Assembly: GCA_031277105.1 (NCBI GenBank)
Contig: JAISLW010000268.1
Span: 98,698 to 162,697 of the forward strand
Direction: 5' to 3'
Origin: Planctomycetaceae bacterium
Lineage (GTDB): Bacteria > Planctomycetota > Planctomycetia > Pirellulales > Thermoguttaceae
Length of the DNA: 64,000 nt
Shown here: positions 1-64,000 of the stretch, piece by piece
How positions within the stretch are numbered: the stretch's first letter is position 1
Layout: every line of letters begins with the position of its first letter
Notes under the pieces: model-generated
Told to the model about the DNA's origin: nothing
Database searches by the model: none
The model's input: the letters and a program-made list of their open reading frames with translations, nothing else
Made by a program: the position numbers and the translations under genes

Positions 1-116
1 AAATATTCCAACCACTGAATATATTGCGTACTAGAAGTTTCACGCATCACACGCTCAACCGACATCCCAAGACGATCAGCCAATCGATACCAACCGCGCA
101 AACGATCTAGTTTTTT
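1..116 (-). CDS. tail assembly chaperone -1 frameshift extension (lambda gpT-like); continues past the window edge
   Basis: The -1 frame relative to ORF 107..544 stays open from the slippery site to base 1 and reads LDRLRGWYRLADRLGMSVERVMRETSSTQYIQWLEY. It lies directly downstream of a tail-tube-like gene, the canonical G/GT position. Confidence 0.5.
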
Positions 117-544
117 ATTGCAGCCTCCATCGATACAACTGTAAAACCATTCAACTCATTCGCCAACTCCGTCAACTCCGTCAATACACGACTAGGAAAA
201 GCATTCAACTCCTTGTCCGTAACACGAACCAACTCATCGCCAACACGCCAAAACATACAACTAGTCAATAACAACGACGTTAAACCAGTTATACTCTTAA
301 CGCCAGAAGCAGAACCATCACGACTAAAATTAACATGACTCTGCAACGAATTCAAATAATCCTCACGCTCGCGACCGCTCATCTCACGCAAAACAGCCTC
401 CAAACGCTCGCCACCACGACTCAATAAAACAGACTCCTCGCGAAAACTTAAATCAAACTCCCTAGACATACGCTTTACTCCAATATACACGCCTTCAAAT
501 AATAAAAAATAATCGGCAGGCGAAAGCGCATAAACTCCTGCCAA
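107..544 (-). CDS. tail assembly chaperone (gpG-like) candidate
   Basis: 145-aa ORF between the tail-tube-like gene and the -1 frame extension. It ends ...AIKN* on a slippery heptamer. Function is assigned by position only. Confidence 0.5.
   Translation of the reverse strand: MAGVYALSPADYFLLFEGVYIGVKRMSREFDLSFREESVLLSRGGERLEAVLREMSGREREDYLNSLQSHVNFSRDGSASGVKSITGLTSLLLTSCMFWRVGDELVRVTDKELNAFPSRVLTELTELANELNGFTVVSMEAAIKN
110..116 (-). promoter_or_regulatory. -1 programmed ribosomal frameshift slippery heptamer A_AAA_AAC
   Basis: Minus strand reads GCA ATA AAA AAC TAG. The heptamer fits X_XXY_YYZ in the zero frame and abuts the stop codon. Confidence 0.55.
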
Positions 545-641
545 TTACCAAACCCACTATTAAGCAGGCTCGTTTGACCACCCATCACCTACTATACAAA
601 ACCAAAAAACAAAATCCAACCCAAAATATACCCGCGTTTGA

Positions 642-1427
642 CTACACGCCAAAATAATCACGTATCTTCTGACGAACATCATTTATATCAAACGAATCAT
701 ATAAACCCATCGTGTCAACACCATTACGCAAACGCCTAAACAACTTCGGATCTTCACGATTCTCCCGAATACGCTGCCACAACTCACACTGCTTCGCACA
801 AATATAACCATAACTACGTAATAACGGATTAAACGTAGGCGGATCAGGAGGCGGCTCTAAACCCGTATAACCAGGATTATTTGCTGTCTCGCCCACAGCG
901 CCCTCTTGACCTTTGTTCATTTGCCAAACAGTACCCGTTTCAGAGTTATACGCTAAATATGCACCTTCCTCGAAATAGTTTGGCTTCATTTCTTTACCTG
1001 TATTATCTTGATTGGATGCAGTTATTGAACAGGAAGCAGTAGGTTGCGTTCCCTCCGAAACTTCGCCAGGCGCAAACGAATTCAACCAGCCCCAAAAAGC
1101 CATTTTTGTACCATCGCCAAATGTAAGTACAGTAATTTGATTTTTGTTGATCTGATTTCGTAATTCTTTCATACCAACAACAGCATAAGCGGCAGTAAAT
1201 GACGTGTCTGTCATTGTACGCAAATGTTTCGGGATATTAGTTCGCCATTGGATGTTATGCATTGTCGTAGTTTCGTTAGCCCCTCCTCCATCTATTCCAG
1301 GTGGGGTCAATGCCTTTTCCCATAGGCACGCTCCTTCGGCTAATGAGATTACAGTTGGATGACCATCATCCAGTCTATGTTTGCCTGACCTTGAATCTGC
1401 AACGGGTATTTCAGGTTCTTGTGCCAT
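642..1427 (-). CDS. major tail (tube) protein candidate
   Basis: 261-aa ORF with a strong SD (AAAGGAGAACTAATT-ATG), immediately upstream of the G/GT-like pair. Call is by synteny and beta-rich composition; no diagnostic motif. Confidence 0.45.
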   Translation of the reverse strand: MAQEPEIPVADSRSGKHRLDDGHPTVISLAEGACLWEKALTPPGIDGGGANETTTMHNIQWRTNIPKHLRTMTDTSFTAAYAVVGMKELRNQINKNQITVLTFGDGTKMAFWGWLNSFAPGEVSEGTQPTASCSITASNQDNTGKEMKPNYFEEGAYLAYNSETGTVWQMNKGQEGAVGETANNPGYTGLEPPPDPPTFNPLLRSYGYICAKQCELWQRIRENREDPKLFRRLRNGVDTMGLYDSFDINDVRQKIRDYFGV

Positions 1428-1441
1428 AATTAGTTCTCCTT

Positions 1442-1831
1442 TTAGTTAAAATTGTTTTGCGCTTCCCTTTTTAACGTTTCTGGTTTAATTTGTTCTTGTT
1501 GTGTTGTGTCGTTTTTTATTTTTTTTTGCCACTTGGGATTGGTTGTTGTTGGTTCACTATTTGACTGTTTTTGTGTTGTATGTTCAATTGGGTTTTCTGA
1601 TTCTTTTTTTATTTCAGCATGTTGTGTAATGTTTTTATTTTTTTCTTCTTGTAATGTTTTTTCTATTTCATTTGGGGTTGTGTATCTTGATTGTTTTGAG
1701 GTTGGCGTTATTTCTGGTTTTGGTTTTGTTATGACGTACCATCCTCCTCCTCTGATTTCAATTTCTTGTCCTTTTTGGTTGTAGACTCGTCCGTTTTTTT
1801 TTGTACATCCTGCGGGAATATTATTGTTCAT
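1442..1831 (-). CDS. hypothetical Lys/Thr/Glu-rich protein
   Basis: 129-aa ORF in the same direction as its neighbours. Low-complexity, basic. Confidence 0.45.
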   Translation of the reverse strand: MNNNIPAGCTKKNGRVYNQKGQEIEIRGGGWYVITKPKPEITPTSKQSRYTTPNEIEKTLQEEKNKNITQHAEIKKESENPIEHTTQKQSNSEPTTTNPKWQKKIKNDTTQQEQIKPETLKREAQNNFN

Positions 1832-1940
1832 ATTATTTTCCTTATTAAAATTTATTTTTTAGTAGGATTTGTTATTTATGCATGGCGTATCGTAGCACAA
1901 AAGTAGAATATTGTGTTAAATGGAGTTTGCGTAATAGATA

Positions 1941-1979
1941 CAAAAAAAGCGTGTATCCTGTTGTTTTTGGATACACGCT
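1941..1979 (-). terminator. rho-independent (bidirectional) terminator after the lipoprotein gene
   Basis: 11-bp perfect stem AGCGTGTATCC / GGATACACGCT (1948-1958 / 1969-1979) with a 10-nt loop. It is flanked by an A-run on one side and a T-run on the other. Confidence 0.65.
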
Positions 1980-2003
1980 TTTTTGTTTTTTTAGAGTTAT
2001 TAA

Positions 2004-2948
2004 TTAGTTGTTTATTACGCCGTCGTTTTCTCTTGGTGTTGTGTTTATGTCAATGGAGTTGTTTGTTGCGTTTGTTGTTGTGTTTGGGGGATTTCCGTAT
2101 ATGATGGGCAATAAAATAAAATTATTTCCTTCTTTGCTTTTGAACAGTGTTAATTCTTGTTCACCGAATATTTCGTATAAAGTTTCTTCTGTTGGGGTTG
2201 TGGTTTGTGTTACGTATATTAAGTCGTTTTGGTCGTTTGCGTCTGGCGGCAGGTATATTATTGTGTACGAGCCTTGTTCAAATGCGTAATTTTCGGGCGA
2301 GACGTGGTATTCGTCTGGCATTATATTACAGAATTTGAAATTTCTATAAGATGTGAGGTCGCCTTCGCCTACATAATCGTTTGGTGCAAATCCTGTAGTA
2401 CAAGTTCCGTACATCCAGTCGTGTTCAGCGTTATACTTATAATTTACGTATAGGAATGGTTTGACTGTATATGTTATTGTACCGTCGTTCCATGTTGTTT
2501 TGTACGGTGCGTTGTTGTATGGTTTTAGTAATGTGTATAGAATAGCGGTGTATTCTATAAATGCGATATTTTCGTATTTATCGTAGAAGTCGGTTTCTTT
2601 TGCTTCAGGAAGTGTGCTTGAGTCGGAAACGATATATTTTACCCCGTTTGAGTAGATCATATCTTGCATATTTGTGGGGTTTTCTAGGAATGGTTTTGTT
2701 GTTTGTTTTGTGGTGTATCGTTCTGTGTTGTTGTTTTGTGTTGTTATGAAGTGGGTGTAATAGTTTCCTGTACCTTCTCCGTTATCTTTCCAATCGTTGT
2801 CGGTTGGGTTATCTGGGTTATCAGGGTTATCAGGTTCGTTTACGTTTGGTTCGTTTGTGTTGTTTGCGGTGTTGGAGTCGCAACAACACCCTGCGAACAG
2901 GATGGTGATGGTCAATAGTAACGCGAGTAATGTGTAATTTGTTTTCAT
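2004..2948 (-). CDS. phage-encoded lipoprotein (candidate superinfection-exclusion/moron)
   Basis: N-terminus MKTNYTLLALLLTITILFAGCCCDS is a signal peptide plus a lipobox-like FAGC. It is followed by an Asn/Pro/Asp-rich linker (PDNPDNPDNP). Confidence 0.65.
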   Translation of the reverse strand: MKTNYTLLALLLTITILFAGCCCDSNTANNTNEPNVNEPDNPDNPDNPTDNDWKDNGEGTGNYYTHFITTQNNNTERYTTKQTTKPFLENPTNMQDMIYSNGVKYIVSDSSTLPEAKETDFYDKYENIAFIEYTAILYTLLKPYNNAPYKTTWNDGTITYTVKPFLYVNYKYNAEHDWMYGTCTTGFAPNDYVGEGDLTSYRNFKFCNIMPDEYHVSPENYAFEQGSYTIIYLPPDANDQNDLIYVTQTTTPTEETLYEIFGEQELTLFKSKEGNNFILLPIIYGNPPNTTTNATNNSIDINTTPRENDGVINN

Positions 2949-3033
2949 GTTTTTTTTGGGGGTTGTTAAAAATTCAACAAAATTTTAATTTTTTACTTTG
3001 ACTGTTTCGGATACTTATTATAATTATCCTTTA

Positions 3034-3071
3034 CTTCTACTATTGTAGAAGTATTATTTAATTTCTACTAT
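3034..3071. repeat. 38-nt conserved intergenic element, copy 1 (hairpin CTTCTAC-TATT-GTAGAAG plus AT-rich tail)
   Basis: 34/38 identical to 10012..10049. The stem changes are pairing-compatible on the minus strand. Confidence 0.6.
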
Positions 3072-3206
3072 CGTAGATTTATGTTTTAATTTAGTTTATG
3101 TTTTTTTGGTATGTGTGTTTAAAATTTTAATTTTGTGTTTAAAGTTGTTTAATGATTTCGGGTTGTACTGGTTGTGTCGATTTTATTATTTGACTTGTTT
3201 TGTTTT

Positions 3207-4100
3207 TTATTCTTTTATATTTTCTACTGGCGTTTGTGAGTTTGTCATATATGTTTTTCCGGTGATTTCACCTGTATAGAAGTCTTCGTTTAGAAATCGT
3301 AATAATTGTTTAATGTCTTTTTTGTTTTCTGGGAATACGATAGTGTTGTTGACATTTTTTATATTTATGCTGTATTTTTTTGCTTTTTTTTGTATTGTTT
3401 CGATGTTTTTTATTTTTTCGATGTTATTTTGAGTAATGATAGACGTGATTTGTTTCCTTGCCCAATCGTCAACGTTATCTATTATGTTTTGGGTATTTTT
3501 ACACGTGAATATTTTATTTTTTAGTAATGATGTGATTTGTGCATCAGTTGCGTTCTTGAAATAATCGGTTAGGTTGAGAAATCTTTTTACAATTTCGTAT
3601 GATCTGAAATAGAGTTTTTGTTCTTTGTACGTTGCTACTAATTTGGAGTCGATAATGAATCCAGGGTTGTTTAATTGAGTGAAAGTGCTATTAGAAAAAA
3701 TGAAAATAAATTTATTTTTTTCTATTGTTTTGGCGGCTGTAGAATATTGGAATAGAATGTTGCTATTTCTTTGTTGGTCTGTATCTACCGCGAAAATGGA
3801 ATGTATTCTATACGTTTCTGTTTTTTTCATTTCAAATGGTTCGATAGAATCTGGTTGGTCAATTGCGTTTTGGTATATTTGGGGTAATTTGTAAGGTTTT
3901 ATGAACAGGATTTCAGCAGGGCTGCATTTGAAATTAGTTTCTGAAAATCGTATTTTTGTGGTATCATTTTTTATGAAATCGTTTAACTGATCGTCAAATA
4001 TATTTGCTAGTGCGTTAGTTACATCATCAGCCATGTTGATGCGTTTAATCGTCAATCCTTGTTTTGTCGTTCCAGTTATCGTAACGTAAAACTTCTTCAT
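3207..4100 (-). CDS. KwaB-like (DUF4868-like) protein candidate
   Basis: 297 aa, with an ATG at 4100 preceded by AGGAGATAACGAAT. Size and sequence pattern (..LYFRSYEIVKRFLNLTDYF.., C-terminal LLRFLNEDFYTGEITGKTY) match my recollection of DUF4868. It follows a 4-TM protein as in Kiwa. Confidence 0.45.
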   Translation of the reverse strand: MKKFYVTITGTTKQGLTIKRINMADDVTNALANIFDDQLNDFIKNDTTKIRFSETNFKCSPAEILFIKPYKLPQIYQNAIDQPDSIEPFEMKKTETYRIHSIFAVDTDQQRNSNILFQYSTAAKTIEKNKFIFIFSNSTFTQLNNPGFIIDSKLVATYKEQKLYFRSYEIVKRFLNLTDYFKNATDAQITSLLKNKIFTCKNTQNIIDNVDDWARKQITSIITQNNIEKIKNIETIQKKAKKYSINIKNVNNTIVFPENKKDIKQLLRFLNEDFYTGEITGKTYMTNSQTPVENIKE

Positions 4101-4632
4101 ATTCGTTATCTCCTGCGTCTATGTAAACGAAGTTCCACAATTCGCGTACATTTAATGTTTGCTTTTGTATTCGGTGCGTTTTGTTTGAGAGTAACATTCC
4201 GGTGTTTCCTGCTGTTGTTTTAATTTCGTAGAAGTGATAACCGAATAAACCTATCAACGGGTTGAAATGGAACGTGTTTGTGTGGAAAACGCACAAAATT
4301 AAAATGACCATCACGATTATTGAAACAAATGAATTGTTTCGTAAATCTATTGTACCGTTAGAAACAACGGGTAACAAGTATGCGATCATGTACGCTAACG
4401 TTTCTTTGTCGGTTGACGTAATGGCGATGATGTGTATTGGTTCTTTTGCCGCTTGGGGCGCTATATTGTAAATGACGATGTAACAAGCGATTACTAGCGC
4501 TAGGGCGATAACGGTGAGTATTATAGGCAATACGCAACTATTATATTTATCGAAATCGCAGGCTGCGAAAACAAATAATATCGGCGATAAAGAAGTAAGA
4601 ACGAATAACAATTTGACTATTTGACTTAACAT
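4045..4632 (-). CDS. four-pass membrane protein, KwaA-like candidate (alternative: cyclic-nucleotide-gated effector)
   Basis: 195 aa with about 4 hydrophobic helices, then a short beta-rich tail (NPLIGLFGYHFYEIKTTAGNTGMLL). Its 3' end overlaps the next gene by 56 nt. Confidence 0.45.
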   Translation of the reverse strand: MLSQIVKLLFVLTSLSPILFVFAACDFDKYNSCVLPIILTVIALALVIACYIVIYNIAPQAAKEPIHIIAITSTDKETLAYMIAYLLPVVSNGTIDLRNNSFVSIIVMVILILCVFHTNTFHFNPLIGLFGYHFYEIKTTAGNTGMLLSNKTHRIQKQTLNVRELWNFVYIDAGDNEYEEVLRYDNWNDKTRIDD

Positions 4633-4688
4633 ATAAATAATTTTTTCAACAAAAGTTTTATTTTGATTGTTTTTAACCCCTGCGTGAT

Positions 4689-4697
4689 ATTATAACA
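4689..4697 (-). promoter_or_regulatory. extended -10 promoter candidate (TGTTATAAT) upstream of the TM gene
   Basis: Minus strand reads TGTTATAAT about 57 nt upstream of the ATG at 4632, inside the 121-nt gap after the cyclase gene. Confidence 0.3.
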
Positions 4698-4753
4698 ATA
4701 ATGTTGAAATGGAACTGAATTATTTATTACGTTATTGACTGCGTCATGTTTTA

Positions 4754-5713
4754 TTATATTTCATTTTTATCGTATGATTTTATGATGTTTCGTTGTTGTT
4801 CAAAGTTTTTTGGTATGCTTTTGAAGTTATTTGTTTTATTGTTTTCAATGAAAGGTTTAATGAAGTCTGACGGTTTTGTACGTTTTGCGATTGTGTTGCA
4901 GAATTTAACGATTGATTTGCAATCGCATGGCGCTGCGTTATTTTCCCACTGATTTTCAATGGTTTTGTCGTTGAACATGGAAAGCCAGAATACGGGATAC
5001 GGTTTTCCTGAAAAGACTCCTTTTAGATCGTGGTATCCTGCGAATTTTATTTTTGATTCGATGAATTTGAGTAAAGTGTTTTGTTCTTTTAATAAGGAAT
5101 CGGCAATCATCCATAACAAGTCTAGCGATATGACTAATTTATGTGAAGTAGCGAATTTTGTTAATCTGAATCCGCAATCTATCGAGATGCCTACGAAATC
5201 GATGGAGTCGTTATTTTTTTGGTTTGTACTTGTTGCTGATTTTGGCATTAGTACGATTCTGTTATTTACAGGAAAACCTGCGATCCATGCAGTACCTTTG
5301 CAACGTGGTTTTATTTTTTGTTTTTCGAGAAAATCGTTGTAATTTGTGATTGTTTGATAGAACGCTCTTATATGCTCTAATGTTTGTCTTGGGTCGGTCA
5401 ACGGTGCGTAGAATAATATTTCATCGCCTACGTATTTCCATAACACAGGGTATAATGGTTTATAAATAGTTGTACTATCGTCAATTGCGCTATATTGTTG
5501 TAGAAATTGTATTGGGAAGTTTTTATAAAACGTTTTGAACGTATCGCACCAATCGATGTCGTTATGTTTTTTTCTAGTTTCAGATTTATACGCTGTTGAA
5601 CCTTCAATATCAACCGAAAAGAAAATACACATACACCAGTTATTGTCCTTTTCCGCTTTCCTAACAATTGCTTCGGATTCCTTTGCGTATTTGTTTGTTT
5701 TTATTTTAACCAT
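4754..5713 (-). CDS. class III nucleotidyl cyclase-fold protein (cyclase homology / palm domain)
   Basis: Four motifs in cyclase order. FFSVDIEGST matches F-x-D-I-x-G-[FS]-T (first metal Asp). WKYVGDEILFY matches K-x-x-GD (second metal Asp). DFVGISIDCGFRLTKFA matches G-x-x-V-N-x-A-x-R-L. GYHDLKGVFSGKPYPVFWL matches the L-K-G...V-Y-x-L end of the CHD. Confidence 0.65.
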   Translation of the reverse strand: MVKIKTNKYAKESEAIVRKAEKDNNWCMCIFFSVDIEGSTAYKSETRKKHNDIDWCDTFKTFYKNFPIQFLQQYSAIDDSTTIYKPLYPVLWKYVGDEILFYAPLTDPRQTLEHIRAFYQTITNYNDFLEKQKIKPRCKGTAWIAGFPVNNRIVLMPKSATSTNQKNNDSIDFVGISIDCGFRLTKFATSHKLVISLDLLWMIADSLLKEQNTLLKFIESKIKFAGYHDLKGVFSGKPYPVFWLSMFNDKTIENQWENNAAPCDCKSIVKFCNTIAKRTKPSDFIKPFIENNKTNNFKSIPKNFEQQRNIIKSYDKNEI

Positions 5714-6266
5714 TTTTATTTTTTTGCCATTCTATTCTGCTTTCTATTATTTTTTGTGGTAATAGGAAAAAAGGTATCCACCAATTTATGTCTTGTTTGT
5801 ACATTTTTTCGGCTTTTTCTACTAGATCGGTAGGCATCAGAAAACCTAATGCAAATGCGTGGGCTTCCTGTTCAATTCTGGTATTTCCTTTATGACATGC
5901 ATAACATCTACCTTTGCTTGAGTGCAAAATATAATGGGCATACTCATGTATCATTTTGTATCGTTTGGTAATATCCAATACGTGCATAGGAATAATTATG
6001 TCAAATAATTTATCTTTATGTACGTAAATAGTTGTATCGAAAATGTCCTGATGTTTTTTGAATTGTAACATGTCAATGTAATGGATTTCACCTTTTTCTG
6101 ATTCGATAAATTCGTGTATTTCGCTGGGAGTCAAGACGCGTTTGTTTGATTTATTAATTTTTTTACCTAATGTTTCGCCTTCTTGAAATATTTCACGTAG
6201 GTTACGGTTGCACTTGACCATCGGTTTGTAATTTGATTTTATTTTTAATAAGTTTTTTAATGTCAT
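5706..6266 (-). CDS. ImmA/IrrE-family (M78, COG2856-like) zinc metallopeptidase
   Basis: HEYAHYILH (HExxH) followed by EQEAHAFALGFLMP, the family's E-x-x-A-N-x-F-A-x-x-L-L-M-P block. Strong SD (AAAGGAGTATTAAA-ATG). Its stop overlaps the cyclase start by 8 nt. Confidence 0.8.
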   Translation of the reverse strand: MTLKNLLKIKSNYKPMVKCNRNLREIFQEGETLGKKINKSNKRVLTPSEIHEFIESEKGEIHYIDMLQFKKHQDIFDTTIYVHKDKLFDIIIPMHVLDITKRYKMIHEYAHYILHSSKGRCYACHKGNTRIEQEAHAFALGFLMPTDLVEKAEKMYKQDINWWIPFFLLPQKIIESRIEWQKNKNG

Positions 6267-6446
6267 TTTAATACTCCTTTGACGTATTTTTACACTTTGG
6301 TAGCGTTTAAATACATCGTAAATGTTTTTTTTGTTGGGGGAAAACGCATAATTTGCGAAACGAATTATTACATTTAAGAAAAACAGGTCAACTTATAGGT
6401 ATTGTATTTGGCGCAATATGTTTATTTGATTGTGTCATGTTTTTAT

Positions 6447-6725
6447 TTAATGTGAAGTGTTTACGTTATGGAGTATCATTCTTGTAATAATGGGCGATTC
6501 GAGTGGCTGTTTTCCTTTGTTTTTTTGTTTTACGTTGGGTATATACTTTTTTGCTAGGACGAGTCCTAGTAGTAATGAGTTCGCAATAATTACGTACTGT
6601 AAGTACAATCTTATATTTGATTCAATGTTGAACAGGGTTTTATAGGTTTGGTTTTGGTCTTTTTTTATTATGATTTTTTGGACGGTTTGTTGCATTTTTT
6701 TTGATTTATTTTTCGTCTGATTCAT
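6447..6725 (-). CDS. small basic single-pass membrane protein, hypothetical
   Basis: 92 aa, Lys-rich with one hydrophobic helix (YVIIANSLLLGLVLA). Overlaps the upstream ORF by 20 nt. Confidence 0.4.
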   Translation of the reverse strand: MNQTKNKSKKMQQTVQKIIIKKDQNQTYKTLFNIESNIRLYLQYVIIANSLLLGLVLAKKYIPNVKQKNKGKQPLESPIITRMILHNVNTSH

Positions 6726-6987
6726 CGCGGTTTTGTATTTTGTTTACGAGTAATTTTCGGATTGACCATGCAGGTACAAGTCCGATACAACCGTTGAGCC
6801 TTATTTCCATATATTGGTAATCAGCATAATTGATGGTTGGGTCGGTTATTCCAAGCCATCTTAATTCATCTCTTGCAGCAAACAATTTGTACTTTATTGC
6901 AGACAATATTACAGGGCAAATTAGACCGTAATACGTGCAAAAAACCGTAAAAGCGATCATTAAAACCCAAAAACAAATTTCTAACAT
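6706..6987 (-). CDS. small membrane protein, hypothetical
   Basis: 93 aa with two N-terminal hydrophobic helices. Confidence 0.45.
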   Translation of the reverse strand: MLEICFWVLMIAFTVFCTYYGLICPVILSAIKYKLFAARDELRWLGITDPTINYADYQYMEIRLNGCIGLVPAWSIRKLLVNKIQNRDESDEK

Positions 6988-7190
6988 ATACTTATTATTC
7001 CTTCGATGGTTGTTTGGTTGCTGTTTTCGGTATAATCGACATTTTTATTATACGGTGTGAGAAAAAATGGTCAATTGTGTTGTTTTACGTTTGTTGTCGT
7101 TGCGTTGTGTTTGTTGGCGTTATTATACCGTGTGCTTAAAAACGGTCAATTGCGGGTTGTTATGTTTGTTAGATTGTAATTGTGTATTAT

Positions 7191-7484
7191 TTAATAACCG
7201 TATCGGTCATAATTTTGATGTTTGGCGAAATATTGGTCGACTAATGTTCGTAATGCTTCAACGTCGTCGCCTTTACAACGATGCTTGTCGACAAATTCAG
7301 CGGCGTGTCCTAATAACAACGGCATGTTTTGTTGTAATTTTAACGTTTTTCGTATTTTTTTTGCTAATTTTTTTGTTGGTTCATATCCGCTGTTACGTGT
7401 AGAACCCAAATGCCATATCGAACTATAACGCCACGAAATACAAGTCGACCAATTGTTACGAAAATAATCTTCTCTTGTTACCAT
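7191..7484 (-). CDS. hypothetical protein
   Basis: 97-aa ORF 8 nt downstream of the DUF3037-like gene. Confidence 0.4.
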   Translation of the reverse strand: MVTREDYFRNNWSTCISWRYSSIWHLGSTRNSGYEPTKKLAKKIRKTLKLQQNMPLLLGHAAEFVDKHRCKGDDVEALRTLVDQYFAKHQNYDRYGY

Positions 7485-7492
7485 TGTTTTTG

Positions 7493-7855
7493 TTAAGTTT
7501 GTCTGAAAATGTAATCGAATAATTCATCTATATCTTTTTGCGGATTTGTTATTAACATTGATTTCGGTTCTGTCAATTGGATGGCGTTTGCTCTTGTTGT
7601 TTGGAATTGTTTTAATGCGTTTAGCGTAATAATGTTTTTGTCTTTGACTAGTTTTGAAAAATGTTGTTTTGTCGATTCGATTTGGTCTAGCGGTTGGTTT
7701 TTTCCGAAAATAGATTTAATTCTTTTGCGACATGATTTGACCATTTTAATTTCACTGAAATTTAATTCTGGACAAATTACTATTACGCCGAGATTGCAAA
7801 CTTCCATCCTAGTCGCATCTGGACAATACTGAATTACGCTGTAGTAACCTTGCAT
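7493..7855 (-). CDS. DUF3037-like protein
   Basis: N-terminus YYSVIQYCPDATRMEVCNLGVIVICPE resembles the Y-S-V-x-R-Y-x-P-D...E-x-x-N-x-G-V-V signature I recall for DUF3037. Confidence 0.45.
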   Translation of the reverse strand: MQGYYSVIQYCPDATRMEVCNLGVIVICPELNFSEIKMVKSCRKRIKSIFGKNQPLDQIESTKQHFSKLVKDKNIITLNALKQFQTTRANAIQLTEPKSMLITNPQKDIDELFDYIFRQT

Positions 7856-8121
7856 ATTTCTTTTTTTATTTGTTCGTTGTAGTTTGATATTGCTTCATCG
7901 AAAACATCGGCGCAAAAAACTGTTTCACAATATTCCCCTATAAGCGTATAGAATTGGACGGCTGTATTTCCGTCAAGTCGCCGATATAATATACTCATAA
8001 CATCATCATAATCGATGTCTAATAAAAATATCCTTAATCTGTTTTCATAATCAGATATATTTTTGCGGACGAACTCTTTGATTTTTTCTGTACTGTGGTA
8101 TTGCTTCTTTTTCTTTTTCAT
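7834..8121 (-). CDS. hypothetical protein
   Basis: 95-aa ORF directly downstream of thyX. Confidence 0.45.
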   Translation of the reverse strand: MKKKKKQYHSTEKIKEFVRKNISDYENRLRIFLLDIDYDDVMSILYRRLDGNTAVQFYTLIGEYCETVFCADVFDEAISNYNEQIKKEICKVTTA

Positions 8122-8134
8122 GTTTTTTATTGGT

Positions 8135-9022
8135 TTAGATTTTTGTCACATTGACTATACCTAATGATTGCAATTTTTGTAAGCATTCGTCACGTTCTCT
8201 GCATCGTTCCAGAGATTTCCATGACGGGTCTTGGGCTTCAATGAATTGGTTTTCGGTTGCTGGAATTTGTCCTGTTTTTGCAAGTTTGGTAATTATGGCT
8301 TGGTCTAATTTACTCAATTGCATTGATTGCAATTGAAAATCTAAAAATGCTTCCCAGCAATACGGGAATAACGGTTTGACTATTTTTTCGCCGATAATTG
8401 TCGCATATTGTCTGATTTCATATTGGGCGCTCGCTTCCATCCGCAAACCTAAAAACCTGAATAAATTATGCAAATTGATTTTCCAATACGCTTCCGTATA
8501 AGTTGAGAGCGGCAAATCTTTTCTTGCCTGTTCTCTCGCTACGCCGCTTGCAATCCGATTTTCATACAAATTTCTTGCGATGTTGTGAAATTCGCTTTCC
8601 TTGTCAGTCAACTCTTTACCAATAACTTCATCAAAATTACCGCAACTTCCTTGTCGATTAGTTTCCGATTGTTTACGCCATTGGTCTGGTTCTAGCGAAT
8701 AAGCTGAATCAATCGCTATTGAATATCGCGTACTGTATTCGTTGACAGTCGCCGTGCGGTGCCGAATCCATTGCCGCCAACAATCCATCGGCACACGTAC
8801 CAATAATTTTAATTCCGCCATTTCAAACGGAGTCGTATGACGATGCCTGAATAAATATCGCAACAACGTCCGGTCATCCGATGATTTTTTCGTACCTTCA
8901 CCGTAACACACTCTAGCCGATTGAACGATAGCCGAATCATCACCCATCACATCAACTAGACAAACAAAACCATCGTTCAAAACCGGAAATTTTAACCATT
9001 TCAATTCATTTACTTTTTCCAT
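8135..9022 (-). CDS. thyX: flavin-dependent thymidylate synthase ThyX
   Basis: ThyX signature RHRTATVNEYSTRY (RHR-x7/8-S-x-RY) plus a second RHRHTTPFE block. 295 aa. Confidence 0.9.
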   Translation of the reverse strand: MEKVNELKWLKFPVLNDGFVCLVDVMGDDSAIVQSARVCYGEGTKKSSDDRTLLRYLFRHRHTTPFEMAELKLLVRVPMDCWRQWIRHRTATVNEYSTRYSIAIDSAYSLEPDQWRKQSETNRQGSCGNFDEVIGKELTDKESEFHNIARNLYENRIASGVAREQARKDLPLSTYTEAYWKINLHNLFRFLGLRMEASAQYEIRQYATIIGEKIVKPLFPYCWEAFLDFQLQSMQLSKLDQAIITKLAKTGQIPATENQFIEAQDPSWKSLERCRERDECLQKLQSLGIVNVTKI

Positions 9023-9051
9023 GACAATTTTCTTACTATTTGTTTTGCAGT

Positions 9052-9363
9052 TTATTCGTTTAAAACGCTTTGTATTTTTGTTTTGGATTGTACGCCTGTT
9101 AATATGTTTTTGACGTTGCCGTTGTCAAAAAGTATAACCGTAGGCAACATGTTGATCTTATACTTGTCCGCAATCGCAGGCGCTATATTTACATCAATTT
9201 GACAAACCAAAATTTCATCTGCATATTCCGCAGCGATTTGTTCCATTACGGGAATCATTACGCGACACGGCGTACACGTTTGACTAGTAAATTCAACCAA
9301 TACAGGCAACGCAGACCGCAAAACTATCGTTTGAAAATCTATTTCCGTTACGTTTATCATCAT
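9052..9363 (-). CDS. thioredoxin-like protein
   Basis: CxxC active site in thioredoxin context (VLVEFTSQTCTPCRVMIPVMEQIAAEY), then LPTVILFDNG. The start is moved to ATG 9363 (MMINVTE), which removes the overlap with ORF 9380..9769 and gives a typical ~104 aa. Confidence 0.75.
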   Translation of the reverse strand: MMINVTEIDFQTIVLRSALPVLVEFTSQTCTPCRVMIPVMEQIAAEYADEILVCQIDVNIAPAIADKYKINMLPTVILFDNGNVKNILTGVQSKTKIQSVLNE

Positions 9364-9379
9364 TTTTACCCACGTCTTT

Positions 9380-9769
9380 TTAGTGTAATAAAGCAAGATC
9401 AAACTCGTCCAAGTAAGCGTCATACGAAAAATTTCGCCAATAATGACTCTGCCAAATATGATCAAAACGGGCGCCAATTCTTATTAAATGAAAAATGAAC
9501 ATAGGGAACGCTTTCGCCAAATCAATCATGTCGTGCGAAGCCGCTGTCCATCTTGCCCGATGAACTTCGTAATACTTTTGACATGAGTCAAAATTCTTTA
9601 TCCTAAATATTGACATTAACGTTTGACCATCCGTTAATTTGAAATTAAATACATCAGCCATCAAAAAACCTTCGTCCATCTTATCCACTTCGCTATCGCT
9701 ACAATCATCAATGTAATACTCTAATTGCAATCTGTAAGTGAATTTGTTTTCCGCATCTGAAACAAACAT
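9380..9769 (-). CDS. hypothetical protein
   Basis: 129-aa ORF. Its ATG overlaps the stop of the small upstream ORF (TAATG). Confidence 0.5.
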   Translation of the reverse strand: MFVSDAENKFTYRLQLEYYIDDCSDSEVDKMDEGFLMADVFNFKLTDGQTLMSIFRIKNFDSCQKYYEVHRARWTAASHDMIDLAKAFPMFIFHLIRIGARFDHIWQSHYWRNFSYDAYLDEFDLALLH

Positions 9770-9921
9770 TATTGATTATTTTCCTTGTTATTGAAAATTA
9801 TGTTATCGGGGATAATTTCACGATTGCTTGAAAATACGAATGAATCCAGCAAACTACAACCGAAACCGATTAAAAAACCTATTGTCGCTAACAACACAAA
9901 CGACCACAATTTACTTTTCAT
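9769..9921 (-). CDS. small (50 aa) signal-peptide/lipobox-like peptide not in the ORF track
   Basis: Reads MKSKLWSFVLLATIGFLIGFGCSLLDSF... An SD-like GAGG lies 6 nt upstream. The stop is coupled (TAATG) to the next gene. Confidence 0.4.
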   Translation of the reverse strand: MKSKLWSFVLLATIGFLIGFGCSLLDSFVFSSNREIIPDNIIFNNKENNQ

Positions 9922-10011
9922 CTTTGACCTCTTTTCCTTTCTTTTCAATTAAATTGTTAATTAACAGTAATCGTTTTTTGGCGTGATTTGTTTGTTCTTC
10001 TTTCAATTGTG

Positions 10012-10049
10012 CTTTTACTATTGCAAAAGTATTATTTAATTTTTACTAT
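10012..10049. repeat. 38-nt conserved intergenic element, copy 2
   Basis: CTTTTACTATTGCAAAAGTATTATTTAATTTTTACTAT is 34/38 identical to 3034..3071. It sits immediately 3' of the stop (10053-10055) of the methyltransferase gene. Confidence 0.6.
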
Positions 10050-10052
10050 ATC

Positions 10053-11612
10053 CTACGCAGCGTCGTAATTTAATTGTAACGCTAATTTGTTCGTACTTAA
10101 AATTAAATCAGGGTTATTACAAACGTTTTGATACGATATTTCACCTTCAAAAGAATCAATTACTTCTTTTTCATTCGGGTCTAATTCTGTATATTGTTTT
10201 TTGCCGTATGAAGGCGGCAACCAATTTTTATGTTGCGAACCGAAAATATTAAACCGCTGCAATATTTTGTCGTCGTTAAATCTAATATGCACCGTCCCCT
10301 TCTTAAATATATCAATTGTTATGTAACCTAGATCAATATTTTTTGTTATTCCTGATTTGACTGCTTTTTCGATAATATCGTTGGCTTCTTGAAACGTACT
10401 TTTACCGCCGTCCAAAAACGCAAGCGCCCGATCAATATTTCGCATCTTTTGACCGAATTCATATCTTAAACTATTCCAATTAGTGTACGGTTGAAGCGGC
10501 AAAATAATTTTTTTGTTTATCTTCCACGCTTTGTTTGTTTTCCATCCGTTGTAATAATGAATGTTTTTACTGAATTCGTTAGTGTAACTGTATTGTCTGG
10601 AAAATTCGTCAAACAACGATATAATTTCCTTTTCTATATTTGCAACTATCTTTTGCGATAATTCATACCGCAACGCCGTAATGTTATAATCGCTGAAATC
10701 ATAATCCTCAAACCGAAATAATTCACTGTGCAACTCCGATAACATCGACGATGTCATTTGTTTATTAAACGCTGGTAATTTAAACAACATTTCCCAATAT
10801 TTTCGGCGTATCATTTTGATATATTCATTCGGCGTAACGTGTATTTGAAATACGTCGCCGCAGTGCAAACTGTATTGATCCGGCGATATTTCCATCAAAT
10901 ATGATTTCAAAATTTTATATTCGTCTAATAATTTCAGCCCCGCTTTTTGTTCCAGACGGCAACGAATAATCGCCGCTCGTATCGGATCAGCGTCAATTAA
11001 CGGATTAGCCGAAATTGAAACAGATTGAACATCGTTCAATTCGTCTTTTTGCAGATTGTCTAAAATCAAACTGAATTGTTCGGTTGTTTTAGGGCGTTGT
11101 ACATATACGAATGCGATTTCAACATTCGTTTTGCGGTCAGCCGCCGCAAAAGCGTTAGGAATAATTTCAATTGAAGCGTCCCAATCTTCAAGCTGGTCTT
11201 TAACAGTTTTGCGTAAATTAGAATAAGGATTGTTCAACGTCGACGAGTTTAATAAACAAACACATCTACCGCCAGGCTTCAATAATGATAACGCTTTGAC
11301 TAGATGCTTGTCGCCGTCCGAAAACGGCGGATTCATTATTATCGCATCATAACGTTTCAACGAATCAAACGTTAAAAAATCATCATGCACAACCCGAATT
11401 TCTTTGCCCTTCAAAATACTACGCAATTCCGGATCAATCTCTATCGCATCAACGTCGATTTTATAATAATCGCTTACTTTCAATAAACATTCAATTAAAA
11501 TACCGTTGCCGGCGCTAGGCTCTAGTACAATCGATTCACGATTGATATTAAGTTTACGAGCCATCTTAAACGCCAAATCAGACGGCGTTGGATAAAATTC
11601 ACGATCAAACAT
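10053..11612 (-). CDS. N6-adenine DNA methyltransferase (orphan, gamma-type motif order)
   Basis: FYPTP near the N-terminus, AdoMet motif I LEPSAGNG, and catalytic motif IV IIMNPPFSDG. No adjacent endonuclease gene. Confidence 0.85.
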   Translation of the reverse strand: MFDREFYPTPSDLAFKMARKLNINRESIVLEPSAGNGILIECLLKVSDYYKIDVDAIEIDPELRSILKGKEIRVVHDDFLTFDSLKRYDAIIMNPPFSDGDKHLVKALSLLKPGGRCVCLLNSSTLNNPYSNLRKTVKDQLEDWDASIEIIPNAFAAADRKTNVEIAFVYVQRPKTTEQFSLILDNLQKDELNDVQSVSISANPLIDADPIRAAIIRCRLEQKAGLKLLDEYKILKSYLMEISPDQYSLHCGDVFQIHVTPNEYIKMIRRKYWEMLFKLPAFNKQMTSSMLSELHSELFRFEDYDFSDYNITALRYELSQKIVANIEKEIISLFDEFSRQYSYTNEFSKNIHYYNGWKTNKAWKINKKIILPLQPYTNWNSLRYEFGQKMRNIDRALAFLDGGKSTFQEANDIIEKAVKSGITKNIDLGYITIDIFKKGTVHIRFNDDKILQRFNIFGSQHKNWLPPSYGKKQYTELDPNEKEVIDSFEGEISYQNVCNNPDLILSTNKLALQLNYDAA

Positions 11613-11751
11613 AAATTATTCCTTGTCTATTTAAAATAAATAATTGCTATTTGTTTTTACGCACATAACCATACTGAAAAAATGGATGGTTGACGTTAAT
11701 AAGAATATGCCTGTTTAACACGCAAAATTATTAGAAAATTACAAGAAAATA

Positions 11752-12201
11752 TTATTGCGACGGCGATGTTTCGACGTATCGAATCGTAGCGATATAATTT
11801 ATACTAAAATGGAATCGTCTGCCGCTGGAGTCTAACCCCATTGGCATAATGCCGCCTTGTTGTGAAATCGTTTGCAAGTACGCCATCGTGTTGTCGATTT
11901 GCGTCATATAATTGTGAACTTTATCCATCGCAATTTGTATCTCTTTGATCTTTTGATACGCTGTCAAATATGTTGTAGCCCGCGTTCTGATTTGACAACC
12001 TGGATGAATTATCGTTTCACCCGAATACATAATACGCCCGTCTTTGTTGCCTTCCGTATCCGTTACTGTAATAATATTGTCTTTCGCTTGCGGACTATCA
12101 GGCAAGTACGCAACCGTTGTAAACCAGTCCTTGACCGACTCCGGTTGCGATATATGCAAGTCCAATAATATCCGACGTACAACTTGGGCTAACGTTATCA
12201 T
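11752..12201 (-). CDS. tail terminator / tail completion candidate (DUF3168-like)
   Basis: 149 aa, positioned downstream of the head-closure and HK97-gp10-like genes. Assigned by synteny and general pattern only. Confidence 0.35.
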   Translation of the reverse strand: MITLAQVVRRILLDLHISQPESVKDWFTTVAYLPDSPQAKDNIITVTDTEGNKDGRIMYSGETIIHPGCQIRTRATTYLTAYQKIKEIQIAMDKVHNYMTQIDNTMAYLQTISQQGGIMPMGLDSSGRRFHFSINYIATIRYVETSPSQ

Positions 12202-12221
12202 TTTTATTCTGACTTTAAGGA

Positions 12222-12596
12222 TTACCTAAAACTACCTACATTCGGATGCTGCGCTAAATTTTTACCTATATCGTACAGTTTGTCATACAATTTATCGGCT
12301 TCCGTCGACTCAATTATTTTTTTAGTTTCTAGCTCTTGTACTCGTAAATTTTCGGCGCCTAAAGCGTCTTGGGCTTCATAATACGCATCGTGATATTCTA
12401 TCCTCATTTTTCGTAATTCTTTTTCAAACCGCTCTTCAGACGATACAAGTTTACGATACAACGCATTCGATTTACTAACAGATTGCTTGACCGAATTTAT
12501 ATCGTTAAAAACAGACAACGAACTCATTCCCACACGTTCATGTTGACCGCTTTGTAACGATTCAAATAAACTAATATTCGCAATATTGTTATTCAT
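12222..12596 (-). CDS. shared-leader family protein (member 1)
   Basis: Start set at ATG 12596 (SD AAGGG). N-terminus MNNNIANISLFESLQSGQHERVGMSSLSVFND. Confidence 0.6.
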   Translation of the reverse strand: MNNNIANISLFESLQSGQHERVGMSSLSVFNDINSVKQSVSKSNALYRKLVSSEERFEKELRKMRIEYHDAYYEAQDALGAENLRVQELETKKIIESTEADKLYDKLYDIGKNLAQHPNVGSFR

Positions 12597-12681
12597 TATT
12601 ATCCCTTTCATCACTTAAAATTTTGTTTATACGTTTACATGATTTTTGATTTGGTTGTTATTTTTTGGCGAAATCATAATT

Positions 12682-12993
12682 TTACTTTCGTGCGATAGCG
12701 GTTCTTATTGCGTTTGCAACGTCTGGCAAAATTTCTTTTACGGCTCTGTCTAAAAATTTCGCTTGACCGCCGTTAGGGTGATTGTTTTCCAAATTTTCAT
12801 GTACGTAAATTGCATACGGCGCTGTATATTTGACCGTCAACGTTATTCGTTTTGACGATTCCGTTATATTTTGCCGCACGCTGTCCCGCAAAAAACCTGT
12901 ACGTACAGGAACGTAAGCGGTTGACCGCTCGACTATATTTTCGCCTATATCTGCTAACGCCGACCGTATTGACGTTTTTACTCCGTTTATCAT
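12682..12993 (-). CDS. HK97 gp10-family head-tail joining / tail completion protein
   Basis: YVPVRTGFLRDSV and ..YAIYVHE..GGQAKFLDRAV match the gp10-family pattern (aP-x-x-TG-x-LR-x-S ... YA-x-x-VE ... PFL). Confidence 0.6.
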   Translation of the reverse strand: MINGVKTSIRSALADIGENIVERSTAYVPVRTGFLRDSVRQNITESSKRITLTVKYTAPYAIYVHENLENNHPNGGQAKFLDRAVKEILPDVANAIRTAIARK

Positions 12994-13373
12994 AACGTTA
13001 CCTCAATCATAACATGCCGCGATTGCGCATCCGGCGTTGCAGGTAATTTATCGTGTTTCCATCTAGGCACGATTTTTTGCGATTTAATCGGGTACGCCGC
13101 CGGAATATTAGGCGGTTTATCCGTTAATTCAGCAAGAACCGATTCGCCGCCAAACATCAAATAAGAACCTACTTCCAATACGCGATCCGGAAAAACAGTC
13201 ATTGAATTAGACGTGTCATCTTGCGTATCGTTCATATCAATTTGCGGCGAATGCGAATCCCATCTGCAATCTATAATTATCGGCGTTTCAAACGTAGGTT
13301 GACCGAATTCGTCAATACCCGTTTTTTTCCAATAAATCGCTTTGTGAACCCTCATCGTGCGAATAATACGCAT
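12990..13373 (-). CDS. head closure / head-tail adaptor candidate
   Basis: 127 aa, 4-nt overlap with the gp10-like gene. Assigned by synteny only. Confidence 0.35.
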   Translation of the reverse strand: MRIIRTMRVHKAIYWKKTGIDEFGQPTFETPIIIDCRWDSHSPQIDMNDTQDDTSNSMTVFPDRVLEVGSYLMFGGESVLAELTDKPPNIPAAYPIKSQKIVPRWKHDKLPATPDAQSRHVMIEVTL

Positions 13374-13388
13374 AACAACCTCGCAATC

Positions 13389-13901
13389 TTATTTGGTTTT
13401 TATTACCAATATCCACGTATCGCCGTTTCGCATTAAACCTGCCGAAACAGGTTGCCGTAACAATAACAATTGACGAGTCCGCCGTGAATTTAACCACGAT
13501 CTAACAGGCGATTTCGACGTTGTCTTAATTACGCTGCATTGACTAGTTTTGTTAAAATTCGATTTATAACTAGCAGCCGCTTCAACTAATTCAGACGATA
13601 ATTCAAAAGGTTGCAATTTCAATTTAATACGCTCGCCGTTCAATTCGTCCCAAACCGTTTGAATTTCATTATCCAATACAAAATTAGATTCATTTATCGG
13701 TTCGGATTCTGTTTGCGGTACGGGAATTATAGGTTCAGGTTCAATTTCTTTTGCCGTCAACGTTTCATACGCCGCAACTGTAGCTATCGTCGCTATCGTC
13801 GCATTATACTGTTCCGTAACAGGCACAACTTGACGATTAGACGAATTACACATCAACAACAAAATTACAATAATTATCCCAATAATTAACAATCTAGACA
13901 T
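13389..13901 (-). CDS. signal-anchored secreted protein, weak CAP/YkwD-like C-terminus
   Basis: Start set at ATG 13901 (MSRLLIIGIIIVILLLMCNSS). The C-terminal WLNSRRTRQLLL...AGLMRNGDTWILV vaguely resembles CAP-domain ends. Confidence 0.35.
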   Translation of the reverse strand: MSRLLIIGIIIVILLLMCNSSNRQVVPVTEQYNATIATIATVAAYETLTAKEIEPEPIIPVPQTESEPINESNFVLDNEIQTVWDELNGERIKLKLQPFELSSELVEAAASYKSNFNKTSQCSVIKTTSKSPVRSWLNSRRTRQLLLLRQPVSAGLMRNGDTWILVIKTK

Positions 13902-14112
13902 GTTTTTTAACCTTCTTTTTATCTTTGGTTTCTTGGTATTTTTGGATCGCAATTTTCAACGCCGTACTGGGAACAAAACCAATTTGCCGCGTAAATAATT
14001 TAACAAACGATTGCAACGAAACGTCGTTAAAAATCGCAACTGAATCGTTACGCTCGCATTGATAACTTTGCAACGATTCAAATTCGCTAATATCTGCAAC
14101 GTTATTGTTCAT
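13894..14112 (-). CDS. shared-leader family protein (member 2, short)
   Basis: Start set at ATG 14112 (SD GAGGA, 9-nt spacing). N-terminus MNNNVADISEFESLQSYQCERNDSVAIFND. Confidence 0.55.
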   Translation of the reverse strand: MNNNVADISEFESLQSYQCERNDSVAIFNDVSLQSFVKLFTRQIGFVPSTALKIAIQKYQETKDKKKVKKHV

Positions 14113-14437
14113 TTTGTTGTTCCTCGTTTTCTGAATCTTTGAGTAATTCAAATATCCGATGGAAAATTGTATTTGACCATTTCGTAACTACGCCGCTACT
14201 TTCAGTCTCAATTACAACTATCCAATCCGTAAATTCAATACGCGCAATACTGCCGTCCAGCATTGTTAAATTTACATAACTCGTATTATTGTCCACAACG
14301 CCGTAAGTAGCCGCTACTCTTGTACCGTCCAATAATTTATGTATTGACGGCATAATAGAATCGCCTACCGCAACATCATCGCTATCAACAACAAATTGAA
14401 CAGCTTTTACTTCTATACTTTTACTTTTAAATCTCAT
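14102..14437 (-). CDS. hypothetical small phage protein
   Basis: 111-aa ORF whose start overlaps the stop of the upstream 502-aa gene. Confidence 0.5.
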   Translation of the reverse strand: MRFKSKSIEVKAVQFVVDSDDVAVGDSIMPSIHKLLDGTRVAATYGVVDNNTSYVNLTMLDGSIARIEFTDWIVVIETESSGVVTKWSNTIFHRIFELLKDSENEEQQNEQ

Positions 14438-15945
14438 TAGGTACTTTCCTCCACATCCATCAATCTATATTTATAGATTACGTGCAAAATTTTATCAGAC
14501 GGTTTAGTTACAGGTTCAGGTAAATTGATCGCTGAAAAAACTTGCGATAATCGTACATACGGGAAACCGATATTTTGACCGCTAGAATTCGCCCAAATTT
14601 GACGTATCTTGCCATCAACTAATATAAACGGACACGATTGACTCGTACTAATTCGCATAATTATACGCCGTAACGGAGCAGTAAATTCAGCATCGTAAAT
14701 AATACCCGGCGTAAAAGTCGAATCAATTACAGAAACAACCGATGTTGCATGATTTTTAACATACGCATACGGCAAATAATAACGCTCGTTTTCAACATCA
14801 TAATAACCTTGTAAACTGTAATTTTCGCCTGACGAACTATGATTGCCGATACCGTAATCCAATATGCCTAAATCCTCAATCTCATACGTCATGTTTGCAG
14901 GATCGTCTATACCGCTGATTGTAGCAACTTGTACGTTACAACCGTAACCGTCGTCGCCATGATTACCGTAACTTAACGTTTGGAAAACTTGTATCTGATT
15001 CGTTTCAGGCAAATAAACAATTACAGGTTGCGAACTTGATCCTACATTCGTAGCGCCCGCCGAAACTGAATCCCTCAAAGTAAATACAATCGGTTTAGTC
15101 GCAACTGAAGTCGCAGTATAAAACGCTGTCGTATATTGCAAGTTTACCGTATGCGTTGTAGATGTAGCAGACGAATAAATCGCTCTGTAACCGATTGTCT
15201 TTTCTTCGCCTGCGGGGCCCGTAGTTACAGCAATACCGCTTGAAACGCCAGGTATGCCGCAAGCAGTACCACTTATTGACCGCGCTACAGGAGTCGCCAT
15301 ATTCGATAAATCAACTTGGAACATATAACCGCTATAATATTTCCACAAAAACGATCCCGTCGTCCGATGTTCCAAAAGATAAGGCGCCGTCAAATTCCAA
15401 CCTACCCACGTCGGATTACGCATCTGTTCGTGCATCCACAAACCAAAATTTGAATTCTTTTCACCGTGAATCCTGCCAACGCTGATAGATTTAATTGTCG
15501 CAACGCCATAATTTTTAACGAAATCTATCGCATAATCACCCGTATCAGGATCAAGATAACTAGCGCTAGGTATCAGCAATTTATCAGTTTCACCTACAGC
15601 GCTCGTACCGTAAAAAGGCACGTTAGACGTCAAAGAAGTTAAATTAGGTTGCACATACGGCGGTATAACCATATCGACATCTTCGTCTATCTCATCACTC
15701 ATCAAATACAAACCCATTGTAGATGGATTCGTCGTAGAATAAACATTGGTCGTGTACGGCGTAGTCGCAGTATGCGACCCTTGAAACAAAGCGCTTAACG
15801 GACTAATACCGCGAACTATCCGCTCTATCGCAACTTGTTTGCCGACATTAGTAATAAAATTTGAACCTATTACTCGCTTTTCAATATTGCCTTTACGATC
15901 CACAATACGAACTTCAACTTCACCCTTAAATCTACATTCACTCAT
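14437..15945 (-). CDS. virion structural protein candidate (fibre/receptor-binding region)
   Basis: 502 aa, Ser/Thr/Gly-rich and beta-rich, located in the fibre-like gene cluster. No diagnostic motif. Confidence 0.4.
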   Translation of the reverse strand: MSECRFKGEVEVRIVDRKGNIEKRVIGSNFITNVGKQVAIERIVRGISPLSALFQGSHTATTPYTTNVYSTTNPSTMGLYLMSDEIDEDVDMVIPPYVQPNLTSLTSNVPFYGTSAVGETDKLLIPSASYLDPDTGDYAIDFVKNYGVATIKSISVGRIHGEKNSNFGLWMHEQMRNPTWVGWNLTAPYLLEHRTTGSFLWKYYSGYMFQVDLSNMATPVARSISGTACGIPGVSSGIAVTTGPAGEEKTIGYRAIYSSATSTTHTVNLQYTTAFYTATSVATKPIVFTLRDSVSAGATNVGSSSQPVIVYLPETNQIQVFQTLSYGNHGDDGYGCNVQVATISGIDDPANMTYEIEDLGILDYGIGNHSSSGENYSLQGYYDVENERYYLPYAYVKNHATSVVSVIDSTFTPGIIYDAEFTAPLRRIIMRISTSQSCPFILVDGKIRQIWANSSGQNIGFPYVRLSQVFSAINLPEPVTKPSDKILHVIYKYRLMDVEEST

Positions 15946-16008
15946 CTCATATTCTCCAATATCTACTATATAGTAGAAGGTATAACATTATCCAAACTAT
16001 TCAAAACA

Positions 16009-16779
16009 TTATTCAGGCGGCATATCCAGTAATTTTAACGTTACCGTATCCTGAAAACTTACATTATTTGTTGTAAACTTATCCGATATGACTGCACTTG
16101 GAACATCTACAATTTGAGTCGCATCACTTGTTGTCGTTTGTAACAAATTAGCCGTAATATCAATTAACGCCGTTTGCAACGCGTCAATAAAACTTACATT
16201 ACTTGTTGTAAACTTATCCGATATGACTGCACTTGGAACATCTACAATTTGAGTCGCATCGCTTGTTGTCGTTTGTAACAAATTAGCCGTAATATCAATT
16301 AACGCCGTTTGCAACACGTCAATAAAATTAGACGTTTCAATTTGATTATTAGGGAAATCTATAACCGCCTGATCGATTAACGTACAATCGGCGCTAAAAA
16401 ATAAATTAACAAAACTGTACAAAATCAATGCGGCGTTATCCGCAAAAACATTCGCATCAAATTGCTCGTCATCAACAACAAATTCATATTCGTCTTGTAA
16501 CGCAGTCAATTCTGTCAAATACTCGTTCAATACGTTATCGGGAATAACGTTTGTTAGCGTCAATTGCAAAATGTCTTGTAATACAGCTTGCGTAAGTTGG
16601 CGTATTATAGGTTCGTCCGAAACGCCGCCTTGACTTATAGCGCTTAATTTATTCAACAAATTGTGCCACGTATCAGTTTCAACAGCGGCAACAGAACGTG
16701 AAACTAAAAAAGTTGCCAGCCGTTTACGCAACCCGCGATCATTCAATATTGCCGTCGCTAATAATTCTAATAAATTCAT
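16009..16779 (-). CDS. fibre-associated protein with internal 45-aa tandem duplication
   Basis: 256 aa containing FID[VA]LQTALIDITANLLQTTTSDATQIVDVPSAVISDKFTT[SN]NVS twice in tandem. 4-nt overlap with the upstream fibre-like gene. Confidence 0.55.
   Translation of the reverse strand: MNLLELLATAILNDRGLRKRLATFLVSRSVAAVETDTWHNLLNKLSAISQGGVSDEPIIRQLTQAVLQDILQLTLTNVIPDNVLNEYLTELTALQDEYEFVVDDEQFDANVFADNAALILYSFVNLFFSADCTLIDQAVIDFPNNQIETSNFIDVLQTALIDITANLLQTTTSDATQIVDVPSAVISDKFTTSNVSFIDALQTALIDITANLLQTTTSDATQIVDVPSAVISDKFTTNNVSFQDTVTLKLLDMPPE
16056..16325 (-). repeat. 2 x 135-nt in-frame tandem repeat
   Basis: Units 16056-16190 and 16191-16325 differ at only a few positions. Confidence 0.9.
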
Positions 16780-17159
16780 GGCACACCTTGCGAATCTAAT
16801 AACGTTTCAACTAAATCTTCCGCTTGACCTATTGCGTTTTCGATTTCTTGTAATTTTGTATCAATTACTGTTTTGGTATAGAATTTTGCATCTGTTGCCG
16901 TTTTGGTGTAATAATTGGACAAGTCAACGTTACCTGTATCGCCGCCGTCAATAGGAGGTTCAGGCGGATTAAATAATTCATCTATATTCAACGCCGCCGG
17001 ATCAAACGCAACAATAATAAATTTTTCCCGAAACATTAAATCTAAACGCATAACCGTATTGACAAGACTGCCAGTCGTGATCAATACATCGTCAGGAAAA
17101 CCAGCCGCATCCCAATGCGATACGTAATGATTAGCGCCGATTAATTTAAACGTATTCAT
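16776..17159 (-). CDS. tail-fibre-like protein fragment
   Basis: VDLSNYYTKTATDAKFYTKTVIDTKLQEIENAI resembles the Y-x-K-x-E-x-D repeat and coiled-coil common in phage fibre proteins. Confidence 0.4.
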   Translation of the reverse strand: MNTFKLIGANHYVSHWDAAGFPDDVLITTGSLVNTVMRLDLMFREKFIIVAFDPAALNIDELFNPPEPPIDGGDTGNVDLSNYYTKTATDAKFYTKTVIDTKLQEIENAIGQAEDLVETLLDSQGVP

Positions 17160-17162
17160 AAA

Positions 17163-17378
17163 TCATTCATTATTTGACGGTTCGCAAACTACGCTTTGAG
17201 CGGGCAAAAAACCGCGTTGCGATACGTCTGTATGTACTTCAACGCTGTCGTCTTGCACAATAACAGCGGATGTTTCAGGTTTATACGTTTCTGCTTCAGG
17301 CATTTGAACGTTTTGCATCGTTAAACCAACTAAACCCGCTACTCCCGTCAACATTAGACCTGGTATTATCCGTTCCAT
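17163..17378 (-). CDS. small single-pass membrane protein
   Basis: 71 aa with N-terminal helix IIPGLMLTGVAGLVGL. Confidence 0.4.
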   Translation of the reverse strand: MERIIPGLMLTGVAGLVGLTMQNVQMPEAETYKPETSAVIVQDDSVEVHTDVSQRGFLPAQSVVCEPSNNE

Positions 17379-17476
17379 ATCTTTTCCGTTCCGTTCTAAT
17401 TTTAATAGTTACAATTTTTGTTAAAAACTACAACCTTTTGCGTATCAATATTTATCAAATATTGACTATTTGCTTT

Positions 17477-18544
17477 TTATGGGTTATTGTGAAAACCCAA
17501 ATAATCTTTCGTACCGAAATCGATTTTAATTGCACGATTCGGGAATCCGTTCAAATCAGAGTAAGCAAAGGAATCGCCGCGTTTGACCATCTTGTCCAAT
17601 ACGGCATAATCGACCCAAAAACTACCCATCGGCATATCGTCAACATAATTACCAGTACACCAATTGTCGCCCCAACTATTCCATATCAAAAATAATTTAC
17701 GATTACCGTTAATAGTTTTTCTAGCAATTACAGCCATCGAATGACTCCAATTGCCAGACGGTTTACATACGCCGTCTTTATCTCGCACTTTAGCAAAACC
17801 CTGATTACTGCATACGTTGACCGGATAACCGTTGCCTATTAACGACCACGCTTCTTGTGCGTCGTTTACTCTAGTTGTTGAATATACGTTACGCGGTTTA
17901 GCGGCAATTTTAAGCTGTTCGCCTACGCCTGTACGTCCGAATTGTCTGGCTCGATTAGGTTGATTTATTGTTAAATCTATCGCTTCGTATTTCATACAGT
18001 ACAAAGTACCCAGCGATTGTATCGCTTTCGCTGCACCCGAACCTGTACCGCCGTCGCCGCGTCCCAATAAACCCGCAGCTTCCCGCATCAAACCGTACAT
18101 GCCATCCGCCGAATGCATCGCAATAAACTCTTGCGGCTCCCGCTTGTTGAACTCTTCAACCGCATTCAAAACCGATAAACACGCAGCCGTCGCATTACCT
18201 ACGCACGAACCAACTTCGCCCTGATTGTAAGCCTTGACTACTGTCAACGTTTCAGTACCGCCATGACCGTCCGATTGCTTCCGCTCCACAGTCCAACCTT
18301 TGACGTTGTACTTTTCAATACACGGAATTAACGCCCGATATAACAACGCATCCGCATTCGTATCCAACTTGATCAATTCCGCTACTTGCACACCGTACAA
18401 CGGCGGTATCGTCTTGACAAATTCTTCTGTAGCCTTTTTGTCTTCTATCCAGCCTTGACCAAACTCAAAACCACGTTGCCCGTAAACAACGCCGCCAGAA
18501 AACAAACAAACTAAAACCAATATTACTCGTAACAATAAATTCAT
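17477..18544 (-). CDS. secreted papain-like (C1-type) cysteine peptidase
   Basis: Q-x-x-x-G-S-C block QGEVGSCVGNATAAC, His block NWSHSMAVIA, and the N-S-W-G-x-x-W block LIWNSWGDNWCTGNY. Start set at ATG 18544; the track start is TTG. This gives the signal peptide MNLLLRVILVLVCLFSGGVVYG. Confidence 0.65.
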   Translation of the reverse strand: MNLLLRVILVLVCLFSGGVVYGQRGFEFGQGWIEDKKATEEFVKTIPPLYGVQVAELIKLDTNADALLYRALIPCIEKYNVKGWTVERKQSDGHGGTETLTVVKAYNQGEVGSCVGNATAACLSVLNAVEEFNKREPQEFIAMHSADGMYGLMREAAGLLGRGDGGTGSGAAKAIQSLGTLYCMKYEAIDLTINQPNRARQFGRTGVGEQLKIAAKPRNVYSTTRVNDAQEAWSLIGNGYPVNVCSNQGFAKVRDKDGVCKPSGNWSHSMAVIARKTINGNRKLFLIWNSWGDNWCTGNYVDDMPMGSFWVDYAVLDKMVKRGDSFAYSDLNGFPNRAIKIDFGTKDYLGFHNNP

Positions 18545-18645
18545 GATCAAGATATAAAGTAAAAGTAAAACAAAGTACAAAACGGACTATAACATAGATG
18601 TAAAAAACCGTGTCGATAAAAATAAAAGAAACAAGTCAATCACCT

Positions 18646-18691
18646 ACAAAATAAAAGGGATTACAGCGTACCCTTACGCTTATAATCCCTT
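18646..18691 (-). terminator. rho-independent terminator
   Basis: Outer stem AAGGGATTA / TAATCCCTT (18655-18663 / 18683-18691) encloses an inner stem AGCGT / ACGCT. A U-run follows on the minus strand (TTTATTTTG). Confidence 0.6.
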
Positions 18692-18726
18692 TCGTCAACC
18701 ATCATTTAAGATATGCGTTTTAACAA

Positions 18727-19008
18727 TCAAGTTTTTATTTTATATTCGTCTTTTTCTAATCTCTCTTTAACCGCTTTAAGCACGCCTTCCGTCCACGCAA
18801 CTTCACGCTCATAATTTTTCAAATCAGCAGGATCGTCCGGTTTCGATTTCTTTTGCAAATATTTGAGTCTGGCTTCTATCGATTGTATTAACGCTTCATC
18901 CGATTTTTTCGTAAATTCATTAAAAACAAACAACGAACTCATTCCCATCTTGTCATGTTGACTAGATTGCAACGATTCAAATACTGAAATATCTGCTATA
19001 TTACTCAT
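18727..19008 (-). CDS. shared-leader family protein (member 3)
   Basis: N-terminus MSNIADISVFESLQSSQHDKMGMSSLFVFNE. Confidence 0.6.
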   Translation of the reverse strand: MSNIADISVFESLQSSQHDKMGMSSLFVFNEFTKKSDEALIQSIEARLKYLQKKSKPDDPADLKNYEREVAWTEGVLKAVKERLEKDEYKIKT

Positions 19009-19041
19009 GTTTTTGTAATAGATTGTAAGGTAATCGTATGA

Positions 19042-19530
19042 TTATTTATATTTTATATCGAACCACAAATCGAATTTTGCCGCTTGATCGCGTAACGATT
19101 TTTGAATTTCATCAATATCATCGACAACAGCGTCAAACACATTTTTGCGAGCGGTTGCTTTATCCGTTTTATCTTTGAGTATATCGTTTCGTTCTTTGTT
19201 AGATTCAGTTTTTAATTGTTTCGTAATACTCATAATCTTGTTTTTTAATTTTAAATCAGTTTCAAACGTATCCTTTACTTTTTGCCAAACAGGATTATCG
19301 GCTTGTAATACGCCTTGCGTTTTAATCGCTTCTTGATATTCAGCATAAACCGCTTTTGCTTGCGGTATATGACTTTTATTGTAAGTTTCTACCAGCGATT
19401 TATATTGTGCAACTAAATCTTTGACTTTATTTAAATCATTAAATACAGCCATCGGATTTATTCCCATTCGTTCATGTTGACCGCTTTGTAGCGATTCAAA
19501 CAAACTTATATCCGCAACATTATTATTCAT
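19042..19530 (-). CDS. shared-leader family protein (member 4)
   Basis: N-terminus MNNNVADISLFESLQSGQHERMGINPMAVFND, with a coiled-coil-like remainder. Confidence 0.6.
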   Translation of the reverse strand: MNNNVADISLFESLQSGQHERMGINPMAVFNDLNKVKDLVAQYKSLVETYNKSHIPQAKAVYAEYQEAIKTQGVLQADNPVWQKVKDTFETDLKLKNKIMSITKQLKTESNKERNDILKDKTDKATARKNVFDAVVDDIDEIQKSLRDQAAKFDLWFDIKYK

Positions 19531-19554
19531 CTTTTGACTCCGCTTTTTATATTT

Positions 19555-19944
19555 TTAAACCGTAAATAGTTTTTTTATTTCTCGTTCCGCTTCTGGATAT
19601 AATTTATCTGTTATTTTATCCCATTGTTTTTTATCTTTTAACGCAACTTCGTTAGTAGGATCGTTTCGTAATATGTCGTCAATCCGAAACCATTCTCTAT
19701 TAGTCCCTCGTTGAAATACAGTTTCAAGGTCAAATAATTCGTTTTCACTTGCTTCCGATATTTCTTTTTTTATTTTCGCTTTAAGCGTTTCGGCTCTTTT
19801 ACGTGCAGATGATACGTAAGTTCTAATTTCTTTTTGCACAGCGTCTAATGCAGGCGAATTGAATACGCTCATTTGGCTTATCGATCCTGATTGACCGCTT
19901 TGTAATGATTCAAATAAACTTATATTCGCAACATTATTATTCAT
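19555..19944 (-). CDS. shared-leader family protein (member 5)
   Basis: N-terminus MNNNVANISLFESLQSGQSGSISQMSVFNS. Confidence 0.6.
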   Translation of the reverse strand: MNNNVANISLFESLQSGQSGSISQMSVFNSPALDAVQKEIRTYVSSARKRAETLKAKIKKEISEASENELFDLETVFQRGTNREWFRIDDILRNDPTNEVALKDKKQWDKITDKLYPEAEREIKKLFTV

Positions 19945-19959
19945 GTTCTTATTGTTTGG

Positions 19960-20271
19960 TTAAAGGTTGTCCGCTGAACCTTCGGAAGCCCAGCGTGCTG
20001 TATCCATCGCTTTGCGAAATCGACCGTCTAGTAATTTATGCTCTTCTGCTGTTAACTCTTTACTTTGCCACATAGACCATGCTTTTTCATACGCTATTTT
20101 TGCTTCCCTACGGGCTGCATACGCCTTTTTTGTAGTAGACTCTAACTCTTGCAATAACTTGGCTACTTCACTTGCCGTAATAGCGTTAAACACCGACATC
20201 TGACTTGTCGATCCTGTTTGACCGTTTTGTAACGATTCAAATAAACTTATATCCGCAACATTATTATTCAT
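19960..20271 (-). CDS. shared-leader family protein (member 6)
   Basis: N-terminus MNNNVADISLFESLQNGQTGSTSQMSVFNA. Confidence 0.6.
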   Translation of the reverse strand: MNNNVADISLFESLQNGQTGSTSQMSVFNAITASEVAKLLQELESTTKKAYAARREAKIAYEKAWSMWQSKELTAEEHKLLDGRFRKAMDTARWASEGSADNL

Positions 20272-20283
20272 GTTTTTACTCCT

Positions 20284-20748
20284 TTATCTAATTGATAAAC
20301 CTTTCGGTAAACTTGGTAAACTATCGCCGTATTCGCTCGTCCCTACCGAACCTGTTGAACCTGGTCTAGGCTTGGGATTCGGGTAAGGATTAGTCGAATG
20401 TAACATACGACCTAACGCAAGCGTTATTTCAATTTGCCAATTCATATATTTGATTTTGACCGAAATACTCGTTTCAATTCCAATACTCTCTTGTAATATA
20501 ATCGGCTTGGTAATAAAAACGTTTATGCCTTTGGCTTTGCACGCCTTGACCTGTTCGTCAATTAATAATTCCAATTGCGAACTTGTCAATTCTATATCCC
20601 GCAAAATATTTTGTGCCGACGCTTTGTAATCATTACTTGACGCTTGATTCCGATTGTATAAATTCGATAAATTCCAACCTACTAAAACGCCTACCAAAAT
20701 TACTATTACAATAGTAACTACTTGACTTGCTTTATTACTTTCATCCAT
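20284..20748 (-). CDS. N-terminally membrane-anchored protein, hypothetical
   Basis: 154 aa with helix VVTIVIVILVGVLVGW near the N-terminus. Confidence 0.5.
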   Translation of the reverse strand: MDESNKASQVVTIVIVILVGVLVGWNLSNLYNRNQASSNDYKASAQNILRDIELTSSQLELLIDEQVKACKAKGINVFITKPIILQESIGIETSISVKIKYMNWQIEITLALGRMLHSTNPYPNPKPRPGSTGSVGTSEYGDSLPSLPKGLSIR

Positions 20749-20756
20749 AATTCACC

Positions 20757-21242
20757 TCAATTTTTGAAAAGATTTGACAATTCGTTTAACGCTTTGATTA
20801 CATTTTGTTTGTCTGATTTATTCATTGTTTTATGCGTTTTATCTACACCTGTACTTGACCGCAAATAATTATCAATTTCGTCCGCTAATCGAGGATACTT
20901 GCCCATCAGATCGTCGCCGAAACATAAAACGCCAGCCCGCGAATTTATATCCTTGATAAAACTTGAATTCGATATTAAATTACGGTCGTCATGCTGCACA
21001 ACGTTGGCAAACGCTTTATAAAATTTTGATAACCTGTCCCTGTCCTCTTTAACCGCTTTTGACGCAATACTTCTTATATTAGCCAAATGTGTCTCTTCAC
21101 CGTATAACGTATCGGAAACAAGAACAGATTCAGCTTTCGGTTGTACGTATTGCAATCGCCATCCGTTGTAACACCAAATCACGACTACAACGAGCGCCAA
21201 AAAAACAATTACCCTGACGTTTTCATTATTACTTTTTTGCAT
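20757..21242 (-). CDS. N-terminally membrane-anchored protein, hypothetical
   Basis: 161 aa with helix VIVFLALVVVVIW near the N-terminus. Confidence 0.5.
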   Translation of the reverse strand: MQKSNNENVRVIVFLALVVVVIWCYNGWRLQYVQPKAESVLVSDTLYGEETHLANIRSIASKAVKEDRDRLSKFYKAFANVVQHDDRNLISNSSFIKDINSRAGVLCFGDDLMGKYPRLADEIDNYLRSSTGVDKTHKTMNKSDKQNVIKALNELSNLFKN

Positions 21243-21528
21243 TTTTAGTTACAGACGTTTCATTGGTTACTATCGTACCGTTCTGACTTAATTTCTCATT
21301 CAATCTGCGAATCCTAAACGCATACAAATCTGCATCAAAACCGTCTTCCCGTATTAATCCCGATTCACGTTCTATATCCTCAAAATCTTTTTTTACCTTG
21401 ATGCCAAGTAAACCTAAAAAACGTGAAAATACATCAGTTTTTCCGCCGTTTGATTTCGGCATTACCAATACCAGTAATAACACCGCTACAAGTAACCAGG
21501 GGATATATTCATTTGATATTGTAATCAT
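21229..21528 (-). CDS. N-terminally membrane-anchored protein, hypothetical
   Basis: 99 aa with helix IPWLLVAVLLLVLVM. Overlaps the next gene by 14 nt. Confidence 0.5.
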   Translation of the reverse strand: MITISNEYIPWLLVAVLLLVLVMPKSNGGKTDVFSRFLGLLGIKVKKDFEDIERESGLIREDGFDADLYAFRIRRLNEKLSQNGTIVTNETSVTKNAKK

Positions 21529-21538
21529 ATTACACTCC

Positions 21539-21877
21539 TCACTTTCGTTTTGCGTTAATACGTTTATCTAATTGACTCATGGATTTTAGCGCCCGTTCTG
21601 CTTCGTCTTTTGAGCCTTTGCCCGAATAATACGCTCTCGCTTTATCGTGATAATCAGATTCAGCCGCATTCGCTTTACGCGTTAAATGAGCAATACCGTT
21701 TGAACCGTTTTCAACATCGTCGTCTTCTTCATTACGCGTTTTCAAATTATTACGTCGTTGTTGACCGCGACTCAACGCATCAGCTAAAATACCATTTTCT
21801 ACATCGATACCAAACGCGGCATTTTGTGCCACTTGTATCTGGTCAAATAATTCTATATTCGCAATAAAATCTTTCAT
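21539..21877 (-). CDS. divergent shared-leader family protein (member 7)
   Basis: N-terminus MKDFIANIELFDQIQVAQNAAFG aligns with the ADISLFESLQ leader. Its start overlaps the stop of the 551-aa gene. Confidence 0.5.
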   Translation of the reverse strand: MKDFIANIELFDQIQVAQNAAFGIDVENGILADALSRGQQRRNNLKTRNEEDDDVENGSNGIAHLTRKANAAESDYHDKARAYYSGKGSKDEAERALKSMSQLDKRINAKRK

Positions 21878-23532
21878 TAGTTTATCTCCGTTTTTGATTT
21901 TGACGGAACAGTATCGTTGCGACGCTTTGATTTTAAGGAGTCATATAATTGTTTTGTATCGCTTACGTTACTTGACGTACTTGGTTGTTTAAGACCTTCA
22001 ACGCCTAACGTTATCGCTTCTCGCGTAAATTCCGTAATAAGTTTTTGCAATTGTATCATTTCGTCTCTTATCGTTTTTAATTCTTTCAATTGTGCAGGCG
22101 TTATATCATTTTCTTTATCTGTGCCTTTAATCGCATAAAATTGTTTCGCTAAATTTACAATTGCTTCTCTGTACAAATCAATTAAGGTTTTAATTTTCTT
22201 TTGCACGTCTGCCGGTACTTTGCCGCGTTGGTATTTTTTCAACGATATTAACGATTGTATATTTTCTATATCTTCGTCTTCTCCGTTTTCTATTTCGTCG
22301 ATTTTTTCTTTGTTTTCATTTAATATTTTTTTGATTTCATTGGCTACCGCCGCTTGTATTGTCGTCAAAAGATTCGCATCAACAGAATCATTGTTAAGAA
22401 TAATTCCATTAGTTGTAATATAAGTCGGACGGCAAATTACTTCCGTAGGCGTATCTTTATATTTAATTGTACGATCCTGTAATATCTCATAGTCTATCTT
22501 GTATAATTTTTGATGACTACTATTGATTGTATAGACTACAAAAGTGTCAAAAATATCCTCAATATAAAGATACGTATTTTTGTCTATTTTCAAAAAAGAT
22601 TCTAAAGTTGTTTGTAACAGATTTCGCAATTCTTTTTGACCGATAGTCAGCGGCGATTTTTGTTTCATTTCCTCTTTGGTTACTATCGGCGGCGTAAATT
22701 GTACGGAATCTGGCGCAACTTTTTCAGTAGCGTCTTTTGTTACCATTGCAGTACTTTTAGCAGTTTCGGGTTCCGTTGCAGGCAATATAGGCGGCGCAAC
22801 CGACGTTAAATCACTGACTTTCATTATCTCATTCGTTACAACATTATTTCCATTTGGTATTGTTACTGGCATTTTATTTTCCTTTAATATATCTACAATT
22901 TGACCTAACAATTCTTGTGTTTTGTTTTCTTGATGCAAATTTGCATCCGCCCCGTTTTCTTTATTTTGTTCCTGCGCTTGATTGACTAGTAATCCTGCGC
23001 CGTCTTGAATTGAACATGCGCCTGATTTATTCGGCAAAATAGCCAAATGATCCGCCCTGATGTTTTTGGCAACCGTATCATACCGCTCGCCTTGCCAACT
23101 GCCTGGATCAACAACACAATCCGCAAACAAACCCGTTGAAACTTCCATCGGAGTCCACGTCTCAATATGTTCCAGAACTAACGGCTCCTTATCTTCTATC
23201 TTTTCTTTATCTAGCCACGCTTCCGCTTTTAATTTTTCATCTTTCCATTGAGCGTGCATTATCATCCCGATTGCTTGCTTCTTATAAACGTCAAGATCAG
23301 TCGCCGTATCGCCCTTGAACGGATGCTGTACAGTAACAGGTTTCATATTCCACATAGCAGGCGTTTTAGATAATTCTTCTTTGGAATAATAAATTGAACC
23401 TTGCGACCCTGCATGAACGCCTTCCAAAATCATCGACATCGGTACGACAATATAAGACCTGCCGTCTAATTCTTCTTGCCGAATTAACGGTTTTTGCTCA
23501 ATATTCCATACAATCGATAAGGCTTCAGGCAT
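21877..23532 (-). CDS. DUF2213-like prohead protease/scaffold candidate with long coiled-coil C-terminus
   Basis: The N-terminal block GRSYIVVPMSMILEGVHAGSQGSIYYSKEELSKTPAMWNMKPVTVQHP resembles the DUF2213 pattern I recall (..EGV..G....Y.P.EEL.K.......P....HP). Confidence 0.4.
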   Translation of the reverse strand: MPEALSIVWNIEQKPLIRQEELDGRSYIVVPMSMILEGVHAGSQGSIYYSKEELSKTPAMWNMKPVTVQHPFKGDTATDLDVYKKQAIGMIMHAQWKDEKLKAEAWLDKEKIEDKEPLVLEHIETWTPMEVSTGLFADCVVDPGSWQGERYDTVAKNIRADHLAILPNKSGACSIQDGAGLLVNQAQEQNKENGADANLHQENKTQELLGQIVDILKENKMPVTIPNGNNVVTNEIMKVSDLTSVAPPILPATEPETAKSTAMVTKDATEKVAPDSVQFTPPIVTKEEMKQKSPLTIGQKELRNLLQTTLESFLKIDKNTYLYIEDIFDTFVVYTINSSHQKLYKIDYEILQDRTIKYKDTPTEVICRPTYITTNGIILNNDSVDANLLTTIQAAVANEIKKILNENKEKIDEIENGEDEDIENIQSLISLKKYQRGKVPADVQKKIKTLIDLYREAIVNLAKQFYAIKGTDKENDITPAQLKELKTIRDEMIQLQKLITEFTREAITLGVEGLKQPSTSSNVSDTKQLYDSLKSKRRNDTVPSKSKTEIN

Positions 23533-23572
23533 GATAATTATTTCTTGTTACGTACCTACTACAATAGAAATT

Positions 23573-23596
23573 TATATTGCTCGTACTTGAAATTCA
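23573..23596 (-). promoter_or_regulatory. conserved 24-nt intergenic box (minus strand TGAATTTCAAGTACGAGCAATATA)
   Basis: 22/24 identical to 60387..60410. In both places a GC-rich hairpin precedes it and a gene start follows it. Confidence 0.35.
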
Positions 23597-23652
23597 TTGA
23601 TATTAAAGTACAGACGCAAAGCATTGCGTCTGTATAAAAGTTAGGCAAGCGA
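23581..23652. repeat. 72-nt element, left arm of an inverted repeat bracketing the capsid gene block
   Basis: Its reverse complement matches 25898..25968 at roughly 85% by eye. Confidence 0.7.
23609..23634 (-). terminator. terminator-like hairpin after the capsid block
   Basis: TACAGACGCAA-AGCA-TTGCGTCTGTA is an 11-bp perfect stem with a 4-nt loop, about 45 nt past the stop at 23677. The trailing U-run is weak (CUUUAAU). Confidence 0.45.
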
Positions 23653-23676
23653 ATGTTAAATTAAATCGCTAACAAT

Positions 23677-24117
23677 TTAATAAATGTCTTGACCGTATCT
23701 TGGCGTTTTGTCGCCTAGCCAATGGAATCCGACACGTTTTCGCGTCTTCCCTGACTTGGCGTTTTCAATATCGCCTAATAAAGCGGCTAAACAATTGTTA
23801 TAATCTAGCAACATCGCTTGTTGCCCAAACATCGTGTTCAACAAAAACGTGTCTTGACTTATCGACGTGCTTTGACTTGCCGACCCTGCGCTCTCACTCG
23901 TAATAATTCCAGTTTGCACTTGGTGAAAATGCGCTGCCAACCACGCTTCAATTAACGCTAATAACTCATCCGTATAACCTACGCCACACTTGCATTGAAC
24001 TATCGAATTGTAAACTAACGCATGAGCCGTATCTATGTACGGCGTTAAATCCTCTTCCGGTAAAATCGAAGGATCAATTTTACGCACTTGTTCCGACGTA
24101 GTATAAAAAGGAGGCAT
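23677..24117 (-). CDS. head-tail connector/adaptor candidate (gp6/DUF4054-like)
   Basis: 146 aa. ..PYIDTAHALVYNSI...LIEAWLAAHF.. resembles head-tail connector families. It lies two genes downstream of the major capsid gene. Confidence 0.4.
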   Translation of the reverse strand: MPPFYTTSEQVRKIDPSILPEEDLTPYIDTAHALVYNSIVQCKCGVGYTDELLALIEAWLAAHFHQVQTGIITSESAGSASQSTSISQDTFLLNTMFGQQAMLLDYNNCLAALLGDIENAKSGKTRKRVGFHWLGDKTPRYGQDIY

Positions 24118-24132
24118 GATTTTTACCGTTTA

Positions 24133-24537
24133 TTATTGTTCACTTTTCAATGACTCAATGTACGTATTTAACCACTTCGTAACGCTTGTTTTTGAACCGA
24201 GTATCGAAGGCGCTAAATTTAACGGCTCTATACCTTTGACAATCTCCGACGTAACCGCATAACCGCCCGTAGCATCTTTATAAACTTTCAAATGATGCTC
24301 AATCGCCGACGGAAATGAATTTGTTACATCTTGCGCGTCCGCAAATACAAAAGTCAACCTGTTACCAACAGATTTGCCTTTAGGCACATCAACCGGAACT
24401 TCTTCGGACTTCGATACCCTTGTAAATTTACCTACAAACATTGTATCTAGCGGATACTCCGATTGAAAAATATCACCCTTCTTGAATTTGCGTTGTGCGC
24501 CTTGATGTTCGCCCTCTATTATCATAAATGTATTCAT
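24133..24537 (-). CDS. hypothetical head-module protein
   Basis: 134-aa ORF between the capsid and connector-like genes. Confidence 0.5.
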   Translation of the reverse strand: MNTFMIIEGEHQGAQRKFKKGDIFQSEYPLDTMFVGKFTRVSKSEEVPVDVPKGKSVGNRLTFVFADAQDVTNSFPSAIEHHLKVYKDATGGYAVTSEIVKGIEPLNLAPSILGSKTSVTKWLNTYIESLKSEQ

Positions 24538-24702
24538 TTCATTTGACCTCTAATATGTTATCGCTTTCATTTACACACAATCAATTAAAACCAATTGTGC
24601 TTAAAACATTACACTTTGCATTTATGCCAATTCACTTTTCTATTAACGACAGAAAAATTGACATATTTAATTACTATTTATTAACGTCAAATTTAACGTT
24701 AA

Positions 24703-25839
24703 TTACGCTGGCGGCGTTGCAGCAGGCGCTAAAGCGCCGTGTAAAATACCGCAATTACCGTAATAATCCGATTTCAAACGCGGTAACAAAATACATAACA
24801 CTTTGAAATGTATCTCAAAACCGCCTTCTGTATGCCATTGAACCGTTGTTATATCCATGCCCGTTACAGCTTGGATTGTACTTTGACTCATTTCCAACAT
24901 TACCAAAACGCCGCGCGGTAAAAATTCACACGTTCTGATACTATGCACCATTTCAATCTTTAACAACCGTTCCCGCAACGTAATACTTGAATATACGCCG
25001 GCAGTGCCAATGTTATAATCATCGTCTAAAACTTCATCAAAATCAGGACTGACGTAAATATTGAATGGCCCGTAATGATACCTGTCCATCAACGCTCGTC
25101 TGGCGTCCAAAATCTCTTTTTGCAATATACCAGGCGTCCACGAAGTATTACGCGTGCCGTCGTTGTACCAGGGATTCGTAAATACTTTTGTCAATCGATT
25201 CGGGTAATTCATTACGCCGTACACTCTGCCGCTACCATACGTATAAGAATCACTTACGCCTAACGATAATTTTTCAACTTCTTCAGCGACCATTTGTGCA
25301 GCGCCTGCCGCTGTTGAAGTATCAATCGGCATGTTTGAATTGCGTGAAACCGCTATCTGCCTAGCCGAAAATGAAAAATCCTTGTGAATAAGCGGTAACG
25401 GCATTTGATCCATGTCGTACATAGGTCGATCCGCATCGCCTTTACGCAACCCGTCCATACTGACAGTAGCGCCCGTTAGATTCGATTGCCGCTCGTATTG
25501 CCATACAGTTTTACCTAACGCATTCGGTAAATTAACGTTCAAACCTGCAGCCCGCAACTCGTTAAAAAATCGCAAACGAGGTCTAGCAGCCGTTACTACC
25601 GCTTGGTCTATCATAATCCAGTCGTCTTTACGCAACGTTGCCGCGTTTTGAGTCGGTACATTACGATAAACAGGTTTATTGTCTTTGTATTGTCCCGTGT
25701 GCTTGCTTATGTAACTCTTGCCTTTATACACAAACGGTCGAATACATCTCGGATCGAAACCGTTTTGCAAAAGTCGCGTAGCAACATCGCCGCTGCCGCT
25801 CATCGAGTCCTGACTTGCTACCATATATTCAATAGCCAT
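24703..25839 (-). CDS. major capsid protein candidate (DUF2184-like)
   Basis: 378 aa from ATG 25839 with a strong SD (GAGGAGAATAAATAAT-ATG); the track start at 25857 is a TTG inside that SD. It is the largest ORF of the head module, downstream of two scaffold-like acidic proteins. Confidence 0.6.
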   Translation of the reverse strand: MAIEYMVASQDSMSGSGDVATRLLQNGFDPRCIRPFVYKGKSYISKHTGQYKDNKPVYRNVPTQNAATLRKDDWIMIDQAVVTAARPRLRFFNELRAAGLNVNLPNALGKTVWQYERQSNLTGATVSMDGLRKGDADRPMYDMDQMPLPLIHKDFSFSARQIAVSRNSNMPIDTSTAAGAAQMVAEEVEKLSLGVSDSYTYGSGRVYGVMNYPNRLTKVFTNPWYNDGTRNTSWTPGILQKEILDARRALMDRYHYGPFNIYVSPDFDEVLDDDYNIGTAGVYSSITLRERLLKIEMVHSIRTCEFLPRGVLVMLEMSQSTIQAVTGMDITTVQWHTEGGFEIHFKVLCILLPRLKSDYYGNCGILHGALAPAATPPA

Positions 25840-25897
25840 ATTATTTATTCTCCTCAAAAATTAAAATTTTAAACAGTTCACACTTGAACTTGCTTTG

Positions 25898-25968
25898 TCG
25901 CTTGCCTAACTTTTGTACAGACGTAATACATTGCGTCTCTACTTTATAACAATGAAATTCAAGTACGA
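25898..25968. repeat. 71-nt element, right arm of the inverted repeat bracketing the capsid gene block
   Basis: TCGCTTGCCTAACTTTTGTACAGACG...CAATGAAATTCAAGTACGA matches the reverse complement of 23581..23652. Confidence 0.7.
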
Positions 25969-25978
25969 TCCGCATACT

Positions 25979-26551
25979 TTACGCTATCCGTACTTTTAAC
26001 AAATTAACCAGACCGCCATTCGGCACTTCGTTGGTACCTACGCCGTCTGTAGTTGAACGGTCTACTTTATCTACTATCTCTGCCGTAACGCTGAACGCTT
26101 CAAGTGCAATTGCACGCACCGTTGGAGCGCCGCCCAAAACTTTAGTGAAATAGATACCGTTAGTAGTCTGCGTCAAATACAACGGATCGCCAGGCTCGTA
26201 AACGCCTGCAACAACCCTGACTAGGTATCGATCTCCTGTAACAGCTCTTTGAACTAATATCGTTTCACCCGCTTGCGACGGGCGGTTGATACTTGCGCCT
26301 ATTAACGCATTCTCTTTAATTATCAATAACTCAATTGCGTCCAACGCTGCATTCTTTTGAGCGGTAGTCGCTTCATTTGGCAATCGCTTGGCTGAATCAG
26401 TTGAAACGTATGTACTCTCTTCAGTAGATTTATACAGCAACGTAACAACCGATCCTGGAAGCGCTAGACCCGTATTAACAGGATCAAGAACATACTCCTC
26501 ATGACTCCCATTCTGACTCGATAACAAAATTGTATTATTGTTTATAATCAT
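25979..26551 (-). CDS. head decoration/cement protein candidate (DUF2190-like)
   Basis: 190 aa from ATG 26551; the track start at 26590 is GTG and overlaps the upstream gene. It lies immediately upstream of the capsid gene. Low-confidence family guess. Confidence 0.3.
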   Translation of the reverse strand: MIINNNTILLSSQNGSHEEYVLDPVNTGLALPGSVVTLLYKSTEESTYVSTDSAKRLPNEATTAQKNAALDAIELLIIKENALIGASINRPSQAGETILVQRAVTGDRYLVRVVAGVYEPGDPLYLTQTTNGIYFTKVLGGAPTVRAIALEAFSVTAEIVDKVDRSTTDGVGTNEVPNGGLVNLLKVRIA

Positions 26552-26580
26552 TTTTCTATTTTGTAAAAAGGTTAAAATTT

Positions 26581-27276
26581 CTATTCCCACGTACTCGGTA
26601 TAAGTAATGGCTCCGTATCATTCGCATCATTTATAATTGATAAATCACCTACGCCAGCGCCTTGCCAATTCAACGGCGGACTTGACAGATTTTCGTTGAC
26701 TGTTATCTGGTTAGATTGTTTCGTAGCCATTGCCGCCAACTTTTGCAATTTTTCCGTCGATTCATTTTCTAATTCGACAACGTCAAATAACCCGCCGCTA
26801 TTAGTAACAATCGAATCAATTAGCGCTTGTCTGTTATGATTGCGTACTTCCAACGCTTCCCTAATAACTTGCGCTACAGGACTCGTTGAGTTATGCACAA
26901 AAGAATCAAAATCTATCATCGATTCATTAACAACAGATTTACTCGTAACGCCGAAAGCAGACAATTCAGATAATAACTTCTTTTCCGTATTCAAATTATT
27001 CTGGATTGTCGATTGAATTGCTAACAACGATTCTTTCAATTCACGTAACTTGTTATTATTTTGTTGTTGATTCGTTACTGTAGCAGATTGCTTATTAGCG
27101 TTATTTGTTGCATTGACGTTATTGACCGTTTTGGATGCAGGCGATTGTTGAATAGTCGATAAACACAACCGTTTCAATAAATCTTCCGACAATGCGTCCA
27201 ATTCTTTACTGTCTGCTTCCGTAAACGCAGTTTCATCGTTTTGCGTCAGTTTACTAATCAATTCGTTTTTATTCAT
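26581..27276 (-). CDS. scaffold-like protein (paralogue A)
   Basis: 231 aa, acidic and Asn/Gln-rich. Its C-terminal block ALIDSIVTNSGGLFDVVELENESTEKLQKLAAMATKQ...IPSTWE is paralogous to 27292..28086. Confidence 0.45.
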   Translation of the reverse strand: MNKNELISKLTQNDETAFTEADSKELDALSEDLLKRLCLSTIQQSPASKTVNNVNATNNANKQSATVTNQQQNNNKLRELKESLLAIQSTIQNNLNTEKKLLSELSAFGVTSKSVVNESMIDFDSFVHNSTSPVAQVIREALEVRNHNRQALIDSIVTNSGGLFDVVELENESTEKLQKLAAMATKQSNQITVNENLSSPPLNWQGAGVGDLSIINDANDTEPLLIPSTWE

Positions 27277-27291
27277 AGTTTTTGTAACGGT

Positions 27292-28086
27292 TTATTTATC
27301 GCCAGGAAAAGTTGAAGGTATATCAAGCACAAAATTATCAGCATTCTCTATTGCAACAGTTTCGTTATAATTCGGAGTAGACGTATTAGATTGATCAATA
27401 TGCGATTGTTTCGTTTGCGAAACGAATGTCGCTAGTTTTTGTAATTCAGAAACAGATTTATTATCTAACTCGTCTTCCTTATAAATGCCTTGACAGTTAG
27501 CAACTATCGTATCAATCAACTCTTTCTTGTTTTGACGTTTCTGTTCGATCAAATCGTTCAAAACTGCTTGTGCTTCGTGAACATGTTCAAACCCTAACGT
27601 TTTGGCTAATAGTTGGTCAAATGTTTGTTCGTTCTTGACTGCTTTGTTGTCCGTTTTGTCATCATCTGTATTTTTGACAGAGTTTTCGTCTTCGGTGTTT
27701 TTAGTAGGCTCTTTATCTTTGTTGTTTTTGACCTGTTCTTTATTTTTGGTTTCATCGTCGTCGTTTTCAACTGTTTTCTTTTCCGCTAGCGCTTTTTCTA
27801 AATTAGCGATCTTGTCGGCTAAATTGGTAACAAGTTCGGTCAAATCTGCTATTTTTTTGTCCTTTTCTTCGTCAACGTTTTTGACTGGTTTTTTATTTTT
27901 GACAGACGCTTTGTTTTCGTTTTCGTCTTCATCGTCGTTGTTATCGTTGTTTTCTACAGGTTCTTTTTTGTTTGCGTCTTTGGCGTTCTTTGTGCATTCC
28001 TTTTTTTCTACGTTACTTATAAAAGCGCTAATTTGTTCTATCGCTTCTGAAAGTTCATTTCCTATATTCTCATAATCTACTGACAT
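27292..28086 (-). CDS. scaffold-like protein (paralogue B)
   Basis: 264 aa, highly charged (Lys/Glu/Asp/Asn). C-terminal block ELIDTIVANCQGIYKEDELDNKSVSELQKLATFVSQ...IPSTFPGDK. Confidence 0.45.
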   Translation of the reverse strand: MSVDYENIGNELSEAIEQISAFISNVEKKECTKNAKDANKKEPVENNDNNDDEDENENKASVKNKKPVKNVDEEKDKKIADLTELVTNLADKIANLEKALAEKKTVENDDDETKNKEQVKNNKDKEPTKNTEDENSVKNTDDDKTDNKAVKNEQTFDQLLAKTLGFEHVHEAQAVLNDLIEQKRQNKKELIDTIVANCQGIYKEDELDNKSVSELQKLATFVSQTKQSHIDQSNTSTPNYNETVAIENADNFVLDIPSTFPGDK

Positions 28087-28347
28087 AATTTAATAACTCC
28101 AAAAAAATGTTTGAATTGTTCTCGATAAACTGCGAAAGGCGTGCGTTACCGAGTGTTGTTTCTTATCTTGCTACTCGTATGAATGAATTTCAAATACGGC
28201 ACGTATAGTTCAATGTTGAATCGGAATGTAGCACAAAACAAAAACCTTGTGTCAATAGATAAGAGATTTTTAAGAGTTTTTTTAGATTTTTTTGACTAAT
28301 TAGAAAAATAGTCAAACCAGTCGCAAAAATAACTGATTTGACTTCGA

Positions 28348-28869
28348 TTATATTAGTTCTTCACGATGCAAATTTGCACATTCATTTTTCATCACAACAA
28401 AACCATCGTCAATTTGACTGCGTACAAAATAACTGCGCATATCCCGAATCAGTATCGAATCGCATTTATCAAACAATTCAATAATATCGTCAAACCTTAA
28501 ACACAATCGATATGTTACAGGAATCATTAAATTACGATTCGGATCACGCCATAAACACCACGAATGATAACGGGCGTAACGTTCATTGAACATCGTGTAA
28601 TATTCTCTTGCATGTTCATTGTCAAACGCTATCGGGCATCGCAACTCGTAAGCGTTCACAAGATCAAAAATAAACAATTGGTCAACAGCGTAATAAAAAT
28701 TTAACGCTATATCTAATTGTTTGGTCAAATTTATTACAATACGGAAGCGCTCTATTATATTGTCGTCAAACGCCGCGCCGGTTTCATTTAACATTTGACC
28801 GTCGTGTATTTTGCCTTTAGGTAAATTTATATCAGGCGCTGCGTATAACGGGAATTTCAATTTAATCAT
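28348..28869 (-). CDS. hypothetical protein
   Basis: 173-aa ORF 3 nt downstream of the preceding gene. Confidence 0.5.
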   Translation of the reverse strand: MIKLKFPLYAAPDINLPKGKIHDGQMLNETGAAFDDNIIERFRIVINLTKQLDIALNFYYAVDQLFIFDLVNAYELRCPIAFDNEHAREYYTMFNERYARYHSWCLWRDPNRNLMIPVTYRLCLRFDDIIELFDKCDSILIRDMRSYFVRSQIDDGFVVMKNECANLHREELI

Positions 28870-28872
28870 AAA

Positions 28873-30360
28873 TTATCCAATGTTTGCAAACAGACCTGTT
28901 GTTTCTCTGGCTTTCGGTTTGCTTGCTTTTTCGGGTATTAAATTTAACGCTAGATCAACTGTAGTCGTAACAGGGAACGCATTATTGTAATCTGTACGTT
29001 CTGCTATTTTTGTCGAGTTGTCTTTGGTATTTCTGATTTTCGTTTCCATGTTTTTTGTCGTGATAGTTAAAGCGATCATAGCGCCTATTGAATTATCAGC
29101 GCTAAAATCCAAATACGTATCGTACAATTCAACCGCAGATACAACTTCCGCAGAGTCGGTATCGTTTTGTTTTTTATCTGTTTCAAATTCGGCTGATATT
29201 TTAACATCCTCGTTTGACAACAAACTTTTGAAATGCGTTACGGAAACGATAACAAGCAATTCGTGGTCAATTACTTCTTGTTCACAAGTTGACTGCGACG
29301 AACATATCAAACGCGTATTGCCTAACGTATCATCTTTCGGCTGGGCATAATCGTAATTATACGGTTTAGGAATATACGACTCGACGCATAACTTGCCTTC
29401 GTAACTTGACAACGCTACATAAAACCGATCATTGACGGATTTCATGTTCTTTAACGGGAATTTATTAAAATTGTTTCTGATTGCGATTGCGTCCCGTTTT
29501 GATATTGTGAACAACAATCGCAAATTTTCATGACCTTCTACAATCAGCCGCCATTTCGGGTAACGTTGCGAGACGCTATTAGCAAAAATTTGTACCGGAA
29601 TTTTGTTGTACGTAAAATTGATATACAAATTATCAGATTTCGTTTCAGACTTCTCATTTTCAGGTTTCTCATTTTCAGGTTTATCATTTTCGATTTCGTG
29701 CCATATTCCAAGTTGACACGTTCCTGTTTTTGGAAACATTACAAAAAATTGACGAGCCAAAACAAAAGGACGTTCTAATTCTGGTATTGTAATGTTTTGC
29801 TGGATGTTTATTCCGACAGCGTCCGTTGCTACTACGTTTTGTTTATCAACTGCGACATGTCGTAACGTGCCGCTGCTATCGTGATCAAGATCGGCTGTAG
29901 ATTCAGCGGCTAATTGAACGGCGCTAAAAAAGTTAGCGCTGTCAATTGCCGTTGTCCCTTCGACAGGCGTATCGGTTTTATGGAACGAAGGCGCGTATTG
30001 CGTTAATACTTCTTTACCGTCAACCGTACACGTAACGTTCAATATCGTTTCGCCTGAAATTTCGCCCGTTAAATCGGCGATTGGTTCGATCAAGTCAAAT
30101 TGAATGTTTGTACATTTGTCTGGTAAAGCGTTTTTCAACATATCGTATGACAATTTAAACGGACGATTTACGCCTAATTCGCAAGGTACTTTTAGCCAAC
30201 CGATTTCTACGGGGGATTTAAGATTACACGTAAAAAACGTTTTGAAATAAAGACCGTCAGGTTTAAATACAATTGTTTCGCAACCCATTCGGTCAATTAT
30301 TGTTTTACGTTTGAACAGATTTAATATTACGTTCAAATCGAAATTCAAATTTAGTTTCAT
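28873..30360 (-). CDS. DNA sliding-clamp (beta-clamp)-like protein, divergent
   Basis: LRHVAVDKQNVVATDAVGINIQ resembles the clamp motif L-x-G-V...L-x-x-V-A-T-D-G-x-R-L. 495 aa; weak. Confidence 0.3.
   Translation of the reverse strand: MKLNLNFDLNVILNLFKRKTIIDRMGCETIVFKPDGLYFKTFFTCNLKSPVEIGWLKVPCELGVNRPFKLSYDMLKNALPDKCTNIQFDLIEPIADLTGEISGETILNVTCTVDGKEVLTQYAPSFHKTDTPVEGTTAIDSANFFSAVQLAAESTADLDHDSSGTLRHVAVDKQNVVATDAVGINIQQNITIPELERPFVLARQFFVMFPKTGTCQLGIWHEIENDKPENEKPENEKSETKSDNLYINFTYNKIPVQIFANSVSQRYPKWRLIVEGHENLRLLFTISKRDAIAIRNNFNKFPLKNMKSVNDRFYVALSSYEGKLCVESYIPKPYNYDYAQPKDDTLGNTRLICSSQSTCEQEVIDHELLVIVSVTHFKSLLSNEDVKISAEFETDKKQNDTDSAEVVSAVELYDTYLDFSADNSIGAMIALTITTKNMETKIRNTKDNSTKIAERTDYNNAFPVTTTVDLALNLIPEKASKPKARETTGLFANIG
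29652..29692 (-). repeat. 15-nt in-frame microsatellite (about 2.7 units) encoding (KPENE)n
   Basis: TCTCATTTTCAGGTT at 29652-29666 and 29667-29681 are identical, followed by a partial third unit. Confidence 0.8.
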
Positions 30361-30447
30361 TTTGTTTGTTTGTTTAAGGTTTGGATTTATTTAAACAACG
30401 ACGTTGTTGTTTTGTCTATTATCTATATGCCATTTAGCGTCGAAAAT

Positions 30448-31365
30448 TTAATTTGAATTTGTATTATTTTCTTGACTTTTTTTGATGATAAATCCGTAAG
30501 CGGTTGCTTTATATTTATCAAATTCTTTTTTTAACGTTTCGTAAGTTTGCCAGCACATTCCACTAGGGTCAGTTTCGTGTTTGCATTGGTATTCGCCTTT
30601 TTCGCCGTTATCGCCCCAGATTTGCCATCGTGCTACGGCTATATTTTTAACGCTATGTCTGAATTTGTTGTCAATGTCTGTAATATACGTAGTATGACGT
30701 TCCCATTGCCGTTTCGTACAAGTCAATAATTTACGTCTATCGGGTAACTCAATTGGATCAAACGGCATATCAGACTCAATTACAACAGTACCGCCGATAT
30801 TCAGGATCGATATTACGCCGTCGCTTGACGGTATTTTGGTAATAATTAAACCTGCTAATTTTTGTACTATTGGTAAAAAACGTTCAAAATAATGCGAGTA
30901 CAATAACGGCGATACTCCTGCGTTTTTGTAATGTATCGAATCAGTCCAAGCGTTTAACACGTCTAAATTGTACGGCGGTATCCCGTCAATCAACCACAAA
31001 AAACCATACTGTTCTATTACTTGAATTACGTCGTCAATTGGACAACCTGGACGTACAGATAATTTTCCTTTGCCTATTTGATTTCTGGCGACAGCGTACA
31101 ACCATGCAGGATGCGGCGCTAATATCGGGTATTGCATCCCGAAATAATTTACAGATTTGACTAACAACTTTTGTATTGCAGCCGCTACAGAAACTGCCGA
31201 ACAATCAGTACTGACTTGTTGCCACGCAGGTAAAGAACAATATCCGTCAGGCAATTTCAATTTACCCTGACGACGCATTACCATTTCAACATTCCACGTA
31301 AACGGATAATCAGTCTTGTATCGATCCGCATTTTGAGATATTACCGATTCAAATAATTCAATCAT
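30448..31365 (-). CDS. divergent papain-like cysteine peptidase candidate (cytoplasmic)
   Basis: WQQVSTDCSAVSVAAAIQ (Q...C block), ERHTTYITDID (His), and ARWQIWGDNGEKGEY (like N-S-W-G-x-x-W-G-x-x-G-Y). No signal peptide. Confidence 0.4.
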   Translation of the reverse strand: MIELFESVISQNADRYKTDYPFTWNVEMVMRRQGKLKLPDGYCSLPAWQQVSTDCSAVSVAAAIQKLLVKSVNYFGMQYPILAPHPAWLYAVARNQIGKGKLSVRPGCPIDDVIQVIEQYGFLWLIDGIPPYNLDVLNAWTDSIHYKNAGVSPLLYSHYFERFLPIVQKLAGLIITKIPSSDGVISILNIGGTVVIESDMPFDPIELPDRRKLLTCTKRQWERHTTYITDIDNKFRHSVKNIAVARWQIWGDNGEKGEYQCKHETDPSGMCWQTYETLKKEFDKYKATAYGFIIKKSQENNTNSN

Positions 31366-31685
31366 TTTATAGAAACAGATACGATGTTGTTGTTTGTTGC
31401 GTCGTCTGAAAAATCACGAATATCAAATAACGAAGAATCTAAATCGCTTACTTGAAAACTATAATTAGGCACGCCTGCCGTATCAAATACGCCTTGACTG
31501 TACGCCAAAAACCACAACAAATCGAATAGCCTCGTCGCTTTCGGCGCAAACAAATCCAAATTCTGAACCGCACGCTGAACAGCAGGGTTATGTTCAAAAA
31601 AGAACTCTTTCGCTTCGCCCGCAGCGTCGTACAAATCTTGCAACGACAACGTAATATACTTTTCGTTTTCTAACTCTTTAACCAT
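31362..31685 (-). CDS. hypothetical protein
   Basis: 107-aa ORF with a 4-nt overlap with the downstream gene. Confidence 0.5.
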   Translation of the reverse strand: MVKELENEKYITLSLQDLYDAAGEAKEFFFEHNPAVQRAVQNLDLFAPKATRLFDLLWFLAYSQGVFDTAGVPNYSFQVSDLDSSLFDIRDFSDDATNNNIVSVSIK

Positions 31686-31881
31686 GACAAAAACAGCCTA
31701 TTATTTATACTTGGCAATTACCGCGCATTCATTACGCAATAAATTCAAAACAAGTTTACTACTTTTCCATAATGTACTGTTTGAAGGTTACATCAGATAT
31801 TATAAGATCAAAAAGAATTAAATAGAAAAAATTAAATCAGAAATTATTGACTAGACGACTAATTATTAATTGGACGGTTTA

Positions 31882-32322
31882 TTATTTTTTGTTTTTCCAT
31901 TCTTCTGGTATAGTAGTAACAAAATGAATTCCAATAGTTTCGTCCGCATCCACAATACCTTGTTCTTCTCCCCAACAATGACGATTATTAGGTTTAATTA
32001 CAATAATTACATTTTCCAATACTTCAACAAACGAATTATGATTTATATTCTGCTGATGCAATTCTGATTCAGGAAAATCCTCTTTTAATTTTTCAAAAGA
32101 ATCGTTTATTATCCGCATTCGGTCAGGAAACGTTTGACGCTTAACAACATAAAACGCAACTCCAATCATTCCGTCAACAGGTCGAGCATAAATTTCGGCA
32201 AAAAGTTTATTTTCTCTTTCCAGATAAGCATTCCAACGCTGCCCAAACACCCGAACATACGGCTCAAAATTATGCATAATAAACTCATCATTCATTTGCA
32301 TTAGTTTTCCAGATTGAGTCAT
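31882..32322 (-). CDS. hypothetical protein
   Basis: 146-aa ORF. Confidence 0.5.
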   Translation of the reverse strand: MTQSGKLMQMNDEFIMHNFEPYVRVFGQRWNAYLERENKLFAEIYARPVDGMIGVAFYVVKRQTFPDRMRIINDSFEKLKEDFPESELHQQNINHNSFVEVLENVIIVIKPNNRHCWGEEQGIVDADETIGIHFVTTIPEEWKNKK

Positions 32323-32341
32323 TTAAGTACATCCTTTTATT

Positions 32342-32899
32342 TTACTTTGGTACTTTGCCGTTTTTGACCATTTTTTCTAATAGATTGATTGCCCATTGTT
32401 CGCTTGCTCGTGGTAGATTTAAGGCGGCTATTATATTAAATACGTTGTCAATCATTACGCTTTGCGATCCGTCTGGTTCTAATACGAAGCCTCTGTTTGC
32501 GTCAAGTAAAACCAACGCCCGTTCCTTGTCGCTAAACGCTACTGCTGGATAATTCGGTTTACTTTGTCTTATTGATTCAGGATCAACATAATTCGCCCAC
32601 CGTTGTCGTAATGTTCCTTCGGCTACTATTTTTGCCAAAATCACATCAACCCACGAATAATCACCGTCAATAATCTCATTGTCCAAAAGCAACCTTTTCA
32701 AATTATCCGGATCAGTACGAGCGCCATCCGAATGCAATATAAAACCTAACCGCGAATTGATCGCAATAATCGCACGTTCCGAATCGCCTTTGACTACATA
32801 CGGATTATCTTTACGTTTGCCTATACGCAGAGTACGTTTGCCTTTGGCTTTGGTAAAAAGTTTAGTCCGTTTCGGTTTGTATTTTGTTGCTTTTTTCAT
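32342..32899 (-). CDS. two-domain member of a local paralogue family (candidate immunity protein)
   Basis: Lys-rich N-terminus, then two copies of the ~75-aa module: ERAIIAINSRLGFILHSDGARTDPDNLKRLL and ERALVLLDANRGFVLEPDGSQS. Confidence 0.5.
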   Translation of the reverse strand: MKKATKYKPKRTKLFTKAKGKRTLRIGKRKDNPYVVKGDSERAIIAINSRLGFILHSDGARTDPDNLKRLLLDNEIIDGDYSWVDVILAKIVAEGTLRQRWANYVDPESIRQSKPNYPAVAFSDKERALVLLDANRGFVLEPDGSQSVMIDNVFNIIAALNLPRASEQWAINLLEKMVKNGKVPK

Positions 32900-32904
32900 T
32901 TACT

Positions 32905-33231
32905 TTAATCTTTTAACGTATCGTCTTTAATCATTTTTGCTAATAATTCTTTAGCCCATCGATAAGGACCTAATGGTATATCAGGTGTACTATTACATAA
33001 TTCTTGTAAATTTTCGGTTGAGCCTCTAGCGCCGTCTTTATGTATTATAAATCCACGTTTGGGACTTAACGCTATTATTGCCCTTTCTTCGTTACTGGCT
33101 ATTACAAACGGGTATTTATTTAAATCTGTTGGGTACAGTGGACGGAAAGACATCGGCAAATTAAACCGATTATATTGACTGTAATCTAAATCCTCTTCTT
33201 GAGGCTCAAACTCATCTCTTTTAGTTGTCAT
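32905..33231 (-). CDS. single-domain member of the same paralogue family
   Basis: ERAIIALSPKRGFIIHKDGARGSTENLQELC...AKELLAKMIKDDTLKD. Confidence 0.5.
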   Translation of the reverse strand: MTTKRDEFEPQEEDLDYSQYNRFNLPMSFRPLYPTDLNKYPFVIASNEERAIIALSPKRGFIIHKDGARGSTENLQELCNSTPDIPLGPYRWAKELLAKMIKDDTLKD

Positions 33232-33242
33232 ATTTTTATTTT

Positions 33243-33545
33243 TTAATCCTTTAACGTGTCTTCTTTAATCATTTTCAACATCATATCTCTAGCCCAAAGT
33301 CGACCTCCTACTGACATTTTGTTGTCGCTATCAACTAATTTTTGTAAATTTTCCGTTGGACTTTTAGAGCCGTCTTTATGTAGTATAAAACCGCGTTTAG
33401 GACTTAATGCTATTATTGCTTTTTCATCGTTACATTGAACAACAAGCGGGTATTGACTCAAATCATCTGGATATAACGGATAGCCTATAATCGGGCAGTC
33501 AAATTGCGTGTATTGACTATAATCTATCAAATCATTCATACTCAT
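33243..33545 (-). CDS. single-domain member of the same paralogue family
   Basis: EKAIIALSPKRGFILHKDGSKSPTENLQKLV...ARDMMLKMIKEDTLKD. It starts 3 nt after the MuF-ART gene stop. Confidence 0.5.
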   Translation of the reverse strand: MSMNDLIDYSQYTQFDCPIIGYPLYPDDLSQYPLVVQCNDEKAIIALSPKRGFILHKDGSKSPTENLQKLVDSDNKMSVGGRLWARDMMLKMIKEDTLKD

Positions 33546-33547
33546 TT

Positions 33548-36500
33548 TTAATCTCTAAATTTAACAGGTTCTTTAGGAATTACTTCAACAATCATTTTTG
33601 GCGGTGAAGAACTTCGACTGTATCGAAGCACTTTTATTTGTGTTCTAGCGGGTAGTGCTATTTCGTCAAGTGAATGCCACGTTGTCCCTTTATTACCTAT
33701 TGGAATAATATACGAACCAACAGGCACATGAATTTCAATTATACATTCGCCAAATGCTTCTTTATGTTTCGGTTCATTAAAAGCCGTTTCGGTCGCAAAT
33801 GTTGAAACTATACCCAACCATACAAATTTTTCGCCAACTTTGTGATTGTCAAAATGATTAAAATCATGTACTCTTCGATATAAAATTAACGGTACTTTTG
33901 TCGGTTCTGCAATTTCTTGTAACGTTGCGAGGTCTTCTAACATTTGTTTGCCTGAAACTGTTACATTTTTTCCTGTTTTTGGGTTTTTATAAGTTTTAGA
34001 ATATTTTTTTAAATCGTTTTTTTGCTGTTCTGTTAGTTTACCTTCTGTTGATGCTTTATGCAACTCTTGTAAAGCGTATTCATCTTTTGCATCTCTGTCT
34101 AGACTAACGATGCCACTGTACGTTTTGATATTTGAATAAGTTTGAACTGGGCGTACTCCTTTTTCGACAGTTTCTTTTTTTGCCCAATATTTATCCACTA
34201 ATCGACTATTCAATGTTTTATGTGAATATTTGACGTGATCAAAATCAATTCGTATGTTACTGTCATACGCCACATCAATATTTACCAGATCGTTAAACAA
34301 ATGCGATAAATGATCTACTTTGTTTGCCGCTTTTCTTACAGTATTAATATAATCTTGAACGTCGGGAAGTTTATTAATAGTATGCCTGTTGAAGTCGCCA
34401 GATTCAAGTATTTTTTGATATTTTTTTCGTTTAGGAACAATTTCGGCTAAATATTTGTCTAGATCTATGCCCGCCTCTTCTATCTGTGAAATATACGATC
34501 TCGCTTCTTTATACATATCGACAACGTATTTTTCATACAGGATATGTTTTCTTTGTGCAATATCGGCATATTTATGCTTGTACTCTGTAATTTCTGTATC
34601 AATTCTTTTTAGCATTCGTGATGCTTGACCAGTAATAATTGAATCCTTGTAATCCGCCGCTAAAGCGGCCGCTCGTAATTCGCTAGCCTCTTCTATTCTT
34701 ACTTTGTTACGTAATTTTTTATAGTCAGAATCAGCGTCAAGTATCATTTCAACATCGATTCCGATTGCTTCGGCTTCTGTTTTGTCCTGTTCAAAACGTT
34801 CCTTTAATTCGGCTTTGGCTTGTTTCAAATTGTTAGCGTGTATCCTAACGTTATCGTCTAATCTTTTTGCGGTATCTATTATTGATTCTTTGGTGCGTTT
34901 TATTTGTTCTGTTTTTGTCAATCGTTTTGCGATTTCGGGCGTTACCCAAGTACAACGGCAGTTTCCAGTCCAAGTGCAAAAACCATTTTCCATCACGTAA
35001 ATCGTATGCCATTTTTCTAACTCGACACAATACACTTTGCCCGTATGTTGCGTGATTGCTCTAGTCAATGACTGCGAATTGACAGCTACGTGATGCAATC
35101 GTGAAATTCGATAACAAATAGAATTTATTTGAATTGATCGGTCAATAAATTGTCGACTAACGCTAGGGCTACCGCCGCAACGCAAAATCAAAAAACATAA
35201 ATCAGACATTAAACGACGCGACGTTGCAAGATAATAAATTTCCGTTTTGCTTTCATTCGTCAACTCAAGATTACGTAAAAATTCATAAACAATTGAAACA
35301 TCCGCATACTTTATTACGTCGGGTACAAACGTATTATTGCCGTTGTCAATTTGTCGTAAATGAGCCGCAAAATACGTATCGCTAAAAGGAATACTTGTAT
35401 TGTTAGTATTGTTAGTTTTGATACGGTTTAGAGTATTGTCAAGCAGCCAAACGGCGACGCATTGAGCGTACAATTTAATATCAATTTCATACGAACCTAC
35501 AAAAACAGTTTTAGTTGACTGCGACTTAAACCGATGCATTCGCGTAGGCAAATAATAACCTTGAACCAAATTTTCATCGGCAATTTTAGCGGCGTCGATA
35601 AAATGAAACGACATATCAAAACGTCTCACGCAGTACATTTGGTGATTTGCCGTTACTGTCAATTGGAAGCGTCGCCCTTTGAATTCTATTGCGTTTCCGT
35701 TGTAATCGTATTCGATTTTTTTTGTTGCTTTTATGAAATCGGTTTCGCCAGTTTCGGGATTTTCGGACAAGAATAAATCATTTTCAACATCAATTTCAGA
35801 AATTGATTTCCATCCTTTGTCGGTAAAAATTTGCGTGTTTGGTTTTGTGAAGCAGTTCGGGTGGACGGGTATCATACCTCTTGCTTTTGCGATTGGTAAT
35901 CTTATGCCTTCGTTTTTTGCGCAGGCGGGGCAAACTTTGTTGTCGCCTGCGGTGTGCCATTCGGCTACGGCTGCGACTTCTTTTATGCCCATTGTATCGT
36001 AAGCGTCTAATTGTGCTTCGGCATGAAATTCAACTAACAAATCGCGTGAACCTGTTATGACGTTTTTTGCTTGTTTATCGATTTCGGCGAGTACGGCGTT
36101 ACCTATAATTGACGGCGCTTCTTTGCGGTTTACGCCGGTCAATATGATATTTTCGATGGCGGCGCCTAATTGCGATCCTTTGTTTGCGTAATACGACGTA
36201 TATTTTGTCAACAACGTTTTATGCGTATTGGCGCTTGCCGTGCTTGTTTGTACGGCGGCGAAAAAAGCGTCTTTGTTTCCCGCTTGGTAATCGGCGGGAT
36301 TTTTTATTTTTTGAGAATAAGCGGATGTTGATTTATGACCGTCGGCGTATGCTCGGTTCACGCCGTGTTTGTACGCCATATCTGAATATTTTGCAATAAA
36401 CGCCGTATCGATTAACGTTGTTATGCCCGCTTTGATTGCTTGCGTCATTTGCGTTACGAACATTTCGTCGTATTCATACGTAGTAGTTCCGTTTTGCGTA

Positions 36501-36640
36501 ACGGGCGTAACTTGTAATTGTTTCAAAAACGTATTTTTGATCTGTTTGGCAAACGCAGTATAACGTCTCCGTATTTCCGCCAACATCGGTCGTCTGATAC
36601 TTTGCATTCGCGTAGGGTCTTGCTGCATTGCTGTAGCCAC
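33548..36640 (-). CDS. MuF / SPP1-gp7-like minor head protein fused to a C-terminal ADP-ribosyltransferase domain; interrupted by an intein
   Basis: The MuF-family signature P-x-H-P-N-C-R-C is split as ..IPVHPN|C...N|CRCTW. The C-terminus has an R-S-E-like ART triad: LILYRRV (Arg), IVSTFATE (S-T-x), LDEIALPAR (catalytic Glu in an E-[IV]-x-L-P context). Confidence 0.65.
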   Translation of the reverse strand: MATAMQQDPTRMQSIRRPMLAEIRRRYTAFAKQIKNTFLKQLQVTPVTQNGTTTYEYDEMFVTQMTQAIKAGITTLIDTAFIAKYSDMAYKHGVNRAYADGHKSTSAYSQKIKNPADYQAGNKDAFFAAVQTSTASANTHKTLLTKYTSYYANKGSQLGAAIENIILTGVNRKEAPSIIGNAVLAEIDKQAKNVITGSRDLLVEFHAEAQLDAYDTMGIKEVAAVAEWHTAGDNKVCPACAKNEGIRLPIAKARGMIPVHPNCFTKPNTQIFTDKGWKSISEIDVENDLFLSENPETGETDFIKATKKIEYDYNGNAIEFKGRRFQLTVTANHQMYCVRRFDMSFHFIDAAKIADENLVQGYYLPTRMHRFKSQSTKTVFVGSYEIDIKLYAQCVAVWLLDNTLNRIKTNNTNNTSIPFSDTYFAAHLRQIDNGNNTFVPDVIKYADVSIVYEFLRNLELTNESKTEIYYLATSRRLMSDLCFLILRCGGSPSVSRQFIDRSIQINSICYRISRLHHVAVNSQSLTRAITQHTGKVYCVELEKWHTIYVMENGFCTWTGNCRCTWVTPEIAKRLTKTEQIKRTKESIIDTAKRLDDNVRIHANNLKQAKAELKERFEQDKTEAEAIGIDVEMILDADSDYKKLRNKVRIEEASELRAAALAADYKDSIITGQASRMLKRIDTEITEYKHKYADIAQRKHILYEKYVVDMYKEARSYISQIEEAGIDLDKYLAEIVPKRKKYQKILESGDFNRHTINKLPDVQDYINTVRKAANKVDHLSHLFNDLVNIDVAYDSNIRIDFDHVKYSHKTLNSRLVDKYWAKKETVEKGVRPVQTYSNIKTYSGIVSLDRDAKDEYALQELHKASTEGKLTEQQKNDLKKYSKTYKNPKTGKNVTVSGKQMLEDLATLQEIAEPTKVPLILYRRVHDFNHFDNHKVGEKFVWLGIVSTFATETAFNEPKHKEAFGECIIEIHVPVGSYIIPIGNKGTTWHSLDEIALPARTQIKVLRYSRSSSPPKMIVEVIPKEPVKFRD
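34961..35854 (-). mobile_element. intein (298 aa) in the HPN|CRC motif of the MuF-like protein
   Basis: Insert begins CFTKPNTQIF and ends TWTGN, followed by +1 Cys. Removing aa 263-560 restores PVHPN-CRCTW. The middle region has degenerate LAGLIDADG-like blocks. Confidence 0.6.
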
Positions 36641-36770
36641 ATTTCATCTCCATTATATTTATCGTATTTGAATTTTCGCAATTATACGGATCGTAATAGA
36701 GTCACAACGCATCGTGTCTCTATGAATAGTTAGACGGACAACGGTAAACCCCAATGCAAGTGTGAACGGG

Positions 36771-37112
36771 TTAAAAAGTTTTACCGTGTTTGTGTTGACG
36801 TGTTTTGTTAAATTCCATTTTTGCTTGCATTGCTTTTGCTATATCCCAATTTCGACCGTATGCCAAATCCATTAAGCGTATAATCAAATCGGCTAATTCT
36901 TCTTCAACTGCCGAAAACGCAGGAATATGTTCGCTTGCAGGATTGCCGTGTCGCAAACCTTCCAGCGCTTCCGATAATTCAGAATGCATCAACGCAATAC
37001 ATTCGCCGTTGTTTCGTTCCTCGTCCCAAAAGCCGGACGTTGCGGATTGGTCAAAACACAACTTCGCAACTTTATTAAATTCAGCGATAAACGCATCGTA
37101 ATTAAAATTCAT
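36771..37112 (-). CDS. MazG-like nucleoside triphosphate pyrophosphohydrolase
   Basis: HSELSEALEGLRHGN....EEELADLIIRLMDLA is the E-x-x-E...E-x-x-D MazG helix pair. Start set at ATG 37112 (MNFNYDAF); the track start is a TTG inside an upstream hairpin. Confidence 0.7.
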   Translation of the reverse strand: MNFNYDAFIAEFNKVAKLCFDQSATSGFWDEERNNGECIALMHSELSEALEGLRHGNPASEHIPAFSAVEEELADLIIRLMDLAYGRNWDIAKAMQAKMEFNKTRQHKHGKTF

Positions 37113-37122
37113 TGATTTAAAG

Positions 37123-37148
37123 TAGAGCCGCAACGCATTGCGGCTCTA
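37123..37148 (-). terminator. terminator-like hairpin (same family as 23609..23634)
   Basis: TAGAGCCGCAA-CGCA-TTGCGGCTCTA. Both arms differ from the 23609 copy but pairing is preserved (covariation). It lies about 63 nt past the ParB-like stop. Confidence 0.45.
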
Positions 37149-37210
37149 TAAAAGTTAGCAGGTTAAGTTAAACAAAAATTCAAGGGCGAATAATTTAAAA
37201 CAGTTTAAAA

Positions 37211-37870
37211 TTATTCGTCGAAAACTATACTTCTTACTTTGGCGTGAATTTCTTTGTAAGACGGCGACCAGCCTGTTCGTTCAAATAAAGCGTCTAAATC
37301 AGCCCGTAACCGTTTAGCGCTGCGGGAAACAGATTTTGTCAAAAACAATAATTGTTCTTCTTCGTCTGTAATTGGCGGCGGTTCGTCGGCGTTCAATTCA
37401 GATTGTTTCATTTCTTTAACGGCGGCGTGAACAGTTTTTTCGCCGCGTTCTATCGCTTCCAACGTTCCCGTATCCGCTTCACGTTGCAATTTCGTAGCGT
37501 CGCTGACTATTCGTTTGGAAACGTTCATAACTTCAGCCGCTTGTTCTTGCGTATAATTTTTGTCTTGCATCGTCGATAATTTTGCGGCTATCGTTGCCCG
37601 TTGCGATTCGTTCAAATGCCGCCTGTGCAAGTTACGGGATAAAACGAAACCTAACGGATCGTCGCCAAGATACGTCTCGTAATCAGGTTTAATATTTAAC
37701 ATCGTGCAAACAACAGCCCTGTTCCTGCCATCAAGTATTTTGCCCTCGTACAACGTAATCGGCGATTGCAAACCGTTCTGCTCAACATCCAAACGCAACG
37801 CTTCCAATTCATCATCCGAACACATCGGAAACAATACGCACAATTCGTGAAATACAAATTTTTCCTTCAT
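37211..37870 (-). CDS. ParB/Srx-like nuclease-domain DNA-binding protein
   Basis: The N-terminal block LQSPITLYEGKILDGRNRAVVC matches the ParB-N motif (..P-I-x-V...-I-x-D-G-x-H-R). Confidence 0.7.
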   Translation of the reverse strand: MKEKFVFHELCVLFPMCSDDELEALRLDVEQNGLQSPITLYEGKILDGRNRAVVCTMLNIKPDYETYLGDDPLGFVLSRNLHRRHLNESQRATIAAKLSTMQDKNYTQEQAAEVMNVSKRIVSDATKLQREADTGTLEAIERGEKTVHAAVKEMKQSELNADEPPPITDEEEQLLFLTKSVSRSAKRLRADLDALFERTGWSPSYKEIHAKVRSIVFDE

Positions 37871-38264
37871 ATCTTTTTTACTCCTGTTCTGAATTTAAGA
37901 TCAACATTTGACCGTGCAGTCAAACGTCAAATAAAATCTAATAAAATTTAACTCTGTAACATTTATCATATTTAATGCCCGTTATAACCAAAAAATTAAA
38001 AACAAAGTCAATCATGTTACAATTAAATAAGATTTATCACGCCGATAGGTTCAATTTTTTTAGATAAATTAAAAGACCGAATCATTGACCGTAATTGATC
38101 CGTCATGCAATATACAAAATATGAAATTGCAGAATTAGAACGCTTGAGATAAAAGAAACAACCAAAACACAGAAAAATAAACTAGATATAAACGCAGCCT
38201 AGAAGCGATTTTGTTTTTTGCGTTAAATTTTTAGAATGGAATTTTTGTCTTTTTATTGTGCCTG

Positions 38265-38519
38265 CTAGTCAAACAGGCAATCAGCGTAAACGAGTAATTC
38301 GTCTAGATCATGTTCGTTGACAATCCACACGCAACGATATTCTTGCTGTTGGTCAAGTTTGTCAAAATCATAAGAGTAAAAACGCTCGCAATCCGTAAAC
38401 TCTTCGCTTTGACGCAACAAATCTAATTCGTCGTCATAACTTGACCATTTACAATCATACTTTTGAAATAACATACTCATTTCAAATATTGCGTTGTTTT
38501 TGATGCAATTGACTAGCAT
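38265..38519 (-). CDS. small acidic hypothetical protein
   Basis: 84 aa. Starts 3 nt after the ABC ATPase stop, and its first 11 nt lie inside repeat B. Confidence 0.45.
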   Translation of the reverse strand: MLVNCIKNNAIFEMSMLFQKYDCKWSSYDDELDLLRQSEEFTDCERFYSYDFDKLDQQQEYRCVWIVNEHDLDELLVYADCLFD

Positions 38520-38592
38520 TATTCAAAAACTTTGCATAAACAATTTGCCGTCGTCATTTAAGTCGTTCAATTCAAGACAAATTTCATCGGGA
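38509..38592 (-). repeat. 84-nt direct repeat B, copy 1 (3' end of ABC ATPase gene plus start of next gene)
   Basis: 82/84 identical to 41587..41670. Confidence 0.95.
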
Positions 38593-40283
38593 TTAAAAGA
38601 ATAAAGCGAACCGTCGTTTTGCGTAGGAATATCTGAGTCAATTAGAGATATAATGTATTGAATATTGTATTGCTTACAAATTGATTTCATTCTATTCAAC
38701 AATCTAATTTTTATTCTGTTGTCTAAACCTTCTATAATTCCATCGTGATAAACGAAACGGAAAAATGATTTTTGCGAATAATAAATTAACAACGCAATAT
38801 CAAACGCCATACAAAGTAATTTTTTATACGAAGTCCCTTCTGATTCCGAAGTTGAGTTTTTATCAATAAAATCAATATATTCGGCGGTAAAATCTATATT
38901 TCCCTTTGTATTTTGTTTTATTGAAATAATAGCGTCCGTACCTACAATATCTTTTAACAATTCATTAAATATTTTATTTATGTCTGCGTGATTTCTTTTA
39001 CCTATTGTTTCTTGAATAGTCTGTATTGTTTTCTGCATTTGATCGCCAATTACTTTTAACTCCTTATTGTACAACGCCGTCTTATCAAGTAATTCTAATT
39101 TTTCATTTAACCTGTCAATATCAGACTCTAATATAGATAATTGTTTTTGATACGTTTTGAATTTTGTATATGTATCTTTTTCAGTCAAAAAAGACAATTT
39201 TTCACTCTTGGCGTTTTCCAGTTCTACAAGTTCCGTATCAATCGAATAAAGTTCCTTTTCTAGTTTTTTCAAATTTTCTTTCAAGAATTTATTTCGTTCT
39301 TCTGAAATAGATCTGTTAAATTTTTCTAACTCGTCGTATTGTTTTTTTAATTTATCTGGAAAGTATAAATTTACTTCGTCAAAAAGCGTTTTTAATTTTT
39401 GAACGTTTATAGTATTTTTTGCGTTTCTTATTGATTCTTCAATTTTAGATATTTCATAATTTACGCGGTATCGGTCTGTATGCAACGTTTGAATTTTGAA
39501 ATCTAATTGTTCAATAATCTCTTTTGAAATATTCTTGTCTTGTAAGAAAAAATTAAATTTATCTATTGTTTTTTCTGCTATTATTTTTTCTCTTTGTTTT
39601 ATATCGAGTAAACTTAACAATTTATCTTTTTCTGTAATATCAATATTTGCGTCTTGTTTTAATATGTCAATAGTGTCTTTTATCTTTTTTGCTTTTTGTT
39701 CCAAGTCTGCTTTATGCTTGATTATGTCGGCGTTAAAACCTAACGCATCAAACACAAACGGTTTCCAATCGCTATGTTTTCCCTTAAATTTATTTAACTT
39801 AAAAACGTATGAATAATCTTGTTGAGTCCTTAAAAAATAAGTGATAGACTGCCTGTAAGACCAATTAGTTAAAACATCAAAATTTAAGTAATCTTTAAGT
39901 TTTTCTTTTGCTTTGTCAAACGTCAATTCAGTTTCGTCCCAGACAACAGGCGCAATAAAATCGTTTAATTCAAAATCGTTTTGCTTAAAAGATATTTTTG
40001 AAGCCGTATTTACGCCGCGTTTGATTACAAGATATTTTCCGCTGTTGAGTTTTATTTCTAAATAAAAAGTTTGATCCGAAAATATTGAATTGAACAAGAA
40101 ATGGTCGGCGGTAAATCTACCTAGCAACAAAAAATCAATTACGTGAATGAGCGACGTTTTACCCAAGTTGTGCGTATCAGTCTTGTTGGTTTTATCTTGT
40201 ATCGTCGCCAAGACTACGTTAAAATGTTCGTTAAATTTTACGTTCTTAAAATTCTTATCAGAAAATATTTTTACCAGTTTCAT
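38523..40283 (-). CDS. ABC-3C system ATPase (SMC/Rad50-like ABC ATPase with coiled-coil insert, DUF2326-like)
   Basis: N-terminal Walker A in NVVLATIQDKTNKTDTHNLGKTSLIHVIDFLL, a ~300-aa coiled-coil middle, and a C-terminal Walker B/D-loop FFRFVYHDGIIEGLD. Confidence 0.65.
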   Translation of the reverse strand: MKLVKIFSDKNFKNVKFNEHFNVVLATIQDKTNKTDTHNLGKTSLIHVIDFLLLGRFTADHFLFNSIFSDQTFYLEIKLNSGKYLVIKRGVNTASKISFKQNDFELNDFIAPVVWDETELTFDKAKEKLKDYLNFDVLTNWSYRQSITYFLRTQQDYSYVFKLNKFKGKHSDWKPFVFDALGFNADIIKHKADLEQKAKKIKDTIDILKQDANIDITEKDKLLSLLDIKQREKIIAEKTIDKFNFFLQDKNISKEIIEQLDFKIQTLHTDRYRVNYEISKIEESIRNAKNTINVQKLKTLFDEVNLYFPDKLKKQYDELEKFNRSISEERNKFLKENLKKLEKELYSIDTELVELENAKSEKLSFLTEKDTYTKFKTYQKQLSILESDIDRLNEKLELLDKTALYNKELKVIGDQMQKTIQTIQETIGKRNHADINKIFNELLKDIVGTDAIISIKQNTKGNIDFTAEYIDFIDKNSTSESEGTSYKKLLCMAFDIALLIYYSQKSFFRFVYHDGIIEGLDNRIKIRLLNRMKSICKQYNIQYIISLIDSDIPTQNDGSLYSFNPDEICLELNDLNDDGKLFMQSF

Positions 40284-40510
40284 ATCGTTACCATATCCGA
40301 TTGTTGGTTGTAGTTAATTTTGCCTAGTAGATATAAAAACGAAAGCGAATATTCAAACAGATCGCCTATTTCTTTGCCTACTTTTTTAATAATAGCGTTT
40401 TTTAAATCATCATATTTTATTATTCCGCTTCTTGCAATTTCGTACATTATCAAACCTGAAATATACAAAACTGAATATTTTATATCCGTGTGTTTGTCGG
40501 GCGAAAGCAT
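40280..40510 (-). CDS. ABC-3C middle component candidate (small all-alpha protein)
   Basis: 76 aa from ATG 40510 with a strong SD (AAGGAGAATTAATATT-ATG); the track start is GTG. ATGA overlap with the ATPase gene. Confidence 0.5.
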   Translation of the reverse strand: MLSPDKHTDIKYSVLYISGLIMYEIARSGIIKYDDLKNAIIKKVGKEIGDLFEYSLSFLYLLGKINYNQQSDMVTI

Positions 40511-40514
40511 AATA

Positions 40515-41435
40515 TTAATTCTCCTTTTTTCCAATATCACAATTACAGTACATATAGTGTAACAAAATTCGCACTAGTCTTTTTTTGCCCTTCAAGTCGG
40601 CGTTATTATTGACCGTATAATCATAAAACGTTTCTAACAGATTTTCAAATTCCACAAATTCATTTCTTCGTAATGTAATCTTGGCGTTTAACTCGCTTAT
40701 TGTATCGTCGTATAAATCTTTTAATCCAGCGTTAATTGGAGAAACTAAAAAGGTTTTTATTTGATTAAAATATTCAAAATTACGTTTCATAACGTCGTCA
40801 AAATAAGATTTACTTAATTGGTTCAACTCGTTTTTCTTTTCTATCTCAATTTTTGTAAAATCAATAAGATTAGGCAAGACTGTTGTTTTCTTAAAAGTTT
40901 CGTTTATTGCTATAATAATTTCTTTTAGGTCAGATTCGTCAAATTCTAGTGGATTCAGTAGATTCTTGAGATTTGCAGTACGTACAATATCAGGATATGT
41001 TTGTAAAAGTTGTTGTATTTTCTCATTGGCGATAATCTCATAAACAACGTTTTGTTCATTAAATAACTCGGCTATTTTGCCGTCTTGAACTCCTGTTAGT
41101 TTTCTGTTAGTAAACAATAAATAATAATCTAATTCGCCGTTCTGTTTTAACGTTTGAATAGAGATTATTTCGTTTTTCAAGATAGTATAAAAATCGCTGT
41201 CCGAGCAACTCGCATTTTCTTTAGTTGTATGTTTTGCTTGAATAATTATTTTTCCATCCCAAGGTTTAGACTCGCTTGGAAAACAATTCGCCTGTCCAAT
41301 AAAGCGCCCGTCTTTTCCGCCGTCTTTGCCTTTAGTAAACGGGATAATTGCTTCGCCTAATATTTTATTACAAATGAGTATTACAAGTTTTTCAAACTCG
41401 TCATCATTTAATTCTTGCAATGGAAATTGACTCAT
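40515..41435 (-). CDS. ABC-3C effector candidate: N-terminal Mrr-like PD-(D/E)xK restriction-endonuclease fold plus helical C-terminal domain
   Basis: DDEFEKLVILICNKILGE...GKDGGKDGRFIG...GKIIIQAKH fits the F-E-x-L-V...G-x-D-x-G-x-D...[VI]-Q-x-K nuclease core. Confidence 0.6.
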   Translation of the reverse strand: MSQFPLQELNDDEFEKLVILICNKILGEAIIPFTKGKDGGKDGRFIGQANCFPSESKPWDGKIIIQAKHTTKENASCSDSDFYTILKNEIISIQTLKQNGELDYYLLFTNRKLTGVQDGKIAELFNEQNVVYEIIANEKIQQLLQTYPDIVRTANLKNLLNPLEFDESDLKEIIIAINETFKKTTVLPNLIDFTKIEIEKKNELNQLSKSYFDDVMKRNFEYFNQIKTFLVSPINAGLKDLYDDTISELNAKITLRRNEFVEFENLLETFYDYTVNNNADLKGKKRLVRILLHYMYCNCDIGKKEN

Positions 41436-41503
41436 TTTTAAACAATCCTTTCAATAATCTACTGTACCTTAATCGTCATTTTTGACATATAGTCAATTGC
41501 AAA

Positions 41504-41573
41504 AATTATACAGATTATCGAACAACAAGCAAATACCAAAAAAAATTCGTCCTATTGATTCTGTATTTTGTCG
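41504..41573 (-). repeat. 70-nt direct repeat A, copy 1 (upstream of the ABC-3C cassette)
   Basis: 70/70 identical to 43372..43441. Confidence 0.95.
41505..41532 (-). promoter_or_regulatory. sigma70-type promoter inside repeat A (TTGCTT-16 nt-TATAAT)
   Basis: Minus strand reads TTGCTTgttgttcgataatctgTATAAT, about 70 nt upstream of the ATG at 41435. Confidence 0.5.
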
Positions 41574-41586
41574 AGTGTTTGCACTA

Positions 41587-41670
41587 TTGACTAACATTAT
41601 TCAAAAACTTTGCATAAACAATTTGCCGTCGTCATTTAGGTCGTTCAATTCAAGACAAATTTCATCGGGA
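41587..41670 (-). repeat. 84-nt direct repeat B, copy 2 (orphan relic of the ABC ATPase 3' end)
   Basis: Begins 2 nt after the stop of the HIRAN gene. Its two differences from copy 1 are both synonymous in the frames used by copy 1. Confidence 0.95.
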
Positions 41671-41671
41671 A

Positions 41672-42322
41672 TTATTTATAAATTCTAATAAAAACTCTGT
41701 TTAATCTACCGTTTTTATCGATGTCTTTGATTTTAATTTGCAAATCTTGACCGCCTTTTTTATAGAATGCTCTTGAATGGACGATTTTTACATAACCTAA
41801 AAATACGTCATTTTTGAATACTTTGACTGCTTTGTTGTCATGTTCATTTTTGGGGTCGTATTCCCATCGTAACATATCGCCTTCTGTCAATAGTTCAGGC
41901 GATACGTTATAACGAGAAATGTCGCAAATTTCACTGATAAATGACACTCCATTTAGAGGCGTGTAATCAGCCAAAAGTTCAAAATTATCAATAGCGAGTA
42001 ATCCTTGCGTGTGTGCTAGCATATAATATTTATCCGACGTGTAACGTTTATCAATTTCCCAATAATCATAATATTTCTGTATGTCTTCCCTAATAGGATT
42101 TATAAGACGATGCCCAAACGTATCTAATACATTCTTGGTATAAGTTTTCGTTAAATCAGAAAAAGCAACATAAGAGGTAAAACCAATTTCATCAGCCTTC
42201 TTTTGGTCAATCAAATAACGAAAACAAAATTCGCCGTTACTTTTTTTTATCTCGCCTACAACATGTCGATCCATGTCATTACTCTGCCGCCAAACTAAAT
42301 ATAAAGAACCCAAATATTTCAT
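41672..42322 (-). CDS. HipA-N-terminal-subdomain-like (HipS-like) + HIRAN domain fusion protein
   Basis: The C-terminal GDMLRWEYDPKNEHDNKAVKVFKNDVFLGYV matches the HIRAN core (G-D-x-L-x-L...N-x-x-D-x-N-A-[IV]-x-V...-L-G-Y-[VI]). The N-terminal LYLVWRQ..HVVGEIKKSNGEFCFRYL resembles the HipA N-terminal domain. Confidence 0.6.
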   Translation of the reverse strand: MKYLGSLYLVWRQSNDMDRHVVGEIKKSNGEFCFRYLIDQKKADEIGFTSYVAFSDLTKTYTKNVLDTFGHRLINPIREDIQKYYDYWEIDKRYTSDKYYMLAHTQGLLAIDNFELLADYTPLNGVSFISEICDISRYNVSPELLTEGDMLRWEYDPKNEHDNKAVKVFKNDVFLGYVKIVHSRAFYKKGGQDLQIKIKDIDKNGRLNRVFIRIYK

Positions 42323-43287
42323 AATAAAACCTCTTTTAATTTATCAAAACGCAATAATATTAATTGTACTATCAACTTTTTTCTGTTGTCAGGTAATTTA
42401 TTTTCATTCAAATTATCAGGTAAATTTTCATCAATTGTATAAATAATTTGACGAATACGATCTTTGTTAAAAACGCTAATAACCCGTTTGATCTCTTGTA
42501 TAACAACATCTTTATATTTTGTATATCCTATAAACATTCGTATTAATTCAAAATGGCTTATCTTTTTATCTTCCCACCTAATTTCACATCGATCATTGTT
42601 TATATACCTATCCAACAATTCCGTTTGTAATAAAAATTTTTCCACATCTTTGTCTAATAATTCACGCCCAAGACAACTACCGCTATCATAGATAGGCGAA
42701 AAAACAACGGTATTGTTATTAGAAGTAGATTTAAGTAAATTTGATAGTTTTCGTATGTTCGATTGTTTTTTATGGTTGTTTATTTCTATAATAAATCCCC
42801 AATTTTCTTGATGTCTGTCGCCATTACCAATTAAACTATCAAAAATAATAGTTTTTATTATCTGGTTTACTTGATTTGCTAACTTGTGCGCTTTTAATGC
42901 ACTCTCAATAAAATGGAATGTGTACTGCGTATATGATTGTTTATTTTCAGGAGCGTATGTATTGTCGTAATTGCGGAGATAGTCAATGATTTCAACAAAT
43001 GTATTATTAGTTTTATCAATCATTGATTTTGAAATACAACCTATTTTATCTTTATTATATGCAATATCATAATGTAAAGTATTAAACCCTAATTCATTAC
43101 CTATTGCCGATGCAATAATTTCCGACCAAAATTCATATCTATATGCATCATTACTTCGTTGTAACGAAGTCTTAAAATAATATAATGATCTATCGTCAGG
43201 GTTTTCAACAATTGCTTTATTACGAGAACCTCTTGCAACTACATATTTTTTTTCAATCCAATCCGAAACGTCATAAAAATTTGCCAT
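42319..43287 (-). CDS. HipA-like Ser/Thr kinase core (HipT-like, lacks the N-terminal subdomain)
   Basis: ARGSRNKAIV, catalytic loop LIGNGDRHQENWGF (D-x-H-x-x-N), and IYDSGSC (DFG-equivalent). ATGA overlap with the HIRAN gene. Confidence 0.65.
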   Translation of the reverse strand: MANFYDVSDWIEKKYVVARGSRNKAIVENPDDRSLYYFKTSLQRSNDAYRYEFWSEIIASAIGNELGFNTLHYDIAYNKDKIGCISKSMIDKTNNTFVEIIDYLRNYDNTYAPENKQSYTQYTFHFIESALKAHKLANQVNQIIKTIIFDSLIGNGDRHQENWGFIIEINNHKKQSNIRKLSNLLKSTSNNNTVVFSPIYDSGSCLGRELLDKDVEKFLLQTELLDRYINNDRCEIRWEDKKISHFELIRMFIGYTKYKDVVIQEIKRVISVFNKDRIRQIIYTIDENLPDNLNENKLPDNRKKLIVQLILLRFDKLKEVLL

Positions 43288-43371
43288 TTAATTATCAGTA
43301 ATTATCTGTTTATTACTTTTGAGTACGGCGACATTGATTCTGGTGTACAATACATGTATTCTGTGCGATTG

Positions 43372-43441
43372 AATTATACAGATTATCGAACAACAAGCAA
43401 ATACCAAAAAAAATTCGTCCTATTGATTCTGTATTTTGTCG
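43372..43441 (-). repeat. 70-nt direct repeat A, copy 2 (upstream of the kinase/HIRAN cassette)
   Basis: Identical to 41504..41573. Confidence 0.95.
43373..43400 (-). promoter_or_regulatory. sigma70-type promoter inside repeat A, copy 2
   Basis: Same TTGCTT-16-TATAAT, about 86 nt upstream of the ATG at 43287. Confidence 0.5.
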
Positions 43442-43575
43442 GGCGTCTGTTACGTTTGGATTTTTTTGTTTTTTGTAGGCGTGTTCTAATTGTATTCTTA
43501 CGTAACAGACGATTTTGCGGTTTTATTTGAATTTTTGTAACGATAAAACTCTAGAGTAAACCATTGTCAATGTTT

Positions 43576-45120
43576 TTATGTTGCTTGTGCTGATTGCGAT
43601 TGTTGCTCTAACTTGGCGACTAATTGTTTATAGTCTTCGTTTTCGCGGTATAGGATGTTGTCTTGTTTAGCGTCTAGTTGTTGTTTTAATTCGGCGATTT
43701 GTTTTCGCAAGATTTCATTTTCATTGCAAACAGCGTCTAATTGCTGTTGTAATTCGGTTGTTTTAGTAACTCGTTTTGTTACAGGCGTTAAATGGTCAAC
43801 GTCGGTTGTTGTCAATTCGTATTTAACCGGCAATGGAATTTTTTCGTGCAAATCGCGGTCTACTGGCATTAGCAACGACGTAAAACTTTTAACACTGTGA
43901 TCGCTGTCAAATTGTATAACGCCGCCGTTAGTGTATATTGATTTTATGCCAAGAGACAATATACCCAGTAGATATTTCTTATTGACTACTAATGAATATT
44001 CGGGTTTTAATCCGCACGTAGTTTCGGGACTAAACGTAATGCGATAATTATTCATTGTTGACCATACGGTTGTCATTGCGAATTGTCCGTTTTCTAAACG
44101 TTCTAATTTTATCAATGTTTCGCCGTCGCATGAGCCGTTGTCGGTTTTGTTAGGGTTGACGGGTAACGCTTTCAATAATTTTATAGCGTTGGTCAAATCA
44201 GTTGCGTTAAAATCACAATACGACGTTTCGGGTGTAATTTCAGGAAAGGCGTTTTTCCACGTTACCGGTCTAATCTTATCGGACTTCAAATATAGACTGT
44301 AACCGCCTAGATCAATTACCAAGTATTGGTCAATTGTTCCTAGCGTTACAGATTGCGTAACGTCCAACAACGGCGACAACCACAGCGGCAACAAGAACGG
44401 TGAAACTGTAAAACCTTCTTCCGTTGTAGGATTTTTCGGATCGTATTTGCCTGTACATTCTTGTCGCCATTGTTGCCAAGCGTCTAATAATCTTTCGTAC
44501 TCGTCGACAATCCGCAATTCAGAATAATCAGGCAACGCCCATAAGTACGGCGGAACGTCTATGTTGTTATACGCTATCATTCGGCGCCCGTTTGTAGCAT
44601 ACATTTTATTATCCATAATATGTACGTATTCATACATCATGTGAGTATCAGAATACTCTGCAAAATCTTTACATGCCAAAAACGCTTCCGCAAAACGAGC
44701 GGACGCGATTGGGTTTAATATCTTATACGGTTCAAAATGGATTGGATGTGAATTACGGTAACCGCTACAATCAAATTCGCTAACGCACAATTGAATTGAT
44801 TGTTCAATCTGATTGTCTGTAAAATGCAACGTAACAGGTTCGGTTAAATCGTCTGAAAACGTCATTACGACTTCGCCGCTTTTACCCGCAGCCCGAATAA
44901 AATCTTCATAAGAAACCGCAAACGGATTGACAATAACATTGTCTGCATCGTTATGTAAATCGATACGAATATATTGATGGTCAAATGTTGTTATCCAAGC
45001 GTGATAACCGCTAAATTGAACTTTTCCGCAATGGTTCAAATTGCACATATCGCGAAATTTCTTTTTTAGCGCTTGGGCAATACGGTAAATCGTGGTACGA
45101 GGAATAAGGATTTCTTTCAT
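43576..45120 (-). CDS. DNA sliding-clamp (beta-clamp)-like protein with C-terminal coiled coil, divergent
   Basis: KVQFSGYHAWITTFDHQYIRIDL and YVHIMDNKMYATNGRRMIAY resemble the two clamp A-T-D-x-x-R-x blocks. Weak. Confidence 0.35.
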   Translation of the reverse strand: MKEILIPRTTIYRIAQALKKKFRDMCNLNHCGKVQFSGYHAWITTFDHQYIRIDLHNDADNVIVNPFAVSYEDFIRAAGKSGEVVMTFSDDLTEPVTLHFTDNQIEQSIQLCVSEFDCSGYRNSHPIHFEPYKILNPIASARFAEAFLACKDFAEYSDTHMMYEYVHIMDNKMYATNGRRMIAYNNIDVPPYLWALPDYSELRIVDEYERLLDAWQQWRQECTGKYDPKNPTTEEGFTVSPFLLPLWLSPLLDVTQSVTLGTIDQYLVIDLGGYSLYLKSDKIRPVTWKNAFPEITPETSYCDFNATDLTNAIKLLKALPVNPNKTDNGSCDGETLIKLERLENGQFAMTTVWSTMNNYRITFSPETTCGLKPEYSLVVNKKYLLGILSLGIKSIYTNGGVIQFDSDHSVKSFTSLLMPVDRDLHEKIPLPVKYELTTTDVDHLTPVTKRVTKTTELQQQLDAVCNENEILRKQIAELKQQLDAKQDNILYRENEDYKQLVAKLEQQSQSAQAT

Positions 45121-45235
45121 TTCAATTTTCCTTTATAGATTGTTAATTTAACGCAAACGATACCGTTATCGTTTGACTATTATAATATGCCGTTTAGAGA
45201 GCAAAAATTAGAATAAAAATTATCGTGATTGAAAA

Positions 45236-46717
45236 TTATTTTAGACCGAAATTTAGCACGGATAAATTGTCGATTTGTTCGGAGTTGTCTTCGGAGATTG
45301 CTTTTGCTCTTGCGGCTTGTGAGTTTTGCAATATTGAGTCCGCTTCCTTGTCGGACATATTCAGGAACATCATTAAAAAATCTTTTGGGCAGATTATTGT
45401 TTCGATGTTGTTAGACAGATATGAGCCGATAAGGTTTAATTTGTTGTTTGCGTTTTCGATTTTTTGTTGGTCGGTTCCGGCGTTCAAGTCGTCCCATTTG
45501 ACAAAGAAAATACCGTCTTTGGGCGCTGGCAATTCGCCGATTTGAATCAGCCGCGTTATAAACGGTTTCAATACGAAAGGCGTTAAATAACGTTTCATAC
45601 GCGTCATTAACGTTTTATTCCATTCGGCTACATCTTGCGAACTTGCCAGATCGCCGCGTTCGGAACCGCAAAATATACGCTTCGGACACGATAGCGCTAT
45701 TGCTATCAATTCAATGTTTATATCAATGTGTTCTCTTGGCGATTGGACTTGCGGGCTTAACGAATTAACGTGAGCGTTGGTCAAACCGAACCAGCGTTGT
45801 AATCCGTTTTCATACGCCGCTATTTGTTTTTTCATACTGTCTAAATCTAATTGCACGCCGGACGTAACATCGTCGACCGCTTCAACGCTGAAACCTGGAT
45901 AAGCGCCTTTATAAAACATTTCGCCGGACGAACCTGCTATTTTGCGTATATCTAAAACGTTGTTATAGACTAATTGTAAACGGGGCATACCGAATACAGT
46001 CGAAGTTTGACGATTATCAGCAAGGTGCAAAACCCGCGTCCAATGCACGTCAAGCGTCCGCATATCAACCATGCCCGTATCGTCTTGACAATTATCAGGA
46101 TCGTTAAATTGAATCCGATATAAAACAGGTTGACCGTAACGCGGGTTAGAAGTATTAGTCTCAATTTGAGAAACCTCAATTTGACTATGCGCAAAAGCAC
46201 GCAAATAAATCAATTGATATTTACCCTGCTTCAACGTTTCGGGCAAATATTCAACGCAATCTATCGGCTCGCTCAAATCTTTACCGTCTGAAACGCCAAA
46301 TAAAATTAAGCCATAAGAACCGATGCCTGATAAAATATCAGCAAGCGTCAACACGCCGTAACATTCAAACAATTCAAACGTCCGTTCTAACTTCTTTTCA
46401 AAATCGCTAGTTGACAATTGGTCTTGATCATAAATTTCAGGTTCGGACAACCAGCATTCATTCGGATAAATTGAAACAACTCGATTCGCAATTGCGTTGC
46501 GGTCGAATAATTTCTTGTACATCAATTTGTTGACTATATCAGGGTATCCGAATTGCGTATCGTAATCGCGGTTTAACGTATTCGTATCAACTTCGCCGTT
46601 TAATCCGGCAAGCAACGACCGTCTGTACAACGCTTGAATTATTTCGTTACGTACTACAACATCGTTTTGCAATTTCTCGTTTTCGATTATTACGTCTTTT
46701 TTCAGATTTTTTGCCAT
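45236..46717 (-). CDS. portal protein candidate (DUF1073-like)
   Basis: 493 aa. The size and N-terminal region (..FGYPDIVNKLMYKKLFDRNAIANRVVSIYPNECW..) match my recollection of DUF1073 portals. A MuF-like gene lies downstream on the same strand. Confidence 0.6.
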   Translation of the reverse strand: MAKNLKKDVIIENEKLQNDVVVRNEIIQALYRRSLLAGLNGEVDTNTLNRDYDTQFGYPDIVNKLMYKKLFDRNAIANRVVSIYPNECWLSEPEIYDQDQLSTSDFEKKLERTFELFECYGVLTLADILSGIGSYGLILFGVSDGKDLSEPIDCVEYLPETLKQGKYQLIYLRAFAHSQIEVSQIETNTSNPRYGQPVLYRIQFNDPDNCQDDTGMVDMRTLDVHWTRVLHLADNRQTSTVFGMPRLQLVYNNVLDIRKIAGSSGEMFYKGAYPGFSVEAVDDVTSGVQLDLDSMKKQIAAYENGLQRWFGLTNAHVNSLSPQVQSPREHIDINIELIAIALSCPKRIFCGSERGDLASSQDVAEWNKTLMTRMKRYLTPFVLKPFITRLIQIGELPAPKDGIFFVKWDDLNAGTDQQKIENANNKLNLIGSYLSNNIETIICPKDFLMMFLNMSDKEADSILQNSQAARAKAISEDNSEQIDNLSVLNFGLK

Positions 46718-46989
46718 TAGATTCTTTTCGGATTTCGTTTGTCTTTATTCGGTTTAATTTCGGGTTTAATTTTTCGTTGTTTGTTTGGTTTAGTTTCGTC
46801 AGATTTCTTTTCAGATATTTTTTGTTCTTGCGTTGCGTCGGATTCGTTTTGTTCGTTTTCGGGTTGTACAGTTTCAGACGCAGGTTCAACCGTAGGTTCA
46901 GACGGCTTGGCAGTAAAAAACGATTTAATAAACATTACTAAAAAATCGACAATTACGGCTATGATTAGTCTCCAAAATCTAATTTTCAT
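46717..46989 (-). CDS. small membrane-anchored Lys/Glu-rich protein
   Basis: 90 aa with N-terminal helix RLIIAVIVDFLVMFI. Its stop overlaps the portal ATG (TAATG). Confidence 0.45.
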   Translation of the reverse strand: MKIRFWRLIIAVIVDFLVMFIKSFFTAKPSEPTVEPASETVQPENEQNESDATQEQKISEKKSDETKPNKQRKIKPEIKPNKDKRNPKRI

Positions 46990-47088
46990 TTTATTTTCTC
47001 CCTTATTTTCAAATTGAAAACGCTAACGTTAAAAACCAAAACGTAACTATAGCCGAATTAGAATTTTTTGTGTAATTCTACGATACAA

Positions 47089-47709
47089 TTATTTAGGATT
47101 ATCGTGGAAAAAAGATACGGGCATATTTTTGCAGAATAATTCAAACGGCATCGTGTGTACAAAAACGTAATCGCCTAATTTGTCTTTATACGTTGTTTCT
47201 TGACTTGGCGTTACTGCCCATACGGGCAAACTTGACGTGCTTTTTCTAACGTCAAGAATAAAATGTAACGGAACGTGTATCAATACTTTTTTCTGGTTGC
47301 GTTTTTGGATAACAGCCCAGTACGGCGTATTGGCTTGTTTGCTAGAATTGATTGCTTGTTCGATGAATTGTGCTAATTGCGGCGATTTCTGATGTGCCAA
47401 AGAATCAACAAGCGACGTTGTTTCCGCTTTACTGTAACCCGCTTTCAATTCAAACGTAATTTTATCTGTCAACGGTTTACCGGCAACATCCAAATAACCA
47501 ATATCTCCGGCGCTATTTGCAATTGAAATACCTTTTTTCGATTTGACCGTACTCCTAGCGCCGGAGCCTAAATTACGCCAAAATAAATCAGTACGTTTGC
47601 CCTCCGAAAACCATTCGCTCAACTCGATACAAATTTGGCGTTCAAACGCTGAACCTTTACGGCTGCCGCCGCCTTTTTTCATTTTACGTTTAGGTTTAAC
47701 TTTTTTCAT
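47089..47709 (-). CDS. PD-(D/E)xK nuclease, Hjc-like Holliday-junction resolvase candidate
   Basis: KGSAFERQICIEL, GSGARST, AGDIGYLD and FELKAG give E...D...E-x-K geometry. Confidence 0.5.
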   Translation of the reverse strand: MKKVKPKRKMKKGGGSRKGSAFERQICIELSEWFSEGKRTDLFWRNLGSGARSTVKSKKGISIANSAGDIGYLDVAGKPLTDKITFELKAGYSKAETTSLVDSLAHQKSPQLAQFIEQAINSSKQANTPYWAVIQKRNQKKVLIHVPLHFILDVRKSTSSLPVWAVTPSQETTYKDKLGDYVFVHTMPFELFCKNMPVSFFHDNPK

Positions 47710-48187
47710 TTTCCTTGTATGTTTTTAGTTGTTCGAGTATTTCAGGCTGCGTTTCCCGCAACCGTTTAATCAACGTCGTCGAAGTCAACAATATATCTTT
47801 ACCTTGCATTTCTTTGATAGTATCTTTCAACACGTTTCGCACGTCGTCGACAGTTAATCCGAACACGTCGCTTAACGTTGTATAAACGTAATTGCGTACT
47901 AAACTCAATCGTTTTTCATCGGGCATATTGTCAAGGTTAGCGGGTAAAATTGGTTTAGGTTGTTTCGGCGTTGGCAGCGGCGCTTGTTTCGGTTTAACGC
48001 TGACTTTTTTCAATATGTCTTTTACATCTTTCAAACCGCTTTTTACGTCTTTCAAAACGCTTTTTACATCGCTCTTAATCGCATCAATATCGCCGAATAA
48101 CGATTTCAAAACGCTTAACGCATCCATACCGTTAGACGGCGACGTTTTATACTCATTGCGATTTACAGGTCGGATAGTTCGTCTCAT
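47696..48187 (-). CDS. hypothetical protein
   Basis: 163 aa with SD TAAGGAAACGAA-ATG. Contains the internal repeat VKSVLKDVKSGLKDVKDILKKV. Confidence 0.5.
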   Translation of the reverse strand: MRRTIRPVNRNEYKTSPSNGMDALSVLKSLFGDIDAIKSDVKSVLKDVKSGLKDVKDILKKVSVKPKQAPLPTPKQPKPILPANLDNMPDEKRLSLVRNYVYTTLSDVFGLTVDDVRNVLKDTIKEMQGKDILLTSTTLIKRLRETQPEILEQLKTYKENEKS

Positions 48188-48223
48188 TTCGTTTCCTTAT
48201 CTAGTTTTTATAGCAAACTACGT

Positions 48224-48904
48224 TTACGTCAATTCGCTTGTTATATCAAAAACAGGTTTACTTGTTTGTATTTTAATTTTACGCAACTCTTGATAACGTT
48301 TCATTGCGTCGGGTTCTAATTCTAAATTATCGACATGTTCAACATTGTTAGGCGTTTTCGATTTCCATTTAATCTTTTCTTCTTGCGTAACATTTGGATC
48401 GTATTGTAACGGGTATTTGAACGTATCGGTTTCGGTTGCTAAACGGTCAATTACTTCCCGCAAAAAATAACGTCTGCCGTTACGGTCGGTCAAAATAGAT
48501 TGCGGCGGAATCGTACAAGAGTCTATTCGTCTGTCTAATCGCCGAAGACTGATTTTATATTTACGCATAATTTCCGCTTTAGTATAAAACGAATTGCCCA
48601 CGCCGTAAGGTAAATAACCGGACGTATTCGTCGCCCATATATCTATCAATTTTCGTACAAAATATTTTCTACCCGTTGAATCAGTCAAAACAACATTCGA
48701 CGGCAACTTGCTGACTTTAACCAAATAATCTATCCGTTGACAATTGACTTTATATTTTCGTTGCAATTCCGCAGACGTATAAAACAATTTACGAAAATTA
48801 TACGGATCGTCCGGTTGTATTTTCTTTTTAGTTTTTTGAGTTACTTTCAATTTCGATTTTGGTTGTTGCGTTAAATTTTTATTGTTTTTATGACTCATAG
48901 ACAT
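48224..48904 (-). CDS. protein with two tandem HTH-like modules (possible small terminase or DNA-binding protein)
   Basis: Internal duplication: FYTSAELQRKYKVNCQRIDYLVK..LTDSTGRKYFVRKLIDIW versus FYTKAEIMRKYKISLRRLDRRID..LTDRNGRRYFLREVIDRL. The start may be the second ATG, at 48898. Confidence 0.4.
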   Translation of the reverse strand: MSMSHKNNKNLTQQPKSKLKVTQKTKKKIQPDDPYNFRKLFYTSAELQRKYKVNCQRIDYLVKVSKLPSNVVLTDSTGRKYFVRKLIDIWATNTSGYLPYGVGNSFYTKAEIMRKYKISLRRLDRRIDSCTIPPQSILTDRNGRRYFLREVIDRLATETDTFKYPLQYDPNVTQEEKIKWKSKTPNNVEHVDNLELEPDAMKRYQELRKIKIQTSKPVFDITSELT

Positions 48905-48911
48905 CCTTTCA

Positions 48912-49175
48912 TTATCGTAATTTAACTACTAAACAATTTTCGTAACTTGCGACTTCCCTCCAATAGACGTTAGGTAAATCTTCCCTGATTACGTCGCTGA
49001 AGTACGGCATTAAACCTGTAGGAATAAGCGTTTCGCCGTATCGTAATAATTTACGGATACAATCAACGACTTCGTCGTGTATCGCTTTGTAATATCCAAT
49101 CGATTCCGTATCGTTGGACGAACCCAAAAAATCCGACAATTTCGCCGCCCGTATTGGTTCGACTTTATAATACAT
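48912..49175 (-). CDS. hypothetical protein
   Basis: Start set at ATG 49175 (SD GGGAGA); the track start is TTG. Confidence 0.45.
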   Translation of the reverse strand: MYYKVEPIRAAKLSDFLGSSNDTESIGYYKAIHDEVVDCIRKLLRYGETLIPTGLMPYFSDVIREDLPNVYWREVASYENCLVVKLR

Positions 49176-49289
49176 CTTATTTATCTCCCGTAATTCTTTG
49201 TTTAATTTTCGTAACAATTATTACGCCGTGTAACGTAATAATAATGTATGCCAATTAAACAATAAAAATTAGAGTTTTTTGTTGTACTT

Positions 49290-50687
49290 TTATTCGTATC
49301 GTTTTTTGCGTTGTAACGTCGTTTTGACTAATACGTCGTTCCACACGTCCGCTACAAGTTGTCGAAATTCGTCTTCACGGTTTGAACGTTCTATTAACGT
49401 TATCAATTTTTCTTTCGTTCCCGATAAATTCATTTGCGGTATAGTCAAAGTCCCGCCGGATGCGTTTTTACCGGAAGTTTCTATTGCTTTTTCCGAAAGT
49501 AAATAATCAATACACGAACCGAGATCGTCAATTCCGTAAGTATTGTGGATGTTAAAATTCACTTTGGCGTATTGACCTGTGATTCTGTTTTTCTTGATAC
49601 TCGCTTCGCAGATTGAACCTACAGTCCGTTTAATATTGTTTACGTTTTTTGTCAATTCGCCGACAGATTTCGTCCACAATTCGACGTGCGAATAGAATTT
49701 TAGCGCTTTGCCGCCGCCTGCAATTTTCGGTGCGCCGTAACCGGTTATATTATCCCGCGTCTGCGTAACAATAATTAAAATACTGCCAGTCTTGCGTAAC
49801 CTTGAAACAAAACGGCGTATGTTTTGTGAATTAAATTTCGCTTTACCGTCGCCGTAACTCGCTTTGATCTTGTCCGACTTTTCACCGTTGTCAATTTTAT
49901 CCGCCTTACCCGACAACATCGATTGTATCGCCGATTTGTTACTGTCAAATAATTTCTCATTCGCAAGACTATCCAACGAATCCATCGAATCAAGCACGTA
50001 AATAAACGGTTTTTTTTGTTTTATCTTGTCGTCAAGATACGAATAAAACTCTTCAACTAGCGAACTGTATATCGGCGTACCGTCTTTGTCTTTCGCAGGC
50101 GGCTCGCATCTGCGGGCTAATTTACTGCCAAAATAACGCTCAACGTCAAACAAAGCGCCGTTTTCTACATCATCGTAAATTAAACGATAATTGTCATAAA
50201 CAGGATTATTCGCAGCCTCCGCAAGTATCGAATACGTCAACCACGTTTTACCTGAAGCAGAATCGCCGCATAACCAATAATAAGCGCCAGGCAATATCGA
50301 AGCCTGCCAATTATTCGCTATCGCAAGATTCAATAACGTACTGCCCGTACTCAATAATTTCGTCTTATCGATCCCGTTAGACAATTGCACGCCAAGCATC
50401 GCCTCACGCAACTGTCCCGTTTCAGAATCAGCAGCGCCGTCAACTTTTTTATCGCTAGCCGCATTCGTAACAGATTCAATTACAGGCGTTTCATATTGCT
50501 TGCGCTTTGGTTTGTCAAGTTTGACCGATTCAGTCTTGTCAAGTTTGTCAGAATTATCAGGCGTATTATCGATGCTGTTGTTTTCTGTTTTATTTACGTC
50601 TGACATTTTCACTATTGTTACGTTTGACGGCGTTTCTTTTTTATCTTTTATCTTTTCAGATTTTTCAATTTCTTTTACTTCTACCAT
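49290..50687 (-). CDS. RecA-family recombinase (UvsX/RecA-like) with low-complexity N-terminal extension
   Basis: Walker A LCGDSASGKTW, Walker B FIYVLDSMDSL, and the RecA L2-region block TQTRDNITGYGAPKIAGGGKALKFYSHVEL (compare N-Q-x-R...G-G-x-A-L-K-F-Y-A-S-V-R-L). Confidence 0.75.
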   Translation of the reverse strand: MVEVKEIEKSEKIKDKKETPSNVTIVKMSDVNKTENNSIDNTPDNSDKLDKTESVKLDKPKRKQYETPVIESVTNAASDKKVDGAADSETGQLREAMLGVQLSNGIDKTKLLSTGSTLLNLAIANNWQASILPGAYYWLCGDSASGKTWLTYSILAEAANNPVYDNYRLIYDDVENGALFDVERYFGSKLARRCEPPAKDKDGTPIYSSLVEEFYSYLDDKIKQKKPFIYVLDSMDSLDSLANEKLFDSNKSAIQSMLSGKADKIDNGEKSDKIKASYGDGKAKFNSQNIRRFVSRLRKTGSILIIVTQTRDNITGYGAPKIAGGGKALKFYSHVELWTKSVGELTKNVNNIKRTVGSICEASIKKNRITGQYAKVNFNIHNTYGIDDLGSCIDYLLSEKAIETSGKNASGGTLTIPQMNLSGTKEKLITLIERSNREDEFRQLVADVWNDVLVKTTLQRKKRYE

Positions 50688-50753
50688 TTTTTGTTACGTT
50701 TATTGTTAAATTTAATTCAACGTTAAAGGACAAACAATTATCATTATCCATTC

Positions 50754-51059
50754 TTATACAATAAAAATATCTCTATCATAATCGCTGATTGTGATAGTCA
50801 ACGTCGGATATTTTTTGTGAATAATGTAAACAACATCTTGAAATGTTAGCGCCGGTTGAACAATTTTGCTTCCAGCGTAAGTAACGAGCCATGACGGATC
50901 GCTATCGCTAAAATACTCCAATTCAAGCGCTTTCGTTTGTTGACCAAGTATATCGGCAACTACTACGTCGTACTTATTTTTCTCCGTTATCCGAATTATA
51001 ATATGCTTTTGTGCAGGGGCAAAATCAGTAACATACGCTAATATCAACAACTTTTTCAC
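50754..51059 (-). CDS. hypothetical protein
   Basis: 101 aa with a GTG start preceded by GAGG at 7 nt. Confidence 0.4.
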   Translation of the reverse strand: MKKLLILAYVTDFAPAQKHIIIRITEKNKYDVVVADILGQQTKALELEYFSDSDPSWLVTYAGSKIVQPALTFQDVVYIIHKKYPTLTITISDYDRDIFIV

Positions 51060-51131
51060 ATTTAACCTCGTTTTTATGCTTGATTGGTTTTTGGGAACGT
51101 TAGCGTAAAAAACAATTCATTACGTTACATT

Positions 51132-51204
51132 TGTGCAGGCAGGATTCGAACCTGCGATCTTAAGGTTATGAGCCTTATGCGTTGACCAACTACGCTACCG
51201 CACA
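51132..51204 (-). tRNA. tRNA with CAU anticodon (elongator Met or Ile2-type)
   Basis: Hand-folded 73-nt cloverleaf. Acceptor TGTGCGG/CTGCACA, D-arm GCGT-AGTTGGTCA-ACGC, anticodon arm TAAGG-CTCATAA-CCTTA, variable AGATC, T-arm GCAGG-TTCGAAT-CCTGC. No encoded CCA. Confidence 0.85.
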
Positions 51205-51294
51205 ATCTGGATACGACACAGAGAGATGTACATGCCGTATCCTTGACCGATACGCGAATAGGCGCGTATCAACCACAATGTGTTTTCTTATTGA

Positions 51295-52428
51295 CTAAAA
51301 CGGCACGTCTTTCAAATAAGCGCCGCCATCGTCGTCTACATCATCGTCTGACCATCGGTCAACGATACTGCTAGACTTCTTTTTTGGCGCCGCCGTTTTA
51401 GCGGACGCTTCATCGCCGCTTTCATCAAAACCGCCTTTAACAATTTTCGATTTCTTTGCAGACGTTTTGTCTTCGTCTTCATCGTCGTCTTCTACAGGTT
51501 TGGTAACAACCGTTTTCTTTGGTTGCGGTTTAATGGGCGCTTCGTCTTCGTCGTTGTCGTTGTCATCGTCATCGTTGCGTACAGGTTTATTGCTTAATTT
51601 TGGTCTCGCAGATTCGCTTTTTGCCGTTTTATTGTTAGCCGATGATTCGTGTTTCCCATCGTCCGAATCGCCTGACCAATCCGAAGTATTGTCGCTGTCG
51701 TCTAGGTGATGGTTATTAAACAATGATTCAATTTCTTTGTACGAAAGTCTAACTAAACAACTGTCAAGATCGACCATTTGATCAAGTATTGATTCGTCGT
51801 ATTTGTTTTTACGTTGTTTGAATTCTATTTGTGTTGCGGCGTAATATTTTTGCTTGTTGGCTAATGCGAATTGACCAATATTTATTTTTAGCGTCGAACC
51901 TACTTCAAGGTCGGCGAAATATTGATAATGTTCATCGTCTTCGTCGGCGTTTTTTATTAAATCGTTCAACTTGTCGCCAAACAAAAAAGTCGGTTGATCT
52001 AAAACGTATTGTTTACCGTCGTCCAAATTAATGACGTTATACAATTCGCGATGTTGCGGTCGATACGCCTTTATTTGCGCTTGTTCTACTGGATCGTTAT
52101 AGTTCAACGTTAAAATATGTTCGCAAATTGGACACGGTTTACCCCAAGTATGTTTTGGGCAAATTATTGACGTAATGTTGCCGCCGACGTTTTTATGGAC
52201 GGCATAATTGCACACGTACCAAAGACCGTCGACGGCGTATTTGTGTTTATCGGGATGTTTCACACGATATGGCAAAACATCCAATTTGACTACGCCTGCT
52301 TCGGTAAATTTCAGGAACATTAAGCCATCCGGCAATTGGACGCAGCCTGTGCCTTTTTTCGGTTGCGTTAAATCTTGAGCGTACTGTTTAGCGCTCAAAC
52401 GATTCGCTTTATGATTCATTCCTACCAT
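51295..52428 (-). CDS. T4 gp32-like single-stranded DNA-binding protein
   Basis: Zn-finger block CPKHTWGKPCPICEHI (compare T4 C-x-x-x-H...C-P-V-C-Q-Y-I), a DQMVDLDS block (T4 EQMVDLS), and a long acidic C-terminal tail. Strong SD. Confidence 0.7.
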   Translation of the reverse strand: MVGMNHKANRLSAKQYAQDLTQPKKGTGCVQLPDGLMFLKFTEAGVVKLDVLPYRVKHPDKHKYAVDGLWYVCNYAVHKNVGGNITSIICPKHTWGKPCPICEHILTLNYNDPVEQAQIKAYRPQHRELYNVINLDDGKQYVLDQPTFLFGDKLNDLIKNADEDDEHYQYFADLEVGSTLKINIGQFALANKQKYYAATQIEFKQRKNKYDESILDQMVDLDSCLVRLSYKEIESLFNNHHLDDSDNTSDWSGDSDDGKHESSANNKTAKSESARPKLSNKPVRNDDDDNDNDEDEAPIKPQPKKTVVTKPVEDDDEDEDKTSAKKSKIVKGGFDESGDEASAKTAAPKKKSSSIVDRWSDDDVDDDGGAYLKDVPF

Positions 52429-52534
52429 TACTAATTTCTCCTATACTTTTCAATCCTTGTTAAAACATGTTATTGCGTACAATTTACTATTTGCGATGGG
52501 ACGCAACAACGTTAAAAATTACGATTTATTCTAG

Positions 52535-53068
52535 TCAACTTGTATGCGATAAAATTTCATCGCCGTTAGTTATTACTTTCGGTTTTATGCCCGGTATCGG
52601 CATACGGTCTTCACGACTATGTTCGTAATTACAATTACGTTCTTTGTACGCCGATTTATCATTCGGAGCAGCGTAATAAGCGGTAACGTGTAATTGAACC
52701 AAACATTCCAATCCTTTTTTCTTGCTTTCCAAAGCGTTAATTGCAGCCGTTACTATATCTAGATCGTATTTACATCTGATTACATGTTGCGCCGCCGCTT
52801 TGACCGCATCGTCTGCAAGTAAAGCCGCTTCTATCAACCCTTCCGTTACTTTCGTTAAACCGTAGGATTCCGGATTCTTGCGTATTTCCAAACTCGTATC
52901 TGCTCGCAATACTTCTTCTTGCCGTTTCGCTTCTTCGTACCGCATCCTAGCATTCGCAGCCTTTGCAGTATAATTGTAAACCCGTTGCGGATGATTTACC
53001 CATTCTTCCGCTAAATTATCTGAATCTATCTCAAAATGAGCCGCATCAATTTCAATTTCCATTTTCAA
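52535..53068 (-). CDS. UvsY-like recombination mediator candidate
   Basis: 177-aa helical protein next to the SSB. Its pattern is loosely similar to T4 UvsY; weak. Confidence 0.3.
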   Translation of the reverse strand: MKMEIEIDAAHFEIDSDNLAEEWVNHPQRVYNYTAKAANARMRYEEAKRQEEVLRADTSLEIRKNPESYGLTKVTEGLIEAALLADDAVKAAAQHVIRCKYDLDIVTAAINALESKKKGLECLVQLHVTAYYAAPNDKSAYKERNCNYEHSREDRMPIPGIKPKVITNGDEILSHTS

Positions 53069-53198
53069 CCTCCTTAATTAAATTATCAATTTGTTAGGTT
53101 ACTCCTCGCAAAAACGTAATAGCGCCGATTACGCTTTTTAAGTCTTGCAATAAAGTATGCCTTGAAACAAATCAGAATTAGTCCGTATTTGTAAGTTT

Positions 53199-54161
53199 TT
53201 ATGCGTTTTTCCACGCCATATAACATGCCCACGCTATACCTGCTTTTTTGGAATCGTAAGTATTGTCTAAAAAATAGTGCATACATTTTGCGGATTTATC
53301 GCAATTACTCCAAGCGTTCAACAACGCCGTATTCAACCAGCCTAAAATAGCGTAACGAATAGACTCCGGTTCGTTGTTGTCCAATACGACTTTCAATACT
53401 TTCGCAACTTCTTTCCACGTAGGTTTACGATTCAACGTCGTCAACAATTTACATAAATCCGCTATTGACGCTGTAAACGAAACGTCGCAAGATATAGATT
53501 TCAACCGCGTCTCATCATCAGGCAATTCAAGTAATTGGGCAAGTTTAACCAAACAACGTCTAGCCGAACCTTCCGAATATTTCGCTAATTCCGCTAAAAC
53601 AGTTTCACTCATTTCGCCGCTTTCCTCCAAAAGCACGTGATTACATAACTCTATCAGATCGCTTTCGGGAATAGGCTTGAAAGTCAATTGCGAACATCTG
53701 TTTTTAACAGTCGGCAATAATTTTTGCGGATCGGTCGTACACAAAATAATGTAAGCGTGATTAGGCGTTTCTTCCAATATTTTAAGTAAAGCCGATTGCG
53801 CTTGCGTTGACAACAACGCCGCCTCGTCCATAATCCAACATCGATTACTAGAATCGCCAGATAACGGTTGATAATGAATAGATTCACGGATCGACCGTAC
53901 CATATCTACGCCAGTTGCGTCGGCGGCGTTAATCTCTATTAAATCACGCGGCGGTTTACAACGTAATTTTTTAGCAATCAACCTAGCAAGAGAAGTTTTC
54001 CCGCTGCCGGTCAAACCCGTCAATAATAAAGCATGCGGAACCGCATCCTTATCAAACCAACCTTTGACTATATCCACAATATCATCTTGACCTACAACTT
54101 GCCGGAAATTTTTCGGACGATACTTGCGATACAATTCAACAACCCCATCGCCATCACTCAT
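53199..54161 (-). CDS. AAA+ clamp-loader subunit (RFC / DNA pol III gamma-tau-like)
   Basis: Walker A LLLTGLTGSGKTSLARL, Walker B CWIMDEAALLS, and sensor-1/SRC-like VKNRCSQLTFKP. Confidence 0.8.
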   Translation of the reverse strand: MSDGDGVVELYRKYRPKNFRQVVGQDDIVDIVKGWFDKDAVPHALLLTGLTGSGKTSLARLIAKKLRCKPPRDLIEINAADATGVDMVRSIRESIHYQPLSGDSSNRCWIMDEAALLSTQAQSALLKILEETPNHAYIILCTTDPQKLLPTVKNRCSQLTFKPIPESDLIELCNHVLLEESGEMSETVLAELAKYSEGSARRCLVKLAQLLELPDDETRLKSISCDVSFTASIADLCKLLTTLNRKPTWKEVAKVLKVVLDNNEPESIRYAILGWLNTALLNAWSNCDKSAKCMHYFLDNTYDSKKAGIAWACYMAWKNA

Positions 54162-54340
54162 TCAAAATCCCTTTCGCATTTTTAAGCATACTTGAATTTC
54201 ATTAACGCAAAAACGTCAAATTCAAGCAAGAACAATTTAAAATAAATTATTTGCAAACGATAACGTAACCGTTCATAAATTAGATATTAGATTTCGTCAA
54301 TTTAATCAATAAAAAATAATCGCAACATATTGACCATTTA

Positions 54341-54634
54341 TTATTCGTTCAAATCGCTTTCGTCTAAACCGTAACATTGTTCGTCCGCTATCCAACAATA
54401 ATCTTGCGGCGGATCATCGCAATTATCATCAGACGGTTCATCAACGTCGTCAAAATAACGCTTGTCGTCAAAATACCCATCGTCGTAATTTTCGTATAAC
54501 GGCCAATAGTAATCGTTACTTGAAAATTCATCGTCTAAATATGAATCGTCGTCGTCAAGATATTCGTAATCATCTTCTACGAATTGCCCATACTCGTCGT
54601 CAAAACCAAAATACACAATACAAACTCCTTTCAA
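54341..54634 (-). CDS. extremely acidic Asp/Tyr-rich small protein (DNA-mimic candidate)
   Basis: 97 aa. By hand count about 26 Asp + 9 Glu against 3 basic residues, plus 13 Tyr. Confidence 0.5.
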   Translation of the reverse strand: MKGVCIVYFGFDDEYGQFVEDDYEYLDDDDSYLDDEFSSNDYYWPLYENYDDGYFDDKRYFDDVDEPSDDNCDDPPQDYCWIADEQCYGLDESDLNE

Positions 54635-54716
54635 TTGTTTTAAACTGTTCGTACTTAAATTTTAATTTATCGCCGTTTGCGGTTAATTAAAATTTCTATA
54701 CGCTTATAGCACAAAT

Positions 54717-55082
54717 TTATTTAAGCGTTTCATAGTGTCTGCCGCCGGTACCGCCTATAATTGACCGTAAACGTCTGACTTCAAGATACCGCCTGTACTC
54801 GTCTTCCGATAACCGTAAAGCGCCAACTTGTATTACGCGTTTCGGCTCAAGCGCCCGCAACGGCTTTTGAAAAACGCCGGAACGCAATAATTGATCAAAT
54901 TGATCTTTTAGGACAACTTTGATATAACGCCGTTGACTATCGTCGCGTACTCGTTGTATTATTTCGGGCGGCACGATACTTTCGCGCACCCATCTCTTAA
55001 ACGTCATCACATCTACAGGAATTAAATACGACGCACGGTCAAACGTATAATACAAATTCGAATCATACTTTCGTAATGTCAT
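54717..55082 (-). CDS. hypothetical protein (possible MerR/excisionase-like HTH)
   Basis: Start set at ATG 55082, 5 nt after the polymerase stop; the track start is TTG. Confidence 0.4.
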   Translation of the reverse strand: MTLRKYDSNLYYTFDRASYLIPVDVMTFKRWVRESIVPPEIIQRVRDDSQRRYIKVVLKDQFDQLLRSGVFQKPLRALEPKRVIQVGALRLSEDEYRRYLEVRRLRSIIGGTGGRHYETLK

Positions 55083-55086
55083 TTGC

Positions 55087-56982
55087 TTAATCAATTTTAC
55101 GGTCAATTTTATAAGGTTTTTTATCAAACCACGAACAACCTTTCGGCGACACGTCCGCTTCTACTTCCATCCGCGCTACCAAAAAATCCCAATGTTCATG
55201 CAATTTGTCTATCATTATTTCACTTGCCAACTCTAAATAAGATTGCAATTCATTTTCGGGAACATCCGCAACTATAGAATCATGTATTTGACCGATTAGT
55301 AACGTTTTCATTTTACGCCGCTGCAACTCCTTATGCAGCAAATTCAAACTCCACAACAAACAATGAAAACTTAAACCTTGAATAGGTAAATTTAAAACTT
55401 CGTTGCGAGTAAATACGCCCGAACAACGAAAACCAGACAAAAAATCAACATAACCGTCTTTCAAATATTGACTCCATGTTTTCTTTTTCCATTGGTTATA
55501 TTCAGAAAATCGATTGCCCCAAAAATCAGACTCAATTTTTTTGATATGTTCAAAAAACGAACCTGGCGTAGGTTTGCCGTATTTAATTTCGCCTAATTCC
55601 GTTATGCCGCATTTCGCCAAATGATCTAATACAAATTCGCCGTCGACGGTTTTAAGATCGTTTATTTTAGATTGCGACCATAACCTAGCCGCTATTCCTA
55701 CCCAATACGAACCGTAAAAAGCAGCAAAAACAAAACCGCCTTTAGTAATATTGCGTATCGGTTTACTCACACGCTCCGGAGGCAACATAAAACATTGACA
55801 AGCCATATCACGATGCATATCAGACGTTTTATCAGATAAATAACGCAACATACGACGATCATGATGATAAGCTGCCGCACACTTGACCTCCGACCCAGAA
55901 TAATCTATCTCGACAAAACAATTACCAGAAACACGAGGCACAAAACAAGAACGAACAAGTTTAGCCAACTCCACATCACGAACAGGCATGTTTTGGAAAT
56001 TCGGGTTTTCACTGTTATGAACGCATATTTCATTCGCTATAAAATTATGAAACTCCTCAACATGAATATCGTAAACATCAACTTGATCCTGCAATTGCTC
56101 TACTTTCACAACAACATGATTGTGTTTTGTAATCGATAGAACAATACAACCGTAATCTTCATCAACGTAGTTCATTATGTTTTTTGCTTCGACATACGTA
56201 CCGTCAGCCATACGAATTAGGTGTTCAGGCGTAACGTCGATATAACCTGCAAATCCACGATGGCGTTTAAAATGTACGCGTACAACTTCACGACGACCCG
56301 TTTTACCTGCCCATAATACTTTGCGTAATTGCGGTTTCAATTCATCGTCAAAACAAAAAACGTAATCGCCCGCTTTAACTTCTTCAATTGGAACGCCGAC
56401 AGAATTTTTAGCATAATCTCTATTGACCATAATAAGCGTACCTTTCGCTACGCAACTTGAGCGATATGACGAAACGCCGCCGAGATTGAAAGACGGGTGT
56501 AAAAAACCTTTCGTATCTAATTCATCGCGTATCCCGTATAGATACGTAGCCAATACTTTTTGCAAACTTAAATAGCGTAAATAATCATGTACGAATTCCG
56601 ATTTAGCCGCTAACAAAGACTCTTCCGAAACTTCAGCCCTGCCTGTATCCGTAAACAATTCGCATTTGTAACCCATGTTTCCTTTACGCGATATATTTTT
56701 GCCGTTTTCATCGACTATATTGTCGAATAAAACGTAACTGCATTGTAACCGCGACGACAATTTCATTGTCGAACCGAACATTTTCCGCCATATTTTATAT
56801 TCAGCATACGTTGTTAATTTGTGCTGCAATTGCGTTATTTCGTTTTCCGTTTGCGTAATATTATTATTCAATAAATCTGTATCTATTTTGATGCCGTTAG
56901 TTTCAATTGCCGACAAACAAATCGTACCGTCAAGCAACAATTGAACAGCTTCGCGCGTAACAGGTTCAACGCGATTATTCAT
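55087..56982 (-). CDS. family A DNA polymerase, polymerase domain only, interrupted by a mini-intein
   Basis: Motif A EIDYSGSEVK, motif B RNITKGGFVFAAFYGS, motif C LIGQIHDSIVAD. The conserved ..R-x-S-S-x-x-P-N-x-Q-N-x-P block is split as YRSS|C...HN|SENPNFQNMP. No 3'-5' or 5'-3' exonuclease region in this ORF. Confidence 0.85.
   Translation of the reverse strand: MNNRVEPVTREAVQLLLDGTICLSAIETNGIKIDTDLLNNNITQTENEITQLQHKLTTYAEYKIWRKMFGSTMKLSSRLQCSYVLFDNIVDENGKNISRKGNMGYKCELFTDTGRAEVSEESLLAAKSEFVHDYLRYLSLQKVLATYLYGIRDELDTKGFLHPSFNLGGVSSYRSSCVAKGTLIMVNRDYAKNSVGVPIEEVKAGDYVFCFDDELKPQLRKVLWAGKTGRREVVRVHFKRHRGFAGYIDVTPEHLIRMADGTYVEAKNIMNYVDEDYGCIVLSITKHNHVVVKVEQLQDQVDVYDIHVEEFHNFIANEICVHNSENPNFQNMPVRDVELAKLVRSCFVPRVSGNCFVEIDYSGSEVKCAAAYHHDRRMLRYLSDKTSDMHRDMACQCFMLPPERVSKPIRNITKGGFVFAAFYGSYWVGIAARLWSQSKINDLKTVDGEFVLDHLAKCGITELGEIKYGKPTPGSFFEHIKKIESDFWGNRFSEYNQWKKKTWSQYLKDGYVDFLSGFRCSGVFTRNEVLNLPIQGLSFHCLLWSLNLLHKELQRRKMKTLLIGQIHDSIVADVPENELQSYLELASEIMIDKLHEHWDFLVARMEVEADVSPKGCSWFDKKPYKIDRKID
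56014..56454 (-). mobile_element. mini-intein (147 aa, no endonuclease domain) in DNA polymerase
   Basis: Begins CVAKGTLIMV and ends EICVHN, followed by +1 Ser. It is inserted in the conserved block just upstream of PNFQNMP. Confidence 0.75.
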
Positions 56983-59444
56983 ATTAACCTCGCAATTGGT
57001 TTTTTATTGTTCGTCTCATCTTTCAAACGTTCTAATAATTCATGCAACATATTCATATTGTCAACTTTTTTGCCGCCGTCCATTACAGACTGAAACGTAC
57101 TCTGTTTCCGTTGCAAAATATCGCAAACGTGATACTCAATAGTTCGATCCGCAACCAAGTACGTACACAATACGTGATTTTTTTGACCTAACCTTCTTGC
57201 TCTGTCTTCCGCTTGTAAATGAACGGCGGGAACGAAATCGCATTCGGCAAAAAGAATTTGATTAGAAGCGGTCAAAGTTATTCCTACTCCGGCGGCGCGC
57301 ATTTGACCGACAAATAATTTCGTTTCAATCCGATCTTGAAATAAATCAACCGCCCGCTGACGATCCGGAATACTCACCGACCCGTCAATCTTCACTACAA
57401 AAGGATGAAGCTTTGTTCCCCTAGAAACATAACGGTCAATAATCCCGTCCAATATCTTATGATGCAAACCGAACACGATTAGTTTGCCGTCCGACTCCTC
57501 AAAAAACGTATCTATCCAATCGTAAATATGCGGCAATTTCCATTCCGCTACTTGACGCTTCAAATAGCCCAATTTCATTAACATTAACGAAGCGTCGTTG
57601 TCCATTTGAGTTTTGTTTGGAAATTTTTCACGATACCATTCGCCAAACGCCATGCACATTTCACGATATTCGTTCATGTTGCTTTTCGATAATTCTACAG
57701 GTAATATTTGCCTAGTTTTTTCAGGTAAATCGGGCAATACATCCGTAATCAATCTGCGTATCATGCAAGATTTGACCAACCGTTTATGCAATTCAGGCAA
57801 CCGCCGCGACCCTTCGTACCTAAAACCAAAACGAGTCAATACAAGTTTAGAATAACGAGTACAAAACTCCCGACGCGACTCTATTCCATCCTTGCCCAAA
57901 ATCATTCGCAATATCGGATACAACTCAATCGGATGATTCGTCATCGGCGTACCCGATATGCCAATAAAATGCGGAACATTAGAAGCAAGTTTAGCCAACG
58001 CTTTAGTACGATCCGCAAAAGGCGATTTAACATAATGGCACTCGTCTGCTACGATAATTGCAGGATTCAGATTTAACAATTGCGGCAACCATTTCTTTAA
58101 TATATCGTAATTGATAATATAAACCGCTTCGTTGTCAGGCTTCAATTCAAACGTTTTACCGCTAGATAAAATAATTGAACGTTTGTCAAAATGCATCATA
58201 AATTCACGCTGCCAATTCAATTTTAACGTCGCAGGACAAACAACTATCGCAGGATACGTTTGAGCGTCAATTATGTACTTGATCGCTTGTATCGTATTGT
58301 GCGTCAAAATAAAATCGTTAGTGATATAAAGATGATCCGGCGAATCAACGGCAATACAGACCATTTGTTCACTTGTACCTAATTTTTCAATTTTAGATAT
58401 TGCACGAGTCGGCGAATATTTACCTGTAATATTAGGATAAATTCTTGATTTGCGAGACGTATAAAACGGACAAATACCATGCGGTAATGTAAACGCTATT
58501 TTGTATAACGTTCTCCATCCGTTCCCGTTTTGAAACGGTTGCGTTACTTTAATATTTACATTGCCGCCTAACGATTGAAGTAAAAACAATATATCAGATG
58601 CTAACTGACATGAACGATCACCCTCTAAACAAAGTTCTGCTTGACCGCCTGATTCGTTTACGACTCCAATCGTATCCATTAAACCCCGTAACAATTCAAT
58701 ACGGTCTTCTACTGAAGCAAATAAATATAAATCAGGAATAAATCTATATGCGTGCAGATACAGATCATAACAACGACGGATAAGACTATTATTTGTAAAA
58801 TTTTCAAAACAATTATTATCTATGTTATATGTAGAAACAAACGACCAAAGAGGTTCATCAGGATCGTCAGACTCGCTTTTGACCATCTGAATATCGTCAG
58901 GCAAAAACGCCCGAATATAATCTAGTAATTCACTATCATCACTTGACATATATACGTTGTTAGATGAGATTAAACCGCTTCCTAATAAAGCGCCTAACGT
59001 GTACGGGTGAATTGGCAATTCTTTTTGCGGAAATTGTACAGGCTCGGTCAACGGTATAAAATAATCAATATTATCATCGATCAATTCTTGTGTTGTTTTG
59101 ATTAGCGCTGGTTTGTTTTGTTGTTTTCGTTCTGTTGTGTTTACAGCCCATAAATGTTCGGAATTGCAATCGCTGTAAACGCCGTCTTTGAAATATACGC
59201 GATATACGGGCAATTTTCCTTGTGGATATTTGCCGACAACTTTACACGGTTTACCGTTGCCACCGTAAACGGTATCGCCTATACGCAATTTTCCGATGTT
59301 GCGCCAACCGTCGGGCGTAAGCACAGGCGTTGTTACAGGCTGCGCTTTGCCCACGCCCATTGAGTCGGCGAGCAAGACGCGTCCGCCGAAACGTTCTATT
59401 TGGATTACGCCTTGCTCTTGGTACTTGTATAATTTTGTAGTCAT
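56979..59444 (-). CDS. SNF2-family helicase interrupted by an intein in motif I
   Basis: Motif I is split as LADSMGVGK|A...HN|TIQAI. DEAH box IVADECHYVK. C-terminal helicase block QAEDRARRLGQ. Confidence 0.85.
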   Translation of the reverse strand: MTTKLYKYQEQGVIQIERFGGRVLLADSMGVGKAQPVTTPVLTPDGWRNIGKLRIGDTVYGGNGKPCKVVGKYPQGKLPVYRVYFKDGVYSDCNSEHLWAVNTTERKQQNKPALIKTTQELIDDNIDYFIPLTEPVQFPQKELPIHPYTLGALLGSGLISSNNVYMSSDDSELLDYIRAFLPDDIQMVKSESDDPDEPLWSFVSTYNIDNNCFENFTNNSLIRRCYDLYLHAYRFIPDLYLFASVEDRIELLRGLMDTIGVVNESGGQAELCLEGDRSCQLASDILFLLQSLGGNVNIKVTQPFQNGNGWRTLYKIAFTLPHGICPFYTSRKSRIYPNITGKYSPTRAISKIEKLGTSEQMVCIAVDSPDHLYITNDFILTHNTIQAIKYIIDAQTYPAIVVCPATLKLNWQREFMMHFDKRSIILSSGKTFELKPDNEAVYIINYDILKKWLPQLLNLNPAIIVADECHYVKSPFADRTKALAKLASNVPHFIGISGTPMTNHPIELYPILRMILGKDGIESRREFCTRYSKLVLTRFGFRYEGSRRLPELHKRLVKSCMIRRLITDVLPDLPEKTRQILPVELSKSNMNEYREMCMAFGEWYREKFPNKTQMDNDASLMLMKLGYLKRQVAEWKLPHIYDWIDTFFEESDGKLIVFGLHHKILDGIIDRYVSRGTKLHPFVVKIDGSVSIPDRQRAVDLFQDRIETKLFVGQMRAAGVGITLTASNQILFAECDFVPAVHLQAEDRARRLGQKNHVLCTYLVADRTIEYHVCDILQRKQSTFQSVMDGGKKVDNMNMLHELLERLKDETNNKKPIARLI
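58296..59345 (-). mobile_element. class-3-like intein (350 aa) with degenerate LAGLIDADG domain in SNF2 helicase
   Basis: Starts with Ala (AQPVTTPVLTPDGW) and ends FILTHN, followed by +1 Thr. It carries the Trp/Cys/Thr triad expected of class 3 inteins: SEHLW (block B), MVCIAVD (block F), THN (block G). The LAGLIDADG-like blocks LGALLGSGL and LLRGLMDTIG lack the usual acidic residues. Confidence 0.65.
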
Positions 59445-60013
59445 TACTTTAATCCGTAATTTTGAATAGTTTGGGCTGCCGCTCTGAATGCGTCATTGAT
59501 CCGTTGTCCCGACCAACCTGCTTTCAACATTTTACGCGTAAACGATTGAGCGTTACGCCAATGCCAATGAATATGCGGACGGTTCAACATATATTCGTAC
59601 AATATTAAAGCGTCGCCTTTAAATACAGTTTTGAGATCGGACGAATAAATGTACTCGTCAATATTACTTTTTGATTGCGGTATCAAATCGAAATCGGGCA
59701 TTGTTACGCAATGCTGATGCATTCGCATTGCTTCGCCGTTTATTTCGTATAACGCATAACGCGTATGACAAGCAACGTATTTGTCAAATTCTTGCAAATC
59801 AGGATTGTACTTTTGACAAATTACTAAAAATTTGTCTGTACATCTTGACAGCAATTCGTCTTTATCTAACTTGCAATTATTTTTCCACAAAAAGCGTTTA
59901 ATTTGACGCTCGATAATAGGCAACACTTTAACGAACAGGTCGCCGATTTGTACGGATTCTTCTTGTGAAAATCGTACATTATTTTTTTCAAACGGACGTA
60001 ATACATTACGCAT
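59444..60013 (-). CDS. sigma-70 region-2-like protein (phage sigma factor candidate)
   Basis: LDKDELLSRCTDKFLVICQKYNPDLQEFDKYVACHTRYALYE parallels sigma region 2.1-2.3 (D-L-x-Q-E-G...A-x-x-K-F-D-P...F-x-T-Y-A...I-R). Confidence 0.4.
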   Translation of the reverse strand: MRNVLRPFEKNNVRFSQEESVQIGDLFVKVLPIIERQIKRFLWKNNCKLDKDELLSRCTDKFLVICQKYNPDLQEFDKYVACHTRYALYEINGEAMRMHQHCVTMPDFDLIPQSKSNIDEYIYSSDLKTVFKGDALILYEYMLNRPHIHWHWRNAQSFTRKMLKAGWSGQRINDAFRAAAQTIQNYGLK

Positions 60014-60025
60014 AGAATATCTCTC

Positions 60026-60241
60026 TCATTGCGGTTCGTCGTCGATATTGAACGATTCCAATTCGCGTTTCAACACGATACTCAATTCTTGCGGTTTAGG
60101 CGGTATTCCCGAATCAGGTTCGCCTAACGGGATTCCTGCTAATTCTCGTTTTAATTGCGGTTCACGGTCGGCAAAAGCCAGAAGTTCAGACACCGTCATA
60201 TTCGCCGCATCCGCTATTTCATAAAGTGTATTAAACGCCAT
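60026..60241 (-). CDS. small HTH protein
   Basis: LYEIADAANMTVSELLAF is a typical helix-turn-helix. 71 aa. Confidence 0.45.
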   Translation of the reverse strand: MAFNTLYEIADAANMTVSELLAFADREPQLKRELAGIPLGEPDSGIPPKPQELSIVLKRELESFNIDDEPQ

Positions 60242-60386
60242 CCAATATCCCTGACATGATTAAATAACGTTCCTTCGTTACGGTACGTTGGTTACTATTT
60301 CAAACTAATCTTTGATACAGTATGCCTACCTAGAATCAAAAATTAATGACAAAAAATTACGACCCAATTGATCCCCGTTTAACACC

Positions 60387-60410
60387 TATACTGCCCGTAC
60401 TTGAAATTCA
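60387..60410 (-). promoter_or_regulatory. conserved 24-nt intergenic box (minus strand TGAATTTCAAGTACGGGCAGTATA)
   Basis: 22/24 identical to 23573..23596, and likewise preceded by a GC hairpin and CTTTTAAT. Confidence 0.35.
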
Positions 60411-60424
60411 GCGATTAAAAGTAA

Positions 60425-60444
60425 AGACGCAATGCATTGCGTCT
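60425..60444 (-). terminator. terminator-like hairpin (same family)
   Basis: AGACGCAATGCATTGCGTCT is a perfect 20-nt palindrome. Confidence 0.4.
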
Positions 60445-60683
60445 CTGCAAACAAACGAGTGTAAACGCAAATTAAAATACGAACAATTTAAATAACGGGA
60501 AAACAAAAAGATTACGCAATTCCTAATATCTTGATATACAGAATCAATAAAAAATACAAAAAGAAAAAATAACGCAGTCAAACAGTACACTAAAATTTTT
60601 TATGAAAAAAACGTGAAATCTTATTTGCAACAATTTGACCGCGTCAAATCCGACAAAAGTTAGCGGTTTTCTGTAACCTATTA

Positions 60684-61328
60684 CTAAAAAACGGTATTAA
60701 ACAAATCCATACTTGACCAACTGCCCGATAATATTGATTTTTTCATATCGTCTATCGGCGGCAACGATCCGTCGCTAGTTTTGCCTTTCTTTTTCGCCGT
60801 CGTCAATATCGCGTTTATCCGCTTCATCGAAAACGTTGTAAATTTATTTAAATCAGCGCTAGTCAAACCTAACTCTTTAATTTTTTCCCAGCGTTCTTTT
60901 AGCCTGCTCGTAAACAAACGCGGTACATATTGTTCAAATTTATCCGCTTCTTGTATCGTTAATCTTAAACCGCTTTCCGCTTCAGATAGCGCATATTTGA
61001 CGTTATTATTGTTCTTGATTTCAGGCTCCGCAGCAATCCATTTTTTTAACTCTTTCAATTCCGCTTGCCATCCAATTTGATGTTCGTATAAAAAATAAAG
61101 ATGTCTAAAAAAAGATTGTTGCTCGGTCGGCGATATTATTATGTTAAATAAATACGCCTTCTTGTTATCAGGCAACACGTCAAAAGGAACAGATTTACCC
61201 GCTAATTTATTACGCAAAAATACATCGTCAAAAACGGCATGAATTGAATCAAAACCCATCGCTGAATTAGCCGATAATTGCAACGACTCAAATACGCTAA
61301 TATCCGCCAACTTGTCCATAATAAGCAT
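60684..61328 (-). CDS. shared-leader family protein (member 8, distant locus)
   Basis: N-terminus (MLI)MDKLADISVFESLQLSANSAMGFDSIHAVFDD. The start could be 61328 or 61319. Confidence 0.55.
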   Translation of the reverse strand: MLIMDKLADISVFESLQLSANSAMGFDSIHAVFDDVFLRNKLAGKSVPFDVLPDNKKAYLFNIIISPTEQQSFFRHLYFLYEHQIGWQAELKELKKWIAAEPEIKNNNNVKYALSEAESGLRLTIQEADKFEQYVPRLFTSRLKERWEKIKELGLTSADLNKFTTFSMKRINAILTTAKKKGKTSDGSLPPIDDMKKSILSGSWSSMDLFNTVF

Positions 61329-61506
61329 TAAATTAAAAATTAAAAAACAAAACCTTTCACAATTCAGAAGGATTGCAACCGTCTCGGACGCCTAACATTC
61401 AGGACGAATACGATTTTAATTGATATAAAATTGCCTCAATTGTCCTTCCAAATTGCCAAAACACTGCGGGTATAATAACGTCAAACTTAATTGTCGTGCA
61501 TAACGT

Positions 61507-61546
61507 AAAAATCTGCACACGAAAAAAAAAACACGTGCAGATTTTT
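61507..61546. terminator. bidirectional terminator-like hairpin
   Basis: AAAAATCTGCAC / GTGCAGATTTTT arms flank an A-rich 16-nt loop. Confidence 0.4.
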
Positions 61547-61637
61547 AGACTAATTTTAAACTGTTCGCGTTTGCGTTTGCGTTTACATTCGCCTGCCTAG
61601 ATTTCGGACGGCAGACTTTGACGCTTTTACATCGCCG

Positions 61638-61679
61638 AATTTCAAGTACGAGCAGCATATATTGCCCGTACTTTAATTT
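61638..61679. promoter_or_regulatory. two overlapping, divergently oriented copies of the intergenic box
   Basis: GAATTTCAAGTACGAGCAGCATATATTGCCCGTACTTTAATTT contains the half-sites AAGTACGAGCA and TGCCCGTACTT as an inverted repeat around TATATA. Confidence 0.35.
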
Positions 61680-61716
61680 GCGGTCATTGCGTATTTAACG
61701 ATTGTATTTATTGATT

Positions 61717-62796
61717 TTAAATATCGCCATGTTTACGTTTCGCCATCCATTCTCTGATCGCAACTGCGCAAAACGGTTTAAACGTTTTATGGGCGCCATT
61801 GTCAATAAATTGAATTCGCTCGTCTCGTGTTGCCGTTCTGAATACTTGCAACTTTTCGTCAAATACAATTATTCCTGTCCGCAATAATTCGCCTAAATGA
61901 CGTTGTGCCGATCTTTCTGTAAAATTTAACGCTTGCATTATCTGTTCAAGCGTGCCGCTATGACCCTCCGCAAAAAAAATATCCAACGGGTATCGCGACA
62001 ACCAACGCCAAGTCCCATAAGGCGACATCACATCCGACCAATCTTCTTTATGTATTTGTCGTGCAAGCAAAGATTCTTGCGTATTCTTTGTACGGGTACG
62101 TTTGGGTTTGTCAGATGCGTCCGTTTTATTTTCCGCTTGCTTCTTTTTCATTTTTTCAATATGTTTCGCTTCTTCATCATTGACTAATTTTGCGATACGA
62201 GTCAAATCAAGATTATTAAACTGTTCCAAAACCTCATCGACGGGTTCATTATTGTTTCTATTTGCAATGTCAACTTGCGAATCATTTTGTACACTTTCGG
62301 TTGACGGATCGGCTGACAAATTATTTGCCGCCTGTTCGTCTTGTACGCTTTTATTTTTAGTTGACAATTTAGTTGAATCAATTGGTTTACTTGGTTCAAT
62401 TTGTCCAATTGTTTTACTTGTTTCAATTGTTTTTTGTTTTTGCGTAACTTGCGGCGTAATATTTTCTTTTGTTTTTTGTTTCATTTGCGACAATTTCGCT
62501 ATATCAACAGGTTCTATTACGGGCGGTTTCATTCTTATATTTCGGTCAATACTAGGCAGCAATTCTTCAACAGGAGCGTCCGAATCGTCTAGTACTGTTA
62601 TTTCTTGCCCTTTCGTGACCAATTCATAAATATCTTCAAATAGTTCTTGGTATTTATCATTGATCATCATTTGCGGTTCAAATAATTCTGGCAGCGAAGC
62701 TACGCGTTCCGCTAAAACGTCGTTACTCCACTTTGACGCTTTTAAACAGCCCAGTGTTATAAATAGATTTACAACTTTTGATTTTGCTATTTGCAT
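61717..62796 (-). CDS. hypothetical protein with C-terminal winged-helix-like DNA-binding region
   Basis: Strong SD (AAGGAGAAATAAA-ATG). The C-terminal ..FTERSAQRHLGELLRTGIIVFDEK.. looks like a wHTH. Confidence 0.45.
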   Translation of the reverse strand: MQIAKSKVVNLFITLGCLKASKWSNDVLAERVASLPELFEPQMMINDKYQELFEDIYELVTKGQEITVLDDSDAPVEELLPSIDRNIRMKPPVIEPVDIAKLSQMKQKTKENITPQVTQKQKTIETSKTIGQIEPSKPIDSTKLSTKNKSVQDEQAANNLSADPSTESVQNDSQVDIANRNNNEPVDEVLEQFNNLDLTRIAKLVNDEEAKHIEKMKKKQAENKTDASDKPKRTRTKNTQESLLARQIHKEDWSDVMSPYGTWRWLSRYPLDIFFAEGHSGTLEQIMQALNFTERSAQRHLGELLRTGIIVFDEKLQVFRTATRDERIQFIDNGAHKTFKPFCAVAIREWMAKRKHGDI

Positions 62797-64000
62797 TTAT
62801 TTCTCCTTCATTGATAATACGGTTCATTCGCCAGCCTAATTCGTATTGCCGCGTTTGTAACCGTTTGCTTAACTTTAACCGTAATCGTTTTATTACGTTC
62901 AATTGGTTACGTGCGATTACGTTTGCCATCGTAGCCAATTGTTTCCAACCTGCATCCCAAGCGCTGACTCCGACAATATCATTCGATTTATCAAATTCAG
63001 CCCTAAACTTAAACGTTACCTTAACGAATTCTCGCAACGCTTTCAATAAATTTTTGCCCTCGTCCGAACATTGCGATTCAATTTCAATAATCCGTTTCGC
63101 AACATAACGCTCGTTTGGCAAAATTTCCAACGTCCGCAACGTTTCCAAGTTACCGCATGAATACGCCAAATCTGCTATTTCAGACCGCGACATCCAAAAA
63201 AATTCATTCGGTACTTGATATGTTGATTTGTTGATTTGTATATCATATTTGGCTATAAACCACGCACGCGAATGACACAACGCATAAACAAAACTATCGC
63301 TGACATAACTTGACCATTGCGGATGCGATACGTCGGGAATATGCAAGTAATCACGCTGGTCTATCCAATCGAGCGTCGTTGTAAAATAAGTCGCATACGC
63401 CGAAACTATACGATCAATATTAGACGGCGTTATATGAATATCGCTGCCTAACGATGAATACAAAGCCCCAACAACCCGCGAAAAATACGGAATCCGCTCC
63501 CGTATCGCAAATAAATTACGCATACTAAACGATCCCAAAAAATCATACGGTACACGAATACTATTGCATAACTTCAATTTGACCGGATTTTTTACGCTGA
63601 ATTTATCCGTTACGCAAATCATCGTTTTATCCGTATATACAGACTCGCTACGCAACCACGCAGTCGTCAATATACCTATCGATTGATTGTCAAAATTGTA
63701 AATATCTTTAACAACAGGATCGGCAACCGAACCGTCTTCCAAAACTTGCACGCATTTACTGCGGAATTGTGAAACAGATTTGTTCTTGCCCCGTTCCCAA
63801 ACCGAAAACGAAACCAACCAACCAGACTCAACATGCGGAAACGCCGACGATTCAAACGCTACCAATTCCTTCAACGAAAACGCATCACACCACAATTGCC
63901 GAAAACGACTATGACTAACGCCGCTCAAATAAGACACTGGACAAAAAACGCCCAACTTAATATTAGTCAACGAATACTTGCGAACGTACGTCAATATTTG
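62723..64000 (-). CDS. hypothetical protein, N-terminus probably outside the window
   Basis: The frame stays open to base 64000. The track start at 63994 is a TTG. Confidence 0.45.
   Translation of the reverse strand, partial: QILTYVRKYSLTNIKLGVFCPVSYLSGVSHSRFRQLWCDAFSLKELVAFESSAFPHVESGWLVSFSVWERGKNKSVSQFRSKCVQVLEDGSVADPVVKDIYNFDNQSIGILTTAWLRSESVYTDKTMICVTDKFSVKNPVKLKLCNSIRVPYDFLGSFSMRNLFAIRERIPYFSRVVGALYSSLGSDIHITPSNIDRIVSAYATYFTTTLDWIDQRDYLHIPDVSHPQWSSYVSDSFVYALCHSRAWFIAKYDIQINKSTYQVPNEFFWMSRSEIADLAYSCGNLETLRTLEILPNERYVAKRIIEIESQCSDEGKNLLKALREFVKVTFKFRAEFDKSNDIVGVSAWDAGWKQLATMANVIARNQLNVIKRLRLKLSKRLQTRQYELGWRMNRIINEGEINANSKIKSCKSIYNTGLFKSVKVE

Follow-up and report, generated by a model that had tools for sequence, protein, structure and literature searches.

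An M78 (ImmA/IrrE-type) metallopeptidase gene and a gene whose product is predicted to adopt the class III nucleotidyl cyclase fold form a two-gene pair that recurs across many bacterial phyla as well as on phages and plasmids; the coupling of the two genes is near-obligate. The pair was studied in a phage-like 64-kb stretch of DNA (the window, meaning the whole stretch that was analysed), where it is best read as part of an accessory cassette in the genome of a phage-like element, with an independent Kiwa system immediately downstream. The pair probably represents a conflict module that works by nucleotide signalling and has not been described before, and by analogy its logic is best read as related to that of Pycsar and CapP. 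More specifically, the pair may be an autonomous module of mobile elements in which an ImmA-like peptidase controls a homodimeric class III cyclase-fold enzyme acting on NTPs, a proposal to which we give slightly less than even weight. No description of a peptidase–cyclase pair was found in the literature, where an earlier computational mention may exist, and a survey of cNMP cyclases with immune roles, dated August 2026, contains no mention of a peptidase-linked or NUDIX-linked clade.

Arrangement and conservation of the gene pair

Both genes lie on the minus strand of the window. The peptidase gene (5706..6266; 186 aa), named ImmA/IrrE family metallo-endopeptidase by NCBI, precedes the gene for the cyclase-fold protein (4754..5713; 319 aa). 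The junction, read directly from the sequence, is an 8-nt overlap (5706..5713, minus strand; ATGGTTAA) in which the ATG of the cyclase-like gene occupies 5713–5711 and the TAA of the peptidase gene 5708–5706. A preliminary description of this DNA had reported a pair with such an overlap, and both open reading frames were recovered at the same positions.

In 53 of 56 genome loci, which span more than ten phyla, the cyclase-like gene is directly preceded by a peptidase gene of the same strand, the two overlapping or being separated by at most 21 nt. The same arrangement is present in all further loci examined (L001, L004–L006 and L063–L068, which include phiCD27, LE1 and two plasmids). Across 57 pairs the junction is an overlap in 32 and a gap of 0–21 nt in 25. 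Because the order is the same and the junction is tight in 57 of 57 pairs, and the motifs described below are the most conserved columns of the family, the arrangement is far beyond chance. The pairwise distances of the two proteins also correlate (r = 0.63; Mantel 0 of 2000). The pair, which had been described from the window alone, is therefore conserved in other loci. A genome can carry several copies: two are present on the contig of the window, one of them a paralogous pair (P0002, P0344), two in one MAG (L009 and L010) and two in another (L031 and L036). Plasmids of Leptospira and Mycolicibacterium also carry the pair, and a scan of IMG/VR with two peptide patterns returned no match.

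This distribution is also what might be expected of a toxin–antitoxin-like arrangement, in which a cyclase-fold toxin would consume NTPs or make a harmful nucleotide and the peptidase would be the antidote, acting by binding or by continuous cleavage. By analogy with Rosmerta and type VII antitoxins, the toxin would be freed when the supply or activity of the peptidase drops. Such an arrangement would accommodate a small leading gene that overlaps its larger partner in 32 of 57 pairs, the usual absence of a third gene among varied and often housekeeping neighbours, the scattered distribution with several copies per genome, and the plasmid pair L065, which adjoins other TA genes (DUF433/PIN). 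It is less easily reconciled with two loci, both from MAGs and thus a tiny sample, in which the cyclase-like gene has no peptidase partner (L045 and L058). These genes retain the full catalytic set, with every catalytic residue kept, which would be unexpected for a lethal toxin and fits activation by the peptidase better than an indispensable antidote. The presence of the effector PycTM in five loci implies a signal, and not a self-sufficient toxin, at least there. We regard the toxin–antitoxin-like arrangement as unlikely, and the peptidase itself offers points on both sides.

The M78 peptidase

The 186-aa protein matches the Pfam family Peptidase_M78 (PF06114) at 1.5e-10, above the gathering score, which bears out the identity first proposed for it. 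The motifs HEYAHYILH and EQEAHAFALGFLMP were read in its frame. The residues of the zinc site are the HExxH motif (H107, E108 and H111), H115 and E132/E134 within ExEAxxFA; HExxH is kept in 50 of 51 partner peptidases and E132 in 49 of 51. Judged by these residues, the active site is intact. The best match among the PADLOC defence models is capP (1.7e-9), limited to model positions 11–123 of 242, and the protein is a bare M78 domain. PHROG 87 metallo-protease also matches it. An AF2 model built from a four-sequence alignment (pLDDT 44) was too poor for a fold search.

Two sets of antitoxin-related models match the peptidase as well, namely the RmrA models of PADLOC, over the M78 part only, and the spr1629 antitoxin model, over the M78 part; these matches favour an antidote. 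The HTH domain of known M78 antitoxins is, however, absent from the peptidase. The preliminary description had also seen no HTH partner gene, and this agrees with the neighbourhood: no HTH family was found by Pfam in the ORFs that flank the pair in the window, nor among the 25 most frequent families listed for 96 immediate neighbours of the pair.

Fold and family of the cyclase-like protein

The 319-aa protein has no match in Pfam (E ≤ 1, including PF00211), NCBIfam or PADLOC models, and a 58-member family profile retrieved no chain from the PDB sequences at E ≤ 10. PHROG 18024, of unknown function, matches it at 1e-40. The family comprises 2266 representative clusters at 50% identity, and the source names of the members seen are 'hypothetical protein', with the single exception of a 'putative Nudix hydrolase', the fused phiCDHM19 form.

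The AF2 model of the protein (pLDDT 92.4) has the strand and helix order of class III cyclases and consists of a helix (residues 8–22), a catalytic domain (approximately 25–245) and a C-terminal helical extension (approximately 250–319). A Foldseek search of the PDB with this model gave 135 matches at E ≤ 1e-3. The best 50 of the 135 are all class III adenylyl or guanylyl cyclases, including the Pycsar uridylate cyclase 8jsz, and the TM-scores against class III cyclases of the PDB are 0.6–0.77, normalised to the target length. In a structural search of a viral library guanylate cyclase domains rank first, and GGDEF proteins appear solely at E ≥ 0.01. On the strength of the model, the protein has a class III cyclase fold, as had been suggested from its motifs. 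The preliminary description had also drawn a comparison with the mCpol enzymes of Panoptes, which the fold ranking does not support; an mCpol or GGDEF reading was rejected because no Cas10 or GGDEF palm is found among the best 50 of the 135 PDB matches.

Alignment of the family profile by hhalign with the verified catalytic domain of Rv1625c, and then with 120 orthologues, gave a probability of 0.3–0.8% with a canonical register. Little was gained from the orthologues, since all are at least 69% identical to the Rv1625c query. Because the PF00211 sequence profile is out of reach, class III membership rests on fold and motif.

The C-terminal extension contains a conserved RPFI motif. The cyclase-like proteins of L047, L048, L052 and L057 are fusions with a NUDIX domain, and these fused forms are without the extension that carries RPFI, so the extension cannot be a universal cleavage target.

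Active-site residues

Four motifs were read in the 319-aa protein (FFSVDIEGST, YVGDEILFY, GISIDCGFRLTKFA and DLKGVFSGKPYPVFWL). The preliminary description had singled them out, and they fall on the canonical catalytic positions of cyclases and are the most conserved columns of the family. Since the profiles give no link to PF00211, the residues are equated on the basis of the fold, their place in the secondary structure and the register of the motifs. In the register of the hhalign alignment with Rv1625c, which is itself non-significant, D35 corresponds to D256, K93 to K296, D97 to D300, D172 to D365, D179 to N372 and R183 to R376, and the catalytic assignments use what we take to be the roles of these Rv1625c residues. 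The aligned positions are kept in 265–272 of 272 relatives; D35, K93, G96-D97-E98, D172, D179, R183 and K231 are near-invariant. The two metal-binding aspartates, whose conservation the preliminary description had left to be checked, are present in every ungapped relative (D35 in 266 of 266 and D97 in 271 of 271), with the register taken from the non-significant profile alignment. In the AF2 model D35 ends the strand 27–37 and D97 lies in the turn between strands 90–95 and 98–105. The arginine of the N-x-x-x-R motif of helix 4 is R183 (272 of 272), and an invariant glutamate directly follows the second metal-binding aspartate to give GDE.

The position of the transition-state asparagine is occupied by aspartate (D179) in 270 of 272 members, and the chemistry may thus differ from cyclisation. 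The same Asn-to-Asp change could instead indicate that the peptidase is the active component and that its cyclase-fold partner serves, without catalysis, as a scaffold or a sensor of nucleotides, for which the inactive cyclase domains known from conflict systems (PMC7159879) provide a precedent. A non-catalytic role appears extremely improbable, as both metal-binding aspartates, the Lys/Asp pair, the arginine and the phosphate-binding lysine are kept in 96–100% of the 272 members, as for an active enzyme. To judge from these residues, any nucleotide product of the cyclase-like enzyme would probably be made from a purine NTP, because the adenine-reading Lys/Asp pair of class III cyclases is conserved.

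Neighbouring genes

Two genes on the minus strand follow the pair. The first encodes KwaA, the membrane component of Kiwa (4045..4632; PADLOC 1.7e-38, full length), and the second encodes KwaB (DUF4868), the other Kiwa component (3207..4100; PADLOC 1.9e-65, full length; Pfam KwaB 4e-10); the NCBIfam match of KwaA (1.7e-14) is below the model cut-off. By these matches the two genes are a complete Kiwa system. The preliminary description had noted TM and DUF4868-like genes at this place and had considered that they might form a four-gene unit with the pair. Both genes are indeed present downstream, and their identity is that of a known, self-sufficient system.

Within such a four-gene unit the pair would serve as accessory regulators of Kiwa, for instance by producing a nucleotide signal that primes KwaA/KwaB. 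The four genes are on one strand, a gap of only 121 nt, free of terminator-like sites on that strand, separates the cyclase-like gene from kwaA downstream, and KwaA takes the position that PycTM has in L047, L048 and L059. The 121-nt gap nevertheless contains a weak promoter-like site, and Kiwa is complete with two genes according to its published description (PMC11785009). In no other locus was Kiwa detected beside the pair, neither by phmmer with KwaA and KwaB of the window across the loci, nor by PADLOC on the 96 immediate neighbours, nor in the nearest relatives (L007–L010, L067 and L068). Because, among the loci examined, Kiwa was detected beside the pair in this window only, the four-gene unit is unsupported, and we consider it very unlikely.

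In five other loci a full-length PycTM effector adjoins the pair (L001, L047, L048, L059 and phiCD27, as gp36). In the window PADLOC found no PycTM adjoining the pair and KwaA and KwaB downstream instead. In approximately 90% of the loci nothing that adjoins the pair is recognisable as an effector or receptor. Among the 96 immediate neighbours no third gene is seen more than four times, and many neighbours are housekeeping genes. Type IIG restriction-modification genes adjoin the pair in three loci.

Phage-like context and promoter-like sites

In phiCD27 the pair is placed between the lysis genes and the integrase, away from the phage's own repressor/metallo-protease pair, and in phage LE1 it adjoins CI. 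In the window, a consensus scan predicts a promoter-like site approximately 100 nt upstream of the peptidase start (6364..6391, minus strand; TTGACC, 16 nt, AATAAT, with TG). Two near-consensus sigma-70-like sites 75 nt apart (7047..7149, minus strand; TTGACC, 16 nt, TATAAT) are the sole matches across the 64 kb, against an expectation of 0.03. They lie upstream of the small ORFs 6987..6706 and 6725..6447, which precede the peptidase gene, and may drive the cassette.

In LE1 and phiCD27 the pair occupies regions concerned with immunity or lysogeny, and this could mean that it is a regulatory switch for stress or lifestyle of its carrier, unconnected with defence or addiction, in which a second messenger responsive to DNA damage would act on general receptors or on prophage decisions. 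Responsiveness to DNA damage is established for peptidases of the ImmA, IrrE and CapP type (including IrrE/DdrO), and most loci do lack a dedicated effector. Yet phiCD27 already has a separate repressor/peptidase switch, and conflict systems typically show the features seen here: a patchy, multi-copy spread across phyla, carriage by phages and plasmids, and links to PycTM, NUDIX (PDC-S07-like) and restriction genes. A regulatory switch of this kind seems improbable to us.

Proposed mechanism and significance

In the scheme that we infer, which covers the activity of the enzyme, what it makes, how the peptidase acts on it, what sets the system off and a role in defence, the peptidase would be co-produced with the cyclase-like enzyme and would control it, and its substrate would be the cyclase-like protein itself, not a repressor. 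An infection or a DNA-damage-type cue would lead the peptidase to switch the enzyme on, and the activated enzyme would then convert an NTP, probably a purine one, into a nucleotide product. Where the locus encodes a membrane effector of the PycTM type, the product would open it; where there is no dedicated partner, as in the window, the product would act alone. A narrower form of the proposal is that the pair represents a widespread, undescribed class of immune or conflict module in which an ImmA-like peptidase cleaves a signal enzyme as a proteolytic on-switch, the product is not a plain 3',5'-cNMP and the module serves in competition between phages where phages carry it, as phiCD27 and the phage of the window would. 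We put this forward tentatively, as a somewhat unlikely case; if the on-switch holds, a product other than 3',5'-cNMP would be expected because of the Asn-to-Asp change, the GDE motif and the NUDIX fusions.

The family of 2266 clusters spans many phyla, well-studied temperate Clostridioides difficile phages and Leptospira plasmids. If its members are active cyclases under peptidase control, they would represent a new gating mode for nucleotide second-messenger immunity, would extend ImmA/CapP-type peptidases to a substrate that is not a repressor, and would mean that Pycsar-like systems exist which current detection models miss. The system is tractable, as it consists of two or three small genes with clear point mutants (D35A, D97A and E108A), and relatives occur in cultivable hosts such as C. 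difficile phiCD27 lysogens and Arcobacter nitrofigilis DSM 7299.

Comparison with known systems

Kiwa, described as a complete two-gene system (PMC11785009), is represented by full-length KwaA and KwaB downstream and is a neighbour of the pair outside the conserved module.

The two-gene peptidase modules of defence islands, Rosmerta (RmrT/RmrA) and the spr1629-type HTH–M78 antitoxins, resemble the pair in organisation and in the M78 core that their models match. RmrA itself has an HTH region at its N-terminus, ahead of the M78 part. The RmrA models have 357–400 positions, compared with the 186 aa of the peptidase, which aligns with the M78 part only, and the cyclase-like protein matches no RmrT model of PADLOC.

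In CapP/CapH, ImmA/ImmR and IrrE/DdrO an M78 peptidase cleaves an XRE-type repressor. The present peptidase shares with them an intact HExxH...E site, and these systems occur beside nucleotide-signalling immune genes, as the pair does. Unlike them, the pair has no HTH or XRE gene beside it, and the gene that accompanies the peptidase gene lies downstream and encodes an enzyme, where those systems have a repressor gene upstream. In addition, phiCD27 carries a classical repressor/metallo-protease pair besides the peptidase–cyclase pair.

The cyclase-like protein resembles the class III cyclases Rv1625c, CyaC and CyaB in fold, in strand and helix order, and in the positions of the two metal-binding aspartates, the Lys/Asp specificity pair, the arginine and the phosphate-binding lysine. 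It differs from them in a sequence similarity below profile detection, in an aspartate for the transition-state asparagine, in the glutamate of GDE, in the C-terminal helical extension of approximately 70 aa or the NUDIX domain in its place, and in its near-obligate coupling to a peptidase.

Pycsar and Pucsar combine a class III-type cyclase with a PycTM or PycTIR effector. Like them, the pair places a cyclase-fold protein, a signal generator in those systems and putatively here, on mobile or defence loci; PycTM is found in five related loci, and the structure search also retrieved the uridylate cyclase 8jsz. Unlike in Pycsar, no PycC match was obtained from PADLOC in about ten family members, including the protein of the window and those that adjoin PycTM, and the Lys/Asp pair suggests a purine and not a pyrimidine substrate. 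Moreover, the constant partner of the cyclase-fold protein is a peptidase and not an effector.

Peptidase and cyclase-like genes

On the minus strand, a 186-aa open reading frame (6266..5706) is followed by one of 319 aa (5713..4754), and the 8-nt overlap between them, ATGGTTAA, contains the ATG of the latter and the TAA of the former. All of the peptide motifs quoted in the preliminary description occur in these two frames, and the M78 identity that it gave to the 186-aa product is borne out by Pfam PF06114 (1.5e-10, above the gathering score). The NCBI name of this protein is ImmA/IrrE family metallo-endopeptidase; it also matches PHROG 87 (metallo-protease) and, among the PADLOC models, capP (1.7e-9). 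It is a bare M78 domain, covering positions 11–123 of the 242 in the capP model.

No model of Pfam, NCBIfam or PADLOC matched the 319-aa protein, the sole family matches of which are two PHROGs of unknown function. A word-indexed search returned 92 relatives, none with a Pfam domain and all hypothetical where named, and a profile run against 1.84 billion representatives gave 2266 clusters at E ≤ 1e-3, 1339 of them at E ≤ 1e-30. An AlphaFold2 model was built from 58 relatives (pLDDT 92.4, pTM 0.92) and compared with the PDB using Foldseek. Of 135 matches at E ≤ 1e-3, with target-normalised TM-scores of 0.6–0.77, the best 50 were without exception class III adenylyl or guanylyl cyclases, including CyaC, mammalian C1/C2, Cya2, CyaB, Rv1900c, soluble guanylate cyclase and the Pycsar uridylate cyclase 8jsz. 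A viral structure library agreed on the cyclase fold and returned GGDEF proteins only at E ≥ 0.01. Because of these rankings, the modelled structure supports the class III fold proposed earlier but not the mCpol/GGDEF identity raised alongside it.

Active site

Family sequence profiles gave no link to PF00211. The catalytic domain of Rv1625c served as the reference, every residue used being identical to PDB entry 4p2x. Alignment of the family with this domain by hhalign, alone or with 120 orthologues, has a probability below 1%, yet it falls into the canonical register. In this register D35 and D97 correspond to Rv1625c D256 and D300, the metal-binding aspartates of class III cyclases; K93 and D172 correspond to K296 and D365, the adenine-reading pair; and D179 and R183 correspond to N372 and R376, the transition-state Asn and Arg. 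The predicted secondary structure fits, with D35 at the end of strand 1, D97 in the β2–β3 turn and D179 and R183 on helix 176–187.

Conservation was counted over 272 relatives. D35 is present in all 266 ungapped relatives, G96-D97-E98 in 271 of 271 and R183 in all 272. Position 93 is Lys in 267 and Arg in four, position 172 is Asp in 265, Glu in five and Asn in two, position 179 is Asp in 270 and Asn in two, and position 231 is Lys in 246 and Arg in 15. Since the catalytic positions are conserved across these relatives, the pattern is, at the level of sequence, that of an active enzyme. Two departures are specific to the family: Asp replaces the Asn that class III cyclases use in the transition state, and the second metal Asp is followed by a Glu that never varies.

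Distribution of the pair

With each species represented by one genome, a scan yielded 56 loci in Planctomycetota, Spirochaetota, several proteobacterial classes, Verrucomicrobiota, Myxococcota, Fibrobacterota, Armatimonadota, Acidobacteriota, Cloacimonadota, Bacillota, Actinomycetota and others. The association of M78 and cyclase-like genes is conserved: 53 of the 56 have an M78 gene directly upstream, in the same orientation. Locus L014 has a degraded peptidase gene, L045, L058 and L062 have none, and the cyclase-like gene of L051 carries a frameshift. All further loci fetched keep the peptidase-then-cyclase order, which is found in Arcobacter nitrofigilis, three metagenome contigs, two more Planctomycetes contigs, the phages phiCD27 and LE1, and Leptospira and Mycolicibacterium plasmids. 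The tight coupling first noticed in the window is general (stop/start overlap in 32 of 57 pairs, a gap of 0–21 nt in 25), and 50 of 51 partner peptidases contain HExxH. Pairwise distances among the peptidases correlate with those among the cyclase-like proteins (r = 0.63; Mantel 0/2000), which shows joint inheritance and is compatible with physical interaction. Elsewhere on the 171,649-bp contig, beyond the window, lies a diverged second pair (P0344 and P0002); its peptidase is 57% and its cyclase-like protein 69% identical to those of the window.

In L045 (4636–8300) the peptidase-less cyclase-like gene, its catalytic set intact, has a gene for a PIN_12 protein upstream and one for a DUF3800 protein downstream; this may be a variant with another partner. 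On Mycolicibacterium chubuense plasmid pMYCCH.02 (L066, 1–5002) a second ImmA/IrrE gene precedes the pair, which adjoins a divergently oriented Mov34/MPN/PAD-1 (JAB-type) gene cluster; this adjacency suggests a defence-rich region.

Genomic setting and neighbours

The window is phage-like, with 79 of its 81 open reading frames on the minus strand. Its products include a portal (45236–46717), a tail terminator, an HK97-type capsid and a gp10-like protein, together with DNA polymerase A, gp32-like (51295–52428) and RecA-like (49290–50687) proteins, a clamp loader (53199–54161), ThyX (8135–9022) and a thioredoxin (9052–9477). It looks like a large phage genome; as the source record calls the contig a Planctomycetaceae MAG, the contig could represent either a prophage or a phage that was binned together with its host. 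A second accessory island (38523–43287) beside the portal gene encodes two parts of an ABC-three-component system, DUF2326 (38523–40283) and CTD12 (40515–41435) proteins, a HIRAN-domain protein (41672–42322) and a HipA_C kinase-like protein (42319–43287).

The pair occupies an accessory stretch with the downstream genes kwaA and kwaB, the products of which match KwaA (1.7e-38) and KwaB (1.9e-65) over their full length and form a complete Kiwa system. The kwaA and kwaB frames overlap by 56 nt (4045–4100) with the first ATG of kwaB; an internal ATG (Met23, ~4034) would instead leave a 10-nt gap. Three promoter-like sites precede this stretch. Two of them, on the minus strand at 7149–7122 and 7074–7047 and thus spaced by 75 nt, are near-identical, near-consensus sigma-70-like sites (TTGACC, 16 nt, TATAAT), of which the window has no others (0.03 expected); the third, at 6391–6364, is weaker. 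Two small frames between the sigma-70-like sites and the peptidase gene (6987..6706 and 6725..6447) encode hydrophobic, membrane-like stretches. Just upstream of the cassette, a DUF3037 protein (7493–7855; Pfam 2e-15) also matches defence candidate PDC-M66B; the nearest HipA-like gene is ~35 kb away.

Only local adjacency favours the earlier suggestion that pair and Kiwa form one four-gene unit. This arrangement was seen in the window alone: no Kiwa gene was found beside the pair in other loci by phmmer with the window KwaA and KwaB, by PADLOC over 96 immediate neighbours or in the closest relatives of the window pair. Neighbours are varied and often housekeeping genes, no family occurring in more than four of the 96; type IIG restriction-modification genes adjoin three loci. 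The commonest companion is the Pycsar membrane effector PycTM, upstream of the pair in Arcobacter, downstream in three Clostridia loci and convergent to it in phiCD27 (gp36; PADLOC PycTM 2.9e-31, full length).

In phiCD27 (4375–7040) gp38 is annotated as a metallo-protease and gp37 is a 528-aa cyclase-like protein with a NUDIX-like C-terminus; with gp36 they make up a Pycsar-like trio that the annotation does not recognise. Flanked by the lysis genes on one side and the integrase on the other, the trio is in the classic moron position, apart from the phage's own repressor/metallo-protease pair. The cyclase-like gene also occurs in phiC2, CDKM9, phiCDHM19 and phiCD508. A C-terminal NUDIX (pyrophosphohydrolase) domain is fused to the cyclase-like protein in L047, L048, L052 and L057; the C-terminal region of L047, L048 and gp37 resembles the single-gene defence candidate PDC-S07.

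Proposed mechanism

Fold, residue conservation and gene linkage are shown; beyond these, we prefer to read the pair as a mobile-element module in which a peptidase would control a nucleotide cyclase. The known peptidases ImmA, IrrE and CapP respond to signals and each cleave a protein partner. Here the most economical substrate would be the cyclase-like enzyme itself, since it is the sole constant partner of the peptidase. Conservation of the Lys/Asp pair suggests that the enzyme uses a purine NTP, and the PycTM links imply that at least some versions of the module make a nucleotide that diffuses. Cleavage might activate rather than neutralise the enzyme, a choice weakly favoured because the peptidase-less genes of L045 and L058 retain the full catalytic set. 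A toxin–antitoxin pair is a serious rival, supported by the gene order, the overlap, the scattered, multi-copy occurrence and the ~90% of loci that have no effector.

Comparison with known systems

The literature searched gave no description of a peptidase–cyclase pair, and an August 2026 survey of immune cNMP cyclases lists no such clade; an earlier computational mention may exist. The pair is not Rosmerta: the RmrA models of PADLOC reach only the M78 core of the peptidase, and the cyclase-like partner has no RmrT match. The peptidase resembles CapP and ImmA, whereas the pair is without their defining HTH substrate. Membership tests for Pycsar and Pucsar failed, as the PADLOC PycC models matched none of the window, PycTM-linked or NUDIX-fused cyclase-like proteins tested and the pair usually has no effector; in its working, however, with a signal generator and an occasional effector, the pair most closely resembles these two systems.

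Follow-up and report, generated by a model that had tools for sequence, protein, structure and literature searches.

The internal head proteins of phage T4 are small and basic, and the capsid-targeting sequence (CTS) carried at the N-terminus of IPI, IPII, IPIII and Alt, which comprises approximately ten residues (MKTYQEFIAE), is removed by the protease gp21. In the T-even phages these internal proteins are highly diverse, only the CTS is conserved, and it is the CTS that encapsidates them into the scaffolding core (PMC3012670). The locus described here, found in a window of 64,000 nucleotides (the whole stretch of DNA that was analysed), resembles this arrangement in that a short N-terminal sequence is the sole common part of small, charged and very diverse proteins, encoded by a phage that also possesses a protease predicted to have the gp21 fold. 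The differences are several: the tag comprises approximately 30 residues instead of ten, shows no evident sequence relationship to that of T4 (compared by eye the two have no alignable similarity, and ten residues are too short to establish homology), and would probably be cut after Asn (V-F-N), whereas T4 uses the Glu of [LI]-x-E; the protease is a DUF2213 member joined to a scaffold-like region, while gp21 stands as a protein of its own; a single array beside the protease gene can contain 12 or more members; and the host lineage is a different, uncultivated one.

A shared N-terminal sequence is also removed by a protease from the capsid and scaffold proteins of the staphylococcal phage 80alpha. 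There too, an N-terminal stretch common to unrelated head proteins indicates where they are processed, but only two proteins are involved, both are essential components of the shell or scaffold, and the protease is that of the host. In the phiKZ-like giant phages some head-internal proteins form paralog families, and to our knowledge their propeptides do not constitute one conserved leader and are cleaved after [S/A/G]-x-E. In these phages a prohead protease of the assemblin type trims many of the proteins inside the head, which are also ejected into the cell (PMC7411985, PMC10052503). The likeness of these systems (phiKZ gp175, SPN3US gp245) to the present one lies in the cutting of propeptides of inner-body or ejection proteins by an assemblin-type protease; genes of the phiKZ type were not recognised in the window.

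The gp24-type protein of the Pbunavirus phages Pa193 and PB1 belongs to the same family as the protease of the window (PF09979, with the short name Pa193_gp24 in one table), and the PB1 DUF2213 protein aligns with the latter at an hhalign probability of 91%. A helix-turn-helix of Pa193 gp24 remains attached beneath the capsid vertices, and the protein has been proposed to act as a scaffold (PMC11456595). Its authors call it a putative scaffold only, whereas the N-terminal protease fold comes from the present model; a further difference is that the leader consensus has no tblastn match among 50,697 cultured-phage records, in which T4-like phages should be included. Megablast of 12 kb of the window against cultured phages likewise returned no match.

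Leader genes and the level of selection

When the six-frame translation of the window is searched with a leader profile, exactly eight minus-strand genes emerge that have a common N-terminal leader of approximately 30 residues (consensus M-N-N-N-[VIL]-A-[DN]-I-S-x-F-E-S-L-Q...S-V-F-N). They start at 12596, 14112, 19008, 19530, 19944, 20271, 21877 (divergent) and 61319/61328, which confirms all the members listed in the earlier note. The eight score 58.9-78.6 bits and the runner-up in the window 5.9 bits, every match is N-terminal, and a degenerate DNA pattern for M-N-N-N-[VI]-A-[DN]-I finds five matches in the window against 0.01 expected. As the note had also stated, the parts that follow the leader (the cargo) are mutually unrelated, the best BLASTP E value of 0.22 not being significant. 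The leader itself has no match among the Pfam, PHROG and NCBIfam models.

Positions 18727-20271 hold four of these genes in tandem: m20271 (103 aa, 19960..20271; leader residues 1-29, nt 20185-20271), m19944 (129 aa, 19555..19944; leader residues 1-29, nt 19858-19944), m19530 (162 aa, 19042..19530; leader residues 1-31, nt 19438-19530; 78.6 bits) and m19008 (93 aa, 18727..19008; leader residues 1-30, nt 18919-19008), the first two recovered by both the DNA pattern and the profile and the last by the profile. Cargo homologs exist for m20271 (P0156, P0137 and P0215), and m19008 has an apparent ortholog in contig L002 that adjoins a papain-like gene (leader and start of the cargo are alike, judged by eye). 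The product of m19530 is NCBI MDR2170665.1, annotated as 'hypothetical protein', and its ortholog in the related contig L003 lies directly upstream of the protease gene; AlphaFold2 predicts its cargo as a confident three-helix bundle (pLDDT above 90) from which the leader extends at low confidence (approximately 60), and a fold search with this cargo gave generic helical matches only.

The divergent m21877 (112 aa, 21539..21877; leader MKDFIANIELFDQIQVAQNAAFGIDVEN, nt 21794-21877; 58.9 bits) overlaps the protease gene by a single base, its start codon and the protease stop codon together reading TAATG; L002 and L004 keep this position, with tags that end in V-S-N-G and I-D-N-G. Both m14112 (72 aa, 13894..14112; leader residues 1-29, nt 14026-14112) and m12596 (124 aa, 12222..12596; leader residues 1-31, nt 12504-12596) were found by DNA pattern and profile, and the latter is flanked by a Neck1/minor-head-like gene on one side and a minor-head-like gene on the other. 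The remaining member, m61319 (211 aa, 60684..61319, with an alternative ATG at 61328; leader MDKLADISVFESLQLSANSAMGFDSIHAVFD, nt 61227-61319; 59.7 bits), is located just upstream of the replication module, outside the head genes.

The description of the leaders as nearly identical at the nucleotide level, given in the earlier note, applies to m12596, m19530, m19944 and m20271, in which 48-51 of the first 54 nucleotides are identical; the other copies carry many synonymous differences. This near-identity could permit the exchange of cargo cassettes as a side effect, and it is what speaks for a regulatory or recombination repeat acting at the DNA or RNA level, which the note had named, together with a secretion or lipoprotein signal, as a finding that would overturn its proposal. 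Either reading is extremely improbable. The similarity sets in precisely at the ATG, with no conservation of the DNA upstream (only 6-18 of 30 nucleotides are identical among those four copies); over the leader core mean pS is 0.49 and mean pN 0.24, so that synonymous change is about twice the non-synonymous, with single pairs reaching a pS of 0.86 at a pN of 0.12; and the peptide is conserved among phages whose proteases are only 41-53% identical. As read from these substitution patterns, the constraint on the leader acts at the protein level. That the leader starts at residue 1 is supported by a GGAG/GAGG-like ribosome-binding site 7-10 nt upstream of the ATG in five of the eight genes, and a search of the upstream regions for a promoter word common to leader and head genes yielded nothing convincing.

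With regard to export, the leader is acidic (median pI 4.65) and rich in Asn (12%), Ser (12.5%) and Gln (9%), contains 0.2% Cys, and its consensus has no hydrophobic run; a Sec, Tat or lipoprotein signal was rejected on this acidity and on the lack of a positively charged start, a hydrophobic core and a lipobox. Two other candidates were set aside, an amphipathic helix, unsupported at a hydrophobic moment of approximately 0.1, and mimicry of the N-terminus of the capsid protein (hhalign probability 0.1%).

The protease-scaffold protein and its neighbourhood

The gene that overlaps m21877 (21877..23532, minus strand) encodes a prohead protease of 551 aa fused to a scaffold-like tail (DUF2213/PF09979; Pfam E = 1.1e-10, 42.3 bits against a cut-off of 22; PHROG label 'head maturation protease'). 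The protease domain comprises residues 13-184 (about nt 22981-23496) and ends with the invariant G-A-G-L-L-x-N184, past which AlphaFold2 predicts a disordered linker, a middle domain (295-375) and C-terminal helices. The N-terminal domain is modelled at pLDDT above 90, and its best Foldseek match is T4 gp21 (PDB 5JBL; probability 1.00, target TM-score 0.55-0.57), with the proteases of KSHV and HCMV next among PDB entries; a search of the PDB by sequence profile found nothing, and the match came from fold comparison alone. According to this model the domain has the fold of T4 gp21 and the herpesvirus assemblins. Among the 120 homologs used for conservation, S132, H70, D161 and H162 are kept in 119-120 and H40 in 110; a homolog search with this protein gave 727 matches. 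Only one of 80 metagenomic DUF2213 loci carries the leader described here, which is therefore clade-specific and dispensable for the protease family overall.

The window also encodes a major capsid protein of the HK97 fold (DUF6260; 24703..25839, minus strand; PHROG and Pfam) and a portal protein (45236..46717, minus strand; Pfam Phage_portal_3, E = 2.3e-26). The shell protein has a weak Linocin_M18 match, and an encapsulin with a cargo-loading peptide was considered and ruled out by the portal, the neck proteins and the full replication module that the window contains; the presence of a portal protein indicates a tailed phage.

Seven of the eight leader genes lie within the head-neck module: m21877 and then the four tandem genes stand next to the protease gene, and two more are found among the head-neck genes. 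The same association recurs elsewhere. Contig L021 has 12 leader genes in the 20 kb around its protease gene, mostly in one run that begins directly after it, in both L003 and L004 the protease gene is flanked on either side by leader genes, and a DUF2213 protease is encoded at every leader locus with enough flanking sequence. On L027, another related contig, four genes have in common a different tag (M-Q-T-F-N-S-F-Q-E-L-A-A-A-N-G), and one of these genes immediately precedes the protease gene. Since most of the tagged genes adjoin the gene for head maturation protease, the leader most likely serves to load proteins into the capsid and would then be cut off.

A second peptidase is encoded nearby (17477-18580), a papain-like cysteine peptidase with weak papain-family similarity around a His-Asn-Trp region, and its gene adjoins leader genes in the window, L002, L003 and L009, an arrangement that recalls bacteriocin or RiPP precursors and their peptidases. 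The idea that this enzyme and not the DUF2213 protease processes the leader is nonetheless very improbable. An N-terminal signal sequence or membrane anchor should direct the peptidase to export, and no such signal is present on the leader proteins; the 20 kb surrounding the L021 array contain no gene for it; and the cargo parts, of 31-234 aa (median 104), are Lys/Glu-rich and contain only 0.5% Cys. On these same properties of the cargo a RiPP or bacteriocin precursor leader was rejected, and there were no RiPP leader families in the Pfam family list or in the 25 listed of 143 matched NCBIfam families, nor a RiPP modifying enzyme among the 43 window proteins scanned.

The leader boundary and the candidate cleavage site

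Alignment of the leader across its relatives, a check that the earlier note had proposed, reveals a conserved module that ends abruptly: V, F and N carry 3.7, 4.2 and 4.1 bits of information, the residue that follows carries 1.45 bits and later ones approximately 0.5, so that conservation drops directly past the invariant V-F-N. The note had placed a possible cleavage site at L-F-E, which fits the [LI]-x-E motif of T4-type prohead proteases. The F and E are nearly invariant (143/150 and 144/150), the residue preceding them is Thr or Ala in 53 of the 150, and conservation extends approximately 18 residues beyond F-E, as far as V-F-N. Judging from these alignments, we think that cleavage after V-F-N is likelier than after L-F-E.

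Several features of the protease and of the capsid proteins bear on this Asn. The protease domain ends in L-L-x-N184 in all 118 aligned homologs, directly before the disordered linker; [LIVMFY]-x-N-G occurs in the first 16 residues of 38 of 44 related capsid proteins and in 5% of control windows; and the divergent m21877 class retains [VI]-x-N-G. In phage PB1 the sequence at the protease boundary, G-L-C-F-D-H, recurs as G-L-V-F-D-H within the N-terminal 65 residues of the capsid protein, a segment that is invisible in the capsid structures of E217 and Pa193 (PMC10329688, PMC11456595). The motif [LIV]-x-N is one of low information, and its 12 occurrences in the protease-scaffold protein, where about seven are expected, are an unconvincing enrichment. 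An N-terminal Asn motif was sought and not found in the capsid protein of the window itself, where L-L-Q-N, near the N-terminus, was dropped as a cleavage site because its Asn is not conserved in related capsid proteins.

A flexible leader whose boundary resembles a processing site would also suit an inhibitory pro-sequence or a degradation tag, concerned with timing and not with packaging, as in the pro-sigma factors of Bacillus sporulation, and the complete ECF sigma factor found behind one leader (see below) agrees with such a role. We regard this as improbable, given that the same inhibition is unlikely to work for approximately 100 unrelated cargo families; moreover, the prohead proteases of well-studied phages (T4 gp21) act inside the assembled procapsid, so that cleavage by the DUF2213 protease would imply packaging anyway.

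Relatives, cargo and proposed role

The profile search recovered 188 further representative small leader proteins (E <= 1e-3), and among the 150 listed the leader begins within the first few residues in nearly every case. An exhaustive profile search was needed to recover them; a word-indexed protein search with one member returned that member alone. The confirmed matches come from metagenome contigs and from contigs binned into Planctomycetaceae MAGs, and the phages are uncultivated. Of 14 loci obtained when GTDB genomes were scanned for the pattern, seven hold true leaders, all on Planctomycetaceae-binned contigs, and seven are chance matches; in IMG/VR the DNA pattern identified one contig, L005, and no match was confirmed when either the protease or the leader alignment served as the query.

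The cargo is diverse: 140 cargo parts fall into 100 BLAST clusters, 80 of which are singletons. It is mostly small and basic (median pI 8.7, 35% charged residues), without membrane segments. One leader protein is a complete ECF sigma factor preceded by two tandem leaders, a single case on a contig of 2.6 kb.

The leader could alternatively be a docking or adaptor module unrelated to the capsid, with a host hub protein, RNA polymerase or a phage chaperone as common partner, in which case these would be host-takeover proteins sharing a constant N-terminal handle. To this explanation, which would accommodate the sigma factor and a cargo that is helical and coiled-coil-like, as in many small phage regulators, we assign a rather low probability. 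It has to contend with the fact that most members belong to the head-neck module and to arrays beginning at the protease-scaffold gene, it leaves unexplained the abrupt loss of conservation past the invariant Asn, which matches the boundary of the protease domain, and the combination of an acidic tag with basic cargo fits internal head proteins. The location of m61319 and of the L005 member among replication or other non-structural genes favours docking and is the counter-point to a role in the head; the ip and alt genes of T4 also lie outside the head cluster, and for this reason the objection is a weak one.

The explanation that we prefer, and consider somewhat better than an even bet by analogy with T4, is that the leader is a capsid-targeting propeptide of internal head proteins, removed by the prohead protease. 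The T4 comparison made in the earlier note is sustained in part by the gp21-fold protease, the location in the head module and the approximately 100 cargo families, while m61319, outside the head genes, departs from it. As an acidic, flexible prohead-targeting tag of approximately 30 residues, the leader would probably serve, during procapsid assembly, to dock a wide range of unrelated small proteins onto either the protease-scaffold core or the inner shell; the assemblin-fold DUF2213 protease would then cut it off, most likely after the invariant Asn of S-V-F-N, and small, mostly basic helical 'internal proteins' would be left inside the DNA-filled head and could accompany the genome into the cell. 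We only infer docking, cleavage and its site, presence in the virion, ejection and any anti-defence role; an anti-restriction activity of the leader proteins is pure speculation. A bolder and decidedly tentative proposal is that, in uncultivated phages of approximately 170 kb (Planctomycetaceae-binned contigs), one Asn-terminated tag, read by an Asn-specific protease-scaffold, loads at least 100 diversifying families for delivery with the DNA, including at least one ECF sigma factor that would redirect host transcription on entry.

If the preferred explanation is correct, it would provide a candidate Asn specificity for the large and unstudied DUF2213 protease family, which extends to PB1-like Pseudomonas phages (Pa193, E217) in use or under evaluation for phage therapy (PMC11456595, PMC10329688), as well as a new tag with which to package foreign proteins in capsids. 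Anti-defence and host-takeover functions abound among phage-delivered proteins, and the tag would be a sequence handle for listing those delivered into cells, with approximately 100 uncharacterised cargo families already in hand. For the phages themselves, it would constitute a second, independent case of the T4 type, in which one tag serves many diversifying passengers, in an unrelated lineage and with a different protease family.

A shared leader in front of unrelated cargo

The window belongs to a phage genome, carried on a 171,649-bp contig that is filed by NCBI under a Planctomycetaceae MAG and whose proteins are annotated as "hypothetical" or "DUF2213 domain-containing". The minus strand carries every gene of the window and, in the order of transcription, a replication module (primase-helicase, DNA polymerase, clamp loader, SSB-like and UvsX-like proteins) is followed by the portal protein (45236-46717), a decoration-like protein, the capsid protein (HK97 fold, family DUF6260; 24703-25839), two small structural genes and a DUF2213 protein of 551 aa (21877-23532). 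The stop codon of the latter overlaps by one base the ATG of m21877 (leader proteins are named by their start coordinate); then come three small proteins of 99, 161 and 154 aa (20284-21528) whose N-terminal segments are hydrophobic and membrane-like. Next in order are m20271, m19944, m19530 and m19008 in tandem, the gene of a papain-like protein (367 aa; 17477-18580) and further genes, including m14112 and m12596 amid neck and minor-head genes. The exception in position is m61319, directly upstream of the replication genes.

One common N-terminal peptide opens eight of these genes (starts 12596, 14112, 19008, 19530, 19944, 20271, 21877, which is divergent, and 61319), as the earlier note had reported: a profile of the eight leaders, run against all six reading frames of the window, finds them at 58.9-78.6 bits, the next best match reaching 5.9 bits, and every match is located at an N-terminus. 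Written as a degenerate DNA pattern, the first eight leader residues have 5 matches in the window vs 0.01 expected. The cargo, that is, the remainder of each protein, is indeed mutually unrelated (best BLASTP E = 0.22). The near-identity also claimed at the nucleotide level holds for four copies (m12596, m19530, m19944 and m20271), which have 48-51 of their first 54 nt in common and only 6-18 of the 30 nt upstream; over all leader pairs pS is 0.49 and pN 0.24, and individual pairs are as high as pS 0.86 with pN 0.12. Since synonymous differences are about twice the non-synonymous ones, the conserved entity is, on this comparison, the peptide and not a DNA or RNA element, and a DNA-level repeat is rejected on the same ground. 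A secretion or lipoprotein signal and a RiPP-type leader fail direct tests as well. The short near-identical DNA stretches could nevertheless favour the exchange of cargo cassettes.

A word-indexed protein search with one leader protein returned no match besides the query itself, and the leader is covered by no model of Pfam, PHROG or NCBIfam. An exhaustive search of 1.84 billion representative proteins with the leader profile gave 188 matches at E <= 1e-3, conserved through V-F-N; of the 150 matches listed, nearly all are 50-260 aa long, with the leader at residues 1-35. In the consensus (M-x-N-N-[LIV]-A-[DN]-I-S-x-F-E-x-L-Q-x-x-[QA]-[HN]-x-x-x-G-x-S-x-M-[SAG]-V-F-N), the A and the Q never vary, and at least 90% of the sequences keep I, S, F, E, F and N. 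From the matches listed, 140 cargo parts fall into 100 BLAST clusters (80 with a single member) and have a median length of 104 aa, 35% charged residues, 11.7% Lys, no membrane segments and a median pI of 8.7, against 4.65 for the leader. All but one of the cargo family matches are coiled-coil noise; the exception is P0233 (475-1251 of a 2.6-kb ENA contig, L020), a complete ECF sigma factor with regions 2 and 4 after two tandem leaders and the sole such fusion among the 150 matches examined. AlphaFold2 models the cargo of m19530 as a confident three-helix bundle, from which the leader extends at low confidence (pLDDT ~60, helix 8-20).

Several other genes of the window deserve mention. The membrane-like trio (20284-21528), unexpected in a head module, separates the leader gene that adjoins the protease gene from the tandem leader genes and is kept in four related loci (L002, L004, L006 and L018). 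A 256-aa protein (16009-16779) contains a near-perfect tandem duplication of ~45 residues (...IDxLQTALIDITANLLQTTTSDATQIVDVPSAVISDKFTT...) and has no significant family match, only two PHROG matches of unknown function (E ~0.004). Between the portal and head genes, a 586-aa protein (38523-40283) ends in a DUF2326 domain (E = 1e-24), and directly downstream of the head-neck genes a 519-aa protein (10053-11612) combines an N-terminal DNA methyltransferase-like domain with DUF4942. The 1030-aa product of 33548-36640, without the leader, resembles PHROG families ("head morphogenesis" and portal-associated) only weakly and at its N-terminus, and could be a minor head protein of large size.

The DUF2213 protein and its linkage to leader genes

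PHROG "head maturation protease" models match the DUF2213 protein at E = 1e-9 to 1e-10. S132, H70, D161 and H162 are kept in 119-120 of 120 homologs and H40 in 110, and the conserved domain ends in G-A-G-L-L-x-N184 in all 118 aligned homologs, beyond which conservation collapses. In the AlphaFold2 model, residues 13-184 exceed pLDDT 90, residues 185-202 are disordered, and a second small domain (295-375) precedes long C-terminal helices; in the PDB the model is best matched by the three chains of T4 gp21 (5JBL; target TM-score 0.55-0.57 at probability 1.00), with herpesvirus proteases next. In the homologous gp24 of phage Pa193, a helix-turn-helix remains bound inside the capsid vertices and has been proposed as a scaffold (PMC11456595). 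The DUF2213 protein is accordingly identified as a prohead protease with a scaffold-like region joined to it.

Related contigs keep the gene order of capsid gene, two small genes, protease-scaffold gene and divergent-leader gene, and wherever a leader-bearing locus has enough flanking sequence, the protease is there too. Loci L003 and L004 have four and three leader genes, one in each directly upstream of the protease gene, and a 167,820-bp contig (L021; protease ~41% identical) has 12 in 20 kb, the majority in a run starting right after the protease gene. True matches in GTDB genomes are all on contigs binned as Planctomycetaceae, and a termite-gut origin of the leader-bearing contigs is suspected from isolate names. 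The leader consensus had no match in a collection of cultured-phage records. As the leader occurs at a single one of 80 DUF2213 loci taken from a variety of metagenomes (the L021 contig again), the tag is, as far as these loci indicate, specific to one clade. A JGI metagenome locus (L027; protease ~55% identical) has another common N-terminal tag, M-Q-T-F-N-S-F-Q-E-L-A-A-A-N-G, in four genes (1758, 2693, 3715 and 9222, plus strand), one directly upstream of the protease gene, which suggests that the tagged-gene arrangement predates this leader sequence.

The papain-like protein (17477-18580) has papain-family motifs, weak matches to cathepsins and staphopain and none in Pfam or PHROG, and its gene is kept adjoining leader genes in L002, L003 and L009. 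That it processes the leader is unlikely because it has an export signal, its strongly hydrophobic N-terminus being either a signal sequence or a membrane anchor; possibly it acts in lysis as an exported enzyme.

The end of the leader as a candidate cleavage site

The earlier note had proposed cleavage at L/V-F-E by analogy with T4, which is possible given that F-E is nearly invariant. Conservation runs on to V-F-N, and cleavage after V-F-N is favoured because leader conservation ends at this point, as it does where the T4 tag ends: V, F and N hold 3.7, 4.2 and 4.1 bits, the next position (D, A, S, E or G) 1.45 bits and later ones ~0.5 bits. The same site is favoured because the protease domain also ends in the invariant L-L-x-N, with a disordered linker after it, a typical place for protease self-release.

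A third argument comes from the capsid. DUF6260 capsid proteins of many environments (L031-L102; 44 unique N-termini) open with a conserved M-D-[FY]-[IV]-x-N-G. The first 16 residues contain [LIVMFY]-x-N-G in 38 of the 44 (M-D-F-I-L-N-G...) vs 5% in control windows, and the divergent m21877 class has lost the Phe and kept [VI]-x-N-G. As a motif, [LIV]-x-N is weak (12 in the protease-scaffold protein vs ~7 expected), and the window's own capsid protein is without the Asn.

In phage PB1 (L103), the DUF2213 protein (5172-6569), which aligns with the window protease at an hhalign probability of 91%, reads G-L-C-F-D-H where the homologous protease domain ends in L-L-x-N, and the capsid protein (7218-8366) has G-L-V-F-D-H at residues 36-41. 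This stretch falls within the first 65 capsid residues, which the Pa193 and E217 structures do not show (PMC11456595, PMC10329688). The boundary residue has changed from Asn to Asp in both PB1 proteins together, which further favours V-F-N, and G-L-[VC]-F-D-H may be a cleavage motif shared by the two proteins in this cultured phage.

Leader proteins as putative internal head proteins

The leader could also be a docking handle unconnected with the capsid, or a pro-sequence that sets timing; both are possible and draw some support from misplaced members such as m61319 and from the sigma-factor fusion, but neither accounts for the arrays at the protease gene or for the agreement of the boundaries. 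The best available reading, held at somewhat better than an even chance, is the one given in the earlier note, that of putative head-packaged proteins behind a constant targeting leader, with the cleavage site revised.

Taken together, the earlier observation is confirmed and much extended, from eight copies in the window to 188 matches beyond. The leader proteins are, with slightly more in favour than against, candidates for internal head proteins tagged with a capsid-targeting sequence; compared with those of T4, they would combine a new family of leader with a protease of another family and a cargo set of unusual size and diversity.

Follow-up and report, generated by a model that had tools for sequence, protein, structure and literature searches.

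Two intact defence modules lie in tandem between shared repeats in a large uncultured phage

The 64-kb stretch of DNA that was analysed (the window) comes from a large, uncultured phage of about 171 kb that encodes its own replisome. In its morphogenesis region, between portal and MuF-like genes, lies an island whose genes are all on the minus strand, with the portal gene and an orphan neighbour on one side and a MazG/MuF-like block on the other. Read along the minus strand, the order is A2, a hipI-like kinase and a hipN-like HIRAN protein, B2, 12-13 nt, A1, a three-gene ABC-3C/Lamassu module, and B1; the five genes and four repeat copies lie where a sequence-only reading had placed them. G+C content is 26-32% across the island (38.4-43.5 kb) against 37-44% in its flanks, and the island is compositionally foreign. 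The features are as follows.

49290-50687: UvsX-like recombinase
43576-45120, minus strand: orphan gene of the upstream flank, 514 aa, with a coiled-coil C-terminus; its sole match is itself on a 171,649-bp contig
43444-43511, minus strand: perfect 12-bp inverted repeat with a 44-nt loop, adjoining A2 on its outer side (fold -15.3 kcal/mol, z -4.6)
43372-43441, minus strand: Repeat A2, 70/70 identical to A1, with weaker homology to 43449
43288-43371, minus strand: cassette-specific leader of the kinase module, containing the 12-nt palindrome AATACATGTATT (43349-43360)
42319-43287, minus strand: hipI-like HipA-family kinase, 322 aa (Pfam HipA_C 1.8e-7; PADLOC PDC-M03A 1.3e-54)
41672-42322, minus strand: hipN-like protein, 216 aa, with a putative HIRAN domain at its C-terminus (PADLOC PDC-M03B 8.3e-29 over its full length)
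41586-41670, minus strand: Repeat B2, non-coding remnant of the 3' end of the ABC ATPase gene together with the 17 nt after its last sense codon
41574-41585, minus strand: B2-A1 junction, AGTGCAAACACT, read directly
41504-41573, minus strand: Repeat A1, 70/70 identical to A2, with weaker homology to 41581
41436-41503, minus strand: cassette-specific leader of the ABC-3C module, with TTGAC-N5-GTCAA and TGCAATTGACTA
40515-41435, minus strand: LmuA-type effector, 306 aa (Pfam CTD12 1.8e-29; N-terminus PADLOC PDC-S73 1.9e-18)
40280-40540, minus strand: middle component (LmuC-type), about 76-86 aa (Pfam MC8 4.6e-11, MC6 3.2e-7)
38523-40283, minus strand: LmuB-type SMC-like ABC ATPase (DUF2326), 586 aa (Pfam DUF2326 9.8e-25; PADLOC PDC-M68B 4.3e-54, LmuB 4.3e-12)
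38508-38592, minus strand: Repeat B1, the native ATPase 3' end (67 coding nt and TGA), then ATA, ATG and CTAGTCAAT (9 nt)
38265-38519, minus strand: downstream orphan ORF, acidic, 84 aa from its first ATG; the database copy starts at Met16

The first module resembles hipIN, which pairs a HipA-homologous kinase with a partner that has HipS-like and HIRAN domains (PMC8262856). The kinase scores 31.5 bits against HipA_C (cut-off 30.5), carries a GNGDRH motif, is 57% identical to its best non-self homologue and is a short HipA-family core kinase of the type that defines hipIN / PDC-M03. The start of the hipN-like gene overlaps the kinase stop by 4 nt, and its 216-aa product is full length against homologues of 218 aa; its putative HIRAN domain, at 24.6 bits, falls just under the Pfam cut-off of 24.7. 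The pair is a hipIN-type module and a candidate toxin-antitoxin or abortive-infection system. Its homology to relatives runs from 43230 to 41677, within the gene bodies only, and in related phage fragments (L024 and L025/L026) hipIN is found elsewhere, after MuF.

The second module is of the ABC-3C/Lamassu kind, with a nuclease-CTD12 effector, a small middle component and an SMC-like ATPase in which a Walker A motif (GKTS) is visible; the effector has an ABC-3C C-terminal domain, and its N-terminal domain is restriction-endonuclease-like but weakly assigned (Mrr_cat, E 0.013). ABC-3C has been placed within the Lamassu superfamily (PMC10586767), and a defence role is predicted for the module. 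The order of effector, middle component and ATPase matches that in L001, L003 and L028. The ATPase is 70% identical to chromosomal copies whose contigs carry Fib_succ_major genes (Fibrobacterota-type), and one homologue, at 69% identity, is named Fibromonadaceae; DNA homology to the bacterial cassettes, at 70-72%, begins at the effector start and ends at the ATPase stop. Among 50,697 GenBank phage records the ATPase has no tblastn match and the kinase a distant match in only three. The domain content and gene order of both modules match those of Lamassu / ABC-3C / DdmABC and hipIN / PADLOC PDC-M03, although here it is a large phage, and not a chromosome or prophage, that carries them.

All five cargo genes are intact and all five proteins align over their full length with homologues. 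The cargos had been taken for defence genes from the letters alone, and the Pfam and PADLOC profile matches agree: both are genuine, intact, mobile conflict modules. The locus is an accessory 'defence' island holding two intact modules. Homology to relatives elsewhere ends at the gene boundaries of each module, and both modules have the identical 70-nt sequence on their 5' side and the same 85 nt, with two mismatches, on their 3' side.

Alignment confirmed that the two copies of Repeat A are identical at 70 of 70 positions; the repeat can be extended to 78 nt with three mismatches, all in the outer 8 nt. Its 28-nt core occurs twice in the window, where shuffled sequence predicts 0.00 matches, and searches of the 64 kb with nhmmer and blastn-short gave no further copy of A or B. 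Each copy has a T8 tract, then TTGCTT and TATAAT 16 nt apart, and stops 1 nt past the -10. Of the promoter proposed for each copy, the -10 matches the sigma-70 consensus at six of six positions (TATAAT) but the -35, TTGCTT, at only three of six, so that Repeat A is absent from a consensus promoter scan. The pattern TTGnnn-N16-18-TATAAT occurs six times on the minus strand of the window, which is about chance by a rough estimate. As judged from these motifs, Repeat A is only a plausible promoter. It has no internal stem-loop (the fold in the A2 context has a z of +0.34), no terminator-like hairpin was found in A or B, and no Rfam family scored above its gathering score. The 12-bp inverted repeat at the outer edge of A2 has no counterpart upstream of A1.

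Downstream of the shared repeat the two leaders part company: that of the kinase module has no similarity to the ABC-3C leader or to relatives, and TGCAATTGACTA in the ABC-3C leader is an inverted copy of 38504-38515. The palindromes that had been proposed as operators occur at chance frequency. TTGACTATATGTCAA is a 5-N5-5 inverted repeat, imperfect as a palindrome and one of 95 such in the window, and AATACATGTATT is one of 19 perfect 12-mer palindromes.

Repeat B was described as 84 nt with 82 identities; two mismatches (38561/41639 and 38516/41594) stand, and alignment gives 85 nt with 83 identities. The ATPase's C-terminal 20 residues (EICLELNDLNDDGKLFMQSF), encoded by B1, are conserved in 38 of the 38 homologues inspected. 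B1 is a native, family-conserved gene end; B2 is therefore a non-coding footprint of the ATPase gene, in line with its earlier description as an orphan relic just after the HIRAN stop, for it starts 1-2 nt past the hipN stop, is closely preceded by a stop codon in the frame of the ATPase and lacks a usable start. B2 also retains the phage-specific 17 nt beyond the last sense codon of the ATPase (the downstream backbone), and is therefore a relic of the same type of locus as that of ABC-3C. It follows that the kinase/HIRAN module replaced an ABC-3C module. An integron gene cassette was considered and rejected: B has no significant structure (z about 0), and no integrase-like match was found among the ORFs scanned in and around the island.

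Both differences between the B copies had been called synonymous, and B1 had been read as the ATPase end plus the ATG of the next gene. The ATPase end is as described and the difference at 38561/41639 is synonymous in its frame; the difference at 38516/41594 is synonymous only if the ATG within B is used. That ATG may not be a real start, because the only database copy of the downstream protein, of 69 aa, begins at Met16 and matches residues 16-84, and the second difference may for this reason be non-coding. If both sites are coding, the probability that two random substitutions would both be synonymous is about 0.03. The pattern is suggestive of B2 having diverged while still coding, though two sites prove nothing.

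The 514-aa flank protein has no homologue except itself among 5.8 billion cluster representatives, nor has the 84-aa protein among 1.84 billion; there was no exact match to A or B in the viral collection, or to A in the metagenome or genome collections. The nearest portals are at most 47% identical, and in these distant relatives the interval after the portal differs in length and content, holding other genes (an orphan methyltransferase among them) and none of the flank genes, A or B. No single-cassette allele was seen because there is only one genome of this kind and no relative has A, B or the flank genes.

The earlier proposal of a hotspot at which related phages swap defence cargo through A and B is partly supported, with the exchange between phages itself conjectural. 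The simplest history is one of cargo replacement and an illegitimate B-to-A join. The ancestral locus would have been A, ABC-3C and the downstream gene. One locus copy would have exchanged the stretch between the approximate transcription start and a point 70 nt ahead of the ATPase stop for a leader and hipI-hipN, retaining the resident promoter and leaving B behind as a footprint. Next, a microhomology-type illegitimate join would have connected a point just past B in the hipIN copy to one shortly before A in its ABC-3C counterpart and placed the alleles in tandem; co-infecting genomes or sister molecules could have supplied the two copies. One reading of the junction, a statistically weak one, starts with a 2-nt indel, continues with TGCA, which the B1 flank shares, and closes with a diverged version of the sequence upstream of A2, with CA as the overlap; in it the microhomology of the 13-nt junction rests on 4-8 nt. 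Each module would be transcribed from its own copy of a host-type promoter and, as there is no terminator between them, transcription of the upstream module probably continues into the second one. The direct repeats, of 70 and 85 nt, would be substrates for the phage's UvsX-like recombinase. Taken as a whole, with replacement in one locus copy, an illegitimate tandem join, a promoter for each module and the repeats as recombinase substrates, this explanation seems to us somewhat better than an even bet.

The same anatomy is explained equally well, and with the same number of illegitimate joins, by events within a single genome: A - ABC-3C - B may have been duplicated in tandem and the interior of the upstream unit later overwritten by hipIN through two illegitimate joins, so that A and B would be untouched unit ends and never flanks of inter-phage exchange. 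Near-identical repeats (0/70 and 2/85 differences) are as expected of a recent duplication and no allelic genomes are known, but the hint that B2 diverged while coding runs the other way, and replacement edges that fall exactly after the -10 and after a stop codon suggest selection among many recombinants rather than a single event. We regard this course as unlikely, though with an appreciable chance of being right. A PeSL-type mini-circle has a slim chance: leader, hipIN, B, junction and A would have been excised elsewhere by repeat recombination and integrated by a single crossover at a resident A. One such crossover yields exactly the observed structure, the phage has a UvsX-like recombinase, and circles of this kind are documented for the promoter-bearing repeats of T4-type phages (PMC2839356); however, A has two copies in 64 kb as against about 50 PeSLs per T4-type genome, it has no internal stem-loop, and the circle can only derive from an earlier tandem array, which moves the origin of the B-A junction without explaining it. 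It is very improbable that the assembler concatenated two metagenomic strain alleles, A - hipIN - B and A - ABC-3C - B, across their shared repeats: the source is a short-read MAG contig and repeats of 70-85 nt are comparable in size to assembler k-mers, but the junction has bases present in neither single-copy flank (downstream of B1 or upstream of A2) and is therefore not a simple assembly join of two alleles, two sites distinguish B2 from B1 and three the outer 8 nt of A1 from those of A2, and an allele bubble offers no path from B back to A.

Morons of lambdoid phages are extra transcription units with their own promoter and a deviant base composition, inserted between two phage genes. The island resembles them as an extra unit of deviant composition with a putative promoter of its own between phage genes, but in it no terminator was found, and it consists of two tandem units with identical putative promoters and a shared 3' footprint.

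The closest known systems are the shuffling of PeSL (promoter-early stem-loop) cassettes in T4-type phages (Arbiol et al. 2010, PMC2839356; Comeau et al. 2014, PMC4122927) and the defence hotspots of P2 and P4 (2022, PMC9122126; NAR 2026, PMC13586616). PeSLs resemble Repeat A in size (about 70-100 nt) and in their AT-rich tract, and their sigma-70-like promoter has a putative counterpart in A. Like A, they are repeated beside non-essential genes in the plastic parts of large phage genomes that encode a UvsX-type recombinase, and a crossover between two copies would remove or add the flanked genes with a promoter and release circles. PeSLs differ in being present in dozens, whereas Repeat A has two copies in 64 kb of a genome of about 171 kb and lacks a stem-loop or terminator inside; B, the second homology here, is the 3' end of a gene and no regulatory cassette, the cargo consists of multi-gene defence modules instead of single ORFans, and any shuffling is conjectural.

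At the hotspots of P2 and P4, variable anti-phage cargo occupies a fixed site between core genes, the P2 site adjoining the portal gene, and whole systems are rapidly replaced while small non-coding remnants stay in the locus. Those hotspots are defined by hundreds of related genomes with conserved flanks, in contrast to the one genome with orphan flanks here, and their remnants have lost recognisable homology to defence genes (NAR 2026, PMC13586616), unlike the present remnant, which matches the 3' end of the neighbouring ATPase gene at 98% identity; the text consulted on those hotspots describes no duplicated promoters. Our phage, of about 171 kb and with its own replisome, is also not known as temperate.

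In the replacement-and-join history that we prefer, recombination between the A copies would delete 1,868 bp, with ABC-3C the only module left, and recombination between the B copies would remove 3,078 bp and spare hipIN alone; either event would release a circle with one module and a repeat. The locus might then be a self-resolving two-allele array from which the phage recombinase continually yields hipIN-only, Lamassu-only and double genomes, together with promoter-carrying circles for co-infecting genomes that bear A or B, a proposal that we advance as distinctly unlikely. If true, such an array would carry complete defence systems in the manner of PeSL cassettes, in phages of a lineage unrelated to T4.

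Two cargo modules stand in tandem in this phage, each between a copy of a promoter-like repeat (A) and a copy of a second repeat (B), and the arrangement is best explained by the replacement of one cargo followed by the joining of two copies of the locus. Repeat finding bore out the tandem layout much as the sequence-only reading had described it, with minor corrections. The copies of A (A1, 41504-41573; A2, 43372-43441) are identical at 70/70 positions, and the match stretches to 78 nt if three mismatches, all in the outermost 8 nt, are allowed; those of B (B1, 38508-38592; B2, 41586-41670) are 85 nt long with two mismatches. A 28-nt core of A matched the window twice, against 0.00 matches expected from shuffles, and whole-window repeat finding, blastn-short and nhmmer profiles revealed no third copy of A or B in the 64 kb. 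The long ORFs are all on the minus strand, on which the locus reads A2, an 84-nt leader, kinase, HIRAN protein, B2, 12-13 nt, A1, a 68-nt leader, effector, middle component, ATPase and an 84-codon ORF:

42319-43287, minus strand, kinase
41672-42322, minus strand, HIRAN protein
40515-41435, minus strand, effector
40280-40540, minus strand, middle component
38523-40283, minus strand, ATPase, its final 70 nt inside B1
38265-38519, minus strand, 84-codon ORF, its first ATG inside B1

The G+C content is 26-32% across 38.4-43.5 kb, against 37-44% on both sides.

The first module, hipIN, encodes a HipA_C kinase (PADLOC PDC-M03A match, 1.3e-54) and a HIRAN-domain protein (PDC-M03B match, 8.3e-29; the Pfam HIRAN match scores 24.6 bits against a cut-off of 24.7). 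The second is an ABC-3C system, a type assigned to the Lamassu superfamily in reviews (PMC10586767), and consists of a CTD12 effector whose N-terminus weakly resembles restriction endonucleases, an MC6/MC8 middle component and a DUF2326 ABC ATPase. Both modules look functional, since each of the five proteins matches its homologues over the full length. The nearest homologues lie on chromosomal contigs with Fib_succ_major genes (Fibrobacterota-type), in one prophage and on short phage fragments, and none of the contexts examined had A-like or B-like flanks beside them.

Several features identify B1 as the native 3' end of the ATPase gene and B2 as a footprint of it. The 20 C-terminal residues that B1 specifies (EICLELNDLNDDGKLFMQSF) are conserved in 38/38 homologues inspected, and the Pfam domain of the ATPase reaches residue 583/586. 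When the locus was compared with chromosomal ABC-3C cassettes, on Fib_succ_major-bearing (Fibrobacterota-type) and other short contigs, DNA identity stood at approximately 70-72% between the start of the effector gene and the stop of the ATPase gene and was at background level beyond. Past the final sense codon, B also holds 17 nt specific to the present phage, so B2 must have come from a locus of this type rather than from a foreign ATPase gene; it is non-coding because a stop just upstream closes the ATPase frame. Homology of hipI-hipN to its relatives (67% DNA identity, 43230 to 41677) is likewise limited to the gene bodies. From the homology limits of both modules, the replaced segment would begin 1 nt after the -10 element of A and end 70 nt short of the ATPase stop; the ATPase stub and a promoter duplicated to 1 nt past the -10 thus fix both breakpoints to the nucleotide. 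The level of conservation of B with bacterial ATPase genes (82-87% identity) is not exceptional, being equalled by other 60-nt windows of the gene.

Both differences between the B copies had been taken as synonymous. This stands for 38561/41639 (TTA/CTA), a leucine codon in the ATPase frame; the other, 38516/41594 (CTA/TTA), is codon 2 of the 84-codon ORF if translation begins at Met1, in B1, and may be non-coding, because the only database copy of that protein starts at Met16. The chance that two random substitutions in B would both be synonymous is approximately 0.03, provided that both sites are coding. The product of the ORF with this ambiguous start (38265-38519, minus strand) is a small, highly acidic orphan protein.

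The bases between B2 and A1 bear on how the tandem arose. The spacer of 12-13 nt reads AG, TGCA, AACACT; the flank after B1 is TGCA, that before A2 is CAGACGCC and that before A1 is CAAACACT. One reading is that the B flank was fused to the A flank where the two overlap by CA, as is typical of an illegitimate join, but this reading turns on very few bases. The best-supported model has two steps, in which the cargo would be replaced in one copy of the locus and an illegitimate B-to-A join between two copies would then create the tandem. Simple concatenation of two alleles by the assembler would also place two cassettes in series, but the junction contains bases absent from both single-copy flanks, and neither B2 nor the outer part of A1 is identical to its partner copy, which argues against such an artefact. 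Replacement followed by joining would leave two modules, each equipped with a promoter, and the phage's own recombinase could resolve the pair. Recombination between the A copies would delete 1,868 bp, removing hipIN and joining A to the ABC-3C leader, while recombination between the B copies would delete 3,078 bp and join hipN-B to TGCATCAAAAAC; the model therefore predicts two specific deletion products and two circles.

Repeat A contains a T8 tract and TTGCTT separated by 16 nt from TATAAT, and was thought to supply each cassette with the same promoter. The motif is present in both copies with a perfect -10; its -35 matches at only 3/6 positions, which is why a consensus scan missed it, and six matches to the loose pattern TTGnnn-N16-18-TATAAT lie on the minus strand of the window, roughly the number expected by chance on our own crude estimate. 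Host-type TTGACC-N17-TATAAT promoters found elsewhere in the window make a putative sigma-70-type promoter in A plausible. The proposal that palindromes downstream of the -10 act as operators fell away, as they are no more frequent than chance: the window has 19 perfect palindromes of 12 nt and 95 inverted repeats of the 5-N5-5 form, the class to which TTGACTATATGTCAA belongs. Elsewhere, a pair of near-identical sigma-70-type promoters (CAATTGACC-N17-TATAAT), 75 nt apart, precedes ORF 6706-6987 (~7030-7160, minus strand), and a GGCATA(T/C) motif that may be a phage-specific promoter element occurs 30-60 nt upstream of several starts (genes ending at 45120, 49217, 53068, 60241, 11612 and 30360).

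Neither A nor B folds better as RNA than shuffled sequence, and no Rfam family scored above its gathering threshold for either; B, with a fold z of ~0, was rejected as an RNA element or terminator. The outer homology of A2 is abutted by a perfect 12-bp inverted repeat (CGTCTGTTACGT / ACGTAACAGACG) whose 44-nt loop is A-rich (43444-43511, minus strand; RNA fold -15.3 kcal/mol, z -4.6), and A1 has no such element upstream. The ABC-3C transcription unit is bounded on both sides (41490-41501 / 38504-38515) by a 12-nt inverted repeat (TGCAATTGACTA / TAGTCAATTGCA), its B2 copy broken by 2 nt. It was spotted post hoc, with p ~7e-4 per window pair and ~0.03 after 42 comparisons, and there is no transposase, so transposon terminal inverted repeats were rejected.

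The island is hosted by a large phage whose lineage has been poorly sampled, as judged from the gene set of the window, the contig and the distance to its nearest relative. The window encodes a DNA polymerase, a primase-helicase, a clamp-loader-like ATPase, an SSB and a MazG-like pyrophosphatase, together with:

49290-50687, UvsX-like recombinase
45236-46717, portal
33548-36640, MuF-like head protein
51130-51205, minus strand, phage-encoded tRNA-Met, anticodon CAT

The sole database copy of the 514-aa upstream neighbour is on a contig of 171,649 bp assigned to the Planctomycetaceae MAG LBP59; the nearest viral contig (167,820 bp) has a portal of 44% identity, and among isolates the best portal match stays below 30%. 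A G+C-rich hairpin (GTACAGACGCAAnGCATTGCGTCTGT-like; 23573-23644, 25915-25940, 37088-37158 and 60387-60457) is conserved at intergenic sites upstream of structural genes, with one site inverted and a 29-nt motif alongside at 3/4 sites; it may be a late-gene regulatory element. A 135-nt unit stands twice in perfect tandem (16054-16323, 98% identity) within ORF 16009-16779. A conserved 5' end of 64-110 nt is common to five to seven genes (12487-12597, 14050-14113, 18902-19012, 19421-19531, 19835-19945, 20162-20272 and 21815-21878), which indicates a paralogous family with a shared N-terminus.

The sequence-only reading saw in the locus a hotspot where alternative defence cargos are swapped through A and B, which is reasonable and partly supported, its base being a single genome. 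Exact-pattern scans gave zero matches for A in viral, metagenome and genome collections and for B in the viral collection, and megablast found no match for 36.5-46.8 kb among 50,697 phage records. Nothing came of locus searches with the flank proteins of 514 aa and 219 aa or of a portal-profile scan of GTDB genomes, look-ups returned no exact-protein record for window proteins, and homologue searches with the 514-aa and 84-aa proteins returned only themselves, making both flank genes orphans. Portal-anchored loci from IMG/VR and JGI metagenomes were at most 47% identical, too far off to anchor on A or B. The portal-to-MuF interval is 8.6 kb here, 0.7 kb in one relative (L008) and 1.5 kb in another (L015), and an orphan DNA methyltransferase follows the portal in a third (L014). 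JGI samples 3300042593, 3300042596, 3300042605, 3300042609 and 3300042655, which by their numbers may form a single series, were the source of L024-L029. In the related phage fragments L024 (618-5437) and L025/L026 (L025, 156-3625), hipI-hipN lies right after a MuF-like gene and a small paralogue, unlike the present site, and in L025 is followed by a NAMPT gene. The variable interval and these different positions show that the post-portal region is plastic and that hipIN has moved within this phage group.

The closest analogue of the locus is the modular shuffling mediated by promoter-early stem-loop (PeSL) cassettes in T4-type phages (PMC2839356, PMC4122927), although the present repeats lack the internal stem-loop and the high copy number, with two copies in 64 kb. 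The closest ecological analogue is the P2/P4 defence hotspot (PMC9122126; PMC13586616). In the recent hotspot survey, the remnants are all unrecognisable and the mechanism is left unnamed (PMC13586616), whereas the remnant here is 98% identical to its source. A Lamassu-type system and hipIN inside a phage of ~171 kb with its own replisome are an uncommon combination among sequenced phages. A Lamassu ATPase stub so well preserved directly behind another system is a readable footprint of the replacement of one whole defence system by another.
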